In this document: one piece after another, positions 1-64,000 of the stretch
Layout: each line of letters starts with the position of its first letter
Numbering within the stretch: position 1 is the stretch's first letter
Virus record (IMG/VR): IMGVR_UViG_3300031760_000026
Source: a virus
Lineage: Duplodnaviria > Heunggongvirae > Uroviricota > Caudoviricetes
Reading direction: 5' to 3' (one strand)
Length of the DNA: 64,000 nucleotides
Translations under genes and position numbers: made by a program
Notes under the pieces: generated by a model
The model's database searches: none
Told to the model about the DNA's origin: nothing
What the model saw: the letters and a program-made list of their open reading frames with translations, nothing else

Positions 1-4
1 ATGC

Positions 5-40
5 AGGAGGGGGGTGTATTTTTTAATGGCACCCTCCCCC
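5..40. other. GC-rich inverted repeat (GGAGGGGGGTG ... CACCCTCCCCC) at the window edge; possible terminator or structured element
   Basis: Near-perfect 11-bp G/C stem with a 13-nt AT loop seen directly in the sequence. It is the only GC-rich stretch in an AT-rich region. Confidence 0.3.
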
Positions 41-162
41 ATAAGCAGTATATCCCCCGAAAGATTCTATTTTTATATTATTTTAACCCGTTTTAATTAC
101 ATTTTTTATAAAAACTAATAAATTTCTTTGAATTAAGACAGGTATGGGCAATTACCTATTCA

Positions 163-396
163 TTATTTCTTAACTTTAATGTAATTACCATATAGATTGT
201 ACTTTAAAATCTCATCAATTGCTTGATTAACCACATAGTTCTCGTCTTCGGGGGACAGATCCGAAGAATCCTTTGCAATTCTAGCTATGTAGCCGCATGT
301 GTGATAGCCATGGCGTTCATCAAATGCAAACCATTCGTCGAATTGAGTAAAAGGATCATACGGATTGTCAGTGGTAGTCAACATGTAATGATCCAT
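163..396 (-). CDS. hypothetical protein
   Basis: 77-aa ORF with coherent, acidic/aromatic composition. No motif recognised. Confidence 0.35.
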   Translation of the reverse strand: MDHYMLTTTDNPYDPFTQFDEWFAFDERHGYHTCGYIARIAKDSSDLSPEDENYVVNQAIDEILKYNLYGNYIKVKK

Positions 397-659
397 ATTG
401 CATAGTCCTCGCGTTTTACACTATTCATAATTTCTCATTTAGGCATCGATTAAGTCATGCAATAAGCGATTTTAGAATTAATCCAAAAGCTATAGAAGCA
501 TTCCTGTTTTAAGGCATTCCTAAATATTTCATTGGCATTTAGTTAGAAAGCTTTCTTTTATTGGTCATCTCAAATAGATACTAAAAGGCATATAGAAACA
601 GATAAAAACTATTGCAAACCAAAATGGGTTATAAGAATTCCTAATAATAGGTGCCAATA

Positions 660-1312
660 AGTCAATTAAAAAATATCCATAAACCAACTTAGAGATCACT
701 CATAATAAGTGCAATAGCATAATGGTTATTAAAAGACTAGTTTAAAAATATCCATAAACTAGCTTAGAGAGTTCTTATAAAAGGTATTATGGACGCTAAA
801 AAGTCTATTTGAAAATATCCATAAACCAACTTAAAGAGCTCCCATAATAGATACTAAAAAGCCTGTTTAAAAATATCCATAAACTAACTTAAAGAACTCT
901 TATAATAGATACTAAAAAGTATGTTTGAAAATATCCATAAACCAACATAAAGAGTTTCTATAATAGATACTAAAAAGCCCGTTTGAAAATATCCATAAAC
1001 CAACTTAAAGGGTTCCTATAATAGATACTAAAAAGCCCATTTGAAAATATCCATAAACCAACTTGGAAAGCTCCTATAATAGATACTAAAAAGCCCGTTT
1101 GAAAATATCCATAAACCAACTTGGAAAGCTCCTATAATAGATACTAAAAAGCCTATTAAAATATCCATAAATGAACTTAAAAGATTCTAGTAGATGCAAT
1201 AAATGCCAAAAAAGGCCTAATTGAAAATATCCATAAGCCAACTTAAAGGATTCTAATAACTGTAATAGATACTAAAAGGCCAGATTGAAAATATCCATTA
1301 AGTTAATTATTC
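660..1312. repeat. tandem array of ~11 direct repeats with a ~59-60 bp period (unit approx AAAATATCCATAAACCAACTTAAAGAGCTCCTATAATAGATACTAAAAAGCCCGTTTGA); candidate iterons/origin or binding-site array
   Basis: The core AAATATCCATAA recurs at ~672, 757, 817, 877, 937, 997, 1051, 1110, 1167, 1227 and 1290. The units are contiguous with no spacers, diverge only mildly, and sit immediately 3' of the 915-aa RNAP-like gene. Confidence 0.85.
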
Positions 1313-4054
1313 ACTTAATTCTCTATTAAGAGTGGAAGTGGATACTCCAATCGCATCTGCAACTTCTGCATAAGTATAACCCTTATTAAGAAGAGTTCTA
1401 GCCCTCGATTTAGCAGCTGCAGACATTCCTTTATTAGCTCTAGGAGTCGCACGCTGTTTCAAATCATCGATATTAGTATACTTAAGAATTTCTGTCAGCA
1501 GATTGTCACTAATTGCTCCGGCTTGAATCGCTTTCCATTCTCTATCAGAAATGGTAATTGCAATGTTGTTTGGATTACTAGGATTTCTGCTTCTAGTGCC
1601 AACGGCTTTTCTGGCTCTTTCGATTTCCTGGGAACGAATCTTCTTTTTATCGTCTTTGTCCAAATTTGGATTTGCATTGATTCTCGCTGAACTTTTCACA
1701 CTAGCAATCATCTGAGCCTGGCGCTCCAAAGGAGAATTCTTTTTAGCAATATTAAGCTGGCTAATCAAAGAGGCTCTTTCAGAGGCATAAGCTTCTTTTG
1801 CAGAAGCATTTTGCTTAAGCCGGCCAGTATTAAGCATTTCTTTTCTAGCGCTATTAGCAAGACTTTTCAGCTTATTAGCATGATTAGCATAAATATCTTC
1901 AATGATCGTACCGGAGGACAGATCGTATGCGTTTCCACCTTTATTATAGATTTCAGTCATCTTGTCGCTCTTAATAGTTTTTGGCTGATAACTTCCATCT
2001 TTTTGTTGCTTCATCTTTCCGGTGGTTCTAAATATCTTATTGCCCTCAAGATAAGAAGCTTTCTCTTCATCGGTCATCTTGCTAAGAGACCTTACTTCTG
2101 TGCGATCAAGGACATACTCAGGAGACTTAGCTTTGGATATCAAAGTAGAAGATCCACCATTTGCTTTTCCTTGGTATTTCTTATTAAGCTCCTTGATACC
2201 ATTATCCTTTTCAGATGCGCGCCAATCCAGATTATGCTTTTCGGCATCGATGACAACCATTGAATGACGAACTGCCCTAGCAATTTCCTGATCTGTAGCA
2301 TTCCGAATTGTCATATCGGTTATAAGATTCGAAACTTTGCCCATCTGCATTTGCTTATGGAAACCAGTATCAGGACCGGTTTTAGGCATTCCTTCATATG
2401 CAGAATATCTTTCTTTAGGGTCAAAGTCTCTTAAGCCATAAAGTGGGGAAGATGGATTAACTTTCTCGCCAGCAATAATTTTAATTCCTTTGGTGGGAAT
2501 AACAGTTACAGTATCGCCGTCAAAATCTGCTCCGGACAATTGTTTTGCAACATTAGCGTTAATTCCAACTGCGGTTTTTGCATTGCCGAGAAGTTTTCTA
2601 CCTTCTTCATTATTGTTATTAACTCGAAGTCTCGGCATTTCAAAAGGACCAGCATGAGGATATCTTATTAAGACAACTTCTTCTCCGTTCTCATAATTAG
2701 GAGCATAGATTTCGGAGTCTTTAAGAGAACCAACTGGTAAAATAACGTGTGCGGCTTGTCTTGGGAGAGCAGCGGCTTTTAAATGCACCGCATTAGAATC
2801 GCAATCATCAGCGAATGATTCCAGAAGTTTACGCTTGATCGTTGGGTTAGTTAATGAACAAATCTCATCAAACTCCTGCTTCTTCTCTTTATAAGTAATA
2901 TCCAGCTGCTTCTTGGCCAACTGTGGAGGTTGCTTTGAAAGAAACTGAGAAGAAAGATTCTTAGACCACTTTTGCCAATCTTCATCTTCATTGACAATAT
3001 TTAAAGCTCCACGTTGATCTTTGATGGATGCTCCAAATGGGTTGCTTTCATCAACTTTACCAGTCGACTTATCCTTCTTCATTTCTTTAAGAACATCCAT
3101 TTTAGGAGTTCCTTCATGTTTATTGGTATTAAAGACAATATCCACGCCTTCAGGCATATTGTCCCCATACATCGCCATGCCCTTAAGATAGTGAGTGCCA
3201 TCGACAGCGATTCTCACCTGAGCATAGCGACTTTGGCCAATATCCAGATCCGGAACACCTTCACGAATCTCAATAACGCCATCTTTTTCAGAGCCGCCTT
3301 CTTCAGAATATCTTATTTGAACTCTATCAGAACTGATGCTTTGGGGCTTCTGAAAGGTCTTAACAACCTCGCCATAATCTTCAAACTTAATTCCTTCAGG
3401 AGAAGAAATCTGATCTCGATGTTGATACACTTCGGAGTACGGAACATCGTCTTTTGTAAGAACGATAACATTGGTTTTTTGAGTCGGATCACTTGCTTGA
3501 GGCACAGAGATTCGATGATAAGAATATCCATCCTGCTTAAGAAGCTCGACGGCCGCTTTCATCTGCTCTTTGGAAACATTAAGCTGAAGTTCAACACCTT
3601 CGCCAACATCCAAATATTTTCTTTCTTCAACTTGTTTTTTAAGCTCATCAGCAAGAAGTGTAGCTTTATCTCTACGAGCTTGGAAAGTAGGATCTAAATA
3701 ATGACGAACTGTAGATTCTGGAATTCCCAATTCTCTAGCAATCGCCATCTTGGAATTTCCAGCATCATATAAAGTCTGGACTCTGCGAATAGTATCTTTC
3801 TTCTGTTCATTCACAGCAATAGTGTGCATCGCTCGATACTGGCCAGTACTCATTCCAAAAGCTTCCGCAACTTGCTTATCTGTCAAACCTTGCTTCTTAA
3901 GATCGTTTGCTCTCTGAAGAAAGTTCTTATTTCGTTGAGGGTTTTTACCAGAGCCCCAAGGATATCTACCGGAATGCCTAGGGGTTCCATAATGTTCAGC
4001 ATCTTCTTCAACGTCTGGTAAATATCCATGATAGTTACTAAGCATCTTACTCAT
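1307..4054 (-). CDS. Large HTH-containing protein with an RNA-polymerase beta-prime-like double-psi beta-barrel catalytic motif (YonO/crAss-like non-canonical single-subunit RNAP or RNAP-like primase)
   Basis: The segment RYPHAGPFEMPRL...TAVGINANVAKQLSGADFDGDTVTVIP aligns with the beta-prime active-site region (R.P..H...NADFDGDQMAVH.P), with the DFDGD codons at about nt 2506-2532. There are sigma region-4-like HTHs near the N-terminus (LTDKQVAEAFGMSTGQY; MAIARELGIPESTVRHYL) and at the C-terminus (YTYAEVADAIGVSTSTLNREL). An AGGAG-type RBS lies upstream. Confidence 0.55.
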   Translation of the reverse strand: MSKMLSNYHGYLPDVEEDAEHYGTPRHSGRYPWGSGKNPQRNKNFLQRANDLKKQGLTDKQVAEAFGMSTGQYRAMHTIAVNEQKKDTIRRVQTLYDAGNSKMAIARELGIPESTVRHYLDPTFQARRDKATLLADELKKQVEERKYLDVGEGVELQLNVSKEQMKAAVELLKQDGYSYHRISVPQASDPTQKTNVIVLTKDDVPYSEVYQHRDQISSPEGIKFEDYGEVVKTFQKPQSISSDRVQIRYSEEGGSEKDGVIEIREGVPDLDIGQSRYAQVRIAVDGTHYLKGMAMYGDNMPEGVDIVFNTNKHEGTPKMDVLKEMKKDKSTGKVDESNPFGASIKDQRGALNIVNEDEDWQKWSKNLSSQFLSKQPPQLAKKQLDITYKEKKQEFDEICSLTNPTIKRKLLESFADDCDSNAVHLKAAALPRQAAHVILPVGSLKDSEIYAPNYENGEEVVLIRYPHAGPFEMPRLRVNNNNEEGRKLLGNAKTAVGINANVAKQLSGADFDGDTVTVIPTKGIKIIAGEKVNPSSPLYGLRDFDPKERYSAYEGMPKTGPDTGFHKQMQMGKVSNLITDMTIRNATDQEIARAVRHSMVVIDAEKHNLDWRASEKDNGIKELNKKYQGKANGGSSTLISKAKSPEYVLDRTEVRSLSKMTDEEKASYLEGNKIFRTTGKMKQQKDGSYQPKTIKSDKMTEIYNKGGNAYDLSSGTIIEDIYANHANKLKSLANSARKEMLNTGRLKQNASAKEAYASERASLISQLNIAKKNSPLERQAQMIASVKSSARINANPNLDKDDKKKIRSQEIERARKAVGTRSRNPSNPNNIAITISDREWKAIQAGAISDNLLTEILKYTNIDDLKQRATPRANKGMSAAAKSRARTLLNKGYTYAEVADAIGVSTSTLNRELSE

Positions 4055-4608
4055 TCTCCTTCATCCTGAATTTGAGACAATCTCTTATCAAAGAAAATAA
4101 TTTTATCCATAATCGTAAGAATGTCTTCCGGCTCAGGATTCAACACGGAAATTTCATCCGACTGGTAAATGCGGAGTTCCATTTCAATCTGATTTGGATC
4201 AACACTATACTCTAAACAAAAAAGAGCAGCATAAATCATAAGCTGCTCCATATGTGCCGGAGTTATTCCAGATTTCAGATCGTGTATCCGCAAAAAGTTG
4301 TTTCTAAAAGAAATAGAATCTGCAGTCCCAAAGCAATTATTTGAATAATATAAAGGCTGTTCGGGGGTCATCTTGAAACCAATTGCGTCATTAACATACA
4401 TATTCAATGTCTTTTTTGACTTCGGCAATTTGATTCCAAGCTCAATCGCTTTTCTAGCAAAATCATGAAGCTCGGTCCCTCTTTGGATAGCCAAATTACT
4501 CTGGTATGCAGATATCAATTTCTCTTCATCATAGTTTAGCCAATGATACTTAGATGCGCTTAGAAATGCATGTTTTCCTTCTAGGTTGAAGTGCTTGTTG
4601 AAGTTCAT
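4051..4608 (-). CDS. PD-(D/E)xK family nuclease (Cas4/RecB/YqaJ-like)
   Basis: Motifs GTELHDF ... GTADSISF ... LRIHDLKSG match the D...(D/E)xK signature. The start overlaps the upstream VRR-NUC ORF. Confidence 0.5.
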   Translation of the reverse strand: MNFNKHFNLEGKHAFLSASKYHWLNYDEEKLISAYQSNLAIQRGTELHDFARKAIELGIKLPKSKKTLNMYVNDAIGFKMTPEQPLYYSNNCFGTADSISFRNNFLRIHDLKSGITPAHMEQLMIYAALFCLEYSVDPNQIEMELRIYQSDEISVLNPEPEDILTIMDKIIFFDKRLSQIQDEGE

Positions 4609-4870
4609 TCAGTACCTCCGCCTCATTCTCTGGAAATATAAAGCGAGCAAATGACATTTGATTTGCTTGCTCTACATAGTAATCTTGATTGCTTTGATGA
4701 ATCTCATTTTTAGACTTTTTGCACTCAAGGAATGCCCATCGATCTTCATAAAGAATTGTAAGATCTGGAATCCCTTGAATATAGTTTGGATCATTTTTTA
4801 AAACTATGCATCCAGGAAATTCATCTTTAATTTTTTTAATCAAGTTACTTTGAAACTTGTTTTCTTTCAT
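4550..4870 (-). CDS. VRR-NUC-like PD-(D/E)xK nuclease
   Basis: GIPDLTILYEDRWAFLECKKS has a D..ExK arrangement typical of VRR-NUC. Small protein (106 aa). Confidence 0.45.
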   Translation of the reverse strand: MKENKFQSNLIKKIKDEFPGCIVLKNDPNYIQGIPDLTILYEDRWAFLECKKSKNEIHQSNQDYYVEQANQMSFARFIFPENEAEVLNELQQALQPRRKTCISKRI

Positions 4871-4944
4871 AGTCTTTTCCGCTCCGAAATATAAAAGGAG
4901 CTGCCATATCTCCTCTATTATAAGGAATGTATTTCTTGCGAATT

Positions 4945-6177
4945 TTAAGAATATACAAAACCACTTTCGTTGAAGTTTTTCTTCTGTTTAAGAGCTCTCG
5001 AGATAGCCAAGTCCAAAGGGCAACTGGATTTTAGCCGATAGTAATATAAATCTTTGTATGGAGTGTTCATCCGATCTATTCTTCCGGCCGACTGAACCAT
5101 AATTTTGTAAGAATAGTTCAATGAATAAAAAATTATCGTGTCGGTCTGTATGCAATTCCAGCCTTCTGCTCCGGCAGTATACTGCACCAAATATACCCAC
5201 TTTTCACCATTTGGAATGTACTCATGTTTATGCCCATTCCATTCGGCGACCTGAACACCGGGGCCATAATCAATAGATTTTAAAATATCCAATTCGTAAT
5301 CATAATTATAGAAGATTATTGTCCTAGGATGATTCTTCCTCAGTTCTAATATGGCTTCTACTCTACTTGGATCACTATTAATTACTCTCCTTGCTGTATA
5401 ACATAGTTCTGCAGCATTTACGATTGGGGAATCTGAAAATATATTCCATCTCTTTCCCATTACAAACTTATATGTTTCTTTGTCATAATCGACGGTAATT
5501 GTTTCATGATGTGTGACTGTTGGACGAGTATAGTCCATATTGATAAGGATCTTATTTCTTAGTTTAATCAATCGACCTTGGTCCAAATATCTATCAACTT
5601 GTGGAAACTTGGCAAACCTCTTGTATACAACATGCCTGGTTATGAACTCGCTTTTATTCTTGTAAAAACCATTTGCTACAAACACCGGCATGTAATCCAT
5701 CCATGTATCACCTGGAGTTGCGCTTAATAATATCCATCTATTCCTTTTGGCTATTTGCCAGAAAGATTTGGTCCACGCTCCAGATCCGACGACCCTTTGT
5801 TCATCAAATATAAAGAATGAGTCTTTCACATTAATGTACTTCTTAATGTTGTTCCAAGAATCAATCACCAATGACATCTGACCAAAATATAAAGAATCTT
5901 CATTATTTGAAATTAGAAATGGGGAGCATTCTTTTTCCCACTCTTTGGTATCTCTTTTTCTAGCAGTGGTAATAATATAAAGGTCTTTCGGGTTCTTCAT
6001 TGGATAATAGTCATCTTTTAAGCCCTTTGAAAACCCATCAAGTATGCCATTACACTCTTTTGTGAAAAAATATGCCAATGACGTTCTTGATTTGCCAGAC
6101 CCAACTCCTCCGCAAAGAATAGATCCATTACCCAATCGATCAACAGCATCCCATTGGTAATCATATAAAAAACTCAT
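4945..6177 (-). CDS. SF2 DEAD/DExH-box helicase
   Basis: Walker A is GGVGSGKS, motif II is FIFDEQRV (DExx) and motif III is LLSATPG. Helicase C-terminal-like region follows. Confidence 0.8.
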   Translation of the reverse strand: MSFLYDYQWDAVDRLGNGSILCGGVGSGKSRTSLAYFFTKECNGILDGFSKGLKDDYYPMKNPKDLYIITTARKRDTKEWEKECSPFLISNNEDSLYFGQMSLVIDSWNNIKKYINVKDSFFIFDEQRVVGSGAWTKSFWQIAKRNRWILLSATPGDTWMDYMPVFVANGFYKNKSEFITRHVVYKRFAKFPQVDRYLDQGRLIKLRNKILINMDYTRPTVTHHETITVDYDKETYKFVMGKRWNIFSDSPIVNAAELCYTARRVINSDPSRVEAILELRKNHPRTIIFYNYDYELDILKSIDYGPGVQVAEWNGHKHEYIPNGEKWVYLVQYTAGAEGWNCIQTDTIIFYSLNYSYKIMVQSAGRIDRMNTPYKDLYYYRLKSSCPLDLAISRALKQKKNFNESGFVYS

Positions 6178-6195
6178 TTTTAATTAGACCTTTCT

Positions 6196-6233
6196 GAAAA
6201 AAGAAAAAGGGCTGCTTAGTTTAGCAGCCCTTT
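6196..6233 (-). terminator. rho-independent terminator downstream of the SSB-like gene
   Basis: Hairpin GGGCTGC-TTAGTTTA-GCAGCCC followed on the minus strand by a T-rich run (TTTTTCTTTTTT). Confidence 0.6.
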
Positions 6234-6243
6234 AAAATATCTT

Positions 6244-6732
6244 TTAGAATGGAGTGTCCTCATCCAGGCCATCTTCTTCAAGATTCCTGTATTTCTTCTC
6301 GAATTCATTCTCGACAATCGTAACATACATGTTCTTGACATACGCCTTAATTCCGCCCTTTCCATTTACTTCCCAAGTATAAGGACGAACAATAATATCC
6401 ACATTCTCAATCTCAGCGTAATCCAGAACCGCGACTGTGTCCTCATTCAGCTCGGTTTTCTTTCCTCCAGAAACAAGCCAAATCTTAGGCGGGAAATTAT
6501 CAAAAGCTACGGCAACCTGAAGGTATGCCTGCGGCTCATCATCCGGATCTCGAGGATTAAGATACTTCACATTCCAGCCAATATCCTTAAGATCCTCAGC
6601 GACATCGTTATCAAGAACAAGGCAGAAATTGCGCTTGCCCTTTGCATTAAACTTGCTTTCCTTACCTGCAAAATTTCTGAAAATGATTCTTGCATTCTCC
6701 ACAGAAATATTAGAAACTCTCTGATTAGCCAT
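6244..6732 (-). CDS. ssb: single-stranded DNA-binding protein-like (acidic C-terminal tip LDEDTPF)
   Basis: The C-terminus EEDGLDEDTPF resembles the conserved SSB tail (DDDIPF). It lies in the replication module and has a strong RBS. Confidence 0.45.
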   Translation of the reverse strand: MANQRVSNISVENARIIFRNFAGKESKFNAKGKRNFCLVLDNDVAEDLKDIGWNVKYLNPRDPDDEPQAYLQVAVAFDNFPPKIWLVSGGKKTELNEDTVAVLDYAEIENVDIIVRPYTWEVNGKGGIKAYVKNMYVTIVENEFEKKYRNLEEDGLDEDTPF

Positions 6733-6766
6733 AATTAATAGCTCCTTTCAAAAATATAAATAATTA
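6733..6766 (-). promoter_or_regulatory. example of the recurrent upstream motif TTATATTTTTGAAAGGAG-N(7-10)-ATG (promoter-like element fused to the RBS)
   Basis: On the minus strand: TTATTTATATTTTTGAAAGGAGCTATTAATT ATG. The same motif precedes ~20 genes in the window (see findings). Confidence 0.5.
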
Positions 6767-9700
6767 AGAGGCAAATGCCTCGAAATCTCCATACTGAGAA
6801 ATCGAAGTAATTGCCTCATCTACCATTGCCGCATAATATCTTCGGTCGATGTCATCTTCTTTATGCAGAGTCTTTACCATTTCGGACTCCATCCAACGAT
6901 ATCCCTTCGTCCCCGTGGCTGCGCTATACTTACCATTCTTTTCTCTCAAAAGAATTCCGCCGCCACATCCTGGTTTAATTGGGCAGAAAGAACCGGCTTT
7001 ACCAACAAATTGGTAGTTATGACCAGAACAAATCCGAGAATATAAATCTACAGCTTCTTTTAATGCTGACTGATACTCTTCGTTCTGGTATGAAATATCC
7101 ATGTCTCCAGCAGCAAATGCTTTCGCAGTATTCTGAATGCCAATTAGATCAAATCCATGTTCCTTACAGATTTTATCAAGATGCTTCTCATACTCGCTAA
7201 CATCTGGAAGATTCTCATTCATGTCCAAATATAAGGCCGAGGTTACAGTTTTAGTTTCGCACATGTCTCGGAATCCGATTGCAGATTTACTAAACAATGT
7301 TTTGAATACATATGGAACCTGAAACTGTGTGCCTGTTGCAGTCCAAGCGGTTTTTACACTTTCGCCAGTAGGAAGCTCAAAGTCATGCTCGCCATCATCA
7401 TACTTAGCAATATAAACTGCATCATTAACTAAGCACATCTTGGCATATGTGGCCTCATGCTCAAAAGTATATCCATACTGCTTTCCATAATTCATAACAA
7501 ACTCAATGATCTCTGGAGTCGCATCAGGAATCTTGATTGAGTCTGTTTTAATATGCGCCACAGTATAGCCACGATCCTGAACCTCATGCTTCAAATTAAT
7601 CATGAATAAGGCTCCACGTTTAGCCACGATATTATCAATGTTGCGAGGATCTTTGAATGGATTCTCAAATGTTGCCGATGTCAAACCATATACACTATTA
7701 ATCGCAATCTTTAATGCATATGACAAAGCCTTTGCCTGCTTTCCATCAGTTAAATATTTAGAAAGTTTTCCACCAAACAGATTTCCTGCTGCCTCAAAGT
7801 CTTTATGCTTAATATAAATTCGAGCTTGCTTAATGTCACTGAAGTTCTTTGTATACGGACCAAACAGATTTAGGCACTCAATACTCGTCGGGTGCATAGA
7901 AGCGATGTCTAGCAGTGCCACATTGGAGTACATGCCAGGCTCAGAATATACATAGCCACCTTCACCAGTTTCCTCACCTCTATAAGTACTCTTTCCATGA
8001 TCATACTTATACCCAGGAAACATTTCTGAAAGATCAGTATACACAAACTGAGATTGGGGCTTCTTTTCTGATCCAAATATAATTCTAGTAGTATGCATGT
8101 TTGTCGTGGCATTCACATTCAAACCGGAAATATCCGCCAGAATCTCTCTTGCCACAAAATCCTCGTGACGTGCATTAAATACTGCTTCAGTAGCAATGAC
8201 ATCATTATCGCAATACTCAGCCACCTTCTCCCAAAGTTCTTCTGGAACAGGCTGATCCCACGGAAGACCGAGTTCCTGATGATGAATATCAAGTTCGATT
8301 TCCCACTTTTTCAAGCTCTGTTTCTTAGCACAGAAGTCATATACATCTGTGTAAGAAATATCATACGCTTCTCCAAAGAAGGCATTAGAACTTCCGCCAA
8401 TAATCCTTTGAGACAGCTCATAAATCTGAGATTCGGAATATCCAAGCATTCTGGCATAAAGAATGTGGTTATCGTAGCGTCGACAGTTAAAACCAACAAG
8501 TTTAAATCTAATCAGATCCTCAATCTCATTTGGAGACGGATTGATCATTCTATTTACCGGATTTCCTTCTCCTTCTTTCTTCCAGTTAACAAGAAGAAGA
8601 TTAGGGAAAACCTCGACATCATAGAATATCAAGAAGTCTTCCAAAGATTCCATTGCTTCTGATGGTTCATCTGACTTAAAGTGCATTTGATCAACCATCT
8701 TTAAACAATCAGATGCATGGTGACTACTCTTAGCCGCAAAAGTCATAATATAAGGTCTAAGATTTGTCACATCATAATGCATTCCACTTTCGTACGCGTC
8801 GTTTAAAACCTTCTTAATAAACTCACAGCTAGTAACTGTCGCATGTGGAGCATACTCTTTTGCCAGACTTCTCCGAATGATTGTTCTTAGGGCTTTCTCA
8901 TTTTTAATAGATTCAAAATTTACCACTTTGTCCTCCTTTCGAAGTGGTAAGCCAGAACTGATAGTTGCAAATATCAATGGCGCACACTTGGTAAGCTTAC
9001 GTCTCAATGAAGACTTACCACTAAACACCTTAACTTCGATTCCATCCTCATAGATTCTACTAAGCTTACTTACATCGCCATTGTAAATATAATGCAGATG
9101 GATTCCTTGCCCGCTCTTGCTAAGCTCAGCGTAAGTTTTAGGCCATTTAGAAGCTGCCTCGATGTTCCTTTCAAGAGACTTGTTGCCTTCGCGATCCTTT
9201 AAATCGAAATCGATTACGATATGATTCTCAGGCACTCTAACATAGTGGAGCTTGCTAGTGTCAAGATCTGATAGTCTTGTTGTAACTTCATCCCACTTTT
9301 TCCAAGGCCCCTCAGTGTCTGGGTTAGCATATTGAGCTAAAGCTGTAGCCATCTCCAAATCAAACGGAGACTTAGTCTCAACAAACTGAAGCCAAGTTCG
9401 ATCTTCAGAATTGCCTAGCTCTTCAGCCCCTGAAATATCTTGCTCATTAGATTGCTCCTCCTCGATGCCAAACTTACTAAGCTTTAAGCCGCTATAATAG
9501 TTTCTAACTTGATTGTCATCCTTATCTCTAGCTCTATCATCAAAATGTTCAAAATAGTTTTTAAGCTCTTCTTTAAATAGCCTCTTGCTATATGGATAAG
9601 GAACTTTAGCTTCTTCACAGTATTCCTTGTATCTAGTCCATGCTTGCTGAAGAGTAACTCCATCCGCCTGCCTAAAATCAAAGAAATTTTCCTCCATATA

Positions 9701-10759
9701 GTTAAAGAAGTCGTTAGTAGCTCCAAGCATTGACTTAGGAATATAATTTTCATATGCTTCTTTATCTTCTTCATATACTTTAAGGCAATGATATGCAATT
9801 GCCCCAAGTTCGAAGTCGATCTTTTTCATAAGTTGATTATATCTCTTATAAGGAATCTTCTTTTCAGTAGGGGAAACATCGATAAGCCTTCGAATAATAC
9901 CTGATTTACTATCTGTAATCCTGACTGGACTATTTGTTCCCATAAACAGCATTGCATGGAATCTCGTAGAATATAATTTAGAATACTTCTCATTCACGGT
10001 CATTTCTTCATGGGAAACCAAACTATTTAAACGAGTATTATCTTCAATTCTACTCAAATTACCATCATGCTGAATTCCAACTAATGGATTATTCTTGAAT
10101 GGTTCGAGAGCAAAAGCGTCCGTGCTACTTCCAAGTGCTTTGGCATCAAACGAAGCACAATATCCATTAAATAACTTTTGGATAATATTCAAGATAGTTG
10201 ACTTGCCAGTACCGGCGCTTCCATAAAAAACTAGAAACTTTTGAATTAACTTGCTATCACCATTCACAACAGATCCAATAGCCCATTCGATCTTATGTCG
10301 CTCTGGTGCAGAATATAAAGTTCCAACTAATTCATCCCAAGCTTCGATACTTCCTTCTTCCAATGCATAAGGCAATCTCATACTCGCATAGTCTTCTCTA
10401 TTTACCGGACTATTTGCAAATATCAATTTCTCATCAAGATTATGAAAGTTATCTCTCATTTGCTTCTGGCAATACTTGTGCCACTTGTCAATCATCCCAG
10501 TATCGCCATTCCACAAATATAAAACTTTTGCATCTGCCAAAGCAGGATTATTTTTCTTGTATTGATCTAACTCATGGTCGATTAAGTCTACTACATCATC
10601 CTGAGATTTAGACCATAAACCTTTATTCTCATCCCATATAGCATAAAAATCGCCGCCACGAATCATTAAATCTTTTGATGCCTTTGTGATAAATACTGGA
10701 TAGATTTCTGCAGGACCAGTCTTTTTCTGCTGTCGCCAAGTAACTTTTAGAAAATCCAC
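6764..10759 (-). CDS. Replicase fusion: SF3 (P4/D5-type) helicase, archaeo-eukaryotic primase (AEP), 3'-5' exonuclease and family B DNA polymerase
   Basis: SF3 motifs are Walker A FYGSAGTGKST and motif C FMGTNSP (aa ~180-280). AEP motifs are HIVIDFDLKD (DxD) and SGQGIHLHYIY (sxH) at aa ~520-560. Exo I is FYDVEVFPN and Exo II is YCDNDVIA. PolB motif A is DIASMHPTS, motif B is KIAINSVYG and motif C is HIKTDSIKI. Confidence 0.85.
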   Translation of the reverse strand: MDFLKVTWRQQKKTGPAEIYPVFITKASKDLMIRGGDFYAIWDENKGLWSKSQDDVVDLIDHELDQYKKNNPALADAKVLYLWNGDTGMIDKWHKYCQKQMRDNFHNLDEKLIFANSPVNREDYASMRLPYALEEGSIEAWDELVGTLYSAPERHKIEWAIGSVVNGDSKLIQKFLVFYGSAGTGKSTILNIIQKLFNGYCASFDAKALGSSTDAFALEPFKNNPLVGIQHDGNLSRIEDNTRLNSLVSHEEMTVNEKYSKLYSTRFHAMLFMGTNSPVRITDSKSGIIRRLIDVSPTEKKIPYKRYNQLMKKIDFELGAIAYHCLKVYEEDKEAYENYIPKSMLGATNDFFNYMEENFFDFRQADGVTLQQAWTRYKEYCEEAKVPYPYSKRLFKEELKNYFEHFDDRARDKDDNQVRNYYSGLKLSKFGIEEEQSNEQDISGAEELGNSEDRTWLQFVETKSPFDLEMATALAQYANPDTEGPWKKWDEVTTRLSDLDTSKLHYVRVPENHIVIDFDLKDREGNKSLERNIEAASKWPKTYAELSKSGQGIHLHYIYNGDVSKLSRIYEDGIEVKVFSGKSSLRRKLTKCAPLIFATISSGLPLRKEDKVVNFESIKNEKALRTIIRRSLAKEYAPHATVTSCEFIKKVLNDAYESGMHYDVTNLRPYIMTFAAKSSHHASDCLKMVDQMHFKSDEPSEAMESLEDFLIFYDVEVFPNLLLVNWKKEGEGNPVNRMINPSPNEIEDLIRFKLVGFNCRRYDNHILYARMLGYSESQIYELSQRIIGGSSNAFFGEAYDISYTDVYDFCAKKQSLKKWEIELDIHHQELGLPWDQPVPEELWEKVAEYCDNDVIATEAVFNARHEDFVAREILADISGLNVNATTNMHTTRIIFGSEKKPQSQFVYTDLSEMFPGYKYDHGKSTYRGEETGEGGYVYSEPGMYSNVALLDIASMHPTSIECLNLFGPYTKNFSDIKQARIYIKHKDFEAAGNLFGGKLSKYLTDGKQAKALSYALKIAINSVYGLTSATFENPFKDPRNIDNIVAKRGALFMINLKHEVQDRGYTVAHIKTDSIKIPDATPEIIEFVMNYGKQYGYTFEHEATYAKMCLVNDAVYIAKYDDGEHDFELPTGESVKTAWTATGTQFQVPYVFKTLFSKSAIGFRDMCETKTVTSALYLDMNENLPDVSEYEKHLDKICKEHGFDLIGIQNTAKAFAAGDMDISYQNEEYQSALKEAVDLYSRICSGHNYQFVGKAGSFCPIKPGCGGGILLREKNGKYSAATGTKGYRWMESEMVKTLHKEDDIDRRYYAAMVDEAITSISQYGDFEAFAS

Positions 10760-10789
10760 ATGTTATCCTCCTTTCCGGTCATCACGGAC

Positions 10790-11045
10790 CAAAAATCACT
10801 CATGTGACACTTTTTACACTTTTTCGCTTCTACTTTATATATAAATATTAATTTTTCCTCACGCAATGATAATAAAAAAGTGTCACAAGTGTCACAAAAC
10901 ACCCAAAAACTTTAATTTTACCCCATTTTTACCCTAAAATACCCCATTTTGAGGTCAAAATTGACCATTTTTGAGATATTTTTGTGACACTTTTTTCTGT
11001 CACAAAGTGCTCAAAAGTGTCATAAGTGTCACAAAACCTAATTTT
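10790..11045. promoter_or_regulatory. intergenic cluster of at least 7 copies of the palindrome GTGTCACA/TGTGACAC upstream of the replicase gene; candidate operator array and promoter
   Basis: Copies at ~10803, 10877, 10887, 10983, 10998, 11018 and 11027 (for example AAAAGTGTCACAAGTGTCACAAAAC) in an ORF-free 300-bp region. Confidence 0.6.
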
Positions 11046-11055
11046 TCTCAATTTT

Positions 11056-11568
11056 TCACCACATATACTTACTCTTCAAGTAGTAGTTCAGTTGATACCA
11101 CAACTCAATTTTTCGCATATCTCTTCGGAATCCTTCGACAAAGAATGGCCCGCCATATCCATCTCTATCATACTTTCTATCTAAAAATCGCTTCACAATT
11201 TCATCGAATCTGTCAATATCAAACGACCAATCATCGAGTGCATCTAGTCCTAAATTTTCAATCATATCCCAAAACCAAATGCTAGTTCTGTCACCTTCGT
11301 CAGGGTCGTACATAATATAATTTTCACACCCCATAGCAAGTGCCAGCATCATTTCGAATAGAGAACAAGGGCCCTCCTTTTCACAGAAGAGCCCAGTCTC
11401 ATCCTCATAGATTCCTCTTAATTGCTCGCCATCAACAGCTCGATTTCCGTCATTTGAAACCGACCAATAGAAGTCCTCAGAATATAATGCGAGTGTCATT
11501 TTCTGGTATAAAATACGCCGTTCGTAATCTGGGATAGCTACCTCACATAGCCACTCATAGTAGGTCAA
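11056..11568 (-). CDS. hypothetical protein
   Basis: 170-aa ORF, Trp/Tyr-rich. No motif recognised. Confidence 0.4.
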   Translation of the reverse strand: MTYYEWLCEVAIPDYERRILYQKMTLALYSEDFYWSVSNDGNRAVDGEQLRGIYEDETGLFCEKEGPCSLFEMMLALAMGCENYIMYDPDEGDRTSIWFWDMIENLGLDALDDWSFDIDRFDEIVKRFLDRKYDRDGYGGPFFVEGFRRDMRKIELWYQLNYYLKSKYMW

Positions 11569-12326
11569 TCATACTCCCCGGAGAGCATCGCAAAGTCTCG
11601 GTACTGTCGAATTACCTCGTAATCAGCACTTCTTTTTTCATTGCGAATATAAACCACATCGGGTTCAAACTCCCCAATTCTATCCAAGTTTTTCATTCCT
11701 ACAGTTCCATTTACATCCTCAATTATCTCTTCGGTTTCGGATGCAAGAACCCCATCATCATATAAGAACAGCGTAATTTTATCGAAATAAGGCTCTTCAT
11801 TCACAAATTTATCAGATGCTGTACTGTCCTTATCGTCCTCTAAAACGTAAGGTCCAGAGGCATCTTGTGATGGTGTAGTATCGAGAATATCAGGATCATC
11901 TTCGTCTTTCTCATTCTCATAAGTAATCTCAAGATCCTCATTTTCATCATACCCATTGTGAATATCTTTAGCCTTTGGCGGGTTAGAAAACAGGTTGTAC
12001 TCAGTTTTATGTGTATTTACATATACGCCATCATAACCGTTTTCTTTAGAAATATTACTATTTGTTATCATTGCCTCTTTTTCTCTCGCATTACGGATTG
12101 CCCGATCACGAGGAGATTCATTTTCATTTGCGACACTTTTTTCTGAATTCTTTTCGACGTTATTTTCAGAATTTCTGTCATTTCCGTCATATTTAGCGGC
12201 ATAAACCTGCTTTACACTGGCGATTTCAGCCTCAATTCGCTGTTCCATGCGTCTATTCATGACAACATAGGTGCCGATGCAGCCACCGATTACACCGCCT
12301 ACAAAATATAAAATTTTCGAGTCCAT
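11565..12326 (-). CDS. hypothetical membrane-anchored acidic protein
   Basis: N-terminal TM helix (ILYFVGGVIGGCIGTYVVM) followed by a long acidic, low-complexity region. Confidence 0.4.
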   Translation of the reverse strand: MDSKILYFVGGVIGGCIGTYVVMNRRMEQRIEAEIASVKQVYAAKYDGNDRNSENNVEKNSEKSVANENESPRDRAIRNAREKEAMITNSNISKENGYDGVYVNTHKTEYNLFSNPPKAKDIHNGYDENEDLEITYENEKDEDDPDILDTTPSQDASGPYVLEDDKDSTASDKFVNEEPYFDKITLFLYDDGVLASETEEIIEDVNGTVGMKNLDRIGEFEPDVVYIRNEKRSADYEVIRQYRDFAMLSGEYD

Positions 12327-12397
12327 ACTCCTTGCCTTTCTGTATTAAGTTGTGTTTTTATTACGTTTTGATAACAGGATGTAATCAAAATATCTAA

Positions 12398-13324
12398 TTA
12401 AATCATATCCCAAATCGGTCCATCTACATTGAAGTTTAGATGAATGTTCTGCTTGCACAAGTCACTATCTGTCCGATAATCACGAATGAAACCGTCCAAA
12501 TAACCGAAGTCAATGTAATCATCTCCAGCTCCCTTGATCCAACCACAAACCTGGCCAGCAGGAGTACGCTTCAGACCAAGATGATCCAAGACCTCATTAA
12601 GAAAGACATGGCCTCTTGCCTGGAGCAGATCATTAAAGTAATTCTGACTATTTCTAAGAAACATTTCGCTATAATCCGGATTAGCATTCCAAGTCAGAGG
12701 GGCAGTATGGCGATTAAAATCGAATTCATAAGGAGATTTACTGCCATTTCCGAACACCATATTATGGCCGTTCTTTGTAACAATTTCCCCATTTTCATCC
12801 TCAATTTGAATATCTTTTTCAACTTTTCCGTCAGCCATGAGAACTTTTTCCGCATCTTCGCCAATAAGCTCCTTAACACGCCCTCTATAGCCCGTAAAAG
12901 CCTCGTTAAGCGCTCCTAGGGCTGCCGTCGTATTGAGATACCTGTTATTTAAAATGCCGTGAGAAAGCAAAATAAGGGCAATAGAGGCCACTTCCAAACC
13001 GACCACAGGAGCCAGTGCACGAGCAACTCTCCATACCATTTTGTTATAGGCACGCCAAGTCATCTGCTTGACTTCCTTAACTTCTTCCTTCGTAGGATTC
13101 TCTTTTTTGTCCAGTTCATTACGCTTGGTCTGAATATCATCCAGATCCTTATGGGCATCGTCAATGGCCTCACGAATCTTCTTAGCTCTCATGACGCCAA
13201 CAACGACAGCGCCAATACCACAAGCAACACCACCAGCAAGAGCCAACTCAGGACTAATCTTGCGGAGTTTCATATATCCCTTAAACATTACAGTTTTCAC
13301 TGTGCCAAAATTAATAGCGTTCAT
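12398..13324 (-). CDS. hypothetical membrane protein
   Basis: Two predicted TM helices (GGVACGIGAVVVGV; LAPVVGLEVASIALILL) plus a soluble domain. Confidence 0.4.
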   Translation of the reverse strand: MNAINFGTVKTVMFKGYMKLRKISPELALAGGVACGIGAVVVGVMRAKKIREAIDDAHKDLDDIQTKRNELDKKENPTKEEVKEVKQMTWRAYNKMVWRVARALAPVVGLEVASIALILLSHGILNNRYLNTTAALGALNEAFTGYRGRVKELIGEDAEKVLMADGKVEKDIQIEDENGEIVTKNGHNMVFGNGSKSPYEFDFNRHTAPLTWNANPDYSEMFLRNSQNYFNDLLQARGHVFLNEVLDHLGLKRTPAGQVCGWIKGAGDDYIDFGYLDGFIRDYRTDSDLCKQNIHLNFNVDGPIWDMI

Positions 13325-13355
13325 AAATATAATTCCTTTCTACACAAATTCTTAA

Positions 13356-14006
13356 TTACTCAAGAGCCATGCAGCGTGGGAGATCCACAAAATATCCACG
13401 ACTCGCATTTCCAATCACACGAGCACCACGCAGATCTGTCCAACCCCACTTATTATCAGTAAACTCAGTTGTCACACCGGCAAGATCATAAAAGTCTGCA
13501 ACGGTGACCTGCTTGTAGTCACCAAGGATCTCAAGCATGTTATCAAGCACTAATTCAGCCTCTCCACGGCTCTCAAAGCGAATATCATCAAATTCATGAA
13601 CCCCTCTGGAACGAATGTCACGAGGCATACGCTCGCTTCTAGCGCCAGAGTTAAAATATCCACCATAGTTTACTTTGGAGCCCGTAGAGGAGCCTCCAGA
13701 GCGTCTAGGAGGCCTTCTAACAGCCTCTCCGAAGAATATCATGCCGACTGCCGAATTAATCAGATCAGCAATGTTCTCCTTGATAGCCGGGACCAGCACA
13801 TCATACAGCAAATATGATTTGACGTCCCCAACATTCTCATCTACAAACACGTCAAAGAATCTTCGCCCAATACTTTTCTTAGTCCTGGTCGCCGATCCCT
13901 GAACCACCTTCTCAACTTTCTTTGCCACGGCGCTTTCCTTAGCCTCTTGCTCCTCATGGTATTTACGAGAGTTTGGCTTGAAATCCTGGATATCAACTTC
14001 TGCCAT
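13356..14006 (-). CDS. hypothetical protein
   Basis: 216-aa ORF with coding-like composition. Basic/Gly-rich middle region. Confidence 0.4.
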   Translation of the reverse strand: MAEVDIQDFKPNSRKYHEEQEAKESAVAKKVEKVVQGSATRTKKSIGRRFFDVFVDENVGDVKSYLLYDVLVPAIKENIADLINSAVGMIFFGEAVRRPPRRSGGSSTGSKVNYGGYFNSGARSERMPRDIRSRGVHEFDDIRFESRGEAELVLDNMLEILGDYKQVTVADFYDLAGVTTEFTDNKWGWTDLRGARVIGNASRGYFVDLPRCMALE

Positions 14007-14110
14007 AATTACATTTCCTCCTTATAAGTTTTTGGCAAAAATTAAAGAGGCTGGGAATTCCCAACCCCTCTCATTATTAACTATGTATTTTTTGCGAATT
14101 ACATCGCGGT

Positions 14111-14929
14111 TTAGCACCTAAATGGCATTTCGTCTTTTGGCAATTCATTAGGATGAATCTCATAATCCATCTCAAAATATGTATTGCCATCAGGTTTTTC
14201 CACTTTTATGGGAACGAATGTGATCCAAGCTGCTCTGGAGGGACTATAGTCAATCGCCTCCAGGAACATCTCGTCATCCATGCTCCAACCAATAATTTCT
14301 CCTAGTTTCGTTTTCTTGCACCCATCGTATAAAGCTAAAATATCATTTAGTTTAACTTTGTAAGTCTGCTGCAGCATCTTATTGGCGGTCAGTTCGGCCC
14401 ACAGGATTTCTTGCTGAGACGCTCGAAACCACTGCTTTGTATATGGCTCATAGATAGTCATCTTAGTAGATTCCTTAGGCTCCCAAGGAGGACGCTCATC
14501 TTCCAATTTCTTTTCGGCAATATCTTTTTTGAGGTCCTCAAGAGCGTCTTCGCCATACTTTTCCTTGATAGCCTCTTTAAGTTCGCCTTCGGATGCTTTG
14601 TAAAATGCTACAGCCGCTGCCATGGCACCCTCTTTACTTAGATGCCAGTAGTTTACACCGACAACACAGGCAATAGTGCCGACTCCAACAACTGTCGGTA
14701 TAATATAATTCTTAAAATGCTTTTTAGTTACTTTTTTCTTAATTTCCTTAATTGGCGTTTCACTATTCTCTGGACGTTTGACTTCCGAGGCAATTTCCAT
14801 TGTGACTTTTTCAGTTGCCTTATGCGTCAAATATCCAGTAAGTACCACACCTACTGCTGCTATACCAGTGAGGATAGATGGCCCATGCTTTTCAAGAACA
14901 TTGCCAATCAATTTTAAATTAATTTTCAT
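14111..14929 (-). CDS. hypothetical membrane protein
   Basis: Two TM helices near the N-terminus, then a charged soluble domain. Confidence 0.4.
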   Translation of the reverse strand: MKINLKLIGNVLEKHGPSILTGIAAVGVVLTGYLTHKATEKVTMEIASEVKRPENSETPIKEIKKKVTKKHFKNYIIPTVVGVGTIACVVGVNYWHLSKEGAMAAAVAFYKASEGELKEAIKEKYGEDALEDLKKDIAEKKLEDERPPWEPKESTKMTIYEPYTKQWFRASQQEILWAELTANKMLQQTYKVKLNDILALYDGCKKTKLGEIIGWSMDDEMFLEAIDYSPSRAAWITFVPIKVEKPDGNTYFEMDYEIHPNELPKDEMPFRC

Positions 14930-14964
14930 ATATGCTCTCCTTTCTTATGGTCTTGCCAACTTAT

Positions 14965-15153
14965 TTACACTCTTCCTCGATAGTCATCCCGAATATCAAT
15001 AGTGACACTCGGAGAGTGCTGCATGATTTCATAGATGCAGTTACAGGCGATAATAAAGCTTTGGTCATCAGCTTTTACAGTTTTCAAGTTTTGAATTTCT
15101 TTCGCCATGTAATCCGCATCTACGTAAGTTTTCATCTTGGGCATGTCTGTCAT
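14965..15153 (-). CDS. hypothetical small protein
   Basis: 62-aa ORF abutting neighbouring genes. Confidence 0.3.
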   Translation of the reverse strand: MTDMPKMKTYVDADYMAKEIQNLKTVKADDQSFIIACNCIYEIMQHSPSVTIDIRDDYRGRV

Positions 15154-15428
15154 TTAAGTTCCTCCGGCGCCTTAAGCTCTTCCAAAAATATCATTACTTG
15201 CTTTTCGACTTGCCGCTTGATTATAAAGTCGCTAAGTGCCCCGCTTTCATAGTAAGGCCTAAGCGTGAATACCCGATGAAAGTCAGTAGGCTTGTAATCG
15301 AGTCTAACGTCGTATTCAATATAGGATAAGTCATGTGGATCTATTCGGCAGGAGAAGTCATTTGGGTCAAAACCGGCTTTCAAAGCCAGCTCACTCAAAA
15401 TTGCAAATATAATAGCCGAGATGCTCAT
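15150..15428 (-). CDS. hypothetical protein
   Basis: 92-aa ORF. Its start/stop overlaps the neighbours by 4 nt (operon-like coupling). Confidence 0.35.
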   Translation of the reverse strand: MSISAIIFAILSELALKAGFDPNDFSCRIDPHDLSYIEYDVRLDYKPTDFHRVFTLRPYYESGALSDFIIKRQVEKQVMIFLEELKAPEELK

Positions 15429-16279
15429 TCTTTTTCTTCTAACTCTTTCTTAGGAATATACTTTTTGAATTTGTTCTCATCACCAACGCCAAAGTCCTCG
15501 AAGCTCATACCATACTCTTTCATGCGCTCCAGAATAGCGTCAGCCAATTCCCGCTCGTACTTATGATCAACATAGTTAAAGAATCGAATAGCAGACTTCA
15601 CATGATCAGCATCCGGCAGAGGGAACTTTTTCTGCTCAGGCACACCAAATTTCTTGTCGTCTTCTTTTTCTTCCTTATCGGCATGCTCCACGACTTCGTC
15701 AGTATTTTTAGGTTCCTCGTCTTCTTCAATAAGAATCTTCTTCATTTCTTCAAGAATATAATTCACCGTCCGTCTAGTCCTCTTATGGAAACGAATCCAA
15801 TCCTTATGCTCATCCCACCACTTAAAAATAGTAGTCAGATCATCGGCCCTCCAGCTGAAAGACCACCAGTCACAGATCATCTCGAAAATATAACTGAGCG
15901 GCATCTCAATAATCTTCTCGCCATCACCCTTGCTATCATCCGTAAGAACCCAATACTGCCAATGATGCGGATTCCGATGCATATGGATAAGGAAGGCTTT
16001 ATTGAATTTGTCTACAACAAAGGAAGAACGATTGTCTTTTTTCAGATAAAAGTAGTCGTCATAAGGGAAATACTCTTCTGGGTCAGTCTTAGATGCATCA
16101 TGATACTGTACAAGTTCCCGAATCTCAAAAATATCAATCGGATCAAACTCTTCCTGATACTGCTCACGAATCCAGCTATCAAAACTCTCTCTATTTAGAA
16201 GATTTTCCTCCATCCATGCCCAGCCTTTCTGGACAGCTCCAATATGTTCTTTCAGGTATTCATCATACGCTAAACTCAT
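15425..16279 (-). CDS. hypothetical protein with a His-rich cluster (HMHRNPHHWQYW)
   Basis: 284 aa with a QYHDASKTDP ... HMHRNPHHW motif that may bind metal. Lys/Glu-rich C-terminus. Confidence 0.35.
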   Translation of the reverse strand: MSLAYDEYLKEHIGAVQKGWAWMEENLLNRESFDSWIREQYQEEFDPIDIFEIRELVQYHDASKTDPEEYFPYDDYFYLKKDNRSSFVVDKFNKAFLIHMHRNPHHWQYWVLTDDSKGDGEKIIEMPLSYIFEMICDWWSFSWRADDLTTIFKWWDEHKDWIRFHKRTRRTVNYILEEMKKILIEEDEEPKNTDEVVEHADKEEKEDDKKFGVPEQKKFPLPDADHVKSAIRFFNYVDHKYERELADAILERMKEYGMSFEDFGVGDENKFKKYIPKKELEEKE

Positions 16280-16323
16280 TTGTTTACCTCCAAAATATAA
16301 TTAGAAAAAGAAAGAGGGATGCA

Positions 16324-16647
16324 TTAAGCTCCCTCAGTCTTGTTAGCTTCAACAGTTACATCTTTTTCGTCTTTCTTAAGAATATCAATGTATTCCTTTG
16401 TCTGGTCAACAACAGCCTGGATCTGATCAAATTGCGTGTCGACAACATCGCTCACAGGTTTATCGATACACATCGCGACAACACAGCTTCCTACGTACGC
16501 AGCAACTTTATAGATAATGCTCACGTTTACAGGAACCACTGCAGCCACGATACCTCCGATCATCATCTGAGTGCTCGCCGTCCCAGCAAGTTTGATAAGA
16601 CCCTTCACTTTATCAATTTTTCTAGCCATATTATTTACTCCTTTCAA
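16324..16647 (-). CDS. small membrane protein
   Basis: 107 aa with two hydrophobic helices. Confidence 0.35.
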   Translation of the reverse strand: MKGVNNMARKIDKVKGLIKLAGTASTQMMIGGIVAAVVPVNVSIIYKVAAYVGSCVVAMCIDKPVSDVVDTQFDQIQAVVDQTKEYIDILKKDEKDVTVEANKTEGA

Positions 16648-16697
16648 GATTCAAATATAATTCCTGTCATTATAGACGGTGTAAAAGTTGCGGGTTA

Positions 16698-17237
16698 TTA
16701 GGATTTCTCCCAGCACCAAATAAAGTCGGAAATGGCCTTTGCTGTTTCCCAACAATAGACATTAGGAATTTGCATTTGGTAGAAATTTACTTTTGCCTCA
16801 AAGCATGGACTAAATGATCTAACATCATTACTTAATCGTTGACGTATTTTTTCAGGAGAATCTCCCCTTAATTCCATTCTCTTTTGGCATTCATCAAGAT
16901 CCACCAGAAGACGAATGGCAATTACTCCTTTATTTCCATGATACTTTTGCCTCAGATAATCAACTCCATATGGATCAATCACGTAAATATCATTTTGGTC
17001 AATTACTTCAGGAGTGACTCCATAGCGATGCCCATCGTATTCCGTATAGGCGCACATCTCACCAAGAGCATCAAACTCCTCATCAGACACAAAAATATGC
17101 CCTTCCTCATTTGGATAACGAGGAGGGCGTGTCGTGTAGGATTCAACAAGATTCAATCCATAATCACGCTCGAGGATTTTAGAAATAGTCGACTTGCCAG
17201 ATCCAGAAGGCCCGACAATACAGTAAATGTTTTTCAT
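16698..17237 (-). CDS. guanylate-kinase-like nucleoside monophosphate kinase
   Basis: GPSGSGKSTI (P-loop) ... SYTTRPPRYPNEEGHIFVSDEEF matches the Gmk signature S.TTR..R.GE.DG..Y.FV. Confidence 0.6.
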   Translation of the reverse strand: MKNIYCIVGPSGSGKSTISKILERDYGLNLVESYTTRPPRYPNEEGHIFVSDEEFDALGEMCAYTEYDGHRYGVTPEVIDQNDIYVIDPYGVDYLRQKYHGNKGVIAIRLLVDLDECQKRMELRGDSPEKIRQRLSNDVRSFSPCFEAKVNFYQMQIPNVYCWETAKAISDFIWCWEKS

Positions 17238-17584
17238 GATCCAAAATACACTCCAAAAATTACACTTAAATATAATGTCTCATAACTGACTCGACCTTTC
17301 TGAGCAGCGACTAACTTATTGATTGCATCAGCCTCATCACGAGAGCATCCTTTGGACATAGCCCATTTTCGAAAGGACTTCTTTGTATGCTTAGATTTCA
17401 ATTTGCATTTTGCAGTAAATTCGACGTCGTCTAAATATAATTGCTTATTAGACCATTTTTCTTCAAGTGGTTCATTTACAGTTTCAATATTTACAGTTTT
17501 CAGGCCTTTCCAAGTAACTGATTCGCCAGTATATGTTGACAAAATCAATCCTTCTTGTTCTGAGACTGACTCCCTAATTAGCAT
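17234..17584 (-). CDS. hypothetical protein
   Basis: 116-aa ORF, translationally coupled to neighbours. Confidence 0.35.
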   Translation of the reverse strand: MLIRESVSEQEGLILSTYTGESVTWKGLKTVNIETVNEPLEEKWSNKQLYLDDVEFTAKCKLKSKHTKKSFRKWAMSKGCSRDEADAINKLVAAQKGRVSYETLYLSVIFGVYFGS

Positions 17585-18189
17585 TACTTCAGTCCCTCCA
17601 AACTCTCTCGAAGCTCCTTAAGCCACTGATTCGTCACAGCAACGCTCATAGTTTGCCTAGTTGTCTGATCTCTCCAGTAAGAAATATCATTATTAAGTCG
17701 ATTAATTTGGTTTCTATACCAATCATCATCTGAAATGCTTTGGATCTTCTTAATTTCCTTTTCAATATCACAAGTATTTTCTCTAGATATTCCGAGCTGC
17801 TCAATAGCAAAATATCTAAGGTTATTGATGCTATCATGCTTAGGCTGCCAAGCTTCAAGCTTCTTAGTCATTTCAGTAAGCCTGGAGTTTTCAAGAGTTA
17901 GCTTTTCATGAAATTCCTTCTCAGATTTGATCTTATCCTGTCTCCATTTCTCAGCCTCTCTATGAATGTCATTCTCATCCATCACAAGAAGTTCGGACAA
18001 TTCCTTCTTGGCTTTTTCGTAAAGATTTTGATAGTAATCATCTTTTTGTCTGGTCTCTGGAATAGGAGTGTCCATCGGCTCATCTCGTATAAAGGCAAGA
18101 TAGTCAATTTCCCGAGCACATCTCAAAATATAATCCTTCGCCGAGGTCATCTTTCCATCCATAACAGGTTCTGTATACCAAGTGGGCAT
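17584..18189 (-). CDS. hypothetical coiled-coil protein
   Basis: 201 aa, rich in Glu/Lys/Arg heptad-like segments. Confidence 0.35.
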   Translation of the reverse strand: MPTWYTEPVMDGKMTSAKDYILRCAREIDYLAFIRDEPMDTPIPETRQKDDYYQNLYEKAKKELSELLVMDENDIHREAEKWRQDKIKSEKEFHEKLTLENSRLTEMTKKLEAWQPKHDSINNLRYFAIEQLGISRENTCDIEKEIKKIQSISDDDWYRNQINRLNNDISYWRDQTTRQTMSVAVTNQWLKELRESLEGLK

Positions 18190-18204
18190 ATGCTAAGTCC
18201 TCCT

Positions 18205-18732
18205 TTAGTCGAAAGATCTATATGCAGGAAGGGATAGCTCCCATGTTTCATCATCAAATGGAATAATATCTCTTGTAGGCCTTACTCCTACAATATCACT
18301 TTCTTTCCAGCCAATTTTATTAAATGTAAATTTATTAGGAACCATCGTGTCCGGCCTTAAATCGCATAAGTCTGCTATAGTGACAGTTCCATATGTTTTG
18401 GCGAGATCCTGAAGATCCGCAAGTATAATTTCTGCAGCACTACGGCTATCAAATGTAAGCAATTTATTTAGATCTTCTGGCGAAATGTGTCCATCATATT
18501 GAATTTTCGGCTTATACCGGTAAGTTGGTTTATGGCCGTTTCTTCTATTTGAATGCATTTCTCCACCATAAAACAAAATATCAAGTTTATTGATCACAAG
18601 TTCATGGAAGTAATCTGAATAACTAATTCTATTCGGATTATAAGGTTTATAGGTGTGCACTTTTGTAAGAGTGTACTTATTACTAAGAAAATATCCGACT
18701 CCTACCAGCCCAAGTCCTTTCAAGAGATTCAT
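18205..18732 (-). CDS. hypothetical protein
   Basis: 175-aa ORF directly downstream of the ATPase gene. Confidence 0.35.
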   Translation of the reverse strand: MNLLKGLGLVGVGYFLSNKYTLTKVHTYKPYNPNRISYSDYFHELVINKLDILFYGGEMHSNRRNGHKPTYRYKPKIQYDGHISPEDLNKLLTFDSRSAAEIILADLQDLAKTYGTVTIADLCDLRPDTMVPNKFTFNKIGWKESDIVGVRPTRDIIPFDDETWELSLPAYRSFD

Positions 18733-19370
18733 TATTTTGCTCCTTTCTTATACCTTCTGCCTTTAATTTCTCGTGTCCTCATAATCATGTTGCGATAGGT
18801 ATTATACGTTTTGAATCGTCTATGCTTGCCAGTGCATACGACGATACAATCTTCATCCGCAGCCAATTCATAGCTGTTAGCCGAGCAGATGATGTAAATA
18901 TCATTTTCCTTGTTCTCGAAGTCTTTGATGATTACTTTAAACAGACTTTCTTTAAGTTCAATAATGTTGTCGATCGAGAATCCAGAATCAACTCCATCGA
19001 GCAATACAAAAATATCCTTCCCGGGATTTTTTCTGATAAATTCACCAATTTGATAGGCAAGGCTCTCAAGCCTGACCATGATTTGCTCGCCTTCAGAACA
19101 GCTTACCCATGAAAAGAATTCCCTGGCATCAGCATCGCCTTGAATAAGCCTATTATCTCGTTCCAGTCTTTCACGATCGTATTGGAAAAATATAACAGGT
19201 TCCCCGACTCCATCTAGCTTCTTTCGGATCTGCTTTAAAAGGGTTGTTTTGCCAGATCCATTGCAGCCAATAAGCACAGTAAGCCCTGTCTCGAATACAA
19301 ACTTTCCAGTCTTATATAAGTAGACTCCGTGCTCATAAATATCACGGTCAACCCTCATTCTAATGCTCAT
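18732..19370 (-). CDS. P-loop ATPase (ABC/AAA_21-like)
   Basis: Walker A LIGCNGSGKTTLL and Walker-B-like IFVLLDGVDSG. Confidence 0.5.
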   Translation of the reverse strand: MSIRMRVDRDIYEHGVYLYKTGKFVFETGLTVLIGCNGSGKTTLLKQIRKKLDGVGEPVIFFQYDRERLERDNRLIQGDADAREFFSWVSCSEGEQIMVRLESLAYQIGEFIRKNPGKDIFVLLDGVDSGFSIDNIIELKESLFKVIIKDFENKENDIYIICSANSYELAADEDCIVVCTGKHRRFKTYNTYRNMIMRTREIKGRRYKKGAK

Positions 19371-19560
19371 ACGCCTTCACCGCCTCGAGAATATACTCTG
19401 CGATCTCCATCTGCCTTTTCTTTTTCTCCATAGTGATCTTTCCGCCATGCGAATTTTCATAGTTGAACTTCATCATCTTGAATCGGGTCTCTGCACTTTC
19501 AATTGCTCGCTCACGAATAGTCAGATTTTCATCAAGTTCGTTCATTCTTATCCTCCTCAA
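19360..19560 (-). CDS. hypothetical small protein
   Basis: 66-aa ORF. Confidence 0.3.
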   Translation of the reverse strand: MRRIRMNELDENLTIRERAIESAETRFKMMKFNYENSHGGKITMEKKKRQMEIAEYILEAVKAYEH

Positions 19561-19765
19561 TTACTTGGAAGTGGTCCACACCAAAAGGATACTTGTTTCT
19601 AAATATCACAACTGCTTCAGGCACTTGCTCAAGATGTTCGTCCATTCCATAGCCTCTAGTTTCGCTTTCTACTTTCACGAGTACATCGTATTCAGGTACA
19701 CCATAAGTTTCAGCAATGAGTTTCTGAATATCTTTTTCATTGAGAGTTACTACACAATGCATCAT
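19532..19765 (-). CDS. hypothetical small protein
   Basis: 77-aa ORF. Confidence 0.3.
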   Translation of the reverse strand: MMHCVVTLNEKDIQKLIAETYGVPEYDVLVKVESETRGYGMDEHLEQVPEAVVIFRNKYPFGVDHFQVIEEDKNERT

Positions 19766-20367
19766 TCACCCTCCTTCCGAGTAAACCATCCGCACTTAAA
19801 ATATTGGTATGTATTGACGTCAAAATTCTGGACGTCGTAATCAGGAATTACTTTTCTGCCACAATATAATCTGATAGAAAGCGGATCTTCGGTGATGGTG
19901 CGTTTAAGTTCAAAATACTCATCTTTTGGAAATCTATAACCCGTCATCTGCATCCAAGTCGATCCATATGGCATAATTCCTATAAACCTCTCAGGATGCT
20001 GATTCGTGGCTCCAAATATAATAGGGCCATCACCGTATTTGACTTCTTTACCGCCTTCTTTAAGATATGCGACATAGTCAAAATCATGAATAATATGGAT
20101 CTTACGTATTGTTTCATTATTCTTAGCGTTAAATGCAAATCTATCCGCAGAATAAATAATATCGCTTGGGATGATGAGCGCGATCAAATCTAATAAAGTA
20201 GACTTCCCAGTTCCTGGTCCGCCAGAAAATATCAAATTAGTTGGTATTTCTTCTAACTTTCCTACAGCTGCAAGTCCAATAATCTCTTCAAGTCTTTCTG
20301 CCTGAGGATACCAAAGAACACAATCTACTAAGCTGTTCCAAGCCAAAACAGAATCTGAGTAAGCCAT
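19762..20367 (-). CDS. P-loop NTPase with SF3-helicase-like core
   Basis: Walker A FSGGPGTGKST and motif-C-like IIFGATNQ. Confidence 0.45.
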   Translation of the reverse strand: MAYSDSVLAWNSLVDCVLWYPQAERLEEIIGLAAVGKLEEIPTNLIFSGGPGTGKSTLLDLIALIIPSDIIYSADRFAFNAKNNETIRKIHIIHDFDYVAYLKEGGKEVKYGDGPIIFGATNQHPERFIGIMPYGSTWMQMTGYRFPKDEYFELKRTITEDPLSIRLYCGRKVIPDYDVQNFDVNTYQYFKCGWFTRKEGE

Positions 20368-20430
20368 TTTTCTCCTTTCAAAAATAAAGAAGGGTGTAAA
20401 AAGTACTCCACACCCTTCTTTGCATTTGCC

Positions 20431-21864
20431 TTACCAGCAATACTCCTCGATCCTCTTCTCCAGGTTTCCTTCTCCCTGCTCAGCAAGAAGGATGAAGTCA
20501 AAGATCTTCTCAGACCAGCCGGCAATAATGTTGGTATGCTTGCCATGGAACTGCTGAGTGCCATAACCATGCAAATCAATGGCGTGGACCCAAATATCAT
20601 TGTCAGTCATCCGGCGATACTGATCAGCATAGGACTGAATTGTGGACTTTCCGCACCATCCGCCATTGCACTCATTATCTGAGAGAATGATGATGCGGTC
20701 GGCTTTGATCTTGCCATCGATCATAGCCTGAAACGGAAGCCTCATGTCAGTGCCGCCAGAAGGATGAGCATAGCGGATAGTGTTCTCAATGAGTCCACCA
20801 CGTCTGGAGATATCCATTCTCTTAATGGAATGATTGAACGTATACACGATGGAGTCATCGCAGATACGGTTGGCAATCAGACCAAGAAGAACGGAAATAT
20901 CGCAGCACTTAACATCGGACTTAGAGCTGATGCATGAGCTCATCGAGCCAGAAGTATCCATGGCAATGATAGTTCTACCTGGAATCTTCGGAAGATTCTC
21001 AACAGAAATATCAATGGCGTCCTCAAGAGTGTCGAAGACCTTGCTGCTGGCGATTCCATTAAGGCTTCTATAAGCATTGAGGAAACGGAAGGGGAGCTGC
21101 TTGGATTTCCGAACTGCCTCAGGATTCCGAATATAATTAAGCGCCTCATCCAGATTGTCCGGACCGGCATTAATAGTATTTCTCAGATTCCGAAGCATAG
21201 CCATGTAGCCAACTTTATGGCTGGCGATGAGTTCCTCCCAGACTTCCTTTGTATTGCCTTTAGTGGACAGCTCAGTTTCCCAGGTGTAAGGAGTCTCGAG
21301 AGTTCCTTCAAGGCAGTGCTTCCAAAGAGCTTCCTGCTCCTTATTTACTGGCTTAGGTCTGCAGAGGCAAAGCAGGTCTCTCATCTTTACTTCCTTACCA
21401 GAGCCCTTGTATTTGGCAAGAGAGTACTCGTCGAGAGTCTGCATGACTTCGCCAATGCCCTTCTTCAGAGAGTTCGGAATAGGCTTGCCAAACTCCGAAA
21501 TATAAAAAGCCATAATCTCAGTCAGGTCATCGCCTCTGAGACATACGCCTTTTACAGTGGAGCGGACAAAGGGCTTACCCTCAACCTCATGTGCCAAATA
21601 TCCCGTAAGGACATGAGACACAGAGCGCATGTTGAACTCTCGTCTTGCAAAGACTGCAAGATTGGAGACAAACTGCGGGTCCTCCTTAATGACCTTAGGA
21701 ATGAGCTCCTTCATTTCCTTGGAGTTGTCTCCATAGAACTTCTTCTCGTTGAAGAAGCTCGTGAGGACCTGAGTAACAAGCTTGGACTTATTACTCATCT
21801 TGTACGCTACATGGCCCTCGTGGTTAGTGGTCTTAATGCTCGGGGAAGAATTGAATTTTGCCAT
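20431..21864 (-). CDS. rsr: Ro60-like protein (TROVE domain + vWA/MIDAS), bacterial Rsr homolog
   Basis: The N-terminus is NHEGHVAYKMSNKSKLVTQVL...FYGD (TROVE-type start). A C-terminal vWA domain carries the MIDAS motif IIAMDTSGSMSS. The start is refined to ATG at 21864 (MAKFNSS) with a GGAGG RBS; the track's 55-aa N-terminal extension runs through an ncRNA. Confidence 0.75.
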   Translation of the reverse strand: MAKFNSSPSIKTTNHEGHVAYKMSNKSKLVTQVLTSFFNEKKFYGDNSKEMKELIPKVIKEDPQFVSNLAVFARREFNMRSVSHVLTGYLAHEVEGKPFVRSTVKGVCLRGDDLTEIMAFYISEFGKPIPNSLKKGIGEVMQTLDEYSLAKYKGSGKEVKMRDLLCLCRPKPVNKEQEALWKHCLEGTLETPYTWETELSTKGNTKEVWEELIASHKVGYMAMLRNLRNTINAGPDNLDEALNYIRNPEAVRKSKQLPFRFLNAYRSLNGIASSKVFDTLEDAIDISVENLPKIPGRTIIAMDTSGSMSSCISSKSDVKCCDISVLLGLIANRICDDSIVYTFNHSIKRMDISRRGGLIENTIRYAHPSGGTDMRLPFQAMIDGKIKADRIIILSDNECNGGWCGKSTIQSYADQYRRMTDNDIWVHAIDLHGYGTQQFHGKHTNIIAGWSEKIFDFILLAEQGEGNLEKRIEEYCW

Positions 21865-21914
21865 TTTCAAGCACCTCCGAAAATATAAATGTTTTAGTGA
21901 ATGCAGAGAAAATT

Positions 21915-22016
21915 GGTTACGGACTATAAAGCTCTTTGATCTACCAACTGATCTACTACTCACGTTGAGTAGATTGGATTTGAACCAATGACACAAAAGG
22001 TGAAGTAACCGTAACC
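21915..22016 (-). ncRNA. Y-RNA-like (YrlA-like) ncRNA A: tRNA-like module with permuted order (T-arm, loop-closed acceptor stem, D-arm) enclosed by a terminal stem
   Basis: The minus-strand RNA reads GGTTACGG...ATTGG-TTCAAAT-CCAAT, then CTACTCA-ACG-TGAGTAG, then TA-GATC-AGTTGGTA-GATC...CCGTAACC. The ends pair over 8 bp (GGTTACGG/CCGTAACC). It lies immediately upstream of rsr. Confidence 0.55.
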
Positions 22017-22235
22017 TACACTGCTGCATAAATATAATTGCCTAGCGTTTCAAGCCCTTTTTAGCGGTGTCTCTGTTTCCGCAATCACGCATTGTCCAAT
22101 AGGGCTATGGGCTATAGGACTCACTCTATGTCGCCGACAGCATTTCAGCTTCCGCACGCATAGAGGATGGTCGATATTTTTATTCCGCATCATCCACTCT
22201 GCGGTAAATATGAATTGCGAGAGCGGAGAAAAGAA

Positions 22236-22340
22236 TTCACAGCTTGTGTTTACCAACTCACAGACAGTCCAATGGACCGCTATAGGATTTGAACCTATGC
22301 ACTTTTTCATATCGAAGTAACTGTGAATATCACTTCCGCT
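22236..22340 (-). ncRNA. Y-RNA-like ncRNA B (permuted tRNA-like module plus GAAGU...ACUUC hairpin)
   Basis: Minus-strand RNA has hairpin GGAAGTG-ATATTCACAGTT-ACTTC, T-arm ATAGG-TTCAAAT-CCTAT, a 7-bp acceptor-like stem GCGGTCC/GGACTGT closed by the loop ATT, and D-arm TGTG-AGTTGGTAAA-CACA. TTCACAG/CTGTGAA is a candidate closing stem. Confidence 0.5.
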
Positions 22341-22347
22341 TGCTCTG

Positions 22348-22779
22348 CTAAAGATTCTGATTATTGTAGTCTAGAATATATCTATGAACTATTGATTTAA
22401 GTTCTTCAAACATTGCCTTATATTTATTTGGATCACAACCAATAAATGAAGTTCTCATGGCGATCCATGTTCCTTTATGGGCTTTAGAAATTTTTGGTTC
22501 ATAATTTCCAAGAGAAATATCACAAATGGTATACAAGGCATTAGTAACTTTCCAGTTTAATTCAGAAGCGATCTCTGGATAATGAGTAGGATCATCTTCT
22601 GACCATTCGTAATTACTTTTTGCGTAGCAGTCATCTTTGAATCTAGAAGCAAGAATAGTTGTTAAATTAGAATTAAGACTGCTTTTGTACAATGCTTCAT
22701 TTTCTTTTTTCTTTTTAATCTTTGCGATTTTCTTTTCAAGCTCTATAAGTTCTTTGTAACTCAAGTTTTCTAGATTCAT
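22348..22779 (-). CDS. hypothetical protein
   Basis: The start is refined to MNLENLS (ATG ~22779), preceded by CAATTATATTTTGAAAGGAGTCTT. The track's longer N-terminus overlaps ncRNA C. Confidence 0.4.
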   Translation of the reverse strand: MNLENLSYKELIELEKKIAKIKKKKENEALYKSSLNSNLTTILASRFKDDCYAKSNYEWSEDDPTHYPEIASELNWKVTNALYTICDISLGNYEPKISKAHKGTWIAMRTSFIGCDPNKYKAMFEELKSIVHRYILDYNNQNL

Positions 22780-22814
22780 AAAGACTCCTTTCAAAATATA
22801 ATTGCCGAGAAAAG

Positions 22815-22930
22815 CCATCACAGTATTTTTAGCGCTCTACCAGACTGAGCTACACCCTAATTCGGATGGCAGGATTCGAACCTACAACCTCTCGCTTAGC
22901 AGGCGAAGTAACTGCAATGTACACTTCGGC
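22815..22930 (-). ncRNA. Y-RNA-like ncRNA C (permuted tRNA-like module plus 5' hairpin)
   Basis: Minus-strand RNA has hairpin CGAAGT-GTACATTGCAGTT-ACTTCG, T-arm GTAGG-TTCGAAT-CCTGC, acceptor-like stem CATCC-GAATTA-GGGTG, and 8-9 TA with canonical D-arm GCTC-AGTCTGGTA-GAGC. No anticodon arm follows before the downstream CDS start. Confidence 0.55.
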
Positions 22931-23065
22931 ATAAAATATAAAACAAAGAGCAAGACCCTAAACATGATAAAGATTAAAACGGTTTGAGTAGGAGGTTAGA
23001 AAGGAGATCAAAAAATGGAAACCAATAATAGAAGGTCAATAAAAATCATTTTTGAAGTAACCGTC

Positions 23066-23095
23066 TTCTACAATGCATGCTTAGAGCCTTGCCAA
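23066..23095 (-). ncRNA. isolated copy of the GAAG-ACGGUUA-CUUC hairpin motif (no tRNA-like module)
   Basis: A sixth occurrence of the GAAGTAAC motif. It may belong to the 3' extension of ncRNA D or be a remnant. Confidence 0.25.
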
Positions 23096-23129
23096 ACGCG
23101 GAGAAATATCATTACGGGCAAATTCTTAT

Positions 23130-23261
23130 TACTGCTCTACCGACTGAGCTACTACTCTCGGCTTACTTACACTTTTCAGCTTCCACGAGTAGATCGGATT
23201 TGAACCGATGACAAATAATCCTATATGAAGTAACCGTAATGTGCACTTCCGCATAAATATC
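23130..23261 (-). ncRNA. Y-RNA-like ncRNA D (permuted tRNA-like module with a 25-nt insertion in the acceptor loop)
   Basis: Minus-strand RNA: CATTACGG ... ATCGG-TTCAAAT-CCGAT, CTACTCG, insert TGGAAGCTGAAAAGTGTAAGTAAGC, CGAGAGTAG, TA, D-arm GCTC-AGTCGGTA-GAGC ... CCGTAATG. The terminal 8-bp stem is CATTACGG/CCGTAATG. Confidence 0.55.
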
Positions 23262-23263
23262 AT

Positions 23264-23491
23264 TTAAGGCATACTAAAATGGAGACTACGAAGACCATTT
23301 TCATTATAGACAAAGTGCCCAGTCTCCATCCGACGCTTAGCCTCGACAGGATTCCAACCGCAATGCTTACAATTTACCTCACAGTCCACGGCAGGCCATT
23401 CCATGATCTCATTGCCACGACGATCCTGACTCTTAGTCCCACAAGGAGCATTCATGAGAGCTTTCGAACGATTATTATTGAGTTCAGACAT
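23264..23491 (-). CDS. small Cys-rich (zinc-ribbon-like) protein
   Basis: 75 aa with CGTK ... CEVNCKHCGW, consistent with a treble-clef or zinc-ribbon fold. Confidence 0.35.
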   Translation of the reverse strand: MSELNNNRSKALMNAPCGTKSQDRRGNEIMEWPAVDCEVNCKHCGWNPVEAKRRMETGHFVYNENGLRSLHFSMP

Positions 23492-23886
23492 TAATGCTTA
23501 CCTCCAGTCATGTACTTCTTTTTCAGCATTGGAATCCCAAGTTCAATTCTTGCTCGATCTTCATCGAGATGGAATCCAACATAGTCGACAAGTACCAGCA
23601 GGAACATCATGATTCTAACAAGTTCTTCCCGACTTGCACCTTTCATGGCCGCAAGTCTAAAAAGCTGCTCTGGGCCGTATGTATTAAATTTTCTAGTAAT
23701 ATCATACTTCTGATGCCATGCTTCATCAGTCATAGCATACCGAGTTCTATAATCCCAAGTCTTGAGTTCGGGCCAAATATCATTTCCTTCCTCAAGGAAA
23801 CTATGCATGAGATCTCTAGTAGCCTTCTCATGCAGCTTTCTCATTTCCTCGGGGGTAATAGTCTTAGCAGTCTTTTCGTTAGCCAT
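23491..23886 (-). CDS. hypothetical protein
   Basis: 131 aa. Start overlaps the upstream stop (ATGA coupling). Confidence 0.4.
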   Translation of the reverse strand: MANEKTAKTITPEEMRKLHEKATRDLMHSFLEEGNDIWPELKTWDYRTRYAMTDEAWHQKYDITRKFNTYGPEQLFRLAAMKGASREELVRIMMFLLVLVDYVGFHLDEDRARIELGIPMLKKKYMTGGKH

Positions 23887-23919
23887 TTGCCAATTTCTCC
23901 TTTTCTTATTTAAATATAA

Positions 23920-24375
23920 TCATGCCAAGCCGAGCCAGTCGACTACGGTGGCAGGATCTGCTTCAAGCCAGTCCCAGGTTTTAGTCTTTCTATCGAACAT
24001 CTCCCCATAGACTGCATGGTAACGATTGTCCGAATCAAAATATCCAACCTGGATCGCATGAATTGGTTTTGTCGCTTTATCAGAGGTTCTCCGATTTGCC
24101 CAAGGAGCATCAACGGAGAAACACTGAATATAATGAGGGTCTGGATTCTTTTTCAGATTAGAAAACCAGTTCCAATGGTCACTGAATCTGAAGGACTTAG
24201 CTGGCTTCCCAAAATAGCTGAGATCTTCAATACTGCCTTTGGGAATCAAATAGCTGGAAATATCAGCATTACAGGACGCAACCACCTCATAGTTTTTGGA
24301 AAGGACATCTTTTAAATTATCAAAGAATTCAATGCACTTCTTCACTTTTTCCTCGTTGGTCAAATGATTCATCAT
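23920..24375 (-). CDS. hypothetical protein
   Basis: The start is refined to MMNHLTNEEK (ATG 24375), preceded by TTTATTTTTGAAAGGAGATTTTATC. Confidence 0.4.
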   Translation of the reverse strand: MMNHLTNEEKVKKCIEFFDNLKDVLSKNYEVVASCNADISSYLIPKGSIEDLSYFGKPAKSFRFSDHWNWFSNLKKNPDPHYIQCFSVDAPWANRRTSDKATKPIHAIQVGYFDSDNRYHAVYGEMFDRKTKTWDWLEADPATVVDWLGLA

Positions 24376-24424
24376 GATAAAATCTCCTTTCAAAAATAAA
24401 AAGAGACCAGACGTAATAAATATC

Positions 24425-24590
24425 GAAATCAGCTCATCATGCCCAATACGAAGTATCTGATTTCTGCAATATACGTCTAGTCTCCTAAAAGTAAGAGGCG
24501 GAGAATATCGAAAATGGTCTAGTTTCTTTTAACAATTACAAGCAAGTTAATATCGAAGTAACCATCTTCTTCACTTCCGCCTCACTATAG
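24425..24590 (-). ncRNA. structured intergenic RNA candidate carrying the GAAGUAAC...ACUUCC hairpin (degenerate relative of ncRNAs A-D)
   Basis: Hairpin CGAAGTAACCATCTTCTTCACTTCCG, long-range complementarity GGCGGAG (24496) with CTTCCGCC (24574), and an 8-bp hairpin GAAATCAG...CTGATTTC at 24430-24468. No clear T-loop and no ORF. Confidence 0.3.
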
Positions 24591-24610
24591 GGGCTGTAAT
24601 TTTTGCGAAT

Positions 24611-25036
24611 TTATTTATCCTTTTTCTTAAACACATCCATCAACTTCAAGTCTGCCATGATCTGTTCTTCATTAAGCCAATTATTAGCTTGCATGAAAGC
24701 CACCATAGAATTAGGTTTGTTAGCTACTTCATGATCTTCGCACCAGTCTAAATATAATTCCTCGATCTGCATTCTTTGAGTAAAGAGAACCATACTCGGA
24801 CCAGAGTAAAATCCGACATCTTCTGGAAACTTACCATCATAGAGGCCGAAGACAATATGCTCTGCGAGTGCTAAAATATCAGACTTAGAGAAGCAGCAGT
24901 TATCGAGCTTCGTTTGATTAAGCGCCGAATCAAGAACCTCCTCCATATTGTCCTGCTGCTTCATGGCTCGGATTGTGTCATCCAAAAGTTCTTCGATAGA
25001 CTCATACTCGATATCAGTCATGCCTACTTCCCTCAC
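24611..25036 (-). CDS. hypothetical protein
   Basis: 141-aa acidic ORF. Confidence 0.4.
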   Translation of the reverse strand: MREVGMTDIEYESIEELLDDTIRAMKQQDNMEEVLDSALNQTKLDNCCFSKSDILALAEHIVFGLYDGKFPEDVGFYSGPSMVLFTQRMQIEELYLDWCEDHEVANKPNSMVAFMQANNWLNEEQIMADLKLMDVFKKKDK

Positions 25037-25421
25037 TCATCAAATATGAATAGCCTTTATACTCTTTTGGCCGTTCACCATTTCCTTCATATGCAGAAGT
25101 TATTTCATGTTTTACCTCAAGCCACCACGAACTCCTTTTATCTCTACTTGTGGCATTGGTGTAAGCCGTAAACAATCTAGTTAAGCATTCCGGAGAACAA
25201 ATATGATGTGTTTCACATGAGTCACAAGAATCATTTCCCCAATCGTTATGGCCGGTATATGCCTCATAAAATACGACAGATAAAGAATTTTTTGGAAGTT
25301 CGTCAGATTCTTCTAGCGATTTTTTATAAACTTGCCGTCCACAAATATCACAGGTACAGGTTTCTTTAGCGTCTCTTCGAGCCGTTATTTTAATGATGAG
25401 GCTCTCTATTTCTTTACTCAA
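25014..25421 (-). CDS. Cys-rich zinc-binding protein
   Basis: Contains CTCDICGRQ ... CDSCETHHICSPEC. Overlaps the downstream gene start (coupled). Confidence 0.4.
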   Translation of the reverse strand: MSKEIESLIIKITARRDAKETCTCDICGRQVYKKSLEESDELPKNSLSVVFYEAYTGHNDWGNDSCDSCETHHICSPECLTRLFTAYTNATSRDKRSSWWLEVKHEITSAYEGNGERPKEYKGYSYLMSEGSRHD

Positions 25422-25432
25422 AATATCACTCC

Positions 25433-26434
25433 TTACTTAAGTTCTTCGTCCGTAGAAGCTCCCCCAACGTCTCCAAGGTTAAGCATGTAGTTGCTATCCT
25501 GGCCAAGCACAGTCGTAGGAAGTTTGCCATCCCACTGTTTAATCCAATAGTAGTCAACCAGACCGCCGGTAAGAGACTCGGAGATGCGCTTATTCATCTC
25601 TGCTTCCTTCTCGCCAGCATACAGAGCTGCTTCGGCCTGAACTTTTACAACCTCAAGATCTGCATTAGCAGCAATAATAGCCTTATCTGCATCTGCCTGA
25701 GCTGCAATCACGGCTCGTTCGGCAGCCGCCTGTTCCTCCATAGTCTTTTGAGCCTGCTCTGTTTCGGCAGTAAGCTTATTCTGAGCTGCAACCTGCTTCG
25801 CCTCAACGGCATTGGTGAAAGCATCTGTGAAGTCAATATCCTCGACTGCGAAGCTTACAATTGTGATGCCATAGGAACCAAGGTCATTCCGAGTATTTTC
25901 CGCAATCTGCTCAGAAAGAAGTTCACGCTTAGCAATGAGGTTTTCGGCAGTATACTGGGAGAACACAGCCTTTACATTCTCCTGGATGCGAGGGAACATC
26001 ACGGTTTCATAATAGTTTTCGCCAACAGTTCGATAAAGAGTCTGAGCAGTAGACTGATCGATGCAATAGTTTACGGACATCTTCAGATCTACCTGCTGAA
26101 TATCACTAGAAAACGCAGAAGTAGCGATCTCAACCTTCTGCGTGCGATTGTCCATCTTAATGACTTTCTGCCAAGGAGCAATAAAGTTTGCACCGGCAGA
26201 GATTGTGCGATCCTCTACTCGTCCAAAGGTTGTCAGGATGCCTGTATAACCTGTAGGCACAATTGCTACACAACTTGCAACAAATATAATTACTGCAAGA
26301 ATGATGCAGATGAGCAGGGGAAGAGTATTAAACTTATAAGGCACGTCATGCTCGGACTCGTTGAACTTACCAAATACGATGCCGATAACAATGCCTGCAA
26401 TGATCAAAATAATAGGAATAATAATGCCAGCCAT
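25433..26434 (-). CDS. SPFH (band-7/prohibitin/HflKC-like) domain membrane protein
   Basis: N-terminal TM helices, then an SPFH-like core (VPTGYTGILTTFGRV ... ) and an Ala/Glu/Gln-rich coiled-coil tail typical of stomatin/HflC. Confidence 0.65.
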   Translation of the reverse strand: MAGIIIPIILIIAGIVIGIVFGKFNESEHDVPYKFNTLPLLICIILAVIIFVASCVAIVPTGYTGILTTFGRVEDRTISAGANFIAPWQKVIKMDNRTQKVEIATSAFSSDIQQVDLKMSVNYCIDQSTAQTLYRTVGENYYETVMFPRIQENVKAVFSQYTAENLIAKRELLSEQIAENTRNDLGSYGITIVSFAVEDIDFTDAFTNAVEAKQVAAQNKLTAETEQAQKTMEEQAAAERAVIAAQADADKAIIAANADLEVVKVQAEAALYAGEKEAEMNKRISESLTGGLVDYYWIKQWDGKLPTTVLGQDSNYMLNLGDVGGASTDEELK

Positions 26435-26452
26435 AATTTTTCTCCTTTCAAA

Positions 26453-26995
26453 TTATAAACACCTATAATTTCCGTTAAGCCATTTTTCTTTTATTTGGTT
26501 CACCATTCTGCTTATAATGGTCTGAGATTTCCCGATATGCATAGCTATTTCTTTTTGAGTATAGCCATACATCTTTTCAAATATGATTTGCTTTTCTTTT
26601 TTCGTTAAGCTTTCAAGAAATTCTTTCACTTCTATGCCAGTTGTATTTAGTTGATAAGTTCCAAAAATATCATTTATCCGTTCAATATAGTCTTTTCCAT
26701 CATCTTCATCATTAAGCGGGGTATTGTAGGAAAATATCAATTCTTCTGGAATTTGATTCCCACCGCTAAGATGCCTCCAGTATTGATAGCATTCATTACG
26801 CATAACAAAATAAGTGTATGTGCTGAATGCATACCCTCGATTTGGATCATATGTCTTTGCAGCTTTGCATAATCCAATGGCGAGCAAATCATAGTATTCA
26901 TTAATGTCAAGATTCATCTTATTGGCGTATGAATATATCAAGTTATGGTTGTCGCTCACCAAATCTTGCTGATCTTTTGAAAGTGCTTCATCCAT
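26453..26995 (-). CDS. sigma-70 family RNA polymerase sigma factor (regions 2 and 4 only)
   Basis: Region 2.x-like GYAFSTYTYFVMRNECYQYWR and region-4 HTH GYTQKEIAMHIGKSQTIISRMVNQIKEK. 180 aa. Confidence 0.65.
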   Translation of the reverse strand: MDEALSKDQQDLVSDNHNLIYSYANKMNLDINEYYDLLAIGLCKAAKTYDPNRGYAFSTYTYFVMRNECYQYWRHLSGGNQIPEELIFSYNTPLNDEDDGKDYIERINDIFGTYQLNTTGIEVKEFLESLTKKEKQIIFEKMYGYTQKEIAMHIGKSQTIISRMVNQIKEKWLNGNYRCL

Positions 26996-27043
26996 TATTC
27001 ATCTTTTCGAGTTCATCGATTTCCACTTGAGAAGTATGGAGCA

Positions 27044-27301
27044 TCACTCCTCAATCTTAGTCAAAAACGGATCTCGGATTTCATCCATAACGCACTCATA
27101 TGCCATCTTGTAGCAATCCAATTCATCAAATCCAAAGCTACAAACATGCAGGTTTTTAAATATAATTTCTACTGAGTAGCCACAGTCCTTACGTCTCCAA
27201 CCTGGTTCTGAAACAAAGTGAGGGTCCCGGATTTCACACCCGAGAGCCCTCAACTTCTTTTTGTATCGTTTAGCGATTTTACGCCTCACGAATACCACCA
27301 T
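27044..27301 (-). CDS. hypothetical small protein
   Basis: 85-aa ORF, basic N-terminus. Confidence 0.35.
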   Translation of the reverse strand: MVVFVRRKIAKRYKKKLRALGCEIRDPHFVSEPGWRRKDCGYSVEIIFKNLHVCSFGFDELDCYKMAYECVMDEIRDPFLTKIEE

Positions 27302-27358
27302 CCTTTCAAAAAAATATAAAAGGGACGTAATTATTTATTACATCCCTTTTACTTTGAG

Positions 27359-27658
27359 TCAGACAGTTTCTTCCGTCACAGGCTCAGTCGATTCTGTATG
27401 GTCAACGAAAGTCACGTCAGTTTCCGTCAGGTTATCACTCGAGCTGGTACTAGAGGCGGAAGTGGACGAATCTGCGCTCATGCCAATTGCTGCCAGGGTA
27501 AGTGCTGCTCCAACTGCGAACACCACAATACCACCGACAACTTTCAGGCCGGTGAACACCGCATTCTTCACTTTCTGACCTCTTTCTTCAGCTTTCTTGA
27601 TTTCCTCTTCGGTCTTTTCTTTCTTCTTAAAAATTGCCATTTTAATTCTCCTTTTCAA
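27359..27658 (-). CDS. small membrane protein
   Basis: 99 aa. Lys/Glu-rich N-terminus, one TM helix, Ser/Thr-rich tail. Confidence 0.35.
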   Translation of the reverse strand: MKRRIKMAIFKKKEKTEEEIKKAEERGQKVKNAVFTGLKVVGGIVVFAVGAALTLAAIGMSADSSTSASSTSSSDNLTETDVTFVDHTESTEPVTEETV

Positions 27659-27777
27659 GTTAGTAAGACTATCTGTCTCATTATAGTCATTGTAAATTTT
27701 GCGAAAATATCATCAGATATAGATGATTGCCACAATTGCAAGCATAAGAAGACCGAGCATTGCATATAGAAACTTCA

Positions 27778-28695
27778 TTAGATACCCCTCCACTTCATAT
27801 CAGTCTCATCATCATCTACGTCATAATCCAGTCTTTCAGCATCTTCTCCATTACTATCCTCTAGATTCAGATGCCATTTCGGAGATCCGGATCTGGTGAA
27901 GCCAATAATATGGCAAGGAGTATCATCGGGGAGCAGCATTACTGTAATCTTCAGTTCAATTGGCGTATTGTACCAACCAATATCCTTTCCGATATGGACA
28001 TAGGACAGTTCATGCTCAGAGTTTGGATTCTCATGAGATGCTGGCAGATCAAGATAATCTCGGAACGTGTCATAATTCATGGCGGATTTACGCATTCCCC
28101 AACGAGTATGAGTCATCTCCATATTCATCTTATCGACAGTCTTCCGAATATAATCCAGATCGCTCCAATAATAGTCATGAATAATCGGATCAAAGCATAG
28201 AGTATTGCCATGGCCGGTATTAATAACCGTTGAGTAATCTACCGGATGGGCCTTCACTTCATCTTGGGCCATCTCATCCTTCATCTTCTCATACTCTTTA
28301 TCACCATACTTCTCTATGAACTTCTTTTCCCACTTCTCGGCCTCTTCCGTCTTGCTTGCCAGAGCTGCTGTTGCGATAGCCGCTTGAGTATACTTAATCT
28401 TATATCCGCCAAATATCATCAGCATACCTAGAAGCATCATTACTGCCGGCCAACCAAGATGATAAGCAAGGATCATGGTCTTCTTTTTAAAATAGTCTCC
28501 ATGAGATAAACTCTCATCTTCTTTCAACTCGTCAAGTTTCTCCTTCATCTTAGGAGTCTCGATGCCAGTCTTAACAGTTGCACCAGCCATCAGTCCAGTT
28601 CCAACAATTACTCCAAGAGTTGGGGCAGCTTTAATAAGCCATTTGCCACTAATTTGTAGACCAGTTTTAATTGCCTGAGGTGTCAATTGAATCAT
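27778..28695 (-). CDS. hypothetical membrane protein
   Basis: The start is refined to ATG MIQLT (28695) with AAGGAGG 8 nt upstream; the track start is an upstream TTG. Several TM helices. Confidence 0.4.
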   Translation of the reverse strand: MIQLTPQAIKTGLQISGKWLIKAAPTLGVIVGTGLMAGATVKTGIETPKMKEKLDELKEDESLSHGDYFKKKTMILAYHLGWPAVMMLLGMLMIFGGYKIKYTQAAIATAALASKTEEAEKWEKKFIEKYGDKEYEKMKDEMAQDEVKAHPVDYSTVINTGHGNTLCFDPIIHDYYWSDLDYIRKTVDKMNMEMTHTRWGMRKSAMNYDTFRDYLDLPASHENPNSEHELSYVHIGKDIGWYNTPIELKITVMLLPDDTPCHIIGFTRSGSPKWHLNLEDSNGEDAERLDYDVDDDETDMKWRGI

Positions 28696-28700
28696 AAATA

Positions 28701-28832
28701 TCAATCCTCCTTAGTTTCAGTTTTGTCCTTAACGAACACACCATACCCAAGAACAACGCCAAGGAAACCACCAGCAAGGAACGATGCTGTGACCATAATT
28801 CCTCCAGTGGCCATTGCGATTACGTACTTCAT
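28701..28832 (-). CDS. 43-aa micro membrane protein (below the ORF-track cutoff)
   Basis: The ORF MKYVIAMATGGIMVTASFLAGGFLGVVLGYGVFVKDKTETKED has AGGAG 10 nt upstream of ATG. Its stop overlaps the RBS of the next gene. Confidence 0.35.
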   Translation of the reverse strand: MKYVIAMATGGIMVTASFLAGGFLGVVLGYGVFVKDKTETKED

Positions 28833-28918
28833 TGTTTTATACTCCTTTCAAAAAATATAAGAGGATGCAACCCACTCAAGCGCACCCTCTTCATTATTAG
28901 CATTGTATTTGTTGCGAA

Positions 28919-29944
28919 TCAGAGATGGCTAGCAACACTGAATACAAACTTCCCGTATCGATAAACGAGATAGCCTGTAGGAATAAGAGGAAGAGAACCT
29001 GCAAATATCACTCCACCCTTAGTCCAGCCATGAGATTTAAGCCACCATGCAAGACGCTCAGCCTGAGGGGTCTCAGTGGCGATTGCAGAAGCTCTAGCGC
29101 GATCATTTGTATCCTGTACACGCACAAACTCCTCATTATCCTGGGCCATTAAGACACAATCGGCTTCTTCTTCAGTGCGTTTTGCCTGAATATCAGTAGT
29201 GATCCTGCTTTTAGCGTCCTCAAGATCTTTCTCAAGGTCAGTTACTGCCTTAGAAGTCTTCTCGTCAATCCTCCGCTTCTCCTTGGCAATCTTTTCTTCC
29301 ATGCTGCGGATGGATTCACGCTTCTTTTTCTCAAATTTCTCCTTCTCAGAAGCCAGCTGTGCCTCAAGAGCATTCTTTTTCTCAGTTGCTTTCTTGATGG
29401 TCTCATTTTTAGCTTCTTCGGCCGCATGCTTGAGTTTCAGAGCAGTATCGGAGATATTATCGTCAGCAAGCGCGCAAAGCTTCTCCTGAGCTTCCCACTT
29501 CTCGGTTGCATCAGCGATCTCTTTATCAAGCCCCTCAACCACATCGTCATAATTAACAGAGGCCTTGAATGCAGAAATCGAGTCCTCCATATCTTGCTCA
29601 ATAGACAGAAGCTTATCTTCGTATCCGAGATTGGCTTTGAATTCCTGAAGAGCTTTCTCGCCCTCGGAATATAAACGGTTCTTCTTACTTGCAAAGCCAC
29701 TGGTCTGCTTGTAACTAGCAAGCGCTTCGGCGATGCCCTTCTTTTCACGAGACAGAACGGCCTTTTTTACCTCAATATCATGCTTGGCCTTTATATACTT
29801 TTCGATATCCTCGGAAGTATGCTCTGCCACGGCCATGTCGAGAGCCCTCTTAGATTCAAATCTAGAATCTGCATAGTCCCCAACGAGTTTGAATGTCGCG
29901 AAGAATCCGAGCATTGCCAATTCGGATACTAATTTCATGTTCAT
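28919..29944 (-). CDS. hypothetical coiled-coil protein with N-terminal signal/anchor
   Basis: 341 aa. Hydrophobic N-terminus, long Lys/Glu/Ala-rich heptad region, hydrophobic C-terminal segment. Confidence 0.4.
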   Translation of the reverse strand: MNMKLVSELAMLGFFATFKLVGDYADSRFESKRALDMAVAEHTSEDIEKYIKAKHDIEVKKAVLSREKKGIAEALASYKQTSGFASKKNRLYSEGEKALQEFKANLGYEDKLLSIEQDMEDSISAFKASVNYDDVVEGLDKEIADATEKWEAQEKLCALADDNISDTALKLKHAAEEAKNETIKKATEKKNALEAQLASEKEKFEKKKRESIRSMEEKIAKEKRRIDEKTSKAVTDLEKDLEDAKSRITTDIQAKRTEEEADCVLMAQDNEEFVRVQDTNDRARASAIATETPQAERLAWWLKSHGWTKGGVIFAGSLPLIPTGYLVYRYGKFVFSVASHL

Positions 29945-29976
29945 TATTTCGTATCTCCCTTCAAGATAAATATAAT

Positions 29977-30177
29977 TTATTCTTCTGAGTCAAACGCACT
30001 ATTATAGTCTTTTGGATAAATATGGATTGAAAGACCTTCGTCGGTGAAAGACGATGTACTGAGCGTGCCAAGAGTGTTCGATTTTTCGGAAGAAAGCTTT
30101 TTCTCCATGTGGATCTCGTGCCCATTTTCTAATGCTTCTCGCACGACGCTTCGCATGAACTCATAAATATCATTCAT
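29977..30177 (-). CDS. hypothetical small protein
   Basis: 66-aa ORF. Confidence 0.3.
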   Translation of the reverse strand: MNDIYEFMRSVVREALENGHEIHMEKKLSSEKSNTLGTLSTSSFTDEGLSIHIYPKDYNSAFDSEE

Positions 30178-30303
30178 TAAGCTGCATCCCTCTCAGTAAT
30201 TTCTTTTACTATTTCGCTATAGCTATCTGCAGAAAAAAGAAAAGCACCACGGTCATCGAAGACTTCGTAGTGCTCTCCATATTTGCATTTAATTTCGTAT
30301 TGC

Positions 30304-30828
30304 TCACCGTTGATGATTCGCTTCACGGATTCTCATCTCCTTCTCCCGAAGCATACAGGTGTAAATAGTCTCAGTGGACCGCATGTTTTTAAATTTTGCA
30401 ATCTGGTCAGGAGTAGTCCGGATCAGATCGTCGATTGTGTTAACACCATTCTCGGAAAGGAGAAAATATAAATTCTGAGTGATCTTCTCCTCGTTTCGAT
30501 TTTCAAACTGTACCTTAGCCTTGGCCATGTAATAATCTCGGCTAACGGTGCCCTCTACTTCAGGATAATGCCCGTGATTCGGATAAGGGTTCCTACTCCA
30601 GACCGTATCATGCAGGTACTGAATCTTACGTTCCAGATCGGTATAATGATGCACAAGATCGAAGCACCTATAATTGCGGACGTGAATAAACGCCGGATTG
30701 TTTTGCTGCTGAGTGAAAATATCATTTCCTTCGGCATTTACCACCTCAAGAATCAGGCCCCTGAGAGGACCACTATTCACTCGAACCAGATCACCATACT
30801 CAAGAGTCTCGTATTCTTTTTTAAGCAT
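30304..30828 (-). CDS. hypothetical protein
   Basis: 174-aa ORF. Confidence 0.4.
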   Translation of the reverse strand: MLKKEYETLEYGDLVRVNSGPLRGLILEVVNAEGNDIFTQQQNNPAFIHVRNYRCFDLVHHYTDLERKIQYLHDTVWSRNPYPNHGHYPEVEGTVSRDYYMAKAKVQFENRNEEKITQNLYFLLSENGVNTIDDLIRTTPDQIAKFKNMRSTETIYTCMLREKEMRIREANHQR

Positions 30829-30840
30829 TACTAGCTCCTT

Positions 30841-31245
30841 TCAAAGCATCTCACAAAATTCGTCGCAGAGAATTTCCCATTCGTCAAGAGGAATGGCTCC
30901 ACAATCAAATTTTTCCTCTAAATTATAATAATTTTGCCAAAAATACCTGTCTGTGTGCCAATACTTAAACAACTCATCAAATGGTACATCATCATAATAG
31001 TCATGTATCCACTTGCAGAATGAATTGGCGTCTACATTGTATCCTCGATCTACACATTCATCAAATACAAGCTTCGAATATGACTGAAAGTGAGACATTG
31101 GATACCTCATAATGTTGTTTACTAAAATATGATTTGGCGTTCCATTTACAGCAATATTCCTGGCGATGCAGCAGCATTCTCGCCATTGTCCCAGAAGCTG
31201 TTCCTTTGGCAAGTACTGTATTAACTGTTTATGCCATAGCCTCAA
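30841..31245 (-). CDS. hypothetical protein
   Basis: 134-aa ORF, Cys/Trp-rich. Confidence 0.35.
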   Translation of the reverse strand: MRLWHKQLIQYLPKEQLLGQWRECCCIARNIAVNGTPNHILVNNIMRYPMSHFQSYSKLVFDECVDRGYNVDANSFCKWIHDYYDDVPFDELFKYWHTDRYFWQNYYNLEEKFDCGAIPLDEWEILCDEFCEML

Positions 31246-31343
31246 AACTTATCATCGGCTTTCTGCATGTCGCACAAATATGCTTTTGCCATTTATTTAC
31301 CTCCTACTTCTTTGAATGCGTCACACTTTTGAATGTCTAGCAC

Positions 31344-31739
31344 TCAGCTCGTCGCCTCCGTAACATCAGAATCATCTATACCAAGCTCATGCTTTTTGAA
31401 AATATCTTCGGCTTTACAGCTGATCTCAATGAGCCTCTCTTTTGTAAAGTCAAAGAGTTCTTCTACGGATTTCTTATTAGGGTTCACAGAGATATATTGA
31501 ATAACCTGGTCAATTTCTTTTTCGAGATTCCTATAGGAGAACTTATAGAATCGTTCGCCATTGCCACGACGAATAGCCGGCATGGTCAGGTCGTAGATCA
31601 TGTTGTACTCTTCGTTTGTTAGCCCAAATTTCTCCTTGATGTCTGCAACTGTCACATTGTAATCCGTAAGATTTGCAAGATAGTCGCTAACCTCGATAAT
31701 CTTGTCTTGGTCAACTCCGCTCAGAATAGTCATAGCCAT
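31344..31739 (-). CDS. hypothetical protein
   Basis: The start is refined to MAMTILSG (ATG 31739), preceded by TTTTATATTTTTGAAAAGGAGAAA. Confidence 0.4.
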   Translation of the reverse strand: MAMTILSGVDQDKIIEVSDYLANLTDYNVTVADIKEKFGLTNEEYNMIYDLTMPAIRRGNGERFYKFSYRNLEKEIDQVIQYISVNPNKKSVEELFDFTKERLIEISCKAEDIFKKHELGIDDSDVTEATS

Positions 31740-31821
31740 TTTCTCCTTTTCAAAAATATAAAAGAGAAGCAATCATTTCTGAAAGCTCCTCTTTCATAAT
31801 AGGGTTTGCAATTTTTGCGAA

Positions 31822-32100
31822 TTAGACAAATATCCAACTCGGATCAGTTCGCTTTGGATTTCGGTTAGAGTCATCGAGCACGGCAATTCCCATAATTCGC
31901 TCAACATTGCCAATTCCATGGTTTTCATATTTAACACCGAAGAATTCGCCTTTGATCCATGTTACGATTTGAAAATCAGGAAGATCAAGGCCTTTTCTTA
32001 CCGTGTGACCGTTCAAATAGAATCGATCACCAACATGAATATCATAGGCCTCATCCAGATTCCTCGCCTTAGAGTTGTTCTTCTTTTTTGTACTTTTCAT
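31822..32100 (-). CDS. hypothetical protein
   Basis: The start is refined to MKSTKKK (ATG 32100) to avoid an out-of-frame overlap with the upstream gene. Confidence 0.35.
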   Translation of the reverse strand: MKSTKKKNNSKARNLDEAYDIHVGDRFYLNGHTVRKGLDLPDFQIVTWIKGEFFGVKYENHGIGNVERIMGIAVLDDSNRNPKRTDPSWIFV

Positions 32101-32305
32101 ACTCTTCGATCCTTTCAAAATAGTAAGTAGGAAGTTGCGCAAAGACCTCAGCTTCAAACCGATCCAAATGCTTTTGCGGATCATCGCAATGCTCAGTCAA
32201 AGCATAGGTTTCATTTGCTGTGTGCCTGCAATTTCCACCTTGCATATGGCATCCCGCAGAATTACAGCATAATGGATTCTTCCCAGTGCAAATATAAAAA
32301 GTCAT
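32069..32305 (-). CDS. small Cys-rich protein
   Basis: 78 aa with CTGKNPLCCNSAGCHMQGGNCRH. Confidence 0.35.
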   Translation of the reverse strand: MTFYICTGKNPLCCNSAGCHMQGGNCRHTANETYALTEHCDDPQKHLDRFEAEVFAQLPTYYFERIEEYEKYKKEEQL

Positions 32306-32538
32306 GATTCATCCTTCTTAATGTTCGTATTTTCATAGTATTTGTCCATCACTTTGCAATACTCAGTAAAGCAATTTGGGCATACATCGATCATTTCTCG
32401 ATACTCGTTATTCTTGCCAGGGACAGGAATCAGCCTCCAACCAGGAGCATCTTCTAGGAATATGCCTTTATCTCTAGCCTTCCGAAAATACTCCGTACCG
32501 CATCTATCGCATACAATAAGCTGTCCTGGGTAGTTCAT
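32302..32538 (-). CDS. small zinc-ribbon protein
   Basis: CDRCGTEY ... CPNCFTEYC (a CxxC pair twice). Confidence 0.4.
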   Translation of the reverse strand: MNYPGQLIVCDRCGTEYFRKARDKGIFLEDAPGWRLIPVPGKNNEYREMIDVCPNCFTEYCKVMDKYYENTNIKKDES

Positions 32539-32685
32539 TCCGCTTCCTCAAATTTAATAGGTTTATGAGTTCCTTCATTCCAAGGCTGCGAAAGACAGTC
32601 GTTGCAAGGATCGTGAGTTTCTTTTACGTCCTTATGCTTGCAATGGCTGCAATAATTATAAAAATATACTTCCTTATCACGAAGT

Positions 32686-32922
32686 TCATTCATGGTTAGC
32701 TATCTCCTTCACTCGGTTAATATATTGTTTTTCTCGTTCGTAGCAGTTCCTATCATTCACTGCCGGAACGTATACTCTGGTCCCGCAAATATCACAATTG
32801 GCGACCAGCTCCTCATAAGAAAAAGAGACCTCCCTGACGGAGACCTCCTTTTCTTCAGTATGCATATGATAGGGGACCGATTCATAACAGCAAGTACAGA
32901 AAGTCTTCGGTCGAAGCTCCAA
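32686..32922 (-). CDS. small zinc-ribbon protein
   Basis: CTCCYESVPY ... CDICGTRVY. Confidence 0.4.
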   Translation of the reverse strand: MELRPKTFCTCCYESVPYHMHTEEKEVSVREVSFSYEELVANCDICGTRVYVPAVNDRNCYEREKQYINRVKEIANHE

Positions 32923-33101
32923 TCAATTCACCCTCTTTAAAGTCCATCTGTTTCGACCTTCAACTTTGAAATTGAAAGTCGTGTTATTGTCCATGAAAAT
33001 ATCAATTCCACCGTCTTCATGGTTTGCCTGATACTTAACTGCGGCAGGCTCAAGATAAGGGAATAAGGTCTTGAATCTCTCATACATGGTTTTTGCGGTC
33101 A

Positions 33102-33353
33102 TTATCTCGCCTCCAGAATCACATTACTTGAGTGAGTCATGTACACAACTCCATCAATTTTGAGCTGGATCATATCACTTTCTTCAAAGTCCCTCCAACT
33201 GCTGACTTTGCCTTCGATGCTATTTCCATTTGGCAAGAATATAATTGCGTAGCTAAACTTATAGTCCAGGTCGATAATTTGACGATTATAGCCACATGCA
33301 GCAATGCTAAGACAAATCACCATCACAAGAATAATGCAAATGAGTTTCTTCAT
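33102..33353 (-). CDS. putative lipoprotein
   Basis: Signal peptide MKKLICIILVMVICLSIAACGY with a lipobox-like LSIAAC. Confidence 0.45.
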   Translation of the reverse strand: MKKLICIILVMVICLSIAACGYNRQIIDLDYKFSYAIIFLPNGNSIEGKVSSWRDFEESDMIQLKIDGVVYMTHSSNVILEAR

Positions 33354-33683
33354 TTAAATATCATCCCTTTCTGTTTTACGAGGTTCCGCATCCCAGCAAA
33401 ACCATTCATCTGCTGTAGTCCATTGATAATGAGCCCAGCATGTTCCTTCGGTTTTGCACTCATGTGGATGCCAATTTTCACAATCTCGGCAATAGCATTT
33501 GGCGATTGGTTTCCTGTTGAATCTAGTCTTCCTATGAACAAAATAAATAAGCCTCCGGATTAGTTCTTTGAAACCTTTCCAGAGGCTATCGAGTATCGCA
33601 AATATAAGTAGTCCAATGGCCACAAATCCAGTTGCCCAAATTATTAGTTGAATCCATTCGGGCCAAGAATAAAAAATCTCCAT
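33354..33683 (-). CDS. membrane protein with Cys-rich C-terminal domain
   Basis: N-terminal TM helix, then CYCRDCENWHPHECKTEGTCWAHY. Confidence 0.35.
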   Translation of the reverse strand: MEIFYSWPEWIQLIIWATGFVAIGLLIFAILDSLWKGFKELIRRLIYFVHRKTRFNRKPIAKCYCRDCENWHPHECKTEGTCWAHYQWTTADEWFCWDAEPRKTERDDI

Positions 33684-34075
33684 TAGCTCTCCCTATTTCT
33701 ATAAGCCCATTCAGCATCGCCAATCAAAATATCGAACTCAAGATTTGATAAAACTTCAAGAAATTCTTCTGGATTCTTATAGAAGATTTCTCCAACCACA
33801 TCTTCATCAACGCAGTAAATAAGACGGAGTCCTTCCAAATCAGCATAAACTTGCGCTGGAAGTTCTTCGTCCGTAACAGTGCTATACGCAATCGGTACTA
33901 AGGTTAAATCTGAGAAATCTGCATGACTGCCAAATTCCTTCATACAGAATTCATCGACTAATTGCCTTGCCTGATCAATATTGTATGCGCTCAAAATATC
34001 ACTCCTCCTTATCCATAGGCCTCTTATCTCTGAATTTGTGCTTACGATTTCTTTCGCACCATGGACAACTTCCAT
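33683..34075 (-). CDS. hypothetical protein
   Basis: 130-aa acidic ORF. Confidence 0.35.
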   Translation of the reverse strand: MEVVHGAKEIVSTNSEIRGLWIRRSDILSAYNIDQARQLVDEFCMKEFGSHADFSDLTLVPIAYSTVTDEELPAQVYADLEGLRLIYCVDEDVVGEIFYKNPEEFLEVLSNLEFDILIGDAEWAYRNRES

Positions 34076-34140
34076 GATTTCGGCATGATGGATCTATTGC
34101 CTTAGATCCTCTGTAAGGCTTTCTTTTTTCCTTACCATGC

Positions 34141-34401
34141 TCAATGGCTTTGTCTAAACTCATTAGCTCTCTCAAATATCATTCCGTCATGGCTTTCCGG
34201 GTTTGCCATCCAATTCTGAAAGCTATTATGGCATCTATCGCAAATCGGTTGCCGATCACCAAATTTGCCAAGATACTCAACAACCTGGATCATATATTTC
34301 TTTTCTTCAATAATATGCCCACAACGAGCGCAAATGATCATTTCCATAAATATCACTCCTCCAAAGTAATAATCTCCGAATACGGTAAGCTCTTGATCCA
34401 A
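34141..34401 (-). CDS. small zinc-finger protein
   Basis: CARCGHII ... CDRCHNSF. Confidence 0.4.
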   Translation of the reverse strand: MDQELTVFGDYYFGGVIFMEMIICARCGHIIEEKKYMIQVVEYLGKFGDRQPICDRCHNSFQNWMANPESHDGMIFERANEFRQSH

Positions 34402-35165
34402 TCACAGAAATCATGCCAACAATCGAGCTTGTGATCCTTACGCTTAGGATAGATGCCGGCCAAAACCTCATAATTCAGCATAACCGTCCGGCGCTGATTA
34501 TAAGAAGAGGGAAGGAGCTGGATCATCTGCCACCAATAGCGCTTATCTTTGGTTTCGAGGAACATTTGCCTTGATCGATTAAGCATAGCAATCGTGAGGT
34601 CCAAAATATCACTTGGCCAGAATCTTCTAAGTTCATTTTCAATTGTAGAAATACCTTCGCCAACGGCAATAATTGGGACTTCCTCAGGTGCTCCATACTC
34701 AATTAAATGTTCGTGGCTAAAGTCATCTCTTGTGAATTCCTTGGCATGAATCTTATGCATCGTACTGCAAGAGTTGGCAACAGTCCCGATTTTGTACGTG
34801 TCAAACTCCTTCCACCAGTATAACGGCGCGGTAATATCAACCGTCACCACTATCATCCGGCGATATTTGGCGTCAACAGAACCGGCCTTGGCAAGATTCA
34901 TCATGAGTTTATGGTCGTTTGGACCAAGCTGAAATGCCGTCTTTGCTAGTTCATAATCATTATTAAATTTTTTCCAGTCGAACCATTCAGGATAATCGCG
35001 GTCTCCGTCATCGTTATCATATGTATTCTTATTAATATCATGACCGATCTCTTCGAGCGGACAATAAAAAATACTATCCGACTTCTCCCAGCTGTTCATC
35101 GGATTTCGCATGCCTCTGATAGCAGCTTCCCAGCCAAGAACCTCAGTATTTTCAAGTTTAATCAT
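34353..35165 (-). CDS. ThyX-like (flavin-dependent thymidylate synthase fold) protein, divergent and lacking the RHR motif
   Basis: Blocks ITAPLYWWKEFDTYKIGTVANSCSTMH and LLPSSYNQRRTVMLNYEVLAGI resemble the ThyX regions [24 protein letters not shown] and [25 protein letters not shown]. Residue similarity only. Confidence 0.3.
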   Translation of the reverse strand: MIKLENTEVLGWEAAIRGMRNPMNSWEKSDSIFYCPLEEIGHDINKNTYDNDDGDRDYPEWFDWKKFNNDYELAKTAFQLGPNDHKLMMNLAKAGSVDAKYRRMIVVTVDITAPLYWWKEFDTYKIGTVANSCSTMHKIHAKEFTRDDFSHEHLIEYGAPEEVPIIAVGEGISTIENELRRFWPSDILDLTIAMLNRSRQMFLETKDKRYWWQMIQLLPSSYNQRRTVMLNYEVLAGIYPKRKDHKLDCWHDFCDWIKSLPYSEIITLEE

Positions 35166-35551
35166 TTGCCAATTCTCCTTTCGTCTTCTTCAACATATCT
35201 CCATCGTTTTCCGCCGGCCGTTACGCGTCTATACCTTGCACAATCCACAATAGCGCTAACATGAGCGCCAGTATCTATTGCGGCATCTGAGATGGATTCA
35301 TAGATTTTTCCAGTATCCAGGCATTTGACTTTTACTCCGTGAGCTCCTCTTCTCTTTTTGTATTGGCGACGCATGGAGTCGACATGCTCAGGAATATAAA
35401 CTCTACCACAAATTCTAATAGCCTCTGGGATTTTGCCTTGCGTGGAATATACTCTTACAGATCCAACATTTGCATGAATCTTCTCGGCAAATTGCTCAAG
35501 GGTTATATACCCAATAGGGGAACCGTCATCATTAAATGAGATAGTGAACAT
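35162..35551 (-). CDS. hypothetical protein with homing-endonuclease-associated DNA-binding-like motif
   Basis: The C-terminal VKCLDTGKIYESISDAAIDTGAHVSAIVDC resembles the NUMOD/I-TevI-type G.IF.S..eAar..g motif. Weak. Confidence 0.25.
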   Translation of the reverse strand: MFTISFNDDGSPIGYITLEQFAEKIHANVGSVRVYSTQGKIPEAIRICGRVYIPEHVDSMRRQYKKRRGAHGVKVKCLDTGKIYESISDAAIDTGAHVSAIVDCARYRRVTAGGKRWRYVEEDERRIGK

Positions 35552-35730
35552 TTATTTGCCGTTTCCCCCTTTCAATTCATCAACATCACAAGCCGGAGCA
35601 AATATCACTTCTTGGCCACTTTTAGTATTGCCGAATTTAAAACCGCAATTACAGCAATAATGAACGAATTCTACCCAATCTTTTTCAGAAGCTTTGGGAT
35701 GACGATTGAGCCAGTCTTCTTTTTCGATCA

Positions 35731-35913
35731 TTAAATTCTCCTTTCAATGCGCTCCATAGCATTGTTCAGAATCGAGCAAAGCCAACTCGCTTCGGCTTCA
35801 GATTTGCACTTCTGAAGAGGATGCAGGGTAATCCAGCTATTCTCAGAAATATCATACTCAAGGTTATTAATCTGGACTCTAACAACATCCCCAGTTCTGA
35901 CAAATTCAATCAT
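35731..35913 (-). CDS. hypothetical small protein
   Basis: 60-aa ORF. Confidence 0.3.
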   Translation of the reverse strand: MIEFVRTGDVVRVQINNLEYDISENSWITLHPLQKCKSEAEASWLCSILNNAMERIERRI

Positions 35914-36068
35914 TAAAAAGATCCTCCTTCTTCTCTTGCCCTAAACTCATATACTGAGATTGTGTCATCCTCTCCTTGCACTCTTCTGTCCGTAGCAGGT
36001 CTCCGCAAGCCCCATAGAACACGCAGCTTATGCAGGGTCTTTCTGTAAAGAGCTCTTCGAATCTTTGG

Positions 36069-36428
36069 TCACTCATGGCAAACAGCCTCCTTCAAATGCA
36101 TCATCGCAGAGTCCATCCAGGACATATAATCTCTAGTTTTTAGATCGTGCAGAAGCTCATCATCGGAATCATAAGAGACATCTACAAATATCCTGGAATT
36201 TTCATCCTCCGGCAAAATTGCAGAGTATCGCACAAAATCTTCATCCAGATCGACATCAACAGAAATATCATACGGTCCCATTTTAGATTCAAGAAGCCTT
36301 CTATAATTTCCTTCGCGATCTTCAAAGTAGGTTCTCAAATCCATATAGGACAACCCCGTATTATTATGTAAAAAAATCATAATCTGGTCTTGACACTGGT
36401 TAATCATTTCCAGATTCTTCATTTGCAT
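36069..36428 (-). CDS. hypothetical protein
   Basis: The start is refined to MQMKNLEM (ATG 36428) with GGAGG 3 nt upstream. The track's longer start overlaps the neighbouring small membrane gene. Confidence 0.35.
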   Translation of the reverse strand: MQMKNLEMINQCQDQIMIFLHNNTGLSYMDLRTYFEDREGNYRRLLESKMGPYDISVDVDLDEDFVRYSAILPEDENSRIFVDVSYDSDDELLHDLKTRDYMSWMDSAMMHLKEAVCHE

Positions 36429-36585
36429 TATCCTCCTTCTTATTTGTCTTTCCGATAAAATATAAACCATCGGCAATTGCGCAAAGCCCCATTCCAATAC
36501 ATGCTGCCAATACACTCATGTACTGCTTAGTAATGAGTCCTCCAACCAAAATGCCAACCATAATAAACCAACTAATGAAGTGCAT
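36400..36585 (-). CDS. small two-helix membrane protein
   Basis: MHFISWFIMVGILVGGLITKQYMSVLAACIGMGLCAIADGLYFIG, with GGAGG 9 nt upstream of ATG. Confidence 0.45.
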   Translation of the reverse strand: MHFISWFIMVGILVGGLITKQYMSVLAACIGMGLCAIADGLYFIGKTNKKEDNANEESGND

Positions 36586-36603
36586 AATGTTTTTAGTCCT
36601 CCT

Positions 36604-36816
36604 TTAATACCATTTTCCGTCCGTATAAGTGTCTAATAAATCAGATGGTGCAACGCCTACAACTTTACGCATAGCATTTTCAACTGCATTGTGGAGAAGA
36701 ATATCTCGCTCACGTTTACTCAATTTCTTTTCTTTCGGAGGTAGTTTTCCTTCTTTAGCCGCGATAGCCGTAGGATTGTATTTATGTTGTCCCATCAGAA
36801 ACCTCCTCTTTCTCAC
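36604..36816 (-). CDS. hypothetical small basic protein
   Basis: 70 aa, Lys/Arg-rich. Confidence 0.35.
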   Translation of the reverse strand: MRKRRFLMGQHKYNPTAIAAKEGKLPPKEKKLSKRERDILLHNAVENAMRKVVGVAPSDLLDTYTDGKWY

Positions 36817-37309
36817 AATATTTCTGTCTTGTCAGCAAAATATAACGTTTAAAGTCATATTCTGGTGTTTTAGGCCTAAGACAGGGAAGCGACGATTCTC
36901 CCAGACTAATGAGATCGTCGTCATAATAATGAAGAGCATGTTCATAAGCTCTTCTGTTTCTTTTAGAAGGATTGCTTATATACCGGTCTTTTAGTCTTCT
37001 GATCCATCGTCCTTTCATCCAGTTACGAGGGTAAAATATCACTATTCCACCAACTTGCTCTGGAAGACTGAGATTGAGATTCTCAAAATAATCGATTACA
37101 CCAGAATGAGTGCTGCACAGAACTGTGAATCCTTGCTTGGCTAAGTCCATCGCAACCGTGCAATATCTTGGAACCCAAGCATTTGAATCGAGCGAGTAGC
37201 CCATATCATCATGCGAAAAATGACTACTCTCAAGATCCACACAGTTTTTCCATCCGGCTACCGATGACTTACCGACTCCTGGATAGCCACAAATAATAAG
37301 GCCTTTCAT
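36782..37309 (-). CDS. P-loop nucleotide/nucleoside kinase-like protein
   Basis: Walker A ICGYPGVGKSS at the N-terminus. 175 aa, the size of dNMP/adenylate-type kinases. Confidence 0.45.
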   Translation of the reverse strand: MKGLIICGYPGVGKSSVAGWKNCVDLESSHFSHDDMGYSLDSNAWVPRYCTVAMDLAKQGFTVLCSTHSGVIDYFENLNLSLPEQVGGIVIFYPRNWMKGRWIRRLKDRYISNPSKRNRRAYEHALHYYDDDLISLGESSLPCLRPKTPEYDFKRYILLTRQKYCEKEEVSDGTT

Positions 37310-37319
37310 GAAATCCTCC

Positions 37320-37583
37320 TTATCTGCAATCCACGACTACTTCATCTTCCGGCAGCAGAACTTCTTCAAGCTTATCCATAATATTGCCTGCCACCTTGGC
37401 CATACGAATAGGATCAAAATCGTGATAATACTTGGCAAACGTATTGATCATATCGTTTTGACTATATGCTGCTTCCACCTGATCGAAAATATCCGCAACG
37501 GTCTGCTCGGTCAGCATATTACAAAGCTGCATGAGAAGATGCGCATCATTTTCCCTAAGTTTGATTGCAATGATTCTTTCCAT
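37320..37583 (-). CDS. hypothetical protein
   Basis: 87-aa ORF. Confidence 0.35.
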   Translation of the reverse strand: MERIIAIKLRENDAHLLMQLCNMLTEQTVADIFDQVEAAYSQNDMINTFAKYYHDFDPIRMAKVAGNIMDKLEEVLLPEDEVVVDCR

Positions 37584-37599
37584 TTTGAATTCTCCTCCT

Positions 37600-37827
37600 T
37601 TAAATAAGCCCTAAATTTTTCAGAGTTTCCAAGTCAATAAACCGCTTTAAATAGTCAGCGTATGGCATGAGCATTGCTTTGCAAATAATCTGGATTAGGC
37701 GAACTTCTTGGTCAATTTCAAGCCGACGTTGATAACTTGGTCCAGCTTTAAGCTCCTGGTTTAAAGAATCAAGTAAGTTTGCAGCATTCTGAGATAATTG
37801 GCCAATGCGATAAAAAGGGATTGCCAT
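37600..37827 (-). CDS. hypothetical small protein (paralog of 38539..38775)
   Basis: It ends ...DLETLKNLGLI, while the paralog ends ...EDVLRNLGLL. Similar length and helical pattern. Confidence 0.4.
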   Translation of the reverse strand: MAIPFYRIGQLSQNAANLLDSLNQELKAGPSYQRRLEIDQEVRLIQIICKAMLMPYADYLKRFIDLETLKNLGLI

Positions 37828-37917
37828 GCTTATTCTCCTTTCAAAAAATAAAAAGCCCTTAGCATTTCTGCCAAGAGCTTCTCCTCTGTTTCATTATTAG
37901 GGATGTATTTTTTGCGA

Positions 37918-38124
37918 TTAATCTGCATCATCTGAATAGACGCGGGATGTGTCAACTTCTCCGTAAATATCATCATAGTCATCATCCGCATACTCTGCTT
38001 CCATGACAATCTCGTCTCCATCCTTATAAACTTCGACAATCATGTCGCCGTCTTCGAAGCTCTCAAGAAATTCTCTAGGCATTCGGTCCACACTCCTTTC
38101 ATGGATGCCATCATTATAGCACAT
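37918..38124 (-). CDS. small highly acidic protein (possible DNA mimic)
   Basis: 68 aa with runs such as EAEYADDDYDDIYGEVD. It carries its own upstream terminator and TATAAT cassette. Confidence 0.35.
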   Translation of the reverse strand: MCYNDGIHERSVDRMPREFLESFEDGDMIVEVYKDGDEIVMEAEYADDDYDDIYGEVDTSRVYSDDAD

Positions 38125-38154
38125 ATGAAACGAAAGTGTAGGATTAATTGTAAA

Positions 38155-38484
38155 TTAAATATAATCTTCCCAGAATTCCTTTGGGATCGGTTTCATTCTA
38201 AGTGCCCACATAAGCTTTCTGACGGGGATGATAGGGTAATCCTTATCCGTAGCATGCTCCGAAAAGTATTGCGGGAATTTTGGATGTAGGTAAATATCAT
38301 TAGCAAGCCATGGATCGATCTTATCCCAATAGACATACTTAGCAGTGAATCTGCGCTGCACAACAATCAGCCCAAGCCCGTCTTGCTCAAATAGTGTGCC
38401 AATCTTATACACAGGATGCTCTAAAAATATCACTTCTCCGTAGAGTTGTGTAGTGAGTTCCGGCTTTTCGTAAAAATATTTCAT
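38155..38484 (-). CDS. hypothetical protein
   Basis: 109-aa ORF, aromatic-rich. Confidence 0.35.
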   Translation of the reverse strand: MKYFYEKPELTTQLYGEVIFLEHPVYKIGTLFEQDGLGLIVVQRRFTAKYVYWDKIDPWLANDIYLHPKFPQYFSEHATDKDYPIIPVRKLMWALRMKPIPKEFWEDYI

Positions 38485-38538
38485 GAGGTAAAAAATATAA
38501 GAAGTGTAAAAAAAAAGAGGACGCTTGTAAGGTCCTCT

Positions 38539-38775
38539 TTATAATAATCCTAGATTCCTTAAAACGTCCTCTCCAACGATAGGTTTGAGTACATCGACAT
38601 ACGGATAAACAGCCATGTTAACAATTTTATTAACCAATTTGGCATCGCGCTCGATCTCCTTAGCTCGCTTTGGGGTAACTCCCGAAGCTAGCTCCTCATG
38701 ATACTCCTGCAATACATTCATTGCGTTAACAAGAATTTCGCTTACTCTGTTAAGTGGTAATGCCATTTTATACAT
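38539..38775 (-). CDS. hypothetical small protein (paralog of 37600..37827)
   Basis: See the paralog. Own promoter cassette and terminator. Confidence 0.4.
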   Translation of the reverse strand: MYKMALPLNRVSEILVNAMNVLQEYHEELASGVTPKRAKEIERDAKLVNKIVNMAVYPYVDVLKPIVGEDVLRNLGLL

Positions 38776-38852
38776 CTCCTTTCATTACAAGGAATGCAAA
38801 ATATGCGAAAAAAGAAAGCCCATGTATAAAACACAGGCTTCCAAAAAAAATA

Positions 38853-39233
38853 TCACTTAATCCAGCAAGATGACCCATAAGACAAGATGATCTCAACTGG
38901 CAGGTCAGCATTTGCCTGAGTAGCCAGGTCATTAATCAGAAGATCTCCAAGTTTTCCGAGATCATAAGGATGACAGTTGAGAATCATGTTCTGGTAAAGC
39001 CCTTCGTTCCAATGCTCAAGAACCTCAATGCCATCCCAAGTAGGTTTCGGCAGGTCATTATTCATGGCCGTCTTAGCCACTGCAAATAGTTTAGGAATAT
39101 AATCTTTTGCGATGTCGGGAACTTTTCCTTTGAGCAACTTCCATGCCACGATTGATCCAGCAGCAACTGTGATGACTACTCCGCCAATGATGAGTTCTTT
39201 TTTGTGGTCCTTTGCAAACTTTTTAATATTCAT
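38853..39233 (-). CDS. membrane-anchored hypothetical protein
   Basis: N-terminal TM helix ELIIGGVVITVAAGSIVAW. Confidence 0.35.
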   Translation of the reverse strand: MNIKKFAKDHKKELIIGGVVITVAAGSIVAWKLLKGKVPDIAKDYIPKLFAVAKTAMNNDLPKPTWDGIEVLEHWNEGLYQNMILNCHPYDLGKLGDLLINDLATQANADLPVEIILSYGSSCWIK

Positions 39234-39248
39234 CTCATAATCCTCCTT

Positions 39249-39446
39249 TTAATTAATCACAAAGCCAATTTTGCCAACGGGCTTGTTTGAATCATCCTCG
39301 TTATTTTCAATCTCTCGACGTTCGCCTTTAGAGTCTTTAGTTTTCTTATCCAGTTGCCTCTTAAGACTTTTAGCTCCCTCAAGTAACACATTGTGAGTAA
39401 ACACACAAATAGAATATACGCCAATCCAATAAACTACTTTCTGCAT
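39249..39446 (-). CDS. small membrane protein
   Basis: 65 aa. N-terminal hydrophobic helix, Lys/Glu-rich tail. Confidence 0.3.
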   Translation of the reverse strand: MQKVVYWIGVYSICVFTHNVLLEGAKSLKRQLDKKTKDSKGERREIENNEDDSNKPVGKIGFVIN

Positions 39447-39560
39447 AATGTCCTCCTCAAAAAATATAAGAAGCGTAGTCTTTCTTAAAGCCGGCCTCCA
39501 TTCCGTCTATACGCTTCTACTATAGAGTCTGCAAAACTTGCGAAAAAGAAAGGCCGTGTA

Positions 39561-39833
39561 TTAAGCGGCCAATCCTTTTTCTTGAAGATACTTCGTGATT
39601 TTATCTTGCTCGAAATCAAATGACAAAATTACCACGACCGGTGCGGCATTACCAGGATCATACCATCCAGGCTCGTCCTTATAAATTATCCATCTGCGTT
39701 CTCCTCTTTTTCCTCCAGGACCGCGTCCAAATATTTTTGTAAGAACCTCGATAGTTTCCTGTAATTTACCAGACCGAATTCTAACAAATTTAGCAAAGAA
39801 ATCCATTTCAAACCTCCTAAAAGTATTCTTCAT
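39561..39833 (-). CDS. hypothetical small protein
   Basis: 90 aa with its own terminator-promoter cassette. Confidence 0.35.
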   Translation of the reverse strand: MKNTFRRFEMDFFAKFVRIRSGKLQETIEVLTKIFGRGPGGKRGERRWIIYKDEPGWYDPGNAAPVVVILSFDFEQDKITKYLQEKGLAA

Positions 39834-39904
39834 TATAAGAGGTGAAAAATATGCGAAAAAAAAGAAAGGAAGTTGCGTAAATTATCAACTTCCAAATCTT
39901 TTAT

Positions 39905-40213
39905 TTACCGTATAGAACCAGCTGCCGTTGCTTGGTATGCGCCATAGTCGGCATGAGCCTCTCGGTTTCTACGTTCTGCATGATCTAAATCCGCAAAATA
40001 TAATTTATTCCAGAACGCATTCGCATAAGCATACTCAACATACTTTTTGCCGAAAATATGCTTCTCATGAATGTATTCCTTTGAAACAATTACTTTATGT
40101 GGATTCTCGATTATGTCTCCGCAATACCAGACCTCATCTCCAACTTTAGCATGCACAGGCAATGACCCATCATTAAGTCTATACCGCCTTAAAAGATCTT
40201 CATAGTCAATCAT
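39905..40213 (-). CDS. hypothetical small protein
   Basis: 102 aa with its own cassette. Confidence 0.35.
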   Translation of the reverse strand: MIDYEDLLRRYRLNDGSLPVHAKVGDEVWYCGDIIENPHKVIVSKEYIHEKHIFGKKYVEYAYANAFWNKLYFADLDHAERRNREAHADYGAYQATAAGSIR

Positions 40214-40274
40214 TTAGATTGCCTCCTTTCTATTAAAGAAAGTGTTTATCTTGCGAAAAAAAGAAAGGCTCTGT

Positions 40275-40583
40275 TTAAGAGCCAATCTTTTTAATAATTA
40301 TCTCATATCCAAGGGATTTCAACTGTGCTCTAAGTTCAATCAGGTCTTTAGGCTCGATAATAGTTAATCTTTCAATAATTAGTTCATTTGAAAGAGTGCC
40401 AACCACCTCTTTATCGTCTGGAAACCATTTCAAAAAAGTCTTTTGTTTAGGGATATACTTCCCATTTTTTACTTTTGAAATAATTGCCGGATCTACAGAA
40501 ATAGCATTGGCCATCGCTCTCAATGAACCATATTTAGAAATTTCATCTTCTACTCGCTTAATAACATATGCATTATAGGTCAC
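40275..40583 (-). CDS. hypothetical small protein
   Basis: 102 aa with its own cassette. Confidence 0.35.
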   Translation of the reverse strand: MTYNAYVIKRVEDEISKYGSLRAMANAISVDPAIISKVKNGKYIPKQKTFLKWFPDDKEVVGTLSNELIIERLTIIEPKDLIELRAQLKSLGYEIIIKKIGS

Positions 40584-40652
40584 AATAAATCTCCTCCTTT
40601 CTATTAAAGGAGCTGTATTAATTGCGAAAAAGAATGAGCCCTGTAATAGAGC

Positions 40653-40967
40653 TCATGCTTCGTAGATAGTAAATATCACATCCACTGGGTATTTTTCTTC
40701 TTCACCTTTTACCTGATACGTAAAATGTCTGTGCTCTTCATAGTAGCTTTTGCCCGTAGTCGATCTAGTTCCGAATTCTCGCTTAAGGCTATGTAGATTC
40801 TCCGTGATAGTCATTTCGTACTTAGAAGCTATGACCTTTTCATAGTCATAGTCAGCCAAGAGCTCAAATGCTCTAAAAGAATCCTCTGCAACGCCAACGA
40901 GATCCGTGAAGATCGGATAATCGCCAAAGTTAAACAATGCCACAACAACAAACGCTCCAGTAATCAT
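40653..40967 (-). CDS. hypothetical small protein
   Basis: The start is refined to MITGAF (ATG 40967) with GGAGG upstream. The track's N-terminal extension reads through two terminator/promoter cassettes. Confidence 0.35.
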   Translation of the reverse strand: MITGAFVVVALFNFGDYPIFTDLVGVAEDSFRAFELLADYDYEKVIASKYEMTITENLHSLKREFGTRSTTGKSYYEEHRHFTYQVKGEEEKYPVDVIFTIYEA

Positions 40968-41315
40968 GCTTATAATCCTCCAGTTTTGTTTTAGTACTTC
41001 TCTACTAAAACACCTGTAAAATATGCGAAAAAAAATAAGGATTGTTAGCTTCGAACTAACGTCTCTCGACCTAAATATCATCGAGCGTTCTACCATTGAA
41101 CTATTACATGGTCTAGGGAATTTCACCCTTCGCCTGGCATAACCCAGCGATTCCATTCTCCTCATTATAAGGAGTGTAAAATATGCGAAAAAGAAAAAGA
41201 GATGTATGGCTTGAACATACAATACCACCTTGCCAAGTGGCGTTTTACCAATTATAACTAATCTCCTTCATTATAAGAACTGTTAAACTTGCGAAAAAGA
41301 AAAGCCACTGTTTTA

Positions 41316-41585
41316 TTAGTGGCCTTTCTTTCTGATTCTAATCAGTTTGAGAGCAGCATAAGCATACTCTTTCAGAGTCTTCTTAACGTCACGTCTGATC
41401 TGTTTCTTCCTGGCGCTGTCCACCATGCTCATCAGATCCAGGTAAGCCATCATGTCGTCGATAGTCTTGAATCTCTCCTCTTTCGTCATTCCTTCATTGG
41501 AGAGAGCCTCAGACATCTCGTCAACTTTAGCCCCCAGGATTTTCATGAATTCGGCAGCCCGCTCCTCGGTCCAAATATCATTCAT
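41316..41585 (-). CDS. hypothetical small helical protein
   Basis: 89 aa. Confidence 0.35.
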   Translation of the reverse strand: MNDIWTEERAAEFMKILGAKVDEMSEALSNEGMTKEERFKTIDDMMAYLDLMSMVDSARKKQIRRDVKKTLKEYAYAALKLIRIRKKGH

Positions 41586-41646
41586 TGTTTAGTCCTCCTT
41601 TAATAGATTTTATGTCTCTCTATTAAAGAGGGTGTTTTATTTGCGA

Positions 41647-42300
41647 TTACTTAGATGCTTTGGGTTTAGAGCTGTCTTTTTTCTTATGAGGAATTGCTGA
41701 AGAAACTGCAACTGTGATTAATGCTGCAGGAATAATGATAGGTGATAAAAGAATACCACCAACAATTATTGCTCCAGTTTGCACCTTATCCGTTTTATAA
41801 GTATCTCTCGCAGCTTCTTTGCCATATTTAGCAAGTATTTTTTGATCAGCATATTTCTGCCCCTCTTCATGGTACTTGCTAAAATTCTTTGCGTAATTAC
41901 TGCTAGCGGTTTCATATTCTTCAAGTTCTGCGGCTAGTTTTGAATCTTTATGACTCTTTTGTTCGAGCCTATCGAAGTAATCGCTTTGTGCATCCGCAGA
42001 TTCCATTTTGTCCAGGCCGTATTTTTTCTCAAAAGAATCGATTATCTGCATATACCCCTGCATCGTTTCATCTTTGCTAAGCAGCGCATTTGTTTTTCGG
42101 GTTGCGATTTTAAAACGTTCATCTGAAATCTGTTTGTGCGAGGGTCTATTATCTATCCCAAATTCTCCGTATCTCTTCTTTCCGGCATTTGTAAGAGTGC
42201 CATCAGGATTCTGATACCTTCTTACGCCCCATTTTTGGCCTAAAATACCATGATGAGAAAGATCTTTTTCTCTATGCATTTCATACCCGTATAATTCCAT
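41647..42300 (-). CDS. paralog 1 of the MELYGYE(I/M)HREKDLSHHGILGQKWG N-terminal family; C-terminal TM segment
   Basis: Shares the N-terminal ~25 aa and the SD-ATG region (AGGAGAATTCAAAATGGAATTATAC) with the other two paralogs. C-terminal hydrophobic helix, then a Lys-rich tail. Confidence 0.5.
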   Translation of the reverse strand: MELYGYEMHREKDLSHHGILGQKWGVRRYQNPDGTLTNAGKKRYGEFGIDNRPSHKQISDERFKIATRKTNALLSKDETMQGYMQIIDSFEKKYGLDKMESADAQSDYFDRLEQKSHKDSKLAAELEEYETASSNYAKNFSKYHEEGQKYADQKILAKYGKEAARDTYKTDKVQTGAIIVGGILLSPIIIPAALITVAVSSAIPHKKKDSSKPKASK

Positions 42301-42311
42301 TTTGAATTCTC

Positions 42312-43046
42312 CTAAATAAGATCTTCCTTGCTTAAAGTGTAAACAAGGTCATTTACATATATGCCATAATCACCATATGTAGAGTCGATTACTTTTTTAT
42401 CGCCATAAGTTTTGACTATCTCATCAGTGACCTTAGAGCAAACATTTACGTAATTTGACACCGCAGAATCTATCGCATCTAATTTCTTTTTAAAATCTGG
42501 ATACTTACTAGCCGCATCATAATATGCTAAATCCATGGCATCATCCCAGAAAACCTCTTTAGGTGTATCTCCATATTCCTCAAGGAATGCTTTTTCTCCT
42601 CCGACGGATTTAATGAATTCTTTTTTAGCCGAATCCAAATATTTATCTGGGTCAGCATCCAGCATGGAATAAGACTCGTCTTGTATTTTTCTTGCTAATT
42701 CTTTATCCTCGGCAGAAGACAACTGCGCCTTATTCAATTTTTCTTTAGCATCTAATACACTAGCAATTTGCTCTTTACTAAAATAATTCTTTTTAAAATC
42801 CTTTCGAATCTCATTTGCTATTTCAGTATGAGTTTTTCCAGGATTATTCTTTTTAGCTTTATCTATGCCTTTTCGGAATCGTTTTTCTTTTAAGCTTTGT
42901 CTCCACCCAGCCTTCTTTTCTGAAGCAGAATGGTCACTAGCATCTAAAGGATATGGAGGACCGTTTTGTTTACCCCATTTCATTCCTAAAATACCATGAT
43001 GAGAAAGGTCTTTTTCTCTATGTATTTCATATCCGTATAATTCCAT
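42312..43046 (-). CDS. paralog 2 of the MELYGYEIHREKDLSHHGILG... family; unrelated C-terminal domain
   Basis: The start is refined to the ATG of MELYGY (43046); the track start was an upstream TTG. The first ~50 aa are nearly identical to paralog 3, then diverge. Confidence 0.5.
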   Translation of the reverse strand: MELYGYEIHREKDLSHHGILGMKWGKQNGPPYPLDASDHSASEKKAGWRQSLKEKRFRKGIDKAKKNNPGKTHTEIANEIRKDFKKNYFSKEQIASVLDAKEKLNKAQLSSAEDKELARKIQDESYSMLDADPDKYLDSAKKEFIKSVGGEKAFLEEYGDTPKEVFWDDAMDLAYYDAASKYPDFKKKLDAIDSAVSNYVNVCSKVTDEIVKTYGDKKVIDSTYGDYGIYVNDLVYTLSKEDLI

Positions 43047-43095
43047 TTTAAATTTCTCCAAATAAATTTGTGATTGATTATTGAATTGCTAACTC

Positions 43096-43130
43096 AAAAA
43101 AAGAAAAGGCTCTGTTTTAGAGCCCTCTCT
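43096..43130 (-). terminator. rho-independent terminator; same sequence as the one at 45556
   Basis: GGCTCTGTTTTAGAGCC hairpin with a flanking T-run. AAAAAAGAAAAGGCTCTGTTTTAGAGCC is repeated verbatim at 45556-45585. Confidence 0.6.
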
Positions 43131-43135
43131 TTTGT

Positions 43136-43351
43136 TTAGACAAGATCCTTCAATAGCTTCGAAAGATCATCTTTGCTCAATGCCGCCGTTACACTCAACC
43201 GGACATTCGCATTTTCACCATCAAACTTCACAGAGATCGGCTCATTAAACGTGATGCCAAGATCGACACCAAGTTTCTTCGCCACGATCTTTCTCACAAG
43301 TTTCGTGATGATTCCCTGCACAAATCCAGTCTGAATTTTCACTTCGTCCAT
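43136..43351 (-). CDS. hypothetical small protein
   Basis: 71 aa. Confidence 0.35.
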   Translation of the reverse strand: MDEVKIQTGFVQGIITKLVRKIVAKKLGVDLGITFNEPISVKFDGENANVRLSVTAALSKDDLSKLLKDLV

Positions 43352-43444
43352 TTTAGACTCCTTTCTTATAATGAATTCTTGTCATTATAAGGAATGTAAA
43401 ACGTGCGAAAAAGAAGCGGAATTGATAAACCGCTTCTTAGTTAA

Positions 43445-43834
43445 TTAGTCTACTATGATTGCTTCCGGAAAATCTCTTCTGAAATCCTCCATTGTTATTC
43501 CATACGTGTCAATTATTTCACGCACTTTTGCAATGGAGATTTCTCTCTTATTCTTCGGTTTCTTCATAAACAGCTTATTAACTTTTTGTCTATCAATTTC
43601 CGCTTTCTTCTTTTGTTCGAAAGTAATAGTCCCTTTGAGTAAGTCCAGCATCAGTTCATTTGTTTTCTCGAAATCTAAATCTCTAAGTCTAGCAAGTTCT
43701 GCTTCGGCATATTTTTTATCGGCAAGACGCTTTTGCTCTTTAACGGCTTGCTTATAATCTACAACTCCAGCAATTAGGCTAGCACAAACAGACCCGATTC
43801 CGATTATCAGATTTGCTTTTGCTTGGTAATTCAT
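43445..43834 (-). CDS. membrane-anchored coiled-coil protein
   Basis: N-terminal TM helix, Lys/Glu-rich. Confidence 0.35.
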   Translation of the reverse strand: MNYQAKANLIIGIGSVCASLIAGVVDYKQAVKEQKRLADKKYAEAELARLRDLDFEKTNELMLDLLKGTITFEQKKKAEIDRQKVNKLFMKKPKNKREISIAKVREIIDTYGITMEDFRRDFPEAIIVD

Positions 43835-43919
43835 TATCTATTACATCCCCTTTCATTATAAGAGATGTAAAATATACGAAAAATAAAGAGTCCATGCATA
43901 AAGCACAGACTCTTTATCT

Positions 43920-44276
43920 TTATTTGAGTAATCTCATGCTGGAAAGAATTTTGCCCAAAGGTTCTCCATTTTTCTTTCGTCTCTCGATCTCCAGATACTC
44001 ATTCGTGGTCGGCTTCCGTTTAAGCTCGTAGTAGCATTTCAGCGACATATCATAGATGAACTTCTCTTTCAAGTTTCTTTCTTCTTTCAGTTGAGCATTT
44101 CTACTGACGGCTTTAAACACTTTTTCACCAGTAGCAAGCATCACTGGAACAAGAACAACTATGTATTCTTTATTTTCATCCCAAAATCGCTTAGCTTTTT
44201 CAGCTTGATCGGAAAGCCAATTCTGAACTTCCCATTTCTTAATCTTAAGCTTTTCTTTGATTTCTTCCTTTTTCAT
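43920..44276 (-). CDS. hypothetical protein
   Basis: 118 aa, Lys/Glu-rich with one hydrophobic helix. Confidence 0.35.
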   Translation of the reverse strand: MKKEEIKEKLKIKKWEVQNWLSDQAEKAKRFWDENKEYIVVLVPVMLATGEKVFKAVSRNAQLKEERNLKEKFIYDMSLKCYYELKRKPTTNEYLEIERRKKNGEPLGKILSSMRLLK

Positions 44277-44342
44277 TATTTATTCCTCCTTCTAAGAGAT
44301 TTATCTCTCTATAAAAAGAGGTGTAAATGTTGCGAAATATAA

Positions 44343-44627
44343 TTACTTAATATCGGTTTCAGGAATGTCAATAGCGTGAGTATTATTCAGAGCCTCGTCA
44401 AATTTTTTGTCGTCATTTAACAGCATTTCTTCCCAGAAATCATATAAATCATACTGGCCATCAGAATCTGAAATGCTAACAAAAAATGCTGATGGATCAT
44501 CTTTATAATAGTTCTTTCCATATGATACTGAGAAAATATACTTGTGATTATAGACAAAATATGTACGAACCAAATCGTTAGGATGTCTTTTTCGTACGAT
44601 TTTTAAAGCTTCTTCATATGTAATCAT
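44343..44627 (-). CDS. small protein downstream of and translationally coupled to paralog 3; candidate immunity or partner protein
   Basis: 94 aa. Its ATG overlaps the stop of 44624..45514 (ATGA coupling). Confidence 0.4.
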   Translation of the reverse strand: MITYEEALKIVRKRHPNDLVRTYFVYNHKYIFSVSYGKNYYKDDPSAFFVSISDSDGQYDLYDFWEEMLLNDDKKFDEALNNTHAIDIPETDIK

Positions 44628-45514
44628 TTATATCCTCCCACAACATATTGCAATGTCTTTTCTGCTTCAGCCTTTATCGATGCGTTTGAAAAATCAATAA
44701 CCCTAAGTGGCGAATAACGACCAGAACTAATATAGCGAGATATGTCAGTCACGGAGTTAATTTGCGGATCTATTATTGTAACCACGCCGTCCAATGTCTT
44801 TTCGTAATTAATATAGTGGCCGTTGGCCCCGGCACGAATATGAATTACTCCAGTTGATCCATTCTTAATAGTCTTAAACATATCATACATGCTTTCTTGT
44901 TTTCCGCATTCTCGTATATCTAAGTTATCAAAAATCGAATTAAATACTCTATAGTCTCTTCCATGACCGGCCATTCCGCTTATTTCATCTATCCCATTAA
45001 ATGGTAATGCTGTGGTATTCATACCAAACATAGAATTAAGAATATAGCTGGTAGTTGTATGAAAACAATTAGCTCTTCCGCCAGCAGTTCCTTTATTCTT
45101 TGCATTAATTCTTTTCACCATTTTTAGATCTATATCGTCGATAGATTTACCAATTTTGCCGCTTGCAAATGGATCTTTACCTCCAGTTTGAATATCTACA
45201 GCTGATTTACCATTCTTAACATAGTCGCCAATATTATTCAATGCTCCAGATTTATAAAGACCATACCCAATTAATCCAGCCGCAACAACGAAAGCACCGA
45301 TGACAATTGCTTTCTTTTGCCCTGATGTTAATTTAAGCCTTTTATTATCGCTTTTGTCAAGACTTTTTCTCCACCCAGCCTTCTTTTCAGAAGCAGAATG
45401 GTCTTTAGCATCTAGAGGATACGGAGGACCGTTTTGTTTGCCCCACTTTTGGCCTAAAATACCATGATGAGAAAGGTCTTTTTCTCTATGTATTTCATAC
45501 CCGTATAATTCCAT
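44624..45514 (-). CDS. paralog 3 of the MELYGYEIHREKDLSHHGILG... family; TM helix plus candidate papain-like Cys-His-Asp peptidase domain
   Basis: The shared N-terminal 50 aa are followed by a TM helix (AIVIGAFVVAAGLIGYGLY) and a domain carrying GGRANCFHTTTSY (Cys), GANGHYINY (His) and VVTIIDPQ (Asp). Confidence 0.45.
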   Translation of the reverse strand: MELYGYEIHREKDLSHHGILGQKWGKQNGPPYPLDAKDHSASEKKAGWRKSLDKSDNKRLKLTSGQKKAIVIGAFVVAAGLIGYGLYKSGALNNIGDYVKNGKSAVDIQTGGKDPFASGKIGKSIDDIDLKMVKRINAKNKGTAGGRANCFHTTTSYILNSMFGMNTTALPFNGIDEISGMAGHGRDYRVFNSIFDNLDIRECGKQESMYDMFKTIKNGSTGVIHIRAGANGHYINYEKTLDGVVTIIDPQINSVTDISRYISSGRYSPLRVIDFSNASIKAEAEKTLQYVVGGYK

Positions 45515-45555
45515 TTTGAATTCTCCTAAGGAAATAGTTTTGCATGCTATTAAAA

Positions 45556-45590
45556 AAGAAAAGGCTCTGTTTTAGAGCCTTTTCTTTCAG
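45556..45590 (-). terminator. rho-independent terminator (duplicate of the 43096 terminator)
   Basis: GGCTCTGTTTTAGAGCC hairpin plus T-run, immediately upstream of the paralog 3 RBS. Confidence 0.6.
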
Positions 45591-45597
45591 TAGTCCA

Positions 45598-46062
45598 TTA
45601 AATTACTCTCGGTTGTAAAGCCTTGATCCAGGCGAGACATTTGCTCGAGAGGATCGTAGTTTCTTCGAGTTTACCAGTCACCACAACCAACACTGCCGTG
45701 CCACCAATGGTCAAACCAATTTTCGCGAGCCCGATGATTGCATCCATCTTTGCAGCCTTCAGCTTGTCTTTTGCTTCTTTTTCAGCAAGCTCCTGGCGCT
45801 TCTGGTCCTGTTCAATCTTGGCAGCGGTTTCTTTTTCCCGCCGTTCAAGATCCGCTTCTTCCATCTTGCGCTTATGCCTGCTGTCCAAGTCCGCATTGCA
45901 AGCCGCAGACTCCTCGTGGAATGCTCTCAGTAGCTCATGGTAATTCTTATTTGCCACGGTGTACGCTTCAGTTGTCGGATCGAGGTTCTTAAGTACCTCC
46001 TGAATACGATCTAACTCTTTCAGCATATCTTCCTGATTCATGCCTATTCTATCCCCTTTCAT
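45598..46062 (-). CDS. coiled-coil protein with C-terminal TM helix
   Basis: 154 aa. Confidence 0.35.
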   Translation of the reverse strand: MKGDRIGMNQEDMLKELDRIQEVLKNLDPTTEAYTVANKNYHELLRAFHEESAACNADLDSRHKRKMEEADLERREKETAAKIEQDQKRQELAEKEAKDKLKAAKMDAIIGLAKIGLTIGGTAVLVVVTGKLEETTILSSKCLAWIKALQPRVI

Positions 46063-46179
46063 TTAATAGGTTTCTACTATAGAAGGTGTAAAAGTTGCGA
46101 CACATAAAAAGAGACCTACTTTCGTAAGCCTCTTAAATCATGCTATTAAAATATCACTTGCCATGGACCCCTACGTATG

Positions 46180-46608
46180 CTAAATGCCTTTTCGTTCACT
46201 TAGAATCCAGAAGAACCTGCGATAGGCATCATAATACATGTCTGGTCCACAGGGAATGGCGTATTCGGCTTGTAGCTGTACATAAGGAATGCCTTCAGTG
46301 ACTGCCTTAAAAATATAAGGTTGCAATACTAATTCGTCCGTAGCAGTTCTTATACATTCTTCAACAAGTTCCATAGCCCTCGACAATTCATATCTTTTAA
46401 TTGCCAGGTTTTCGCTAGATCTGGAAATATCACTTCCATGGATCTCAGATGGACCATATGCAACCAGCATAGTATTTAACTCGGATAATTTCTTTTTCCA
46501 CTCCGGATACTGCAGGCAATAGTGCTTGAGCTCATAATACCTATGCTTTGGAATCCAATACTTGCTCCTCTGGCTTAGTTCCGGCTTCAAATCAGGCATC
46601 CTGGCCAC
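46180..46608 (-). CDS. hypothetical protein
   Basis: 142 aa. Confidence 0.4.
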   Translation of the reverse strand: MARMPDLKPELSQRSKYWIPKHRYYELKHYCLQYPEWKKKLSELNTMLVAYGPSEIHGSDISRSSENLAIKRYELSRAMELVEECIRTATDELVLQPYIFKAVTEGIPYVQLQAEYAIPCGPDMYYDAYRRFFWILSERKGI

Positions 46609-46900
46609 CTCGCATTCCGCAAATATACTTGAGAGTGTCGCAATTGCATCCAGCCATAGATAAAATCTTGGTGATCACATTAAATGGCGCTTGCTCGAAA
46701 TACTCGACTTTATTTCTATAGCGCCATAAGCTTGATGTGTTGATTCCCAAAATATCACTTAACTCGGATGTAGTAAGCCTATTTGCTCTCATGTATTCTG
46801 TCACGACTGCATCGAACTTGTCCATACGCCGAAGAAGTCTATCGCGCTCTTTAGCCTCCGCCGTTAAATATACTTTTGGCATTTTTACACCCTTTTTCAA
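46592..46900 (-). CDS. HTH (XRE-like) transcriptional regulator, divergent from the integrase gene; candidate lysogeny repressor
   Basis: HTH-like segment LTTSELSDILGINTSSLWRY. Confidence 0.45.
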   Translation of the reverse strand: MKKGVKMPKVYLTAEAKERDRLLRRMDKFDAVVTEYMRANRLTTSELSDILGINTSSLWRYRNKVEYFEQAPFNVITKILSMAGCNCDTLKYICGMRGGQDA

Positions 46901-47046
46901 TATTTTCTTGTCGCGACGATTGGAGATTAACTCTGCTTACGCTAATTGTCAACTGTTCCCATCATATTTCTATTGCAATCTGGCAACAAATATGCTATGC
47001 TCGCAATGGTGGAGCAAAAATCTTTAACAAACTTTAGGAGGGATTT

Positions 47047-48135
47047 TTGTTGAAAATACCGGAACCAAAGCAGCTCCCATCCGGTAGTTGGCGAATCCAG
47101 ATTCAGGTTAACGGCCAAAAATATAGTATCACAGACAAAGACAAGAAAATTGTCAAACAAAGGGCGAAAGAGATCTATGCCGGCAAAAATGTAGATAAGC
47201 ATATCCCTATGACAGTAGAGAAGGCAATGGAGGAGTACATAAAACTCAAAACACCAGTTCTCTCACCGTCCACGATTCTAGGCTACACCAGATACAAGGA
47301 TAACTACCTGAGGCATATTGCAAATATAAATCTTTCGAAGCTCACTCAAGAAGATGTTCAAGCTGCAGTAAACAAAGATGTATTAGCAGGAAAGTCCCCG
47401 AAGACAATTCGGAATGCTCATGGTCTACTGAGCGCTGTGCTAGGCCAATTCAGACCAAATTTTCAACTCAGCACGACCCTCCCTCAAAAGCGTCCGTACC
47501 AGGTTCATATACCAGAAGAGGAAGAGATCAAAAAGATTTGGGAACTGTCAAAAGGTACAGTCTACGAGCTGCCGATTCTCCTAGGTGCTTGCTGCGGGAT
47601 GCGTATGTCTGAAATTCGAGGCCTTAAATTCTCAGATCTGGACGGTGACAGAATCCATGTACAGAGAGCATTAGTCAGGGGTACTAGCTCGGATGGAAAG
47701 AAGACAAAGTCAGTTGAGAAGCTCACAAAGAGTTATTCTGGAGATCGCTGGATAAAATTACCAGATTTTGTCGTGAAACTCATAGAGAAGCAGCCAAGGA
47801 AATCCGAGTACATTTGCCCATATTCTGAGAATGCTATCTACAAAAACTATGTGAAATTCTGTGAGGAGGCCGGGGTTCTTCCAACTAGGTTCCATGACCT
47901 GAGGCATTTCGAGGCATCCGAAGCTCACTCAATTGGCGTGCCTGATGAATACCAAATCAAGAGACTCGGGCATAAGACGGATAACATGCTCAAGTCCACA
48001 TACAGACACACATTGCGGAGTAAAGAGCTTCCATTTGAGGAGCAGATCAATACCCGAATGAGCGAGATTTTTTCAGAATCTTCACACGAAAGTTCACACG
48101 AAAAAGAAAAAGCCGTGAAAACATCACGAAAATAG
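47047..48135 (+). CDS. int: tyrosine recombinase / phage integrase
   Basis: It is the only large plus-strand gene. Catalytic motifs are ACCGMRMSEIRGLKFSDL (R box), HDLRHF (HxxR) and STYRHT (Tyr). It has a TTG start with AGGAGGG 7 nt upstream. Confidence 0.85.
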   Translation: MLKIPEPKQLPSGSWRIQIQVNGQKYSITDKDKKIVKQRAKEIYAGKNVDKHIPMTVEKAMEEYIKLKTPVLSPSTILGYTRYKDNYLRHIANINLSKLTQEDVQAAVNKDVLAGKSPKTIRNAHGLLSAVLGQFRPNFQLSTTLPQKRPYQVHIPEEEEIKKIWELSKGTVYELPILLGACCGMRMSEIRGLKFSDLDGDRIHVQRALVRGTSSDGKKTKSVEKLTKSYSGDRWIKLPDFVVKLIEKQPRKSEYICPYSENAIYKNYVKFCEEAGVLPTRFHDLRHFEASEAHSIGVPDEYQIKRLGHKTDNMLKSTYRHTLRSKELPFEEQINTRMSEIFSESSHESSHEKEKAVKTSRK

Positions 48136-48145
48136 AGCTTTTATT

Positions 48146-48177
48146 AAGGGGTTCGACTCCCATCATCCGCTCCACCA
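48146..48177 (+). other. tRNA 3'-end-like sequence (T-loop GTTCGACTC, acceptor 3' strand, CCA) immediately after int; candidate attP core
   Basis: AAGGGGTTCGACTCCCATCATCCGCTCCACCA looks like the 3' third of a tRNA. It has no D- or anticodon arm upstream, so it is not a full tRNA. Confidence 0.45.
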
Positions 48178-48188
48178 AGAAGAGGCCC

Positions 48189-48233
48189 GAGCCAATGCGG
48201 TTCAGGCCTCTTTTCCTTTGTTTTCAAGGCTTA
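48189..48233 (+). terminator. rho-independent terminator after int/att
   Basis: GAGGCCCGAGCC...GGTTCAGGCCTC hairpin followed by TTTTCCTTTGTTTTC. Confidence 0.55.
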
Positions 48234-48424
48234 GTGGGCTTTCTTGAGTGCAATAAGTTATGCTCATCTGAAAACTAAAATGCACTCAAAAAATCAAAAA
48301 GTTCACACGGAAATTCACACGTTTCCATTATCGTCTACGAAGGTAAAGAATAAACATGCTGCCAGCATAAAAATTACTTCCATTTTGAATTTCCTCCAGA
48401 ATGAAAAATGTAGTCTTGGACTGA

Positions 48425-48664
48425 TTAATATTCGATTGTCGCCACCATCGTCGTGCGATCTCTAGTTACTCTCTTAATCGGACGATAAAGAAAAGACTCA
48501 TCGAGCTTGAGTTTGATCATGAAGAGCTCTCCTTCAGCGAGAATCTGATCATTTTCCTTAACTACAAAATAGTAAGGATCAGTCTCATCAAAATCGGAAA
48601 GCTTGGCGGTCTTGGCACTACCAAGAGTCATGTCTTTTCGAAGCGCGGCGTACATAGATCCCAT
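48425..48664 (-). CDS. hypothetical small protein
   Basis: 79 aa. Confidence 0.35.
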   Translation of the reverse strand: MGSMYAALRKDMTLGSAKTAKLSDFDETDPYYFVVKENDQILAEGELFMIKLKLDESFLYRPIKRVTRDRTTMVATIEY

Positions 48665-49048
48665 TTAGGCGATGTCCTCCTTAACCCATTTATTACCTAC
48701 AAGCTTAATGCCATTTTCGGCAAGAATACCCTCAAGGCGATTGGCCCACTGAGTGAGGGAATCAATCGTGAGATTGGCATACTTAAGATCCTCCTCGAGC
48801 TGGGCTTTCTCGGCAAGAAGCTTATTGTTAGGCTCAATCTTGAGCTTGACCAACTTATCCACAGCTTCTGCCTGCTTTCTGTTGGCTTCTTTTAGCTTCT
48901 CAATCTCCTCTGTAGTGTTCATTTGATAGAGCCTGTAGTCAAAGGTAAGTTCCCTCATTCTACCTCTACCAAATGGGTCAAAGAATTCAAAGCCTCTATG
49001 GTAGTTTTTAAGCTCTTCTTGGGTAAGCATTGTAGTTTCTCCTTTCAA
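48665..49048 (-). CDS. hypothetical coiled-coil protein
   Basis: 127 aa, preceded by TTTTATATTTTTGAAAGGAGAAACTACA ATG. Confidence 0.4.
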   Translation of the reverse strand: MKGETTMLTQEELKNYHRGFEFFDPFGRGRMRELTFDYRLYQMNTTEEIEKLKEANRKQAEAVDKLVKLKIEPNNKLLAEKAQLEEDLKYANLTIDSLTQWANRLEGILAENGIKLVGNKWVKEDIA

Positions 49049-49062
49049 AAATATAAAATTGA

Positions 49063-49138
49063 TGGTGGACCTTCAGGGACTCGAACCCTGGGCCTAAGTA
49101 TTATGAGTACCTTGCTCTACCGACTGAGCTAAAGGTCC
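49063..49138 (-). tRNA. tRNA-Met (anticodon CAT; elongator Met or Ile-lysidine type), CCA encoded
   Basis: Folded by hand: acceptor GGACCTT/AAGGTCC, D-arm GCTC-AGTCGGTA-GAGC, anticodon stem AGGTA/TACTT with loop CTCATAA, T-arm CAGGG-TTCGAGT-CCCTG. Confidence 0.85.
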
Positions 49139-49141
49139 ATA

Positions 49142-49216
49142 TGGCTGGGACACGAGGATTTGAACCTACGAATAACGGAGTCAAAGTCCGTTGTGTTACC
49201 ATTACACCATGCCCCA
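49142..49216 (-). tRNA. tRNA-Gln (anticodon TTG), CCA encoded
   Basis: Acceptor TGGGGCA/TGTCCCA (one G:T), D-arm GTGT-AATGGTA-ACAC, anticodon stem ACGGA/TCCGT with loop CTTTGAC. The T-stem is imperfect (CG(T)AGG/CCTCG with a bulge). Confidence 0.65.
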
Positions 49217-49258
49217 AAATATAAGGACCTATCATATAGACAGGCCCTTAGCTTGTGA

Positions 49259-49603
49259 TTAGTCGTTGAAATCGGCGACAACGTCGATAACGACCTTGGC
49301 AGCCTTGCGACTGATGCCCTTGATCTTGAGCAGGAATGCGACACTCACCATCTCAAAGTCCTGAACAACAAGCTCATCCTTGTCGAACCACTTCTTCAGA
49401 ACATTGTAGACACGAGTGCCTTCGCTCTTGGTAGCGGCATATTTCTGAAACCGCTCCAGCATGGTCAGTTCTTTCTTTTCAGTCATGATTGTTTTCCTTT
49501 CTTTCATTTTGAATTTTTTGGCACAAATCTTAGTTGGTGAATCACGGTTCAACCAATTAACTAAGACTTTGGTGAGGGAGTGCCTTAAGAGGTATTTGTG
49601 CAC
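49259..49603 (-). CDS. hypothetical protein
   Basis: 114 aa, between tRNA genes. Confidence 0.4.
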   Translation of the reverse strand: MHKYLLRHSLTKVLVNWLNRDSPTKICAKKFKMKERKTIMTEKKELTMLERFQKYAATKSEGTRVYNVLKKWFDKDELVVQDFEMVSVAFLLKIKGISRKAAKVVIDVVADFND

Positions 49604-49665
49604 AGCTTTTTTCTCCAGAATGCCGTAGTGCGCAATACTAACATTCTAGATTCCCTCTCTCCCTC

Positions 49666-49743
49666 TGGAGTCGGAAACGGGATTCGAACCCGCGCTATCT
49701 GCTTGGAAGGCAGATGTGCTAGACCGCTGGACACTATTCCGAC
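49666..49743 (-). tRNA. tRNA-Gly (anticodon TCC), CCA encoded
   Basis: Acceptor GTCGGAA/TTCCGAC, D-arm GTGT...GCAC, anticodon stem TCTGC/GCAGA with loop CTTCCAA, T-arm GCGGG-TTCGAAT-CCCGT. Confidence 0.85.
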
Positions 49744-49904
49744 ATAAGTTCTATGGTCATGTTGGTCACAAACCAAGCGCCATTCTTTTTAAATTGCTCT
49801 TCTGCAAAAATGCGAGCCTTTCTTTCCGTATTTGCCTTAACAATTACTGTTTCATAGTGGGAGGCATTCATGTTAAGTTCCGCAGTAACTTTCCATCGCT
49901 TCAT
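49734..49904 (-). CDS. hypothetical small protein
   Basis: The start is refined to MKRWKV (ATG 49904), preceded by TTTATTTTTACGAAAGGAGACAACTA. The 3' end overlaps the tRNA-Gly 5' end by ~10 nt. Confidence 0.3.
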   Translation of the reverse strand: MKRWKVTAELNMNASHYETVIVKANTERKARIFAEEQFKKNGAWFVTNMTIELMSE

Positions 49905-49973
49905 TAGTTGTCTCCTTTCGTAAAAATAAACCAAGATGAATGACTGGATTGCTCCGCGTTCCTCCAAATACAT

Positions 49974-50302
49974 CTAATTCACTTCGAAGATGAATCAAAT
50001 GCCTAATGGATGCCAGTCTCGTTTAAGGAAGCATCTCATCTTGGCGCTAAGGGTACTTTGGATGCCTTATTTCCTCAGCATCCATGTCTCGAACACCGAA
50101 ACGTCGAGATTTGAGAGCTTGCATTGGCTAACGGTTGCTCATCTATAGCCGTACTTAGCCTGGTTCCGGACCCAGCTCCTAAGTAAAGAGTTTTGGTAAG
50201 CAAAGGCCACCCTTGGACCGTCCAATACTTACCGATCGCATGGCGTTAACGACAAACACCATGCCTAGTTTTAAGTGACCACAGTCGTTATTGCAGCCAC
50301 TT
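49974..50302. other. 330-bp ORF-free gap inside the tRNA cluster; candidate structured ncRNA or degenerate tRNA-derived element
   Basis: No ORF of 60 aa or more on either strand, flanked by tRNA genes, and GC content locally higher than its surroundings. I could not fold a canonical tRNA from it. Confidence 0.3.
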
Positions 50303-50388
50303 CTGGTACCGCTGACGGGACTTGAACCCGTACGTCCGAAGACTGCAGATTTTAAGTCTGCTGTGTCTGCCGATTCCACCACAGCGGC
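50303..50388 (-). tRNA. tRNA-Leu (anticodon TAA), type II with long variable arm, CCA encoded
   Basis: Acceptor GCCGCTG/CAGCGGT, anticodon stem GCAGA/TCTGC with loop CTTAAAA, variable-arm hairpin GTC-TTCG-GAC, T-arm ACGGG-TTCAAGT-CCCGT. Confidence 0.85.
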
Positions 50389-50393
50389 AAATA

Positions 50394-50469
50394 TGGTCTG
50401 AGTGGGGAGACTCGAACTCCCGGCATCGTGATCCCAAATCACGCATTCTGCCAACTGAATTACACCCAG
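50394..50469 (-). tRNA. tRNA-Pro (anticodon TGG), CCA encoded
   Basis: Acceptor CTGGGTG/CACTCAG, D-arm ATTC-AGTTGGCA-GAAT, anticodon stem CGTGA/TCACG with loop TTTGGGA, T-arm GGGAG-TTCGAGT-CTCCC. Confidence 0.8.
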
Positions 50470-50487
50470 ATCAAATAAAGGACTCAG

Positions 50488-51168
50488 TTAAGAGTCCTTA
50501 TCGACAGTGATGGTGATGTGGTAGTCTCCGCCAGCGAATCTCATTCTAAGAAAGTCAAGAATATCACTATCCCAGTCATTCATCTCGATTCGCATAGAGC
50601 GGAAATTAGCGAAGACACGAGGCTCTACCGGTTCATCGACTACAGGTTCAGGAGTAATGATCTCGGAAATTGGCTCAGGTGCAGCAAACTTTTCAATCAC
50701 AGGCTCAGGCACAACTTCTTCTTTTGGCTTATTGGCATCCTCAATGGCGATTATAAGCCTCGCTCGTCCTTCGATAGCAATACTAGATTTACTATTGGGG
50801 GCTTTATTAAGATATTGCGTAAGTTCTTTCTTCCTCAGATGCTTAAATAAACCAGTGGGCGTGATATGAAATACTTCCTCGGCAATCGCACTGACCGTGA
50901 CATTATAGCGATTAATCAAACTGTTAATGTACTTCAGCTGAATATCATCTGGGAATGTCTTGAACTCCTCATAGGTATAGAACTTCTTCATGTCATAACT
51001 TACACATTCACCATTCATAGCCATTTTCTCCTTTTTTGTTAAATAATCAGACGGGAACTTGCATCTCTTAGATTTGCTGCCATTTTTCTTGTGAAAAGCG
51101 CCCCTGCCAGCGGACTTCTTTTCTTTGATGTCTTGCCTGTAAACATATTCCTCATCGCTGAGCCACAT
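50488..51168 (-). CDS. hypothetical protein with Pro/Glu-rich repeat linker (PEPV...)
   Basis: 226 aa with repeats EEVVPEPVIEKFAAPEPISEIITPEPVVDEPVEP. Confidence 0.4.
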   Translation of the reverse strand: MWLSDEEYVYRQDIKEKKSAGRGAFHKKNGSKSKRCKFPSDYLTKKEKMAMNGECVSYDMKKFYTYEEFKTFPDDIQLKYINSLINRYNVTVSAIAEEVFHITPTGLFKHLRKKELTQYLNKAPNSKSSIAIEGRARLIIAIEDANKPKEEVVPEPVIEKFAAPEPISEIITPEPVVDEPVEPRVFANFRSMRIEMNDWDSDILDFLRMRFAGGDYHITITVDKDS

Positions 51169-51192
51169 GTTGCTAAGTCCTCCTTATAAATA

Positions 51193-51414
51193 TCAGTCCA
51201 TTGCTATACCAATAAGCAGCCCAATTGCCACCATCATTACCGTCCATAAGAAAAGGAACATAACTTTGATTGGTATTACCGACTCAAAGAGGATAAAATA
51301 GACCATCATGACTAGAGCTGCGATGTAGCACAAAACTAGAAAGACCGTCCATATCTTGTCGTACCACTTTGCCTCCATAAACTCTCCTTTTGCAAATTCC
51401 AGGAATTCTTTCAT
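51193..51414 (-). CDS. small membrane protein
   Basis: 73 aa with two TM helices. Confidence 0.4.
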   Translation of the reverse strand: MKEFLEFAKGEFMEAKWYDKIWTVFLVLCYIAALVMMVYFILFESVIPIKVMFLFLWTVMMVAIGLLIGIAMD

Positions 51415-51669
51415 CTTGCCAAGCCCTCCTTAAAAAAATAAAGAGCCTATGACTTTCATAGACTCTTTATCTGCCCGTTTAAAACTGAGTATACTCGATA
51501 GAAGAATTGAAACCGATCACCATTAACCTGATAAACTCGATGATCTTTTCTTTCATCTTTCGTATCAACTCCTTTCTTATCCTTCTATTTTACAAAATGT
51601 ATTTTTTGCGAATTGGATAAGAAAGAAAAATAGAAAGCCCATGTTTTCATAGACTTTCTATTTAGAAGG

Positions 51670-51924
51670 TCAATAAGCCTTAGAGACGATAATACCGTCT
51701 GCCGACTTATCAACTCGATACATCGACCCCTTCCCAAGCCGCTTCAGTGCAGCCTGGCAGGAGCTCTTCATCGATGCGACCGACGCATGGCCGGTTTCGC
51801 GGAGACTAATCTCCACGGTCCGCCGACCTTCATCGAACATCTTTGAGAGAGCCCTCTCCCACTTGCATGGGCTGAAACTCATCTTAGTCAAGGGTACTCC
51901 GTAGCTGTCAATAATGTTTGCCAT
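51670..51924 (-). CDS. hypothetical small protein
   Basis: 84 aa. Confidence 0.35.
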   Translation of the reverse strand: MANIIDSYGVPLTKMSFSPCKWERALSKMFDEGRRTVEISLRETGHASVASMKSSCQAALKRLGKGSMYRVDKSADGIIVSKAY

Positions 51925-52141
51925 TTTATAATACCTCCTAAAAGTTTTTATTATCCTTCTACTATAGGAGGTGTATATTTTGCGATTTAAAGCGAAAAAG
52001 AAAAGGCTGTGTATTTTTAACAGCCTTTTACTTCCATTTTGAATTTTTTAGTGCTTATCATTATCATCGTCCGAAGCAACTATGCAAGCATAATCAACGA
52101 CTAGAATAATAATGATAAGCACTATTAAAGCAGCTTTCATG

Positions 52142-53023
52142 TTAAGGAATCCTTAAAACTTGGCCAGGTCTAATGAGATCTGAAGTCAAATTATTCACTT
52201 TCTTAATTTCTATCCATCTGGAACCGCTGCCAAGTTCTTTTTGGGCAATTCCCCAGAGAGTATCTCCAGATTTTACAGTATAGCTCTTTTTGGAGTTTTC
52301 GGTTTCTAAAGAATCCTTAGGATTGCTCTTAGTTTCTGGCTTTTTTGCTCCTGGAAGAGTAAGTACTTGACCGGGTCTAATAACATAAGGAGACTGAATA
52401 TTGTTTGCTTTAGCAATCTCAAGATAGTTTACACCAAGCCGTTGCCCAATCATCCAAAGATTGTCGCCGGATTTAACAGTATAAGTGCCATCCTCATTAA
52501 GAGTATTCTCTTTCGGAGTAGATTGAGCTGGTGTAACTGGGGTTTGGGTTGGAATGCTAGCAGACGTAGAATCAGAATAAACAGGCCGATAAGCACCCAT
52601 AATTTTGGAAAATGGCTGAGAATTAAGTCTTACTGCATCACTGGAATTGCCTTCAATAGACTTAGCATATCCACCAGCGACACCAGCGCACCAACCAATA
52701 TGATCAGCTACGCCATCACCATTCCAGTCATATAAAAGAATATCGCCGAGCTGATAGCCCGACGTTACCCATCTATTATGAGTCCTTGCCCAATTCACTA
52801 CAAATGGGCAATAGGCTGTTTTATTACCAGCACAGAAAGTCATGGCGAGTCCGCATTTACGAAATACCCACCAAATGAAAGCACAGCACCATGCATAGTT
52901 ATCACCAGATACTTCATGGCCGTAATAATCTGTGTTATACTTAACATTATTACTGCCCATTGGGTTTTCTCTGGTGCCAATTTCGGCATGGAATGCGGCA
53001 TTAAGTTTAGAAATGTCACTCAT
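52142..53023 (-). CDS. endolysin: CHAP/NlpC-P60-like cysteine peptidase/amidase domain plus two C-terminal LysM repeats
   Basis: The N-terminal domain carries Cys (YAWCCAFIWWVF) and His (ADHIGWCAG). There are two LysM motifs (YTVKSGDNLWMIGQRLGVNYLEIAKANN; YTVKSGDTLWGIAQKELGSGSRWIEIKKVNN). Confidence 0.8.
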   Translation of the reverse strand: MSDISKLNAAFHAEIGTRENPMGSNNVKYNTDYYGHEVSGDNYAWCCAFIWWVFRKCGLAMTFCAGNKTAYCPFVVNWARTHNRWVTSGYQLGDILLYDWNGDGVADHIGWCAGVAGGYAKSIEGNSSDAVRLNSQPFSKIMGAYRPVYSDSTSASIPTQTPVTPAQSTPKENTLNEDGTYTVKSGDNLWMIGQRLGVNYLEIAKANNIQSPYVIRPGQVLTLPGAKKPETKSNPKDSLETENSKKSYTVKSGDTLWGIAQKELGSGSRWIEIKKVNNLTSDLIRPGQVLRIP

Positions 53024-53132
53024 AATACATCACCAAACTTCCATTTTGTAGCGCATATAGCAACTCCGGCGGGTGCCATTCCTAATTTGAGGCATTGGGA
53101 GTAGATTTCTATTTCTGTCATGTTAGCCTCCG

Positions 53133-54182
53133 TTAATAGGAATAGCCCATTGTGCTTGTTCTACAAGCGCCAATTCGTCTCGTTAAAACTTGCCGCAGCG
53201 TTTTGTTTATTGAAATAACGGTAACCGCTTGTTCTGAAACTGTCCCAGCTACACGATCTGTGACGGATATTCCTGAGTAGTAGTTGTCGTTCTCAAACTT
53301 GTCGCATTGGAATGTGGTGTGTTGAAAAGCGCCTATCTTCTCGCAATAGTCAATGTGCTGATGACCGCAGAAATAACCTATGATAGTACCGTTGCAATTG
53401 TTTATGGCAGAGATAATGGAAGAGCCGTTTGACTCGTTGGAGTATGTGACATTTGCCATTTTTGTTAAGGTTACATGACCAAAAACGCACAAACTCCACG
53501 TGGAGTCGGGCAATGTCACGTTCTGCGTAATCCACGATATCTGGGTACTTGACATCACATATGCACTGCCAGTGTCAGATGTGTTGATAAACATATACCG
53601 TGTCTTTTTTGCGGCATCATCAAAATAGTAGTAGTTCTCTGTTGGTGCTCCAACTATATTTGATTTGGATTCCAAAAAGTCATTGTATATGCTTTGCTTC
53701 GCTTCTGCCGTGCCGCTCCCGTATGTTTCGTGGTTTCCCATGCAAGCGTAGATTCTGTCAATAGCATCACTTTCTACAAAAGGCTTCACATACTTATCAT
53801 ACTGTGTTTTGCTCCAATTGCTTACGGAATAATCGCCGCCAAGGACAAGCATTTTACAGTTTGTGTTATGGAGCAGATACAATGCAATTGCTTGGGAGTG
53901 TTGTTTGTTACCAGAACCATGTGGGTCTGTTATAAATATGATATTCTCCCAATCGTTTGACTGGTTGGCGAGGTCTTGAGCAACGGTAAGCGTAGGCTCT
54001 CTAAAATATGAAACGATGTCTTCAATATCAGGGTCTATTTGTTTGCTAAAAACAGCATTGCCGCTCAAATCATAAGCACTCTCAAGGTCATCACCGCGAA
54101 AGGAATAAGGAGCGTAAAACTCCATTCCAGAAATGTCATATATCCCCATTTTTGCTGCCTCATGCGTGTGGAACAACACCAT
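53133..54182 (-). CDS. calcineurin-like metallophosphoesterase
   Basis: Motifs ITDPHG (DxH), VLGGDY (GDxxY), CMGNHE (GNHE) and CGHQHID (GHxH). Confidence 0.65.
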   Translation of the reverse strand: MVLFHTHEAAKMGIYDISGMEFYAPYSFRGDDLESAYDLSGNAVFSKQIDPDIEDIVSYFREPTLTVAQDLANQSNDWENIIFITDPHGSGNKQHSQAIALYLLHNTNCKMLVLGGDYSVSNWSKTQYDKYVKPFVESDAIDRIYACMGNHETYGSGTAEAKQSIYNDFLESKSNIVGAPTENYYYFDDAAKKTRYMFINTSDTGSAYVMSSTQISWITQNVTLPDSTWSLCVFGHVTLTKMANVTYSNESNGSSIISAINNCNGTIIGYFCGHQHIDYCEKIGAFQHTTFQCDKFENDNYYSGISVTDRVAGTVSEQAVTVISINKTLRQVLTRRIGACRTSTMGYSY

Positions 54183-55197
54183 TGTTTAAGCAAGATATAA
54201 GTGCATCCGTATTAGATGACAAAATAAAGTAATAAGCATCTGCTGGGACAGTTCTTGTATTGCTTGCAGTTCGGGATAACTCTGGAATAGCAGATAGCGG
54301 TGTCTTATCTTGTCTAAAAAACCAGTTGCTCTTAACGCCAGCGGTGCCTTCTTGCGGCATTGGTGGAATAACAATCGTACTGGCTCCATTGCAAGGCACA
54401 TAACCAGTTCTGTCCCATCCGTTATAATTGGCCAACTTACCAGAGTTTGCTATGCAATATTGATTCTCGACGATTGTAATATTCGTATACGCAACGCCAT
54501 CAGTCCAACCATTCATATCCGATGTCGGTTCATGTTCAGTCACAGTCACATTAAATGTATCCATCTTCCCGCCGTAGGCTACGGTGATGGTGCTTGCCCC
54601 CACAGTCAGCGTACCAGATAGCGTGTAATCCGTCACAGTTTCCGTTGTACTGTCAGCATATGTAGCAGTGACCGTCAAGTATTGACGTAAAGTGTTGATG
54701 CTACTATTTTCATAAATAACCGCTTGCCCTTGCGTAAACACGGCAGAAATTGAGACGATTGCCGAAGTTGCCGTGACAGTAATAACCAAATTGCCTGTCA
54801 CATTTGGAATGCTGATAGTGCCGTTATTATAAAACCCTGTCACACTTTGACCTCCCATTGTTGCAGTTGCGGTAGCGCCCTCAAGCGTATAGCCCGAAGA
54901 AGCTGTGATAGTTGCCGTATAAGTGCTGCCCTCGGCGATAGATGCAGAATAATTAGATGTAGTGCATCCCGTAAGGTTGTTTGTGATACTGTACATAGTT
55001 GCGGGAGTCAGTGCCGTTTCAAGAGCATCATAATATGTCTGCCCATTAGCATTGACCCATGCAACATTCCGAAAGCAAGCTAACAAAGCCTGTTTTGCCT
55101 GTGCCGACAATCCACCACTGTCTTGCGGCAGATTCTCCAAGGCATTATAGTCGTATCTTTGGACTTGCCCGTTAATGTTGAATCCTTTTATGCTCAT
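54160..55197 (-). CDS. tail fibre / receptor-binding-like protein (Thr/Ser-rich)
   Basis: The N-terminal GFNINGQVQRYDYNALENLPQ motif is shared with ORF 61720..61905. The body is Thr/Ser/Gly-rich and beta-rich. Confidence 0.5.
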   Translation of the reverse strand: MSIKGFNINGQVQRYDYNALENLPQDSGGLSAQAKQALLACFRNVAWVNANGQTYYDALETALTPATMYSITNNLTGCTTSNYSASIAEGSTYTATITASSGYTLEGATATATMGGQSVTGFYNNGTISIPNVTGNLVITVTATSAIVSISAVFTQGQAVIYENSSINTLRQYLTVTATYADSTTETVTDYTLSGTLTVGASTITVAYGGKMDTFNVTVTEHEPTSDMNGWTDGVAYTNITIVENQYCIANSGKLANYNGWDRTGYVPCNGASTIVIPPMPQEGTAGVKSNWFFRQDKTPLSAIPELSRTASNTRTVPADAYYFILSSNTDALISCLNNGVVPHA

Positions 55198-55207
55198 ATA
55201 ATGCTCC

Positions 55208-56242
55208 TTATGATGACATTCCGTAGATTGACAAAGATGCGCTCGTTATTTTCACAGAACTCGTATACGGGAATATCCTCAAATAGTCAAAAGATGTTTT
55301 TGAAGTTGATGTGATTCTGTTTGTGCCAACGGGCTGTGCAAGCGTATAACCGTTGATAGCTTTACTTGCAACAGTCACTTTCGGATAACCAACTATTCTG
55401 TACGCCAGATTAAAAGTTGTCCCTTTTGCTGTATACGATGCGGTGTTTGTAGCCAAAGTATCAAATTGGGTATAAAGCCAATCCGAAGCGGATACCGTCA
55501 CCGTCCCGACAACATACAAAATTGGGTTTGATTTCAGATTCGTTGGTAGAGTCCATCTAATGTCTGATACTTGAGAACTGACAGAAATTGTGTCTAACAA
55601 CGTAAGCGTTGGTGTCCCTGACTGAACATTTACAACCGCAGAAGCATAGTTTGTTACATCGAATGTACCATTCTCGGTAATTGTTAGGCTTCCTGTCGGC
55701 GTAGAACCGCCACTCACATTAACGGTCAGAGAATTGATGAGCGTGGTATCAACTGTTCCATTCTGTGTAACCGTGTCGCTTGTCTGTGCCACAAGAGCGC
55801 CGCTTGAAACAACCTTGCCCTCATCCGCAGAAGTGTATCTGTTCGGCACGTTCACCGTCACTTCGGAAAAGCCGCTCATGCCCTCAGTCGAAGCGGTATA
55901 CGTTCCGTTTGAGACAATCGTGCGTTCGCCAACACCAGGCGTGAACACCTGACTTGTGATGTCCACGCCGCCCATCGTCACGGTAATGTTGCGAATCGCG
56001 TTACCAGCCGTTGGGGTCAAGTCCATGAAAAATGAGTTTCCTGCAAGAACCTGTGTATCATCAACGGTGGTAGTAACATTGGTGAGCGTCTTTGTGATGG
56101 AGTAGGTGGGGGTTACTGGTTTTGTGTATACTACGGTTATATCATCTTCGCAGTATTTACCCTTGGTATTTACTTTTTTCGTCAAGCTCGATGAGAACTC
56201 AGAAATAGCAGAGCCTTTATAACGGATACTTACATCTGCCAT
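55208..56242 (-). CDS. tail fibre-like Thr/Ser/Val-rich protein
   Basis: 344 aa of T/S/V/G-rich beta-type sequence in the tail module. Confidence 0.45.
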   Translation of the reverse strand: MADVSIRYKGSAISEFSSSLTKKVNTKGKYCEDDITVVYTKPVTPTYSITKTLTNVTTTVDDTQVLAGNSFFMDLTPTAGNAIRNITVTMGGVDITSQVFTPGVGERTIVSNGTYTASTEGMSGFSEVTVNVPNRYTSADEGKVVSSGALVAQTSDTVTQNGTVDTTLINSLTVNVSGGSTPTGSLTITENGTFDVTNYASAVVNVQSGTPTLTLLDTISVSSQVSDIRWTLPTNLKSNPILYVVGTVTVSASDWLYTQFDTLATNTASYTAKGTTFNLAYRIVGYPKVTVASKAINGYTLAQPVGTNRITSTSKTSFDYLRIFPYTSSVKITSASLSIYGMSS

Positions 56243-57504
56243 TATGTCACACTCCCGTCATATATCGGTAACTGCAAGGTAAACAAAGAAGCCCCAGAAG
56301 CATTCTTATAGGTAATCAGACCAGCACTATTGATTGACGCTTGCGTTGGGGCGTTTGTCGCAGTTGTAGCAGTAGTAGCGGTAGTGGCGGTGGTAGCAGA
56401 GGTAGCATTTCCAGATAGTGAACCTACAAAATTTGTGGCATATACATTAGCCCACTTCAAAGAAGAAGAGCCTATGTTTACACTATTATTGGAATATGGG
56501 TAAAAGCTTGCTCCATTAAGCAACGATAAGTTATAGCTCCCATCCCAACTATACGGATGCTCAAATTCGCTTCCCTTACCTTGATCGCCCCAACGATGAG
56601 TTAAAAACCTAACAGAGCATAATCCCAAGGAAGCATTACTTGCACTGTTACTATTCCATGTTAAGGTTAAACGCACACTATCTTGGCAAGTCGCTGTATT
56701 TCTTATCCAGATGGGCGTTTGAGTATAATACAGATTTTGAGCGCTCATCATGCTCGTCCAAGTAGAGCCACCGTCACTACTTGTTTCTAATAGAATATCA
56801 AAATGAGCAGATGGGTTTTTATAAGTGACACCCAAAACGACCCAAGAAGCCATAGAAGCATAAAACCCGCCCCTAAGCCAAGTCCATCTGGAACCCTTAA
56901 TTGTAGAAGAAAGCACAGTAGACTCGCCCCACGCTTCTTTATGAGCGAAAAGGTTTTTTTCCAATGTACCCTCTGTCCATGTAGAGCCATCGGTAGATGT
57001 ATAATATTTTGGCGTAGTTGCTCTGCAAAAAGCCCAAATATCATGCCACAGAAACTTAGGGATGGGGGATTGGATAATTGTTTGCGAATTAGCGGGAACT
57101 ACCGTACCGCTTGAAGCTGGATAAGTTGAGCCTACGGATAGAGAAGTTGTTCCAGAAAAGGTTTTATTACCAGCAATTGTTTCATTTCCGCTTGTTGCAA
57201 CTGCACCTACATTGGCGGCGGTAATATTTACATTTCCAGTACGATATGAGCTTTCGGAGTTTCCTTTTACTCCAGTTACACTATTTGCATCCGCACCCCA
57301 TACGACATCATAATCAGTATTACTATTTTTCTTGAGAACTTGGCCTGTTGTTCCTCCAGACGGCAAGCCAGGAATAACAGCAATCAATCCCGCAAGATCA
57401 TCTGAGTTCGCCCCTTGTGGCACAGTAACTCCTTTTGCAGCAACGGCATCAAACGAGTCTGACACATTACCAGAGATGCGATTAATTTCGCTTTGAATGC
57501 TCAT
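56242..57504 (-). CDS. tail fibre-like protein
   Basis: 420 aa, Gly/Ser/Thr/Asn-rich, ending in an Ala/Thr repeat (TTATTATTATTATNAPT). Confidence 0.45.
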   Translation of the reverse strand: MSIQSEINRISGNVSDSFDAVAAKGVTVPQGANSDDLAGLIAVIPGLPSGGTTGQVLKKNSNTDYDVVWGADANSVTGVKGNSESSYRTGNVNITAANVGAVATSGNETIAGNKTFSGTTSLSVGSTYPASSGTVVPANSQTIIQSPIPKFLWHDIWAFCRATTPKYYTSTDGSTWTEGTLEKNLFAHKEAWGESTVLSSTIKGSRWTWLRGGFYASMASWVVLGVTYKNPSAHFDILLETSSDGGSTWTSMMSAQNLYYTQTPIWIRNTATCQDSVRLTLTWNSNSASNASLGLCSVRFLTHRWGDQGKGSEFEHPYSWDGSYNLSLLNGASFYPYSNNSVNIGSSSLKWANVYATNFVGSLSGNATSATTATTATTATTATNAPTQASINSAGLITYKNASGASLFTLQLPIYDGSVT

Positions 57505-57516
57505 TATAGCACCCCC

Positions 57517-59340
57517 TTAAATAGCCGCAAGCGCTTCCTCAATATCTCCCGTAAGACTCACAGTACCGCCAGAAGTATACCCACCAGGAACAGTGTAGGA
57601 AGTGGTGGTAAGGCCGTCAATGCTTCCGCTAATTGCTCCGTTATTGGTCATAGTACCCGTGATCTGCTTGGCAGTACCATTCACAATGGTATGCGCTTTG
57701 ACCCCTGCGAGGATGTTTGCCGCCACAGCGGTATCGCCCGTTGTGTCACCGAATTTTGCGGGAATAGCGGCAACAGTTACAGATGACAGGACTTTACCTG
57801 TAGATGGGGAAATAGTCTGCGAAGAGGTAGTCGGAGTAGCGCTCTTAGTTTCAGTCGTGATTGACACAGTACCGCTGCCGTTGTGGTAACCAGCGGGGAT
57901 GGTGTAGCTCTTGGTGGTGGTGTTAAGCGTCTGGGTAACCGCACCACGGTTGACCATAGTGCCTTCGACCTCAGTGCCATCTGCTGCGACAATAGTTTTA
58001 CCCGCAAGTACATCACCGGCTGCGGCATCGACATTCGTAACATCCTGATATGCCGCAGGAATCGCATTAACAGTTACCTTGCTGAGAACTTTGCCAGCAG
58101 TCGGGGTAATGTTTTGAGCAGATTTAGTCGGGGTTGCAGTCTTAGTTTCAAGCGTGATCTGTACTTTGCCAGATCCGTTATGATAACCGGCGGGGACGGT
58201 ATAAATCTGATTGTTGGTCGAGGCGTCAAGCGTTTTTGACACAGCCCCATTGTTTGGCATTGTGCCGGTTACAGCAACAGCTTTGCTGGAAGTCTCATTA
58301 TAGCTATGAGCAGTCACACCATCAAGAATATTGGCGGCAATAGCTGTATCGCCAGTAGTATCAGCAAAATTTGTAGGAATAGCCGCTACAGTAACCTTAC
58401 TAAGTACTTTACCACTTGTAGGAACGATATCTTGACTTGCAGTAGAAGGTGTTGCAGTCTTAGTTTCAAGCGTGATCTGTACTTTGCCAGATCCGTTATG
58501 ATAACCAGCGGGGACGGTATAACTCTGGTTTCCAGTAGTAGTATCAAGTGTTTTTGATACTGCCCCATTGTTCGGCATCGTACCAGTTACAGCAACAGCC
58601 TTATCAGAAGTCTTGTTGTAGCTGTGAGCAGTTTCGCCAATAAGAATGTGGGCAGCAGTCGCAGTATCATCTGTGGTGTCTGCATACACATCATCAATTG
58701 CGGAAACGGTGACCTTACTGAACACCTTGCCCGCCGTTGGCGTAAGAACTTGTTCATCTTCGCTTGGAAACACTACTCTTTCTTCAAGTGCAATCTGGAC
58801 TTTACCAGAACCACTATGGAATCCCTTAGGAACCGTATAACTCTGATTCCCAGTAGTCGCATCAAGCGTTTTGTTAACTGCCCCAACGTTGGTCATAGTG
58901 CCAGTCACCGAAGCTCCAGTAGCATCGACAATAACTTTGCCAGCAAGCACATCACCTCCAGTAGCAGTAACGGCAGAGACATTCTGATAAGCTTCTGGAA
59001 TTGGGTTCACAGTCACATCGGATAAGCCATAATAACCTGCGTCAGGAGTAACACTCTGCTGATTTTTGGTAGGTGTTGCAGTCTTACTCTGTAAAGAATA
59101 ATTGCCGCCACCAGCTACGCCACTTACGGTGCCACTGCCATTGTGATATCCAGCGGGAATGGTGTATGTGTCACCCTCTCGTACAGTCGCGGATACAGAG
59201 CCACGATTGGTAATTCCATCGACAGCAGTAGCAAGCACGTCGAGCTTACTTGTACTTGTGGCCAAGCCTAGCTCGATCATCTTGTCTCGTATAGTATTTC
59301 TCGCATCTGTTAAACGCGAAATTTCAGTTGCAGTACTCAT
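57517..59340 (-). CDS. tail fibre protein with ~5 tandem ~85-aa repeats
   Basis: The module ...GTMPNNGAVSKTLD.TTGNQSYTVPAGYHNGSGKVQITLETKTATP...KVLSKVTVAAIP recurs about five times. The DNA copies are near-identical (for example ~90 bp at 58141 vs 58461). Confidence 0.55.
   Translation of the reverse strand: MSTATEISRLTDARNTIRDKMIELGLATSTSKLDVLATAVDGITNRGSVSATVREGDTYTIPAGYHNGSGTVSGVAGGGNYSLQSKTATPTKNQQSVTPDAGYYGLSDVTVNPIPEAYQNVSAVTATGGDVLAGKVIVDATGASVTGTMTNVGAVNKTLDATTGNQSYTVPKGFHSGSGKVQIALEERVVFPSEDEQVLTPTAGKVFSKVTVSAIDDVYADTTDDTATAAHILIGETAHSYNKTSDKAVAVTGTMPNNGAVSKTLDTTTGNQSYTVPAGYHNGSGKVQITLETKTATPSTASQDIVPTSGKVLSKVTVAAIPTNFADTTGDTAIAANILDGVTAHSYNETSSKAVAVTGTMPNNGAVSKTLDASTNNQIYTVPAGYHNGSGKVQITLETKTATPTKSAQNITPTAGKVLSKVTVNAIPAAYQDVTNVDAAAGDVLAGKTIVAADGTEVEGTMVNRGAVTQTLNTTTKSYTIPAGYHNGSGTVSITTETKSATPTTSSQTISPSTGKVLSSVTVAAIPAKFGDTTGDTAVAANILAGVKAHTIVNGTAKQITGTMTNNGAISGSIDGLTTTSYTVPGGYTSGGTVSLTGDIEEALAAI
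57700..59100. repeat. intragenic tandem DNA repeats (~255-bp period) within the tail fibre gene
   Basis: GTCTTAGTTTCAAGCGTGATCTGTACTTTGCCAGATCCGTTATGATAACC(A/G)GCGGGGACGGTATA appears at both 58141 and 58461. Related copies occur at ~57820 and ~58780. Confidence 0.6.
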
Positions 59341-59352
59341 TAACTTGTCTCC

Positions 59353-60237
59353 TTAAATTGTAGCTAATAACGCGTTGATATTACCAATTTCAGTATATAC
59401 AGCAGCAGCAGTAATTGGCCTAGTATTATCTTTCTCTGCGGAATTAGCAGGAGGAATCCATGCGACATTATAATCACCATTTGAGGTTTTCATAAGTATA
59501 TCGCCTTCATTTCCTCCAGTAGGCAATGCCTCTGCAGATGAGGCAAGATCTAATTCGGAAGATGTAAGATCACCAACAAGTTCCACACCATTAATGCTTG
59601 GCAAATTATTCAATTTGCTGTAATCATTTGTAAGCTCACAAGTTTGTTCATTTGCCCAGCCTAAAGATGTACATTCAATATATTTTACGGAGATTTTATC
59701 TTCAGAAGATATGCTCTTCGTAAGAGCAAAAAATCTAAAACTGTTTTCAGAATAGCTATAAAGCTCAAAAATATCACCAAGTTGATTTTGAGCAATAATG
59801 TATTTATTATCCTGAAATGCTCTCTGTAATTCAGAATATTCGGTTATAGAAATAGTAGCCCAAAAAACCGAATTAGAAGAGATTGGCTGAATACTATCTT
59901 CCCAACCTGATTCGGTACATAGCAAACTAATAATGGAAAATGAATCCAGACCGTCTTCTTTACAAATAGATTGGAATATGAATTTATCGTTTTCTCTTAT
60001 TGTTAATGCACAAATATAGTCAAGATATCGAACGAGAATCTGTTTTCCACTAGTATATTCAGTCTCTATTCTTTCATATGCAGTTGAGTCATATATTGCC
60101 CAAAATAACTCAGAATCTTTTCCAGGAGCCATACTAATGTTTCCCGTTACAGATCCTATAGACGATAACCGACCAGCAACAATCTTCGGCCTTTCAATCG
60201 AGCTTTGAATAGTAGAGGATTTAATTAACTCAGCCAA
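59353..60237 (-). CDS. tail fibre / tail-associated protein
   Basis: 294 aa. The C-terminal region is Gly/Asn-rich (TGGNEGDILMKTSNGDYNVAWIPPANS). Confidence 0.4.
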   Translation of the reverse strand: MAELIKSSTIQSSIERPKIVAGRLSSIGSVTGNISMAPGKDSELFWAIYDSTAYERIETEYTSGKQILVRYLDYICALTIRENDKFIFQSICKEDGLDSFSIISLLCTESGWEDSIQPISSNSVFWATISITEYSELQRAFQDNKYIIAQNQLGDIFELYSYSENSFRFFALTKSISSEDKISVKYIECTSLGWANEQTCELTNDYSKLNNLPSINGVELVGDLTSSELDLASSAEALPTGGNEGDILMKTSNGDYNVAWIPPANSAEKDNTRPITAAAVYTEIGNINALLATI

Positions 60238-60238
60238 G

Positions 60239-60574
60239 TTAATCGACCTCCTCCGTTAATTTAAATTTCGCTTTCGATATAAATGTATCAACATCACCAT
60301 TTGCATACGTGAGCTGAATATCATATACATAACTAGATGGTTGGGGAAGGTTTTTAGTATCTTCTGGCTCAATATGCAAGAGGAGAGTGTCCGTTGGAAT
60401 ATCTTTAATAAAAATGGGGACCTCATCGTTATAGTCATGTTTAATTGCGAATCTCACGGAGTCCCCTTCTTGAGGAACATATGGAGTACCATCATCGTAT
60501 TCCATCGGAACGTGCACTTTAATAGTATCTCCTCTAGTAGCCACAATTGTGGTACCTGAAACTTTTACGGACAT
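60239..60574 (-). CDS. hypothetical small beta-rich protein (tail module)
   Basis: 111 aa. Confidence 0.35.
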   Translation of the reverse strand: MSVKVSGTTIVATRGDTIKVHVPMEYDDGTPYVPQEGDSVRFAIKHDYNDEVPIFIKDIPTDTLLLHIEPEDTKNLPQPSSYVYDIQLTYANGDVDTFISKAKFKLTEEVD

Positions 60575-60633
60575 TAGCGGCTACCTCGCTTCTATTTTGA
60601 ATTTTCTAAATGAATCTATGATTCGTTGAGGAA

Positions 60634-60987
60634 TTATTCAGCAGTCTCCTCAGCACCAGAAAGATTGGCATTAGGATCAATAGTAAGTCTAATACTCTTC
60701 TTTGAAGTAATATTGTCAATTACAGTATCGCTAACATTAAAGAGCCACTTTTGCTTTTCGCCCTGGCTGTCCACCATAAGAACGCCATCACTCTCAGCTT
60801 CCGGAACACCAAAGACAATGCAAGAAAGAATCGTGTAAACACCAGCAACTGCCGCGACAGACAGAATCTGAAGCCAGTCGAAATCCGTCAGACCCTTTCC
60901 GATAGTCAGCATGCCAAGCGCCACCTCAGCTGCGGTCTTAATTGCACGAACGAGGGTCGCAAGAATCCATTCCTTAGTGAGTTTCAT
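60634..60987 (-). CDS. holin-like small membrane protein
   Basis: 117 aa with two TM helices (AAEVALGMLTIGKGL; LQILSVAAVAGVYTILSCIVFGV) and a charged tail. Confidence 0.4.
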   Translation of the reverse strand: MKLTKEWILATLVRAIKTAAEVALGMLTIGKGLTDFDWLQILSVAAVAGVYTILSCIVFGVPEAESDGVLMVDSQGEKQKWLFNVSDTVIDNITSKKSIRLTIDPNANLSGAEETAE

Positions 60988-61469
60988 AAGTCTTCTCCTT
61001 CTTTTAAGAAATCATTCTGTTGAATATGCTTATCATAACGACGACGAATCTCTTTAATTGCCGATGTGATTTCACCATTCTTAATTTTATTAGATTCCAC
61101 ATAGAGCTCGTATTCATCACATTTCTTGATGACAAACCGATATTGCTCTTGCGTATGCCGTTGACCGTTCATACTGGAACTACAAAAATCGAGAATATCT
61201 CTTCTAGTATCTTTGAGATCTTTTACTTTTGATTCCGTGATATGGTTATCAAGTTTCTTCTCGACCTCTTTAATACTTTCTTTTAATTCGTCAACTTCTT
61301 TTTTTACTCCAGCATTAAGCTTTTTACCCAACCAAGTAAAAATAGTATCCCATGGATTACATTTGATCGGGGTGATCTGGATCAATGTAAGTAGAACAAT
61401 TAAGAGGAAGCCCCCAATGGAGACTCCCTCTTTTAAGTCTACTAGAGATATAAGATTGTTAAGAGACAT
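60984..61469 (-). CDS. membrane-anchored hypothetical protein
   Basis: N-terminal TM helix (VSIGGFLLIVLLTLIQI), then a Lys/Glu-rich helical domain. Confidence 0.35.
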   Translation of the reverse strand: MSLNNLISLVDLKEGVSIGGFLLIVLLTLIQITPIKCNPWDTIFTWLGKKLNAGVKKEVDELKESIKEVEKKLDNHITESKVKDLKDTRRDILDFCSSSMNGQRHTQEQYRFVIKKCDEYELYVESNKIKNGEITSAIKEIRRRYDKHIQQNDFLKEGEDL

Positions 61470-61710
61470 GATCGTTTTCTTCCTTTATTCTCTCTAAATC
61501 GGTCAAATATTCTTTCCTATCTCTGGCATGTTCTTTGGCAGTCTTGATCCATCCGCATACTCCGCATTCTCCGAAGAGAACTCCGTAAAAGCAAGTGCAG
61601 AGAGTATCTGGAATCATGCCATAACGCCAGAATGTAATCAGCATTATCGTCGTGAAGGAAATAAAAAGGAGTGCGAGGATAATGAGCACAAAGTCAAGTG
61701 TTTTCATCAC
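61459..61710 (-). CDS. small membrane protein (two TM helices)
   Basis: 83 aa: FVLIILALLFISFTTIMLITFW ... CFYGVLFGECGVCGWI. Confidence 0.4.
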   Translation of the reverse strand: MMKTLDFVLIILALLFISFTTIMLITFWRYGMIPDTLCTCFYGVLFGECGVCGWIKTAKEHARDRKEYLTDLERIKEENDHVS

Positions 61711-61719
61711 AGCATATAA

Positions 61720-61905
61720 TTAATCGCCAATAATAAAGATACTGACAATTTTATCTCCAACCGCTTTTGCATCCGCAGCCTGACCTTGTTGGGTCAAAGT
61801 GGCATCAACAAATATTTCAGGTGGAATAGTTGGTTTATTTTCGAGACTATTATAATCATACTTCTGGACTGCGCCATTCTGATCTACAAATCCATGAATA
61901 GCCAT
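61720..61905 (-). CDS. small protein with tail-fibre N-terminal motif
   Basis: GFVDQNGAVQKYDYNSLENKP parallels the N-terminus of 54160..55197. Confidence 0.35.
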   Translation of the reverse strand: MAIHGFVDQNGAVQKYDYNSLENKPTIPPEIFVDATLTQQGQAADAKAVGDKIVSIFIIGD

Positions 61906-61908
61906 ACA

Positions 61909-62112
61909 TTATTCTCCCTTATAAGTAAAATATAAAAGCCCATTCTCGTCGACATAGAACCCGGTTCTGGCATTTAGATCCAACGTTCCGGTTATAGCCT
62001 CGCCATTAGCTGCATGGGCGGTCTCTCCAGACATTAATTTTCCCTTTTTTACGGTGTCGTTTGAAATGTCCATTAAAGTCTGGCCATTAAAAGTGATCTT
62101 ACTTATTTCCAT
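61909..62112 (-). CDS. hypothetical small protein
   Basis: 67 aa. Confidence 0.3.
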   Translation of the reverse strand: MEISKITFNGQTLMDISNDTVKKGKLMSGETAHAANGEAITGTLDLNARTGFYVDENGLLYFTYKGE

Positions 62113-63734
62113 TTTGAATTTTCCTCTAGCCCCTTAACATGGTCAGTTAATGTGGTCATCAAATTTCCGCACTTATAAAAGTATCGCCCATCATTTCGAG
62201 TAAGTGTACGAGAAGTGATGATCGTTTCCAAAATCTCTCCACGTAATCTAAGAATCATGGGCTGATAATATTCAAATTGTTTATCACTATAAAACTCGAT
62301 CTTATGATTATCGCTATTGCCAGAAAAAGCACCAGTAGCGACCATTAAAGGAGATTCGTTGATATTTGCCTGATAGACATTCCAAGCTCCCTGCGGCCGA
62401 ACCTCTGGAGGCTCTATGACAATCTGCTTATCGGTTGTAAGATAGTAATCAAGGACTCGATAATAAGTGCCATGTTCTTCGGAATACTCTTCTTGCAAAG
62501 GGCCCTCTTTTATTACAGAGCTCTTAATTAAATCCGGTAATTCCAGAGTAATATATTTATTGTCTCCATCTTGCTGATAAGCTCCATCAACACGAATGAC
62601 GGAATAAAGATTGCACGAATCCGTATCATCAATATCCGAAAGATCATACCATTCAGTAAAATGGTTGCCTGCTTCAGGAGTTCTGTCCCATTCTGGTTCA
62701 GCTCTTAAAAGAACCTTAGTATCATCCCATGTACTACCAAGCACTAAGTCAAATCGGTTATTAGTATATTTCACAGATTCTGTTGCTTGCGTTTCTGGCC
62801 ATTCAATATAGACTCTGGCTTGTAATCTAATTTTGCCTGTGAGTTTCGTATTATGAATATCCTCACGGACCTGGATTAGAAACTTAATGTTATCTCTAGC
62901 AGCATCAGTAAGTTCACTCTGAGCTAAAACATTGGACTGGTCATTAAATTCCTGAAGCACAGTAGCCTTTGCACAATAGCTTGCATCATAGGATTCTGAT
63001 TGAATGATTGAATGCCCATCGCCGAATACAACATAACCAGATTCATAATCGGCGGTCAGGACATCAACTTCCATCGTATTATTTGGTGTATTCTTAAAAT
63101 TGATAATAACCCCGTCTTTTCGAGCTGTTTCGAAAATATCACTTGGAATAATGTATCCAAACTGATCTGGCTCAATAGTGCACTCAGTTTCATCAGTTGC
63201 TGTCACAGTCATATAAGACATTGTGTATTCGGAATCAGGGCAATTGACGCCAAAGTCATTATCAAGAATGTTCTTTATCAAAGTTCCATATGTTTTTGAG
63301 CCATCATATAAGACTGCTCTGCTGAATGCATAAATTGGATGCTGAATTGTCAAATCAAGACTATCATCCGATGGGCTGCATTCAGAAATATAATAGACAT
63401 ATTGATTATTTTCTATAGTCCGAGCGTTAATATTAAACTCAAGACCACCGGTAGCCAATGGATTCTCATAAACATTCAACCCACTACCTGAAATATTTAA
63501 TATGACGCCGCCCTCTTCATCAACTTCAGTAGTAAAAGAGTAGGGGTTATTCTTGTAGCTCGATTTACCATCTCCGATGATCAACCAGCAGCCTACATAC
63601 TTAGTCATAAGCTGAACTGGATCTTTTTCATAGATAGTAATATGGCCATCTTCTCCATCAGTTAATGAATAGCTGACGGCGTCATACTTAGCGATGGTCT
63701 TAAAATCCTTAAAGCTTTTAATGTAACAGATCAT
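62103..63734 (-). CDS. large tail/baseplate-associated structural protein
   Basis: 543 aa in the structural module with GGAGG 6 nt upstream of ATG. No catalytic motif recognised. Confidence 0.4.
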   Translation of the reverse strand: MICYIKSFKDFKTIAKYDAVSYSLTDGEDGHITIYEKDPVQLMTKYVGCWLIIGDGKSSYKNNPYSFTTEVDEEGGVILNISGSGLNVYENPLATGGLEFNINARTIENNQYVYYISECSPSDDSLDLTIQHPIYAFSRAVLYDGSKTYGTLIKNILDNDFGVNCPDSEYTMSYMTVTATDETECTIEPDQFGYIIPSDIFETARKDGVIINFKNTPNNTMEVDVLTADYESGYVVFGDGHSIIQSESYDASYCAKATVLQEFNDQSNVLAQSELTDAARDNIKFLIQVREDIHNTKLTGKIRLQARVYIEWPETQATESVKYTNNRFDLVLGSTWDDTKVLLRAEPEWDRTPEAGNHFTEWYDLSDIDDTDSCNLYSVIRVDGAYQQDGDNKYITLELPDLIKSSVIKEGPLQEEYSEEHGTYYRVLDYYLTTDKQIVIEPPEVRPQGAWNVYQANINESPLMVATGAFSGNSDNHKIEFYSDKQFEYYQPMILRLRGEILETIITSRTLTRNDGRYFYKCGNLMTTLTDHVKGLEENSKWK

Positions 63735-63767
63735 AAGAACCTCCGCTCACAAATATAAGTTTTAAGA

Positions 63768-64000
63768 GTATTGCTGCCAGGAGCCAGCTTTTCGGATGTT
63801 AGCTTGATGCTGCACCCAAGCTCCGCCTCTCCTGACATAAATAGAATAAAGATGCCAAGCGCCTGCCTTCATCATATGAATTGTGGCCATGGCTTTTGCT
63901 GCGATGCTAATTATAAGATTCTTTCCACTAACTGTGCTTGTTCCGCTTGCTGGATCAAGTTTATGCCCAGCTTTAGCGATAGCTGTCCAAGTAACTTTGT
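63768..64000 (-). CDS. 3' end of a further minus-strand structural gene (partial; runs off the window)
   Basis: A minus-strand frame stays open from the window edge to a stop near 63768, with coding-like composition. Not in the ORF track because no start lies inside the window. Confidence 0.25.

Follow-up and report, generated by a model that had tools for sequence, protein, structure and literature searches.

Among phage proteins that travel with the virion, the internal proteins IPI-III and Alt of T4 are loaded into the prohead for injection by a short N-terminal capsid-targeting peptide, which serves diverse cargo. This packaged cargo is variable, acts on the host and includes an ADP-ribosyltransferase; other packaged and ejected proteins are Dar of phage P1 and gp7, gp16 and gp20 of P22. 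Bacterial polymorphic toxins (Zhang et al. 2012) comprise the CDI, Rhs and LXG/T7SS systems and, in the prophage SPbeta, the LXG toxin YokI/YokJ. Packaged and ejected phage proteins have been reviewed (PMC9026906, PMC9958956, PMC9024508). The MuF polymorphic toxins of temperate phages (Jamet et al. 2017, PMC5576092), whose delivery with the DNA is likewise only hypothesised, are phage-encoded and combine a constant N-terminus with variable toxin C-termini; a small immunity gene frequently follows the toxin gene, and linkage to the packaging module is the rule, all features with counterparts in the gene family described here.

The window, a stretch of 64,000 nucleotides, is a portion of the metagenome-derived genome (about 80-84 kb) of a tailed temperate phage, from a lineage marked by a capsid-protease fusion and a large YonO-like RNA polymerase. 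Three genes on its minus strand, P1, P2 and P3 (see table), encode proteins with a shared N-terminal tag; tag-bearing relatives occur in Clostridia of the gut and rumen. A preliminary description of this DNA had proposed three paralogs with a common N-terminal module and unrelated C-termini, and the open reading frames and alignments agreed. The tag was identical at 49/52 residues between P2 and P3 and at 24/26 between P1 and P3, a likeness that is real and far beyond chance, and past the tag the three sequences were unrelated. DNA similarity began approximately 20 nt 5' of the ATG, at the ribosome binding site, and stopped after codon ~52 in P2 and P3 and codon ~26 in P1. A direct repeat of 173 nt with 88% identity (42895-43067 and 45363-45535) was found, as was a second repeat family of 108 nt present in three copies (82-83% identity). 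The start of P2 was taken to be the ATG at 43046; the ORF program had placed it at the TTG at 43061. A duplicated upstream terminator and ribosome binding site had also been described for each paralog; the binding site was found for all three and the terminator for P2 and P3, and P1, which begins 11 nt past P2 and has the binding site and tag in common with it, lacks a terminator of its own.

The cassettes adjoin the integrase in the source phage, amid early-type promoter repeats and outside the head module; this position was counted against packaging when the readings were weighed. The promoter repeat was found on each neighbouring small gene and was absent from the cassettes, which sit behind terminators.

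Features of the tagged cassettes, with coordinates in the 64,000-nt window
Feature	Coordinates	Strand	Basis
P1, 217 aa, DUF7211-tagged ('WGVRRYQNPDGTLTNAGKKRY' tag variant), helical middle, C-terminal membrane anchor	41647..42300	minus	ORF list, PHROG match
P1 C-terminal hydrophobic anchor, aa ~176-204 (hydrophobic stretch in scan, about aa 172-205), then Lys-rich tail	41689..41775	minus	hydrophobicity scan
P1 tag, aa 1-48	42157..42300	minus	alignments
P2, 244 aa, DUF7211-tagged; soluble, mostly helical C-terminus	42312..43046	minus	ORF list
P2 tag, aa 1-52	42891..43046	minus	alignments
Terminator hairpin (same, GGCTCTGTTTTAGAGCC), 5' of P2, left edge of slot B	43108..43124	minus	repeat analysis
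94-aa acidic protein, candidate immunity/inhibitor, translationally coupled to P3 via ATGA overlap with its stop codon	44343..44627	minus	ORF list
P3, 296 aa: tag, K/S-rich linker, hydrophobic helix, papain-fold toxin domain	44624..45514	minus	ORF, homologues, alignment A3, AF2 model
P3 papain-fold domain, aa ~120-296	44627..45157	minus	
P3 putative catalytic codons: Cys150; His233; Asp249	45065-45067; 44816-44818; 44768-44770	minus	
P3 Gly/Ala-rich hydrophobic helix, about aa 68-88	45251..45313	minus	hydrophobicity scan; conserved in A3
P3 tag, aa 1-52, MELYGYEIHREKDLSHHGILGQKWGKQNGPPYPLDAKDHSASEKKAGWRKSL	45359..45514	minus	sub-threshold Pfam DUF7211 match; alignment A1
Shine-Dalgarno AGGAG of P3, within repeated block	45523..45527	minus	sequence, alignment
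Terminator hairpin GGCTCTGTTTTAGAGCC with T-run, directly 5' of P3, left edge of slot A	45563..45579	minus	repeat family D7

The preliminary description had recognised no family for the tag. Profile searches placed it in Pfam DUF7211 (PF23847) and matched it to several PHROGs, all without assigned function; the module is already catalogued in the databases and is not new to them. The entries that include it, DUF7211 and PHROGs 32444, 7021 and 11022, hold no function, architecture description or literature. P1, P2 and P3 scored 23.6, 25.4 and 13.8 bits, respectively, with the DUF7211 HMM, all below its gathering score of 27 bits; the cut-off was exceeded by syntenic relatives (a 376-aa protein of L087, 34.4 bits; 187-aa and 449-aa proteins of L086, 34.8 and 28.5 bits), and 55/66 full-length P3 homologues had a DUF7211 match. 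P1 matched phrog_32444 (E 5e-15), and P2 gave only weak matches to PHROG families without function. The sequence SHHGILG(Q/M)KWG at residues 15-25 of all three proteins conforms to the DUF7211 core motif, H-H-G-x-x-G-x-x-W-G, with H16, G18, G21, W24 and G25 invariant in alignment A1. The Pfam model spans this 25-residue core alone, whereas the tag extends to ~50 residues; in its consensus of 25-50 residues, HHGxxGxxWG is followed by NGPPYPL..DHS.SEKKAGWRKSL or VRRYQN.DG.LT.AGKKRY. AF2 modelling of P3 did not give a confident structure for the tag. Across the first 50 codons P2 and P3 differed by seven synonymous and three non-synonymous changes, and tag-versus-tag comparisons over the same codons gave 7-14 synonymous versus 1-3 non-synonymous changes; judged from such codon counts, the tag is under purifying selection.

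Three syntenic relatives, L086, L087 and L088, which have the backbone int-96-139-147/154 in common with the source phage at 86-91% DNA identity, formed the comparison set for slot polymorphism. In the same two slots these relatives carried other C-termini behind the tag: some were papain variants accompanied by different small partners, one was a GNAT, and others had no assignment. An identical terminator hairpin bounded each slot on the 5' side, the 17-mer occurring in exactly two copies per close relative, each immediately 5' of a DUF7211 slot. Since the 5' mosaic breakpoints were located within the tag-coding DNA or right past it and the C-termini differed, the locus is polymorphic; it has the constant N-terminus and the differing C-termini, at one locus in near relatives, that characterise a polymorphic toxin. 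The P1-P3 cassettes are dispensable and are replaced in these phages. The survey of related phages called for in the preliminary description thus returned further C-terminal variants, in keeping with the cassette logic proposed there. The outcome that would have told against that logic, a tag confined to this genome with no C-terminal variability, was contradicted by these relatives. At E≤1e-3, a profile search with the tag retrieved 39,266 representative clusters; at E≤1e-10, it retrieved 7,243.

Two further predictions for P3, a transmembrane helix and a papain-like Cys/His/Asp domain, were borne out. The helix is preceded in the family alignment (A3) by a conserved stretch, 'LT..QKKAI.IGA', and was modelled by AF2 with low confidence. 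The C-terminus was modelled as a papain-like fold bearing Cys, His and Asp residues in papain order. Its best structural matches were the effectors SpvD, OspI, AvrPphB and Cif, the C39 peptidases and a CdiA-CT toxin, in which the catalytic Cys, His and Asp have the same order; sequence identity to these matches was 7-17%, from which neither the substrate nor the chemistry (hydrolase or deamidase) can be inferred. PF15644 (Papain fold toxin 1 / Gln_amidase) matched 40/66 aligned P3 homologues (best 5e-8) and the syntenic 376-aa protein of L087 (42.9 bits, cut-off 24.1). Because P3 itself did not match at E≤0.01, its domain was assigned to the 'Papain fold toxin 1' family transitively, via these homologues. 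In actinophages, the P3-type domain also occurs as a fusion with MuF-like minor-capsid proteins, a further likeness to the MuF toxins. Domain and profile searches identified no recognisable domain behind the tag in P1 or P2; for P2, a hydrophobicity scan gave no transmembrane helix, and homologues of its C-terminus were absent from the PDB and from the examined loci.

The 94-aa gene that follows P3 had been described as coupled to it in an immunity-like arrangement, and the wider survey was consistent with this suggestion. A small ORF (53-161 aa, spacing -31 to +122 nt) lay directly 3' of 55/58 papain-type family members at other loci. Twenty-five of 53 such downstream ORFs clustered with the 94-aa protein, the rest being other families and singletons. 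Homologues of the 94-aa protein, with 46-47% identity in L004 and 27% in L007, were encoded 3' of P3-type genes, and a profile search with it retrieved 27 database relatives of 75-95 aa each. The toxin variants of L086, L087 and L005 each had a different small partner. By genomic association, a partner gene directly 3' that varies with the toxin, the 94-aa protein is a candidate immunity protein. No signal peptide or transmembrane segment was seen in it by inspection, and its AF2 model was of low confidence.

Gene neighbourhoods were surveyed at 156 other loci from IMG/VR and GTDB genomes, at which DUF7211 genes occurred in arrays of up to ten. TerL and/or portal lay ≤10 kb from the DUF7211 genes, on the same strand, in 117/156 loci; both were found in 96 of these loci, and in 67 of the 96 a DUF7211 gene (D) lay between them. 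The usual order was [D D] TerL [D D D] portal. The same head-module pattern was seen in L004, L005, L007, Faecalibacterium phage FP_oengus and Gordonia phage Secretariat, and the nearest relative with sequence past the RNA polymerase (L167) had the order D-TerL-D-portal. No MuF-domain gene was present in the gene lists of L004, L005 and L007, so the tag may fill the MuF role in these phages. From this neighbourhood in relatives we infer that the tag would serve in trafficking or packaging.

The family is diverse behind the tag. C-terminal Pfam matches among 89 diverse members were GNAT (9), PF15644 (8), CW_7 (4) and ADP-ribosyltransferase (1), the others having none, and many C-termini were low-complexity helical regions. 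Approximately 27% of 429 family ORFs had a membrane anchor or an internal hydrophobic helix. The tag was sometimes internal, with up to five copies per protein, and in the product of a replication-module gene it followed an HD-like domain; these occurrences count against a signal that requires a free N-terminus. Its range spans Clostridia phages to actinophages, including cluster AU phages described as lytic.

These features set the family apart from the described systems in several respects. P1-P3 gave no match to a MuF domain (PF04233, PF06152 or MuF3/4) at E≤1, and the constant part of MuF toxins is a domain of ~300 residues present once per phage, whereas the DUF7211 tag is a peptide of ~25-50 residues found in several to ten genes and, unlike the MuF domain, can be internal or repeated. 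The MuF gene follows portal, whereas DUF7211 genes in relatives flank TerL, upstream of portal. A MuF-type position, immediately 3' of portal, was considered for the window genes and rejected, these genes adjoining the integrase. The likeness to T4 cargo extends to a DUF7211 protein with an ADP-ribosyltransferase domain (P0082); the T4 peptide and the tag are unrelated in sequence, and the T4 signal is cleaved by the prohead protease, whereas no cleavage is known for the tag. The family resembles bacterial polymorphic toxins in its putative N-terminal trafficking part, swappable predicted toxin and candidate immunity gene, in recombination at a conserved 5' region and in the toxin families involved (PF15644, ADP-ribosyltransferases). 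It differs from them in lacking known trafficking domains and secretion systems, and its carrier is a virus rather than a secretion apparatus.

The best reading of P1-P3 is that they are tagged, swappable effector or toxin cassettes of the phage. We consider it probable, with some reserve, that the DUF7211 tag defines a phage-borne system of polymorphic effectors or toxins to which the three genes belong as accessory cassettes; their products would be loaded into the capsid and delivered into the infected cell. The tag would be a short docking peptide that brings any fused domain to one common partner, most probably part of the assembling head (portal, capsid-protease fusion or terminase). The tagged proteins would be loaded into virions and released with the DNA into the next host, P1 and P2 being additional cargo, and the hydrophobic helices of P1 and P3 may enter the target membrane after ejection. 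In the cell that produces P3, or in the lysogen, the 94-aa protein would bind this enzyme and neutralise it. The P3 helix, lying between tag and toxin domain, could put that domain outside the membrane, an arrangement that agrees badly with a partner lacking an export signal. The slot terminators would shield the cassettes from transcription driven by the early promoters of their neighbours. A literature search found no virion proteomics of any DUF7211-carrying phage.

Alternatively, the tagged proteins may never be packaged and may function within the producing cell or at its membrane. The tag would then have a cytoplasmic binding partner of phage or host origin, the variable ends would function in superinfection exclusion, abortive infection, anti-defence or lysis timing, and the papain-like enzyme and its partner would form a prophage addiction or defence-type toxin-antitoxin pair. 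The position beside the integrase and regulators is typical of accessory genes expressed in lysogeny, and the frequency of membrane anchors and helices in the family, the tail anchor of P1, the cytoplasmic appearance of the 94-aa partner and the tagged replication-module enzyme all fit such a role. However, no PADLOC defence model was matched by P1, P3, the 94-aa protein or the neighbouring genes, P2 giving only a marginal match to typeIV_Cas8 (Csf1; E 0.0056, 14 bits). Defence or exclusion genes would not be expected to show this strict same-strand linkage to TerL and portal, terminators precede the cassettes, which lack the promoter repeat of the neighbouring small genes, and the P3-type fold occurs fused to MuF head proteins. 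This alternative was judged unlikely.

A bacteriocin-like role, in which the toxins would leave lysogens when a subpopulation lyses or through an export route keyed to the tag, and would kill non-immune competitors from outside with the helix aiding entry, was considered quite improbable. It agrees with the toxin and immunity architecture, with PF15644 being a toxin domain of secreted polymorphic toxins, with the CW_7 cell-wall-binding repeats of some members and with the dense gut communities that the hosts inhabit. However, no signal peptide, LXG/WXG, Rhs or other known export or receptor-binding domain was found, the tag is only ~50 residues long, most members are small and soluble, and the family extends to the cluster AU actinophages described as lytic. 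Less probable still is that these are ordinary head-assembly or scaffold-like proteins that evolve fast, owe their common N-terminus only to tandem duplication with gene conversion in the recent past, and have no toxin role: conserved core members do flank TerL in most relatives and low-complexity helical C-termini are frequent, but the mostly synonymous tag differences and the conservation from Clostridia phages to actinophages rule out recent conversion alone, the enzyme C-termini (papain-fold toxin, GNAT, ADP-ribosyltransferase) come with cognate small partners, and the window cassettes are dispensable and swapped in near relatives.

The central reading of the preliminary description, in which a constant tag is joined to variable effectors and a papain-like toxin comes with an immunity-like partner, is supported by these results. 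Phage proteins that bear the tag make up a huge and unstudied family, usually encoded next to the DNA-packaging genes.

The three minus-strand genes P1, P2 and P3 encode proteins with a common N-terminal tag. Of the first 52 residues of P2, 49 were identical to those of P3, as were 24 of the first 26 residues of P1; beyond these segments the proteins were unrelated. At the DNA level there was a 173-nt repeat (88% identity) and a three-copy 108-nt repeat (82-83%), with similarity beginning approximately 20 nt upstream of the ATG, at the ribosome-binding site. These identities and repeats, together with the open reading frames and hairpins, confirmed the preliminary description of three genes with a common N-terminus and divergent C-termini, with one correction. 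Each gene had been described as having a duplicated upstream terminator; the same hairpin precedes P3 and P2, but P1 has no terminator of its own. All genes of the cassette region lie on the minus strand. The 154-aa gene just upstream of P3 gave a weak NCBIfam match to the alpha-xenorhabdolysin family subunit A (E 2.6e-4, far under the cut-off).

Coordinates of the cassettes and other features of the window
Feature	Coordinates	Strand	Remarks
YonO-like RNA polymerase, 915 aa	1307-4054	-	phrog_4291 match end to end; HTH segments at both ends
Promoter-like repeat, 12 copies	27691, 38795, 39530, 39843, 40614, 41015, 41175, 41281, 43395, 43866, 44322, 46087		one orientation
89-aa backbone gene	41316-41585	-	directly after P1; DUF6176 match 25.3 bits, below cut-off of 27
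Promoter-like repeat, further copy	41615-41646
P1	41647-42300	-	217 aa; start 11 nt after P2
P2	42312-43046	-	244 aa; true ATG at 43046, mechanical ORF list begins at TTG 43061
Terminator hairpin GGCTCTAAAACAGAGCC + T-run (coding strand)	43108-43124	-	precedes P2
94-aa ORF	44343-44627	-	ATG overlaps P3 stop codon (ATGA)
P3	44624-45514	-	296 aa
Terminator hairpin GGCTCTAAAACAGAGCC + T-run (coding strand)	45563-45579	-	precedes P3
154-aa gene	45598-46062	-	just upstream of P3; coiled-coil, C-terminal hydrophobic segment
Tyrosine integrase	47047-48135	opposite to cassettes
Five tRNA genes (Met, Gln, Gly, Leu, Pro)	49063-50469	-	between lysis genes and integrase

The N-terminal module had been thought to match no recognised family. 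All three proteins matched Pfam DUF7211 (PF23847, a 25-residue model), just under the cut-off, and several PHROGs of unknown function, so that the module is catalogued but uncharacterised; the tag family as such is therefore not new. Homologues outlined a longer module, in which HHGxxGxxWG precedes one of two continuations, NGPPYPL..DHS.SEKKAGWRKSL in P2 and P3 and VRRYQN.DG.LT.AGKKRY in P1. A search of 1.84 billion representatives with the tag profile yielded 39,266 representative clusters at E<=1e-3 and 7,243 at E<=1e-10. The motif began within the first 30 residues in 84% of 429 family ORFs from approximately 158 loci, but the tag can also be internal or repeated, with up to five copies per protein. 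Proteins of 780-1570 aa (P0121-P0128 and others) carried four to five modules spaced 150-600 residues apart. Some of their junctions resembled fused neighbouring genes (an RBS-like GG followed by Met); however, the internal tags of P0057 and P0069 lacked a start codon, so that true repeats do exist and these proteins are not all fused-ORF artefacts. One possible reading is that multi-tag proteins represent polyprotein cargo. Differences between tags were mostly synonymous, with 7 synonymous compared to 3 non-synonymous codon changes between P2 and P3, and 11-14 compared to 1-3 between the window tags and those of relatives, indicating that the peptide, and not the DNA alone, is constrained.

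To survey C-terminal variants behind the same N-terminus, as had been proposed, three syntenic close relatives (L086, L087 and L088) were compared with the window. Their contigs have in common an integrase-96-139-147/154 backbone at 86-91% DNA identity, in which the 147/154-aa gene corresponds to the 154-aa gene upstream of P3, and the terminator 17-mer was found exactly twice in each, each time before a tagged cassette. Variants were found in all three, a positive outcome of what had been put forward as the decisive test. Slot A, occupied in the window by P3 and the 94-aa gene, held a tagged 449-aa protein with a different papain variant (P0017) and an 89-aa ORF in L086, and a tagged 376-aa PF15644 protein with an 85-aa ORF in L087. 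Slot B, occupied by P2 and P1, held a tagged GNAT protein and a tagged 187-aa protein in L086, and a tagged 287-aa protein and a tagged GNAT protein in L087; in both relatives the 89-aa backbone gene was kept after this slot. In BLASTN comparisons, identity ended right after the tag-coding DNA and returned at the next backbone gene. The break came after approximately nt 324 in P3 (past the tag, linker and hydrophobic helix), nt 165 in P2 and nt 130 in P1. The locus is thus a polymorphic cassette system, with a constrained tag, exchangeable C-termini and conserved slot boundaries.

A papain-like Cys/His/Asp domain had been suggested for P3, and several lines of evidence bore this out. Cys150 and His233 were invariant, and Asn149, Asp249 and Gln251 nearly invariant, across 66 full-length homologues, 40 of which matched PF15644 ('Papain fold toxin 1, glutamine deamidase'), although P3 itself did not at E<=0.01. 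AlphaFold2 modelled residues 120-296 with a pLDDT >90, and the tag and linker with low confidence. The best matches of this domain in a viral structure library were annotated as phage 'Papain fold toxin 1', 'Minor capsid protein', 'Capsid maturation protease and MuF-like fusion protein' and 'VIP2-like toxin'. A P3-family profile gave only insignificant matches to PDB sequences (E 0.09 or worse). The internal hydrophobic helix had flanks with net charges of +2.3 and +2.2 (66 proteins), and the positive-inside rule indicated no clear topology.

P2 is soluble, and P1 ends in a C-terminal membrane anchor. Their C-terminal regions had no homologue among the ORFs of approximately 160 loci, PDB sequence searches with both proteins were empty, and NCBIfam and PADLOC gave no meaningful match for P1-P3 or their neighbours. 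Among 89 diverse tagged proteins, the recognisable C-termini were GNAT (9), PF15644 (8), CW_7 (4) and ADP-ribosyltransferase (1). The tagged 287-aa protein of L087 slot B (P0067, 10001-10864) showed a faint match to Tox-MPTase3, metallopeptidase toxin 3 (E 0.096), which is only a hint of further polymorphic-toxin families behind the tag.

The small gene coupled to P3 had been described as immunity-like in its arrangement, and this arrangement recurred in other loci. In the fetched loci, 55 of 58 papain-type genes were followed, at -31 to +122 nt, by a same-strand ORF of 53-161 aa. With duplicate loci taken out, 25 of 53 such ORFs fell into one BLAST cluster with the 94-aa protein and six formed a second family, the remainder being pairs or singletons. 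Homologues of the 94-aa protein followed P3-type genes in L004 (46-47% identity) and L007 (27%), while unrelated small ORFs lay downstream of other papain variants; a profile search found 27 database relatives, every one of 75-95 aa. The same order was present in an actinophage: gp15 of Gordonia phage Secretariat (L002, 6275-7918), annotated 'acetyltransferase', combines a tag with a papain-type profile match (E 2e-15) and is followed by the 77-aa ORF gp16 (7930-8163). The window locus holds a single papain-fold domain, of a probable toxin family, and a small partner that travels with it. The 94-aa protein is acidic, with neither signal peptide nor membrane segment; its AlphaFold2 model (one helix then four strands, pLDDT 53) was too poor for a fold search, and a weak PepSY match (E 0.02) is merely a lead. 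The genomic association is compatible with a candidate cognate immunity or inhibitor protein.

The window matched an 80.8-kb metagenome contig and is phage DNA over its full length. It encodes a 1331-aa DNA polymerase/primase, baseplate genes and a CHAP-LysM endolysin, with a tape measure and a distal tail protein just outside it; the five tRNA genes seem to belong to the phage genome rather than to a host flank. The phrog_4291 family is annotated 'RNA-dependent RNA polymerase', and we take its member here to be a YonO-like single-subunit RNA polymerase. The N-terminus of this polymerase (HYGTPRHSGRYPWGSG) is slightly tag-like, but the similarity was not significant and a diverged tag was rejected (hhalign probability 0.2%). 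The integrase and two small regulators precede the cassettes, which belong to the first genes downstream of them. A promoter-like intergenic repeat, reading TTTTTCGCAnnTTTTACA and then a TATAAT-like box on the coding (minus) strand, had 12 matches, spread over 27691-46104, compared to 0.14 expected by chance. Almost all small genes of the early region have it a few tens of nt upstream; the P3 and 94-aa unit and the P2 and P1 unit are the exception, being directly behind terminators without the repeat.

Elsewhere, tagged genes were concentrated around the large terminase gene (TerL). Seven consecutive tagged genes lay between TerL and portal in L004, the last being a P3 homologue with its small partner, and the arrangement in L005 and L007 was similar; no MuF-domain gene was present in the gene lists of these three loci. 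Within 10 kb, TerL and/or portal were found in 60 of 81 loci (76 from the IMG/VR scan and five fetched earlier), and both in 47, of which 39 had one or more tagged genes between them. For GTDB species genomes, mostly Lachnospiraceae, Ruminococcus, Oscillospiraceae and Butyrivibrio, the corresponding values were 57 of 75, 49, and 28 of 49. Tagged genes shared the strand of TerL and portal, and at least two per locus was the rule.

Megablast of 41000-47000 and tblastn of P3 gave no match among INPHARED phages, and phage records were matched only by short-tag queries. The consensus tag matched 126 phage records, most of them from phages of Gordonia, Streptomyces and Arthrobacter; of the matches listed, most were near the terminase and almost all were annotated as hypothetical proteins, with one acetyltransferase. 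Secretariat has four tagged genes around TerL, and gp69 of Faecalibacterium phage FP_oengus lies between TerL and portal; common ancestry of the tagged actinophage clusters and FP_oengus has already been proposed (bioRxiv 10.1101/842583). In relatives, the YonO-like polymerase gene lies a few kb upstream of TerL. The closest relative with available DNA beyond this gene, L167, has a polymerase 77% identical to that of the window phage and the order tagged gene-TerL-tagged gene-portal, so the window phage probably also has core tagged genes beside its terminase, outside the window.

Two unannotated core subfamilies were recognised. The first combines the tag with an 'SD.ELR..(I/V)NRL.LE..Y' motif and a C-terminal membrane anchor, and is conserved in L138 (9405-9986), L167 (16267-16743) and many loci just upstream of TerL. 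The second ends in a 'GYDA(I/V).D.ND...P(I/M)I(L/F)' domain and is common to L138 (9998-10882), Secretariat gp17, P0067 and P0089. The tagged gene just upstream of TerL is unlikely to be the small terminase, since a phage has several such genes and, in L138, a separate upstream ORF of 112 aa could, on inspection by eye only, fill that role. A minority of tagged genes lay outside the terminase region. In L052 (9512-10435) the tag (HHGIKGQKWGVKNGPPYPL) lies inside the protein, behind a His/Asp-rich HD-like domain, and the gene belongs to a replication/nucleotide-metabolism module, beside a family-B-like DNA polymerase, dCMP deaminase and ThyX, and not near TerL; L051-L059, L061, L065, L151, L154, L156 and L161 are single-copy loci resembling it.

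The cassettes work like a polymorphic toxin system, to which phage MuF toxins are the closest parallel (PMC5576092). MuF minor-capsid proteins carry the same papain toxin fold as P3, but the window cassettes lack a MuF domain and have a different gene position, and are therefore not members of that family. A second parallel is the cargo of the T4 capsid-targeting sequence, for tagged proteins including the tagged ADP-ribosyltransferase P0082. Together with these parallels and the shared toxin fold, the strong, strand-consistent linkage to terminase and portal genes, the restriction of the tag to one phage lineage with a capsid-protease fusion, and its use on genes scattered in other modules suggest that the tag may be a docking peptide. 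Its role would most likely be to bring tagged proteins into the phage head, for delivery with the phage DNA.

The main alternative is that the proteins act inside the producing cell or at its membrane, for example in exclusion, defence or addiction. Counted against head delivery were the position of the window cassettes in the early or lysogeny region, the internal or repeated tags, and the hydrophobic helix with its ambiguous topology. Less likely alternatives are a role like that of bacteriocins and a purely structural one. The broadest form of the head-delivery reading is possible, if somewhat doubtful: that DUF7211 serves one very large siphophage lineage as a general peptide for loading cargo into the capsid. 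This lineage comprises prophages of gut Clostridia, FP_oengus and the actinophage clusters AU, DJ, BI and CC. Any protein with the approximately 25-50-residue tag would then dock to the head during assembly, to be packaged and later injected along with the DNA.

No relevant paper was found in literature searches on DUF7211 (PF23847) and its motif, and none reporting virion proteomics of carrier phages. As far as the searchable literature shows, three points are new: the tag is read as the constant part of a very large polymorphic effector/toxin system of phages, toxins are paired with partners, and cassette exchange between relatives is documented. Even if packaging is wrong, the locus is a clean case of cassette exchange at a conserved tag between close phages.

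To our knowledge, phage-borne polymorphic toxins have so far been known from a single carrier domain, MuF, and how tailed phages of Gram-positive bacteria choose co-injected proteins is largely unknown. The tag would be a second carrier, shrunk to a short peptide; it occurs in approximately 39,000 protein clusters and in common human-gut and soil phages. If cargo loading is correct, it would be a second, much more compact counterpart of MuF toxins and the T4 capsid-targeting sequence. Viruses would then carry a modular system for protein delivery, whose exchangeable payloads, with variants in the tens of thousands, would include papain-fold toxins with immunity, GNAT acetyltransferases, ADP-ribosyltransferases and membrane-inserting proteins. 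The tag would also be a testable candidate for a portable signal that loads capsids, useful in engineering protein-delivering phages, explain why arrays of unannotated genes surround the terminase gene in several SEA-PHAGES clusters, and provide a searchable handle on the large number of phage effectors, toxins and immunity proteins that lie hidden in gut Clostridia.
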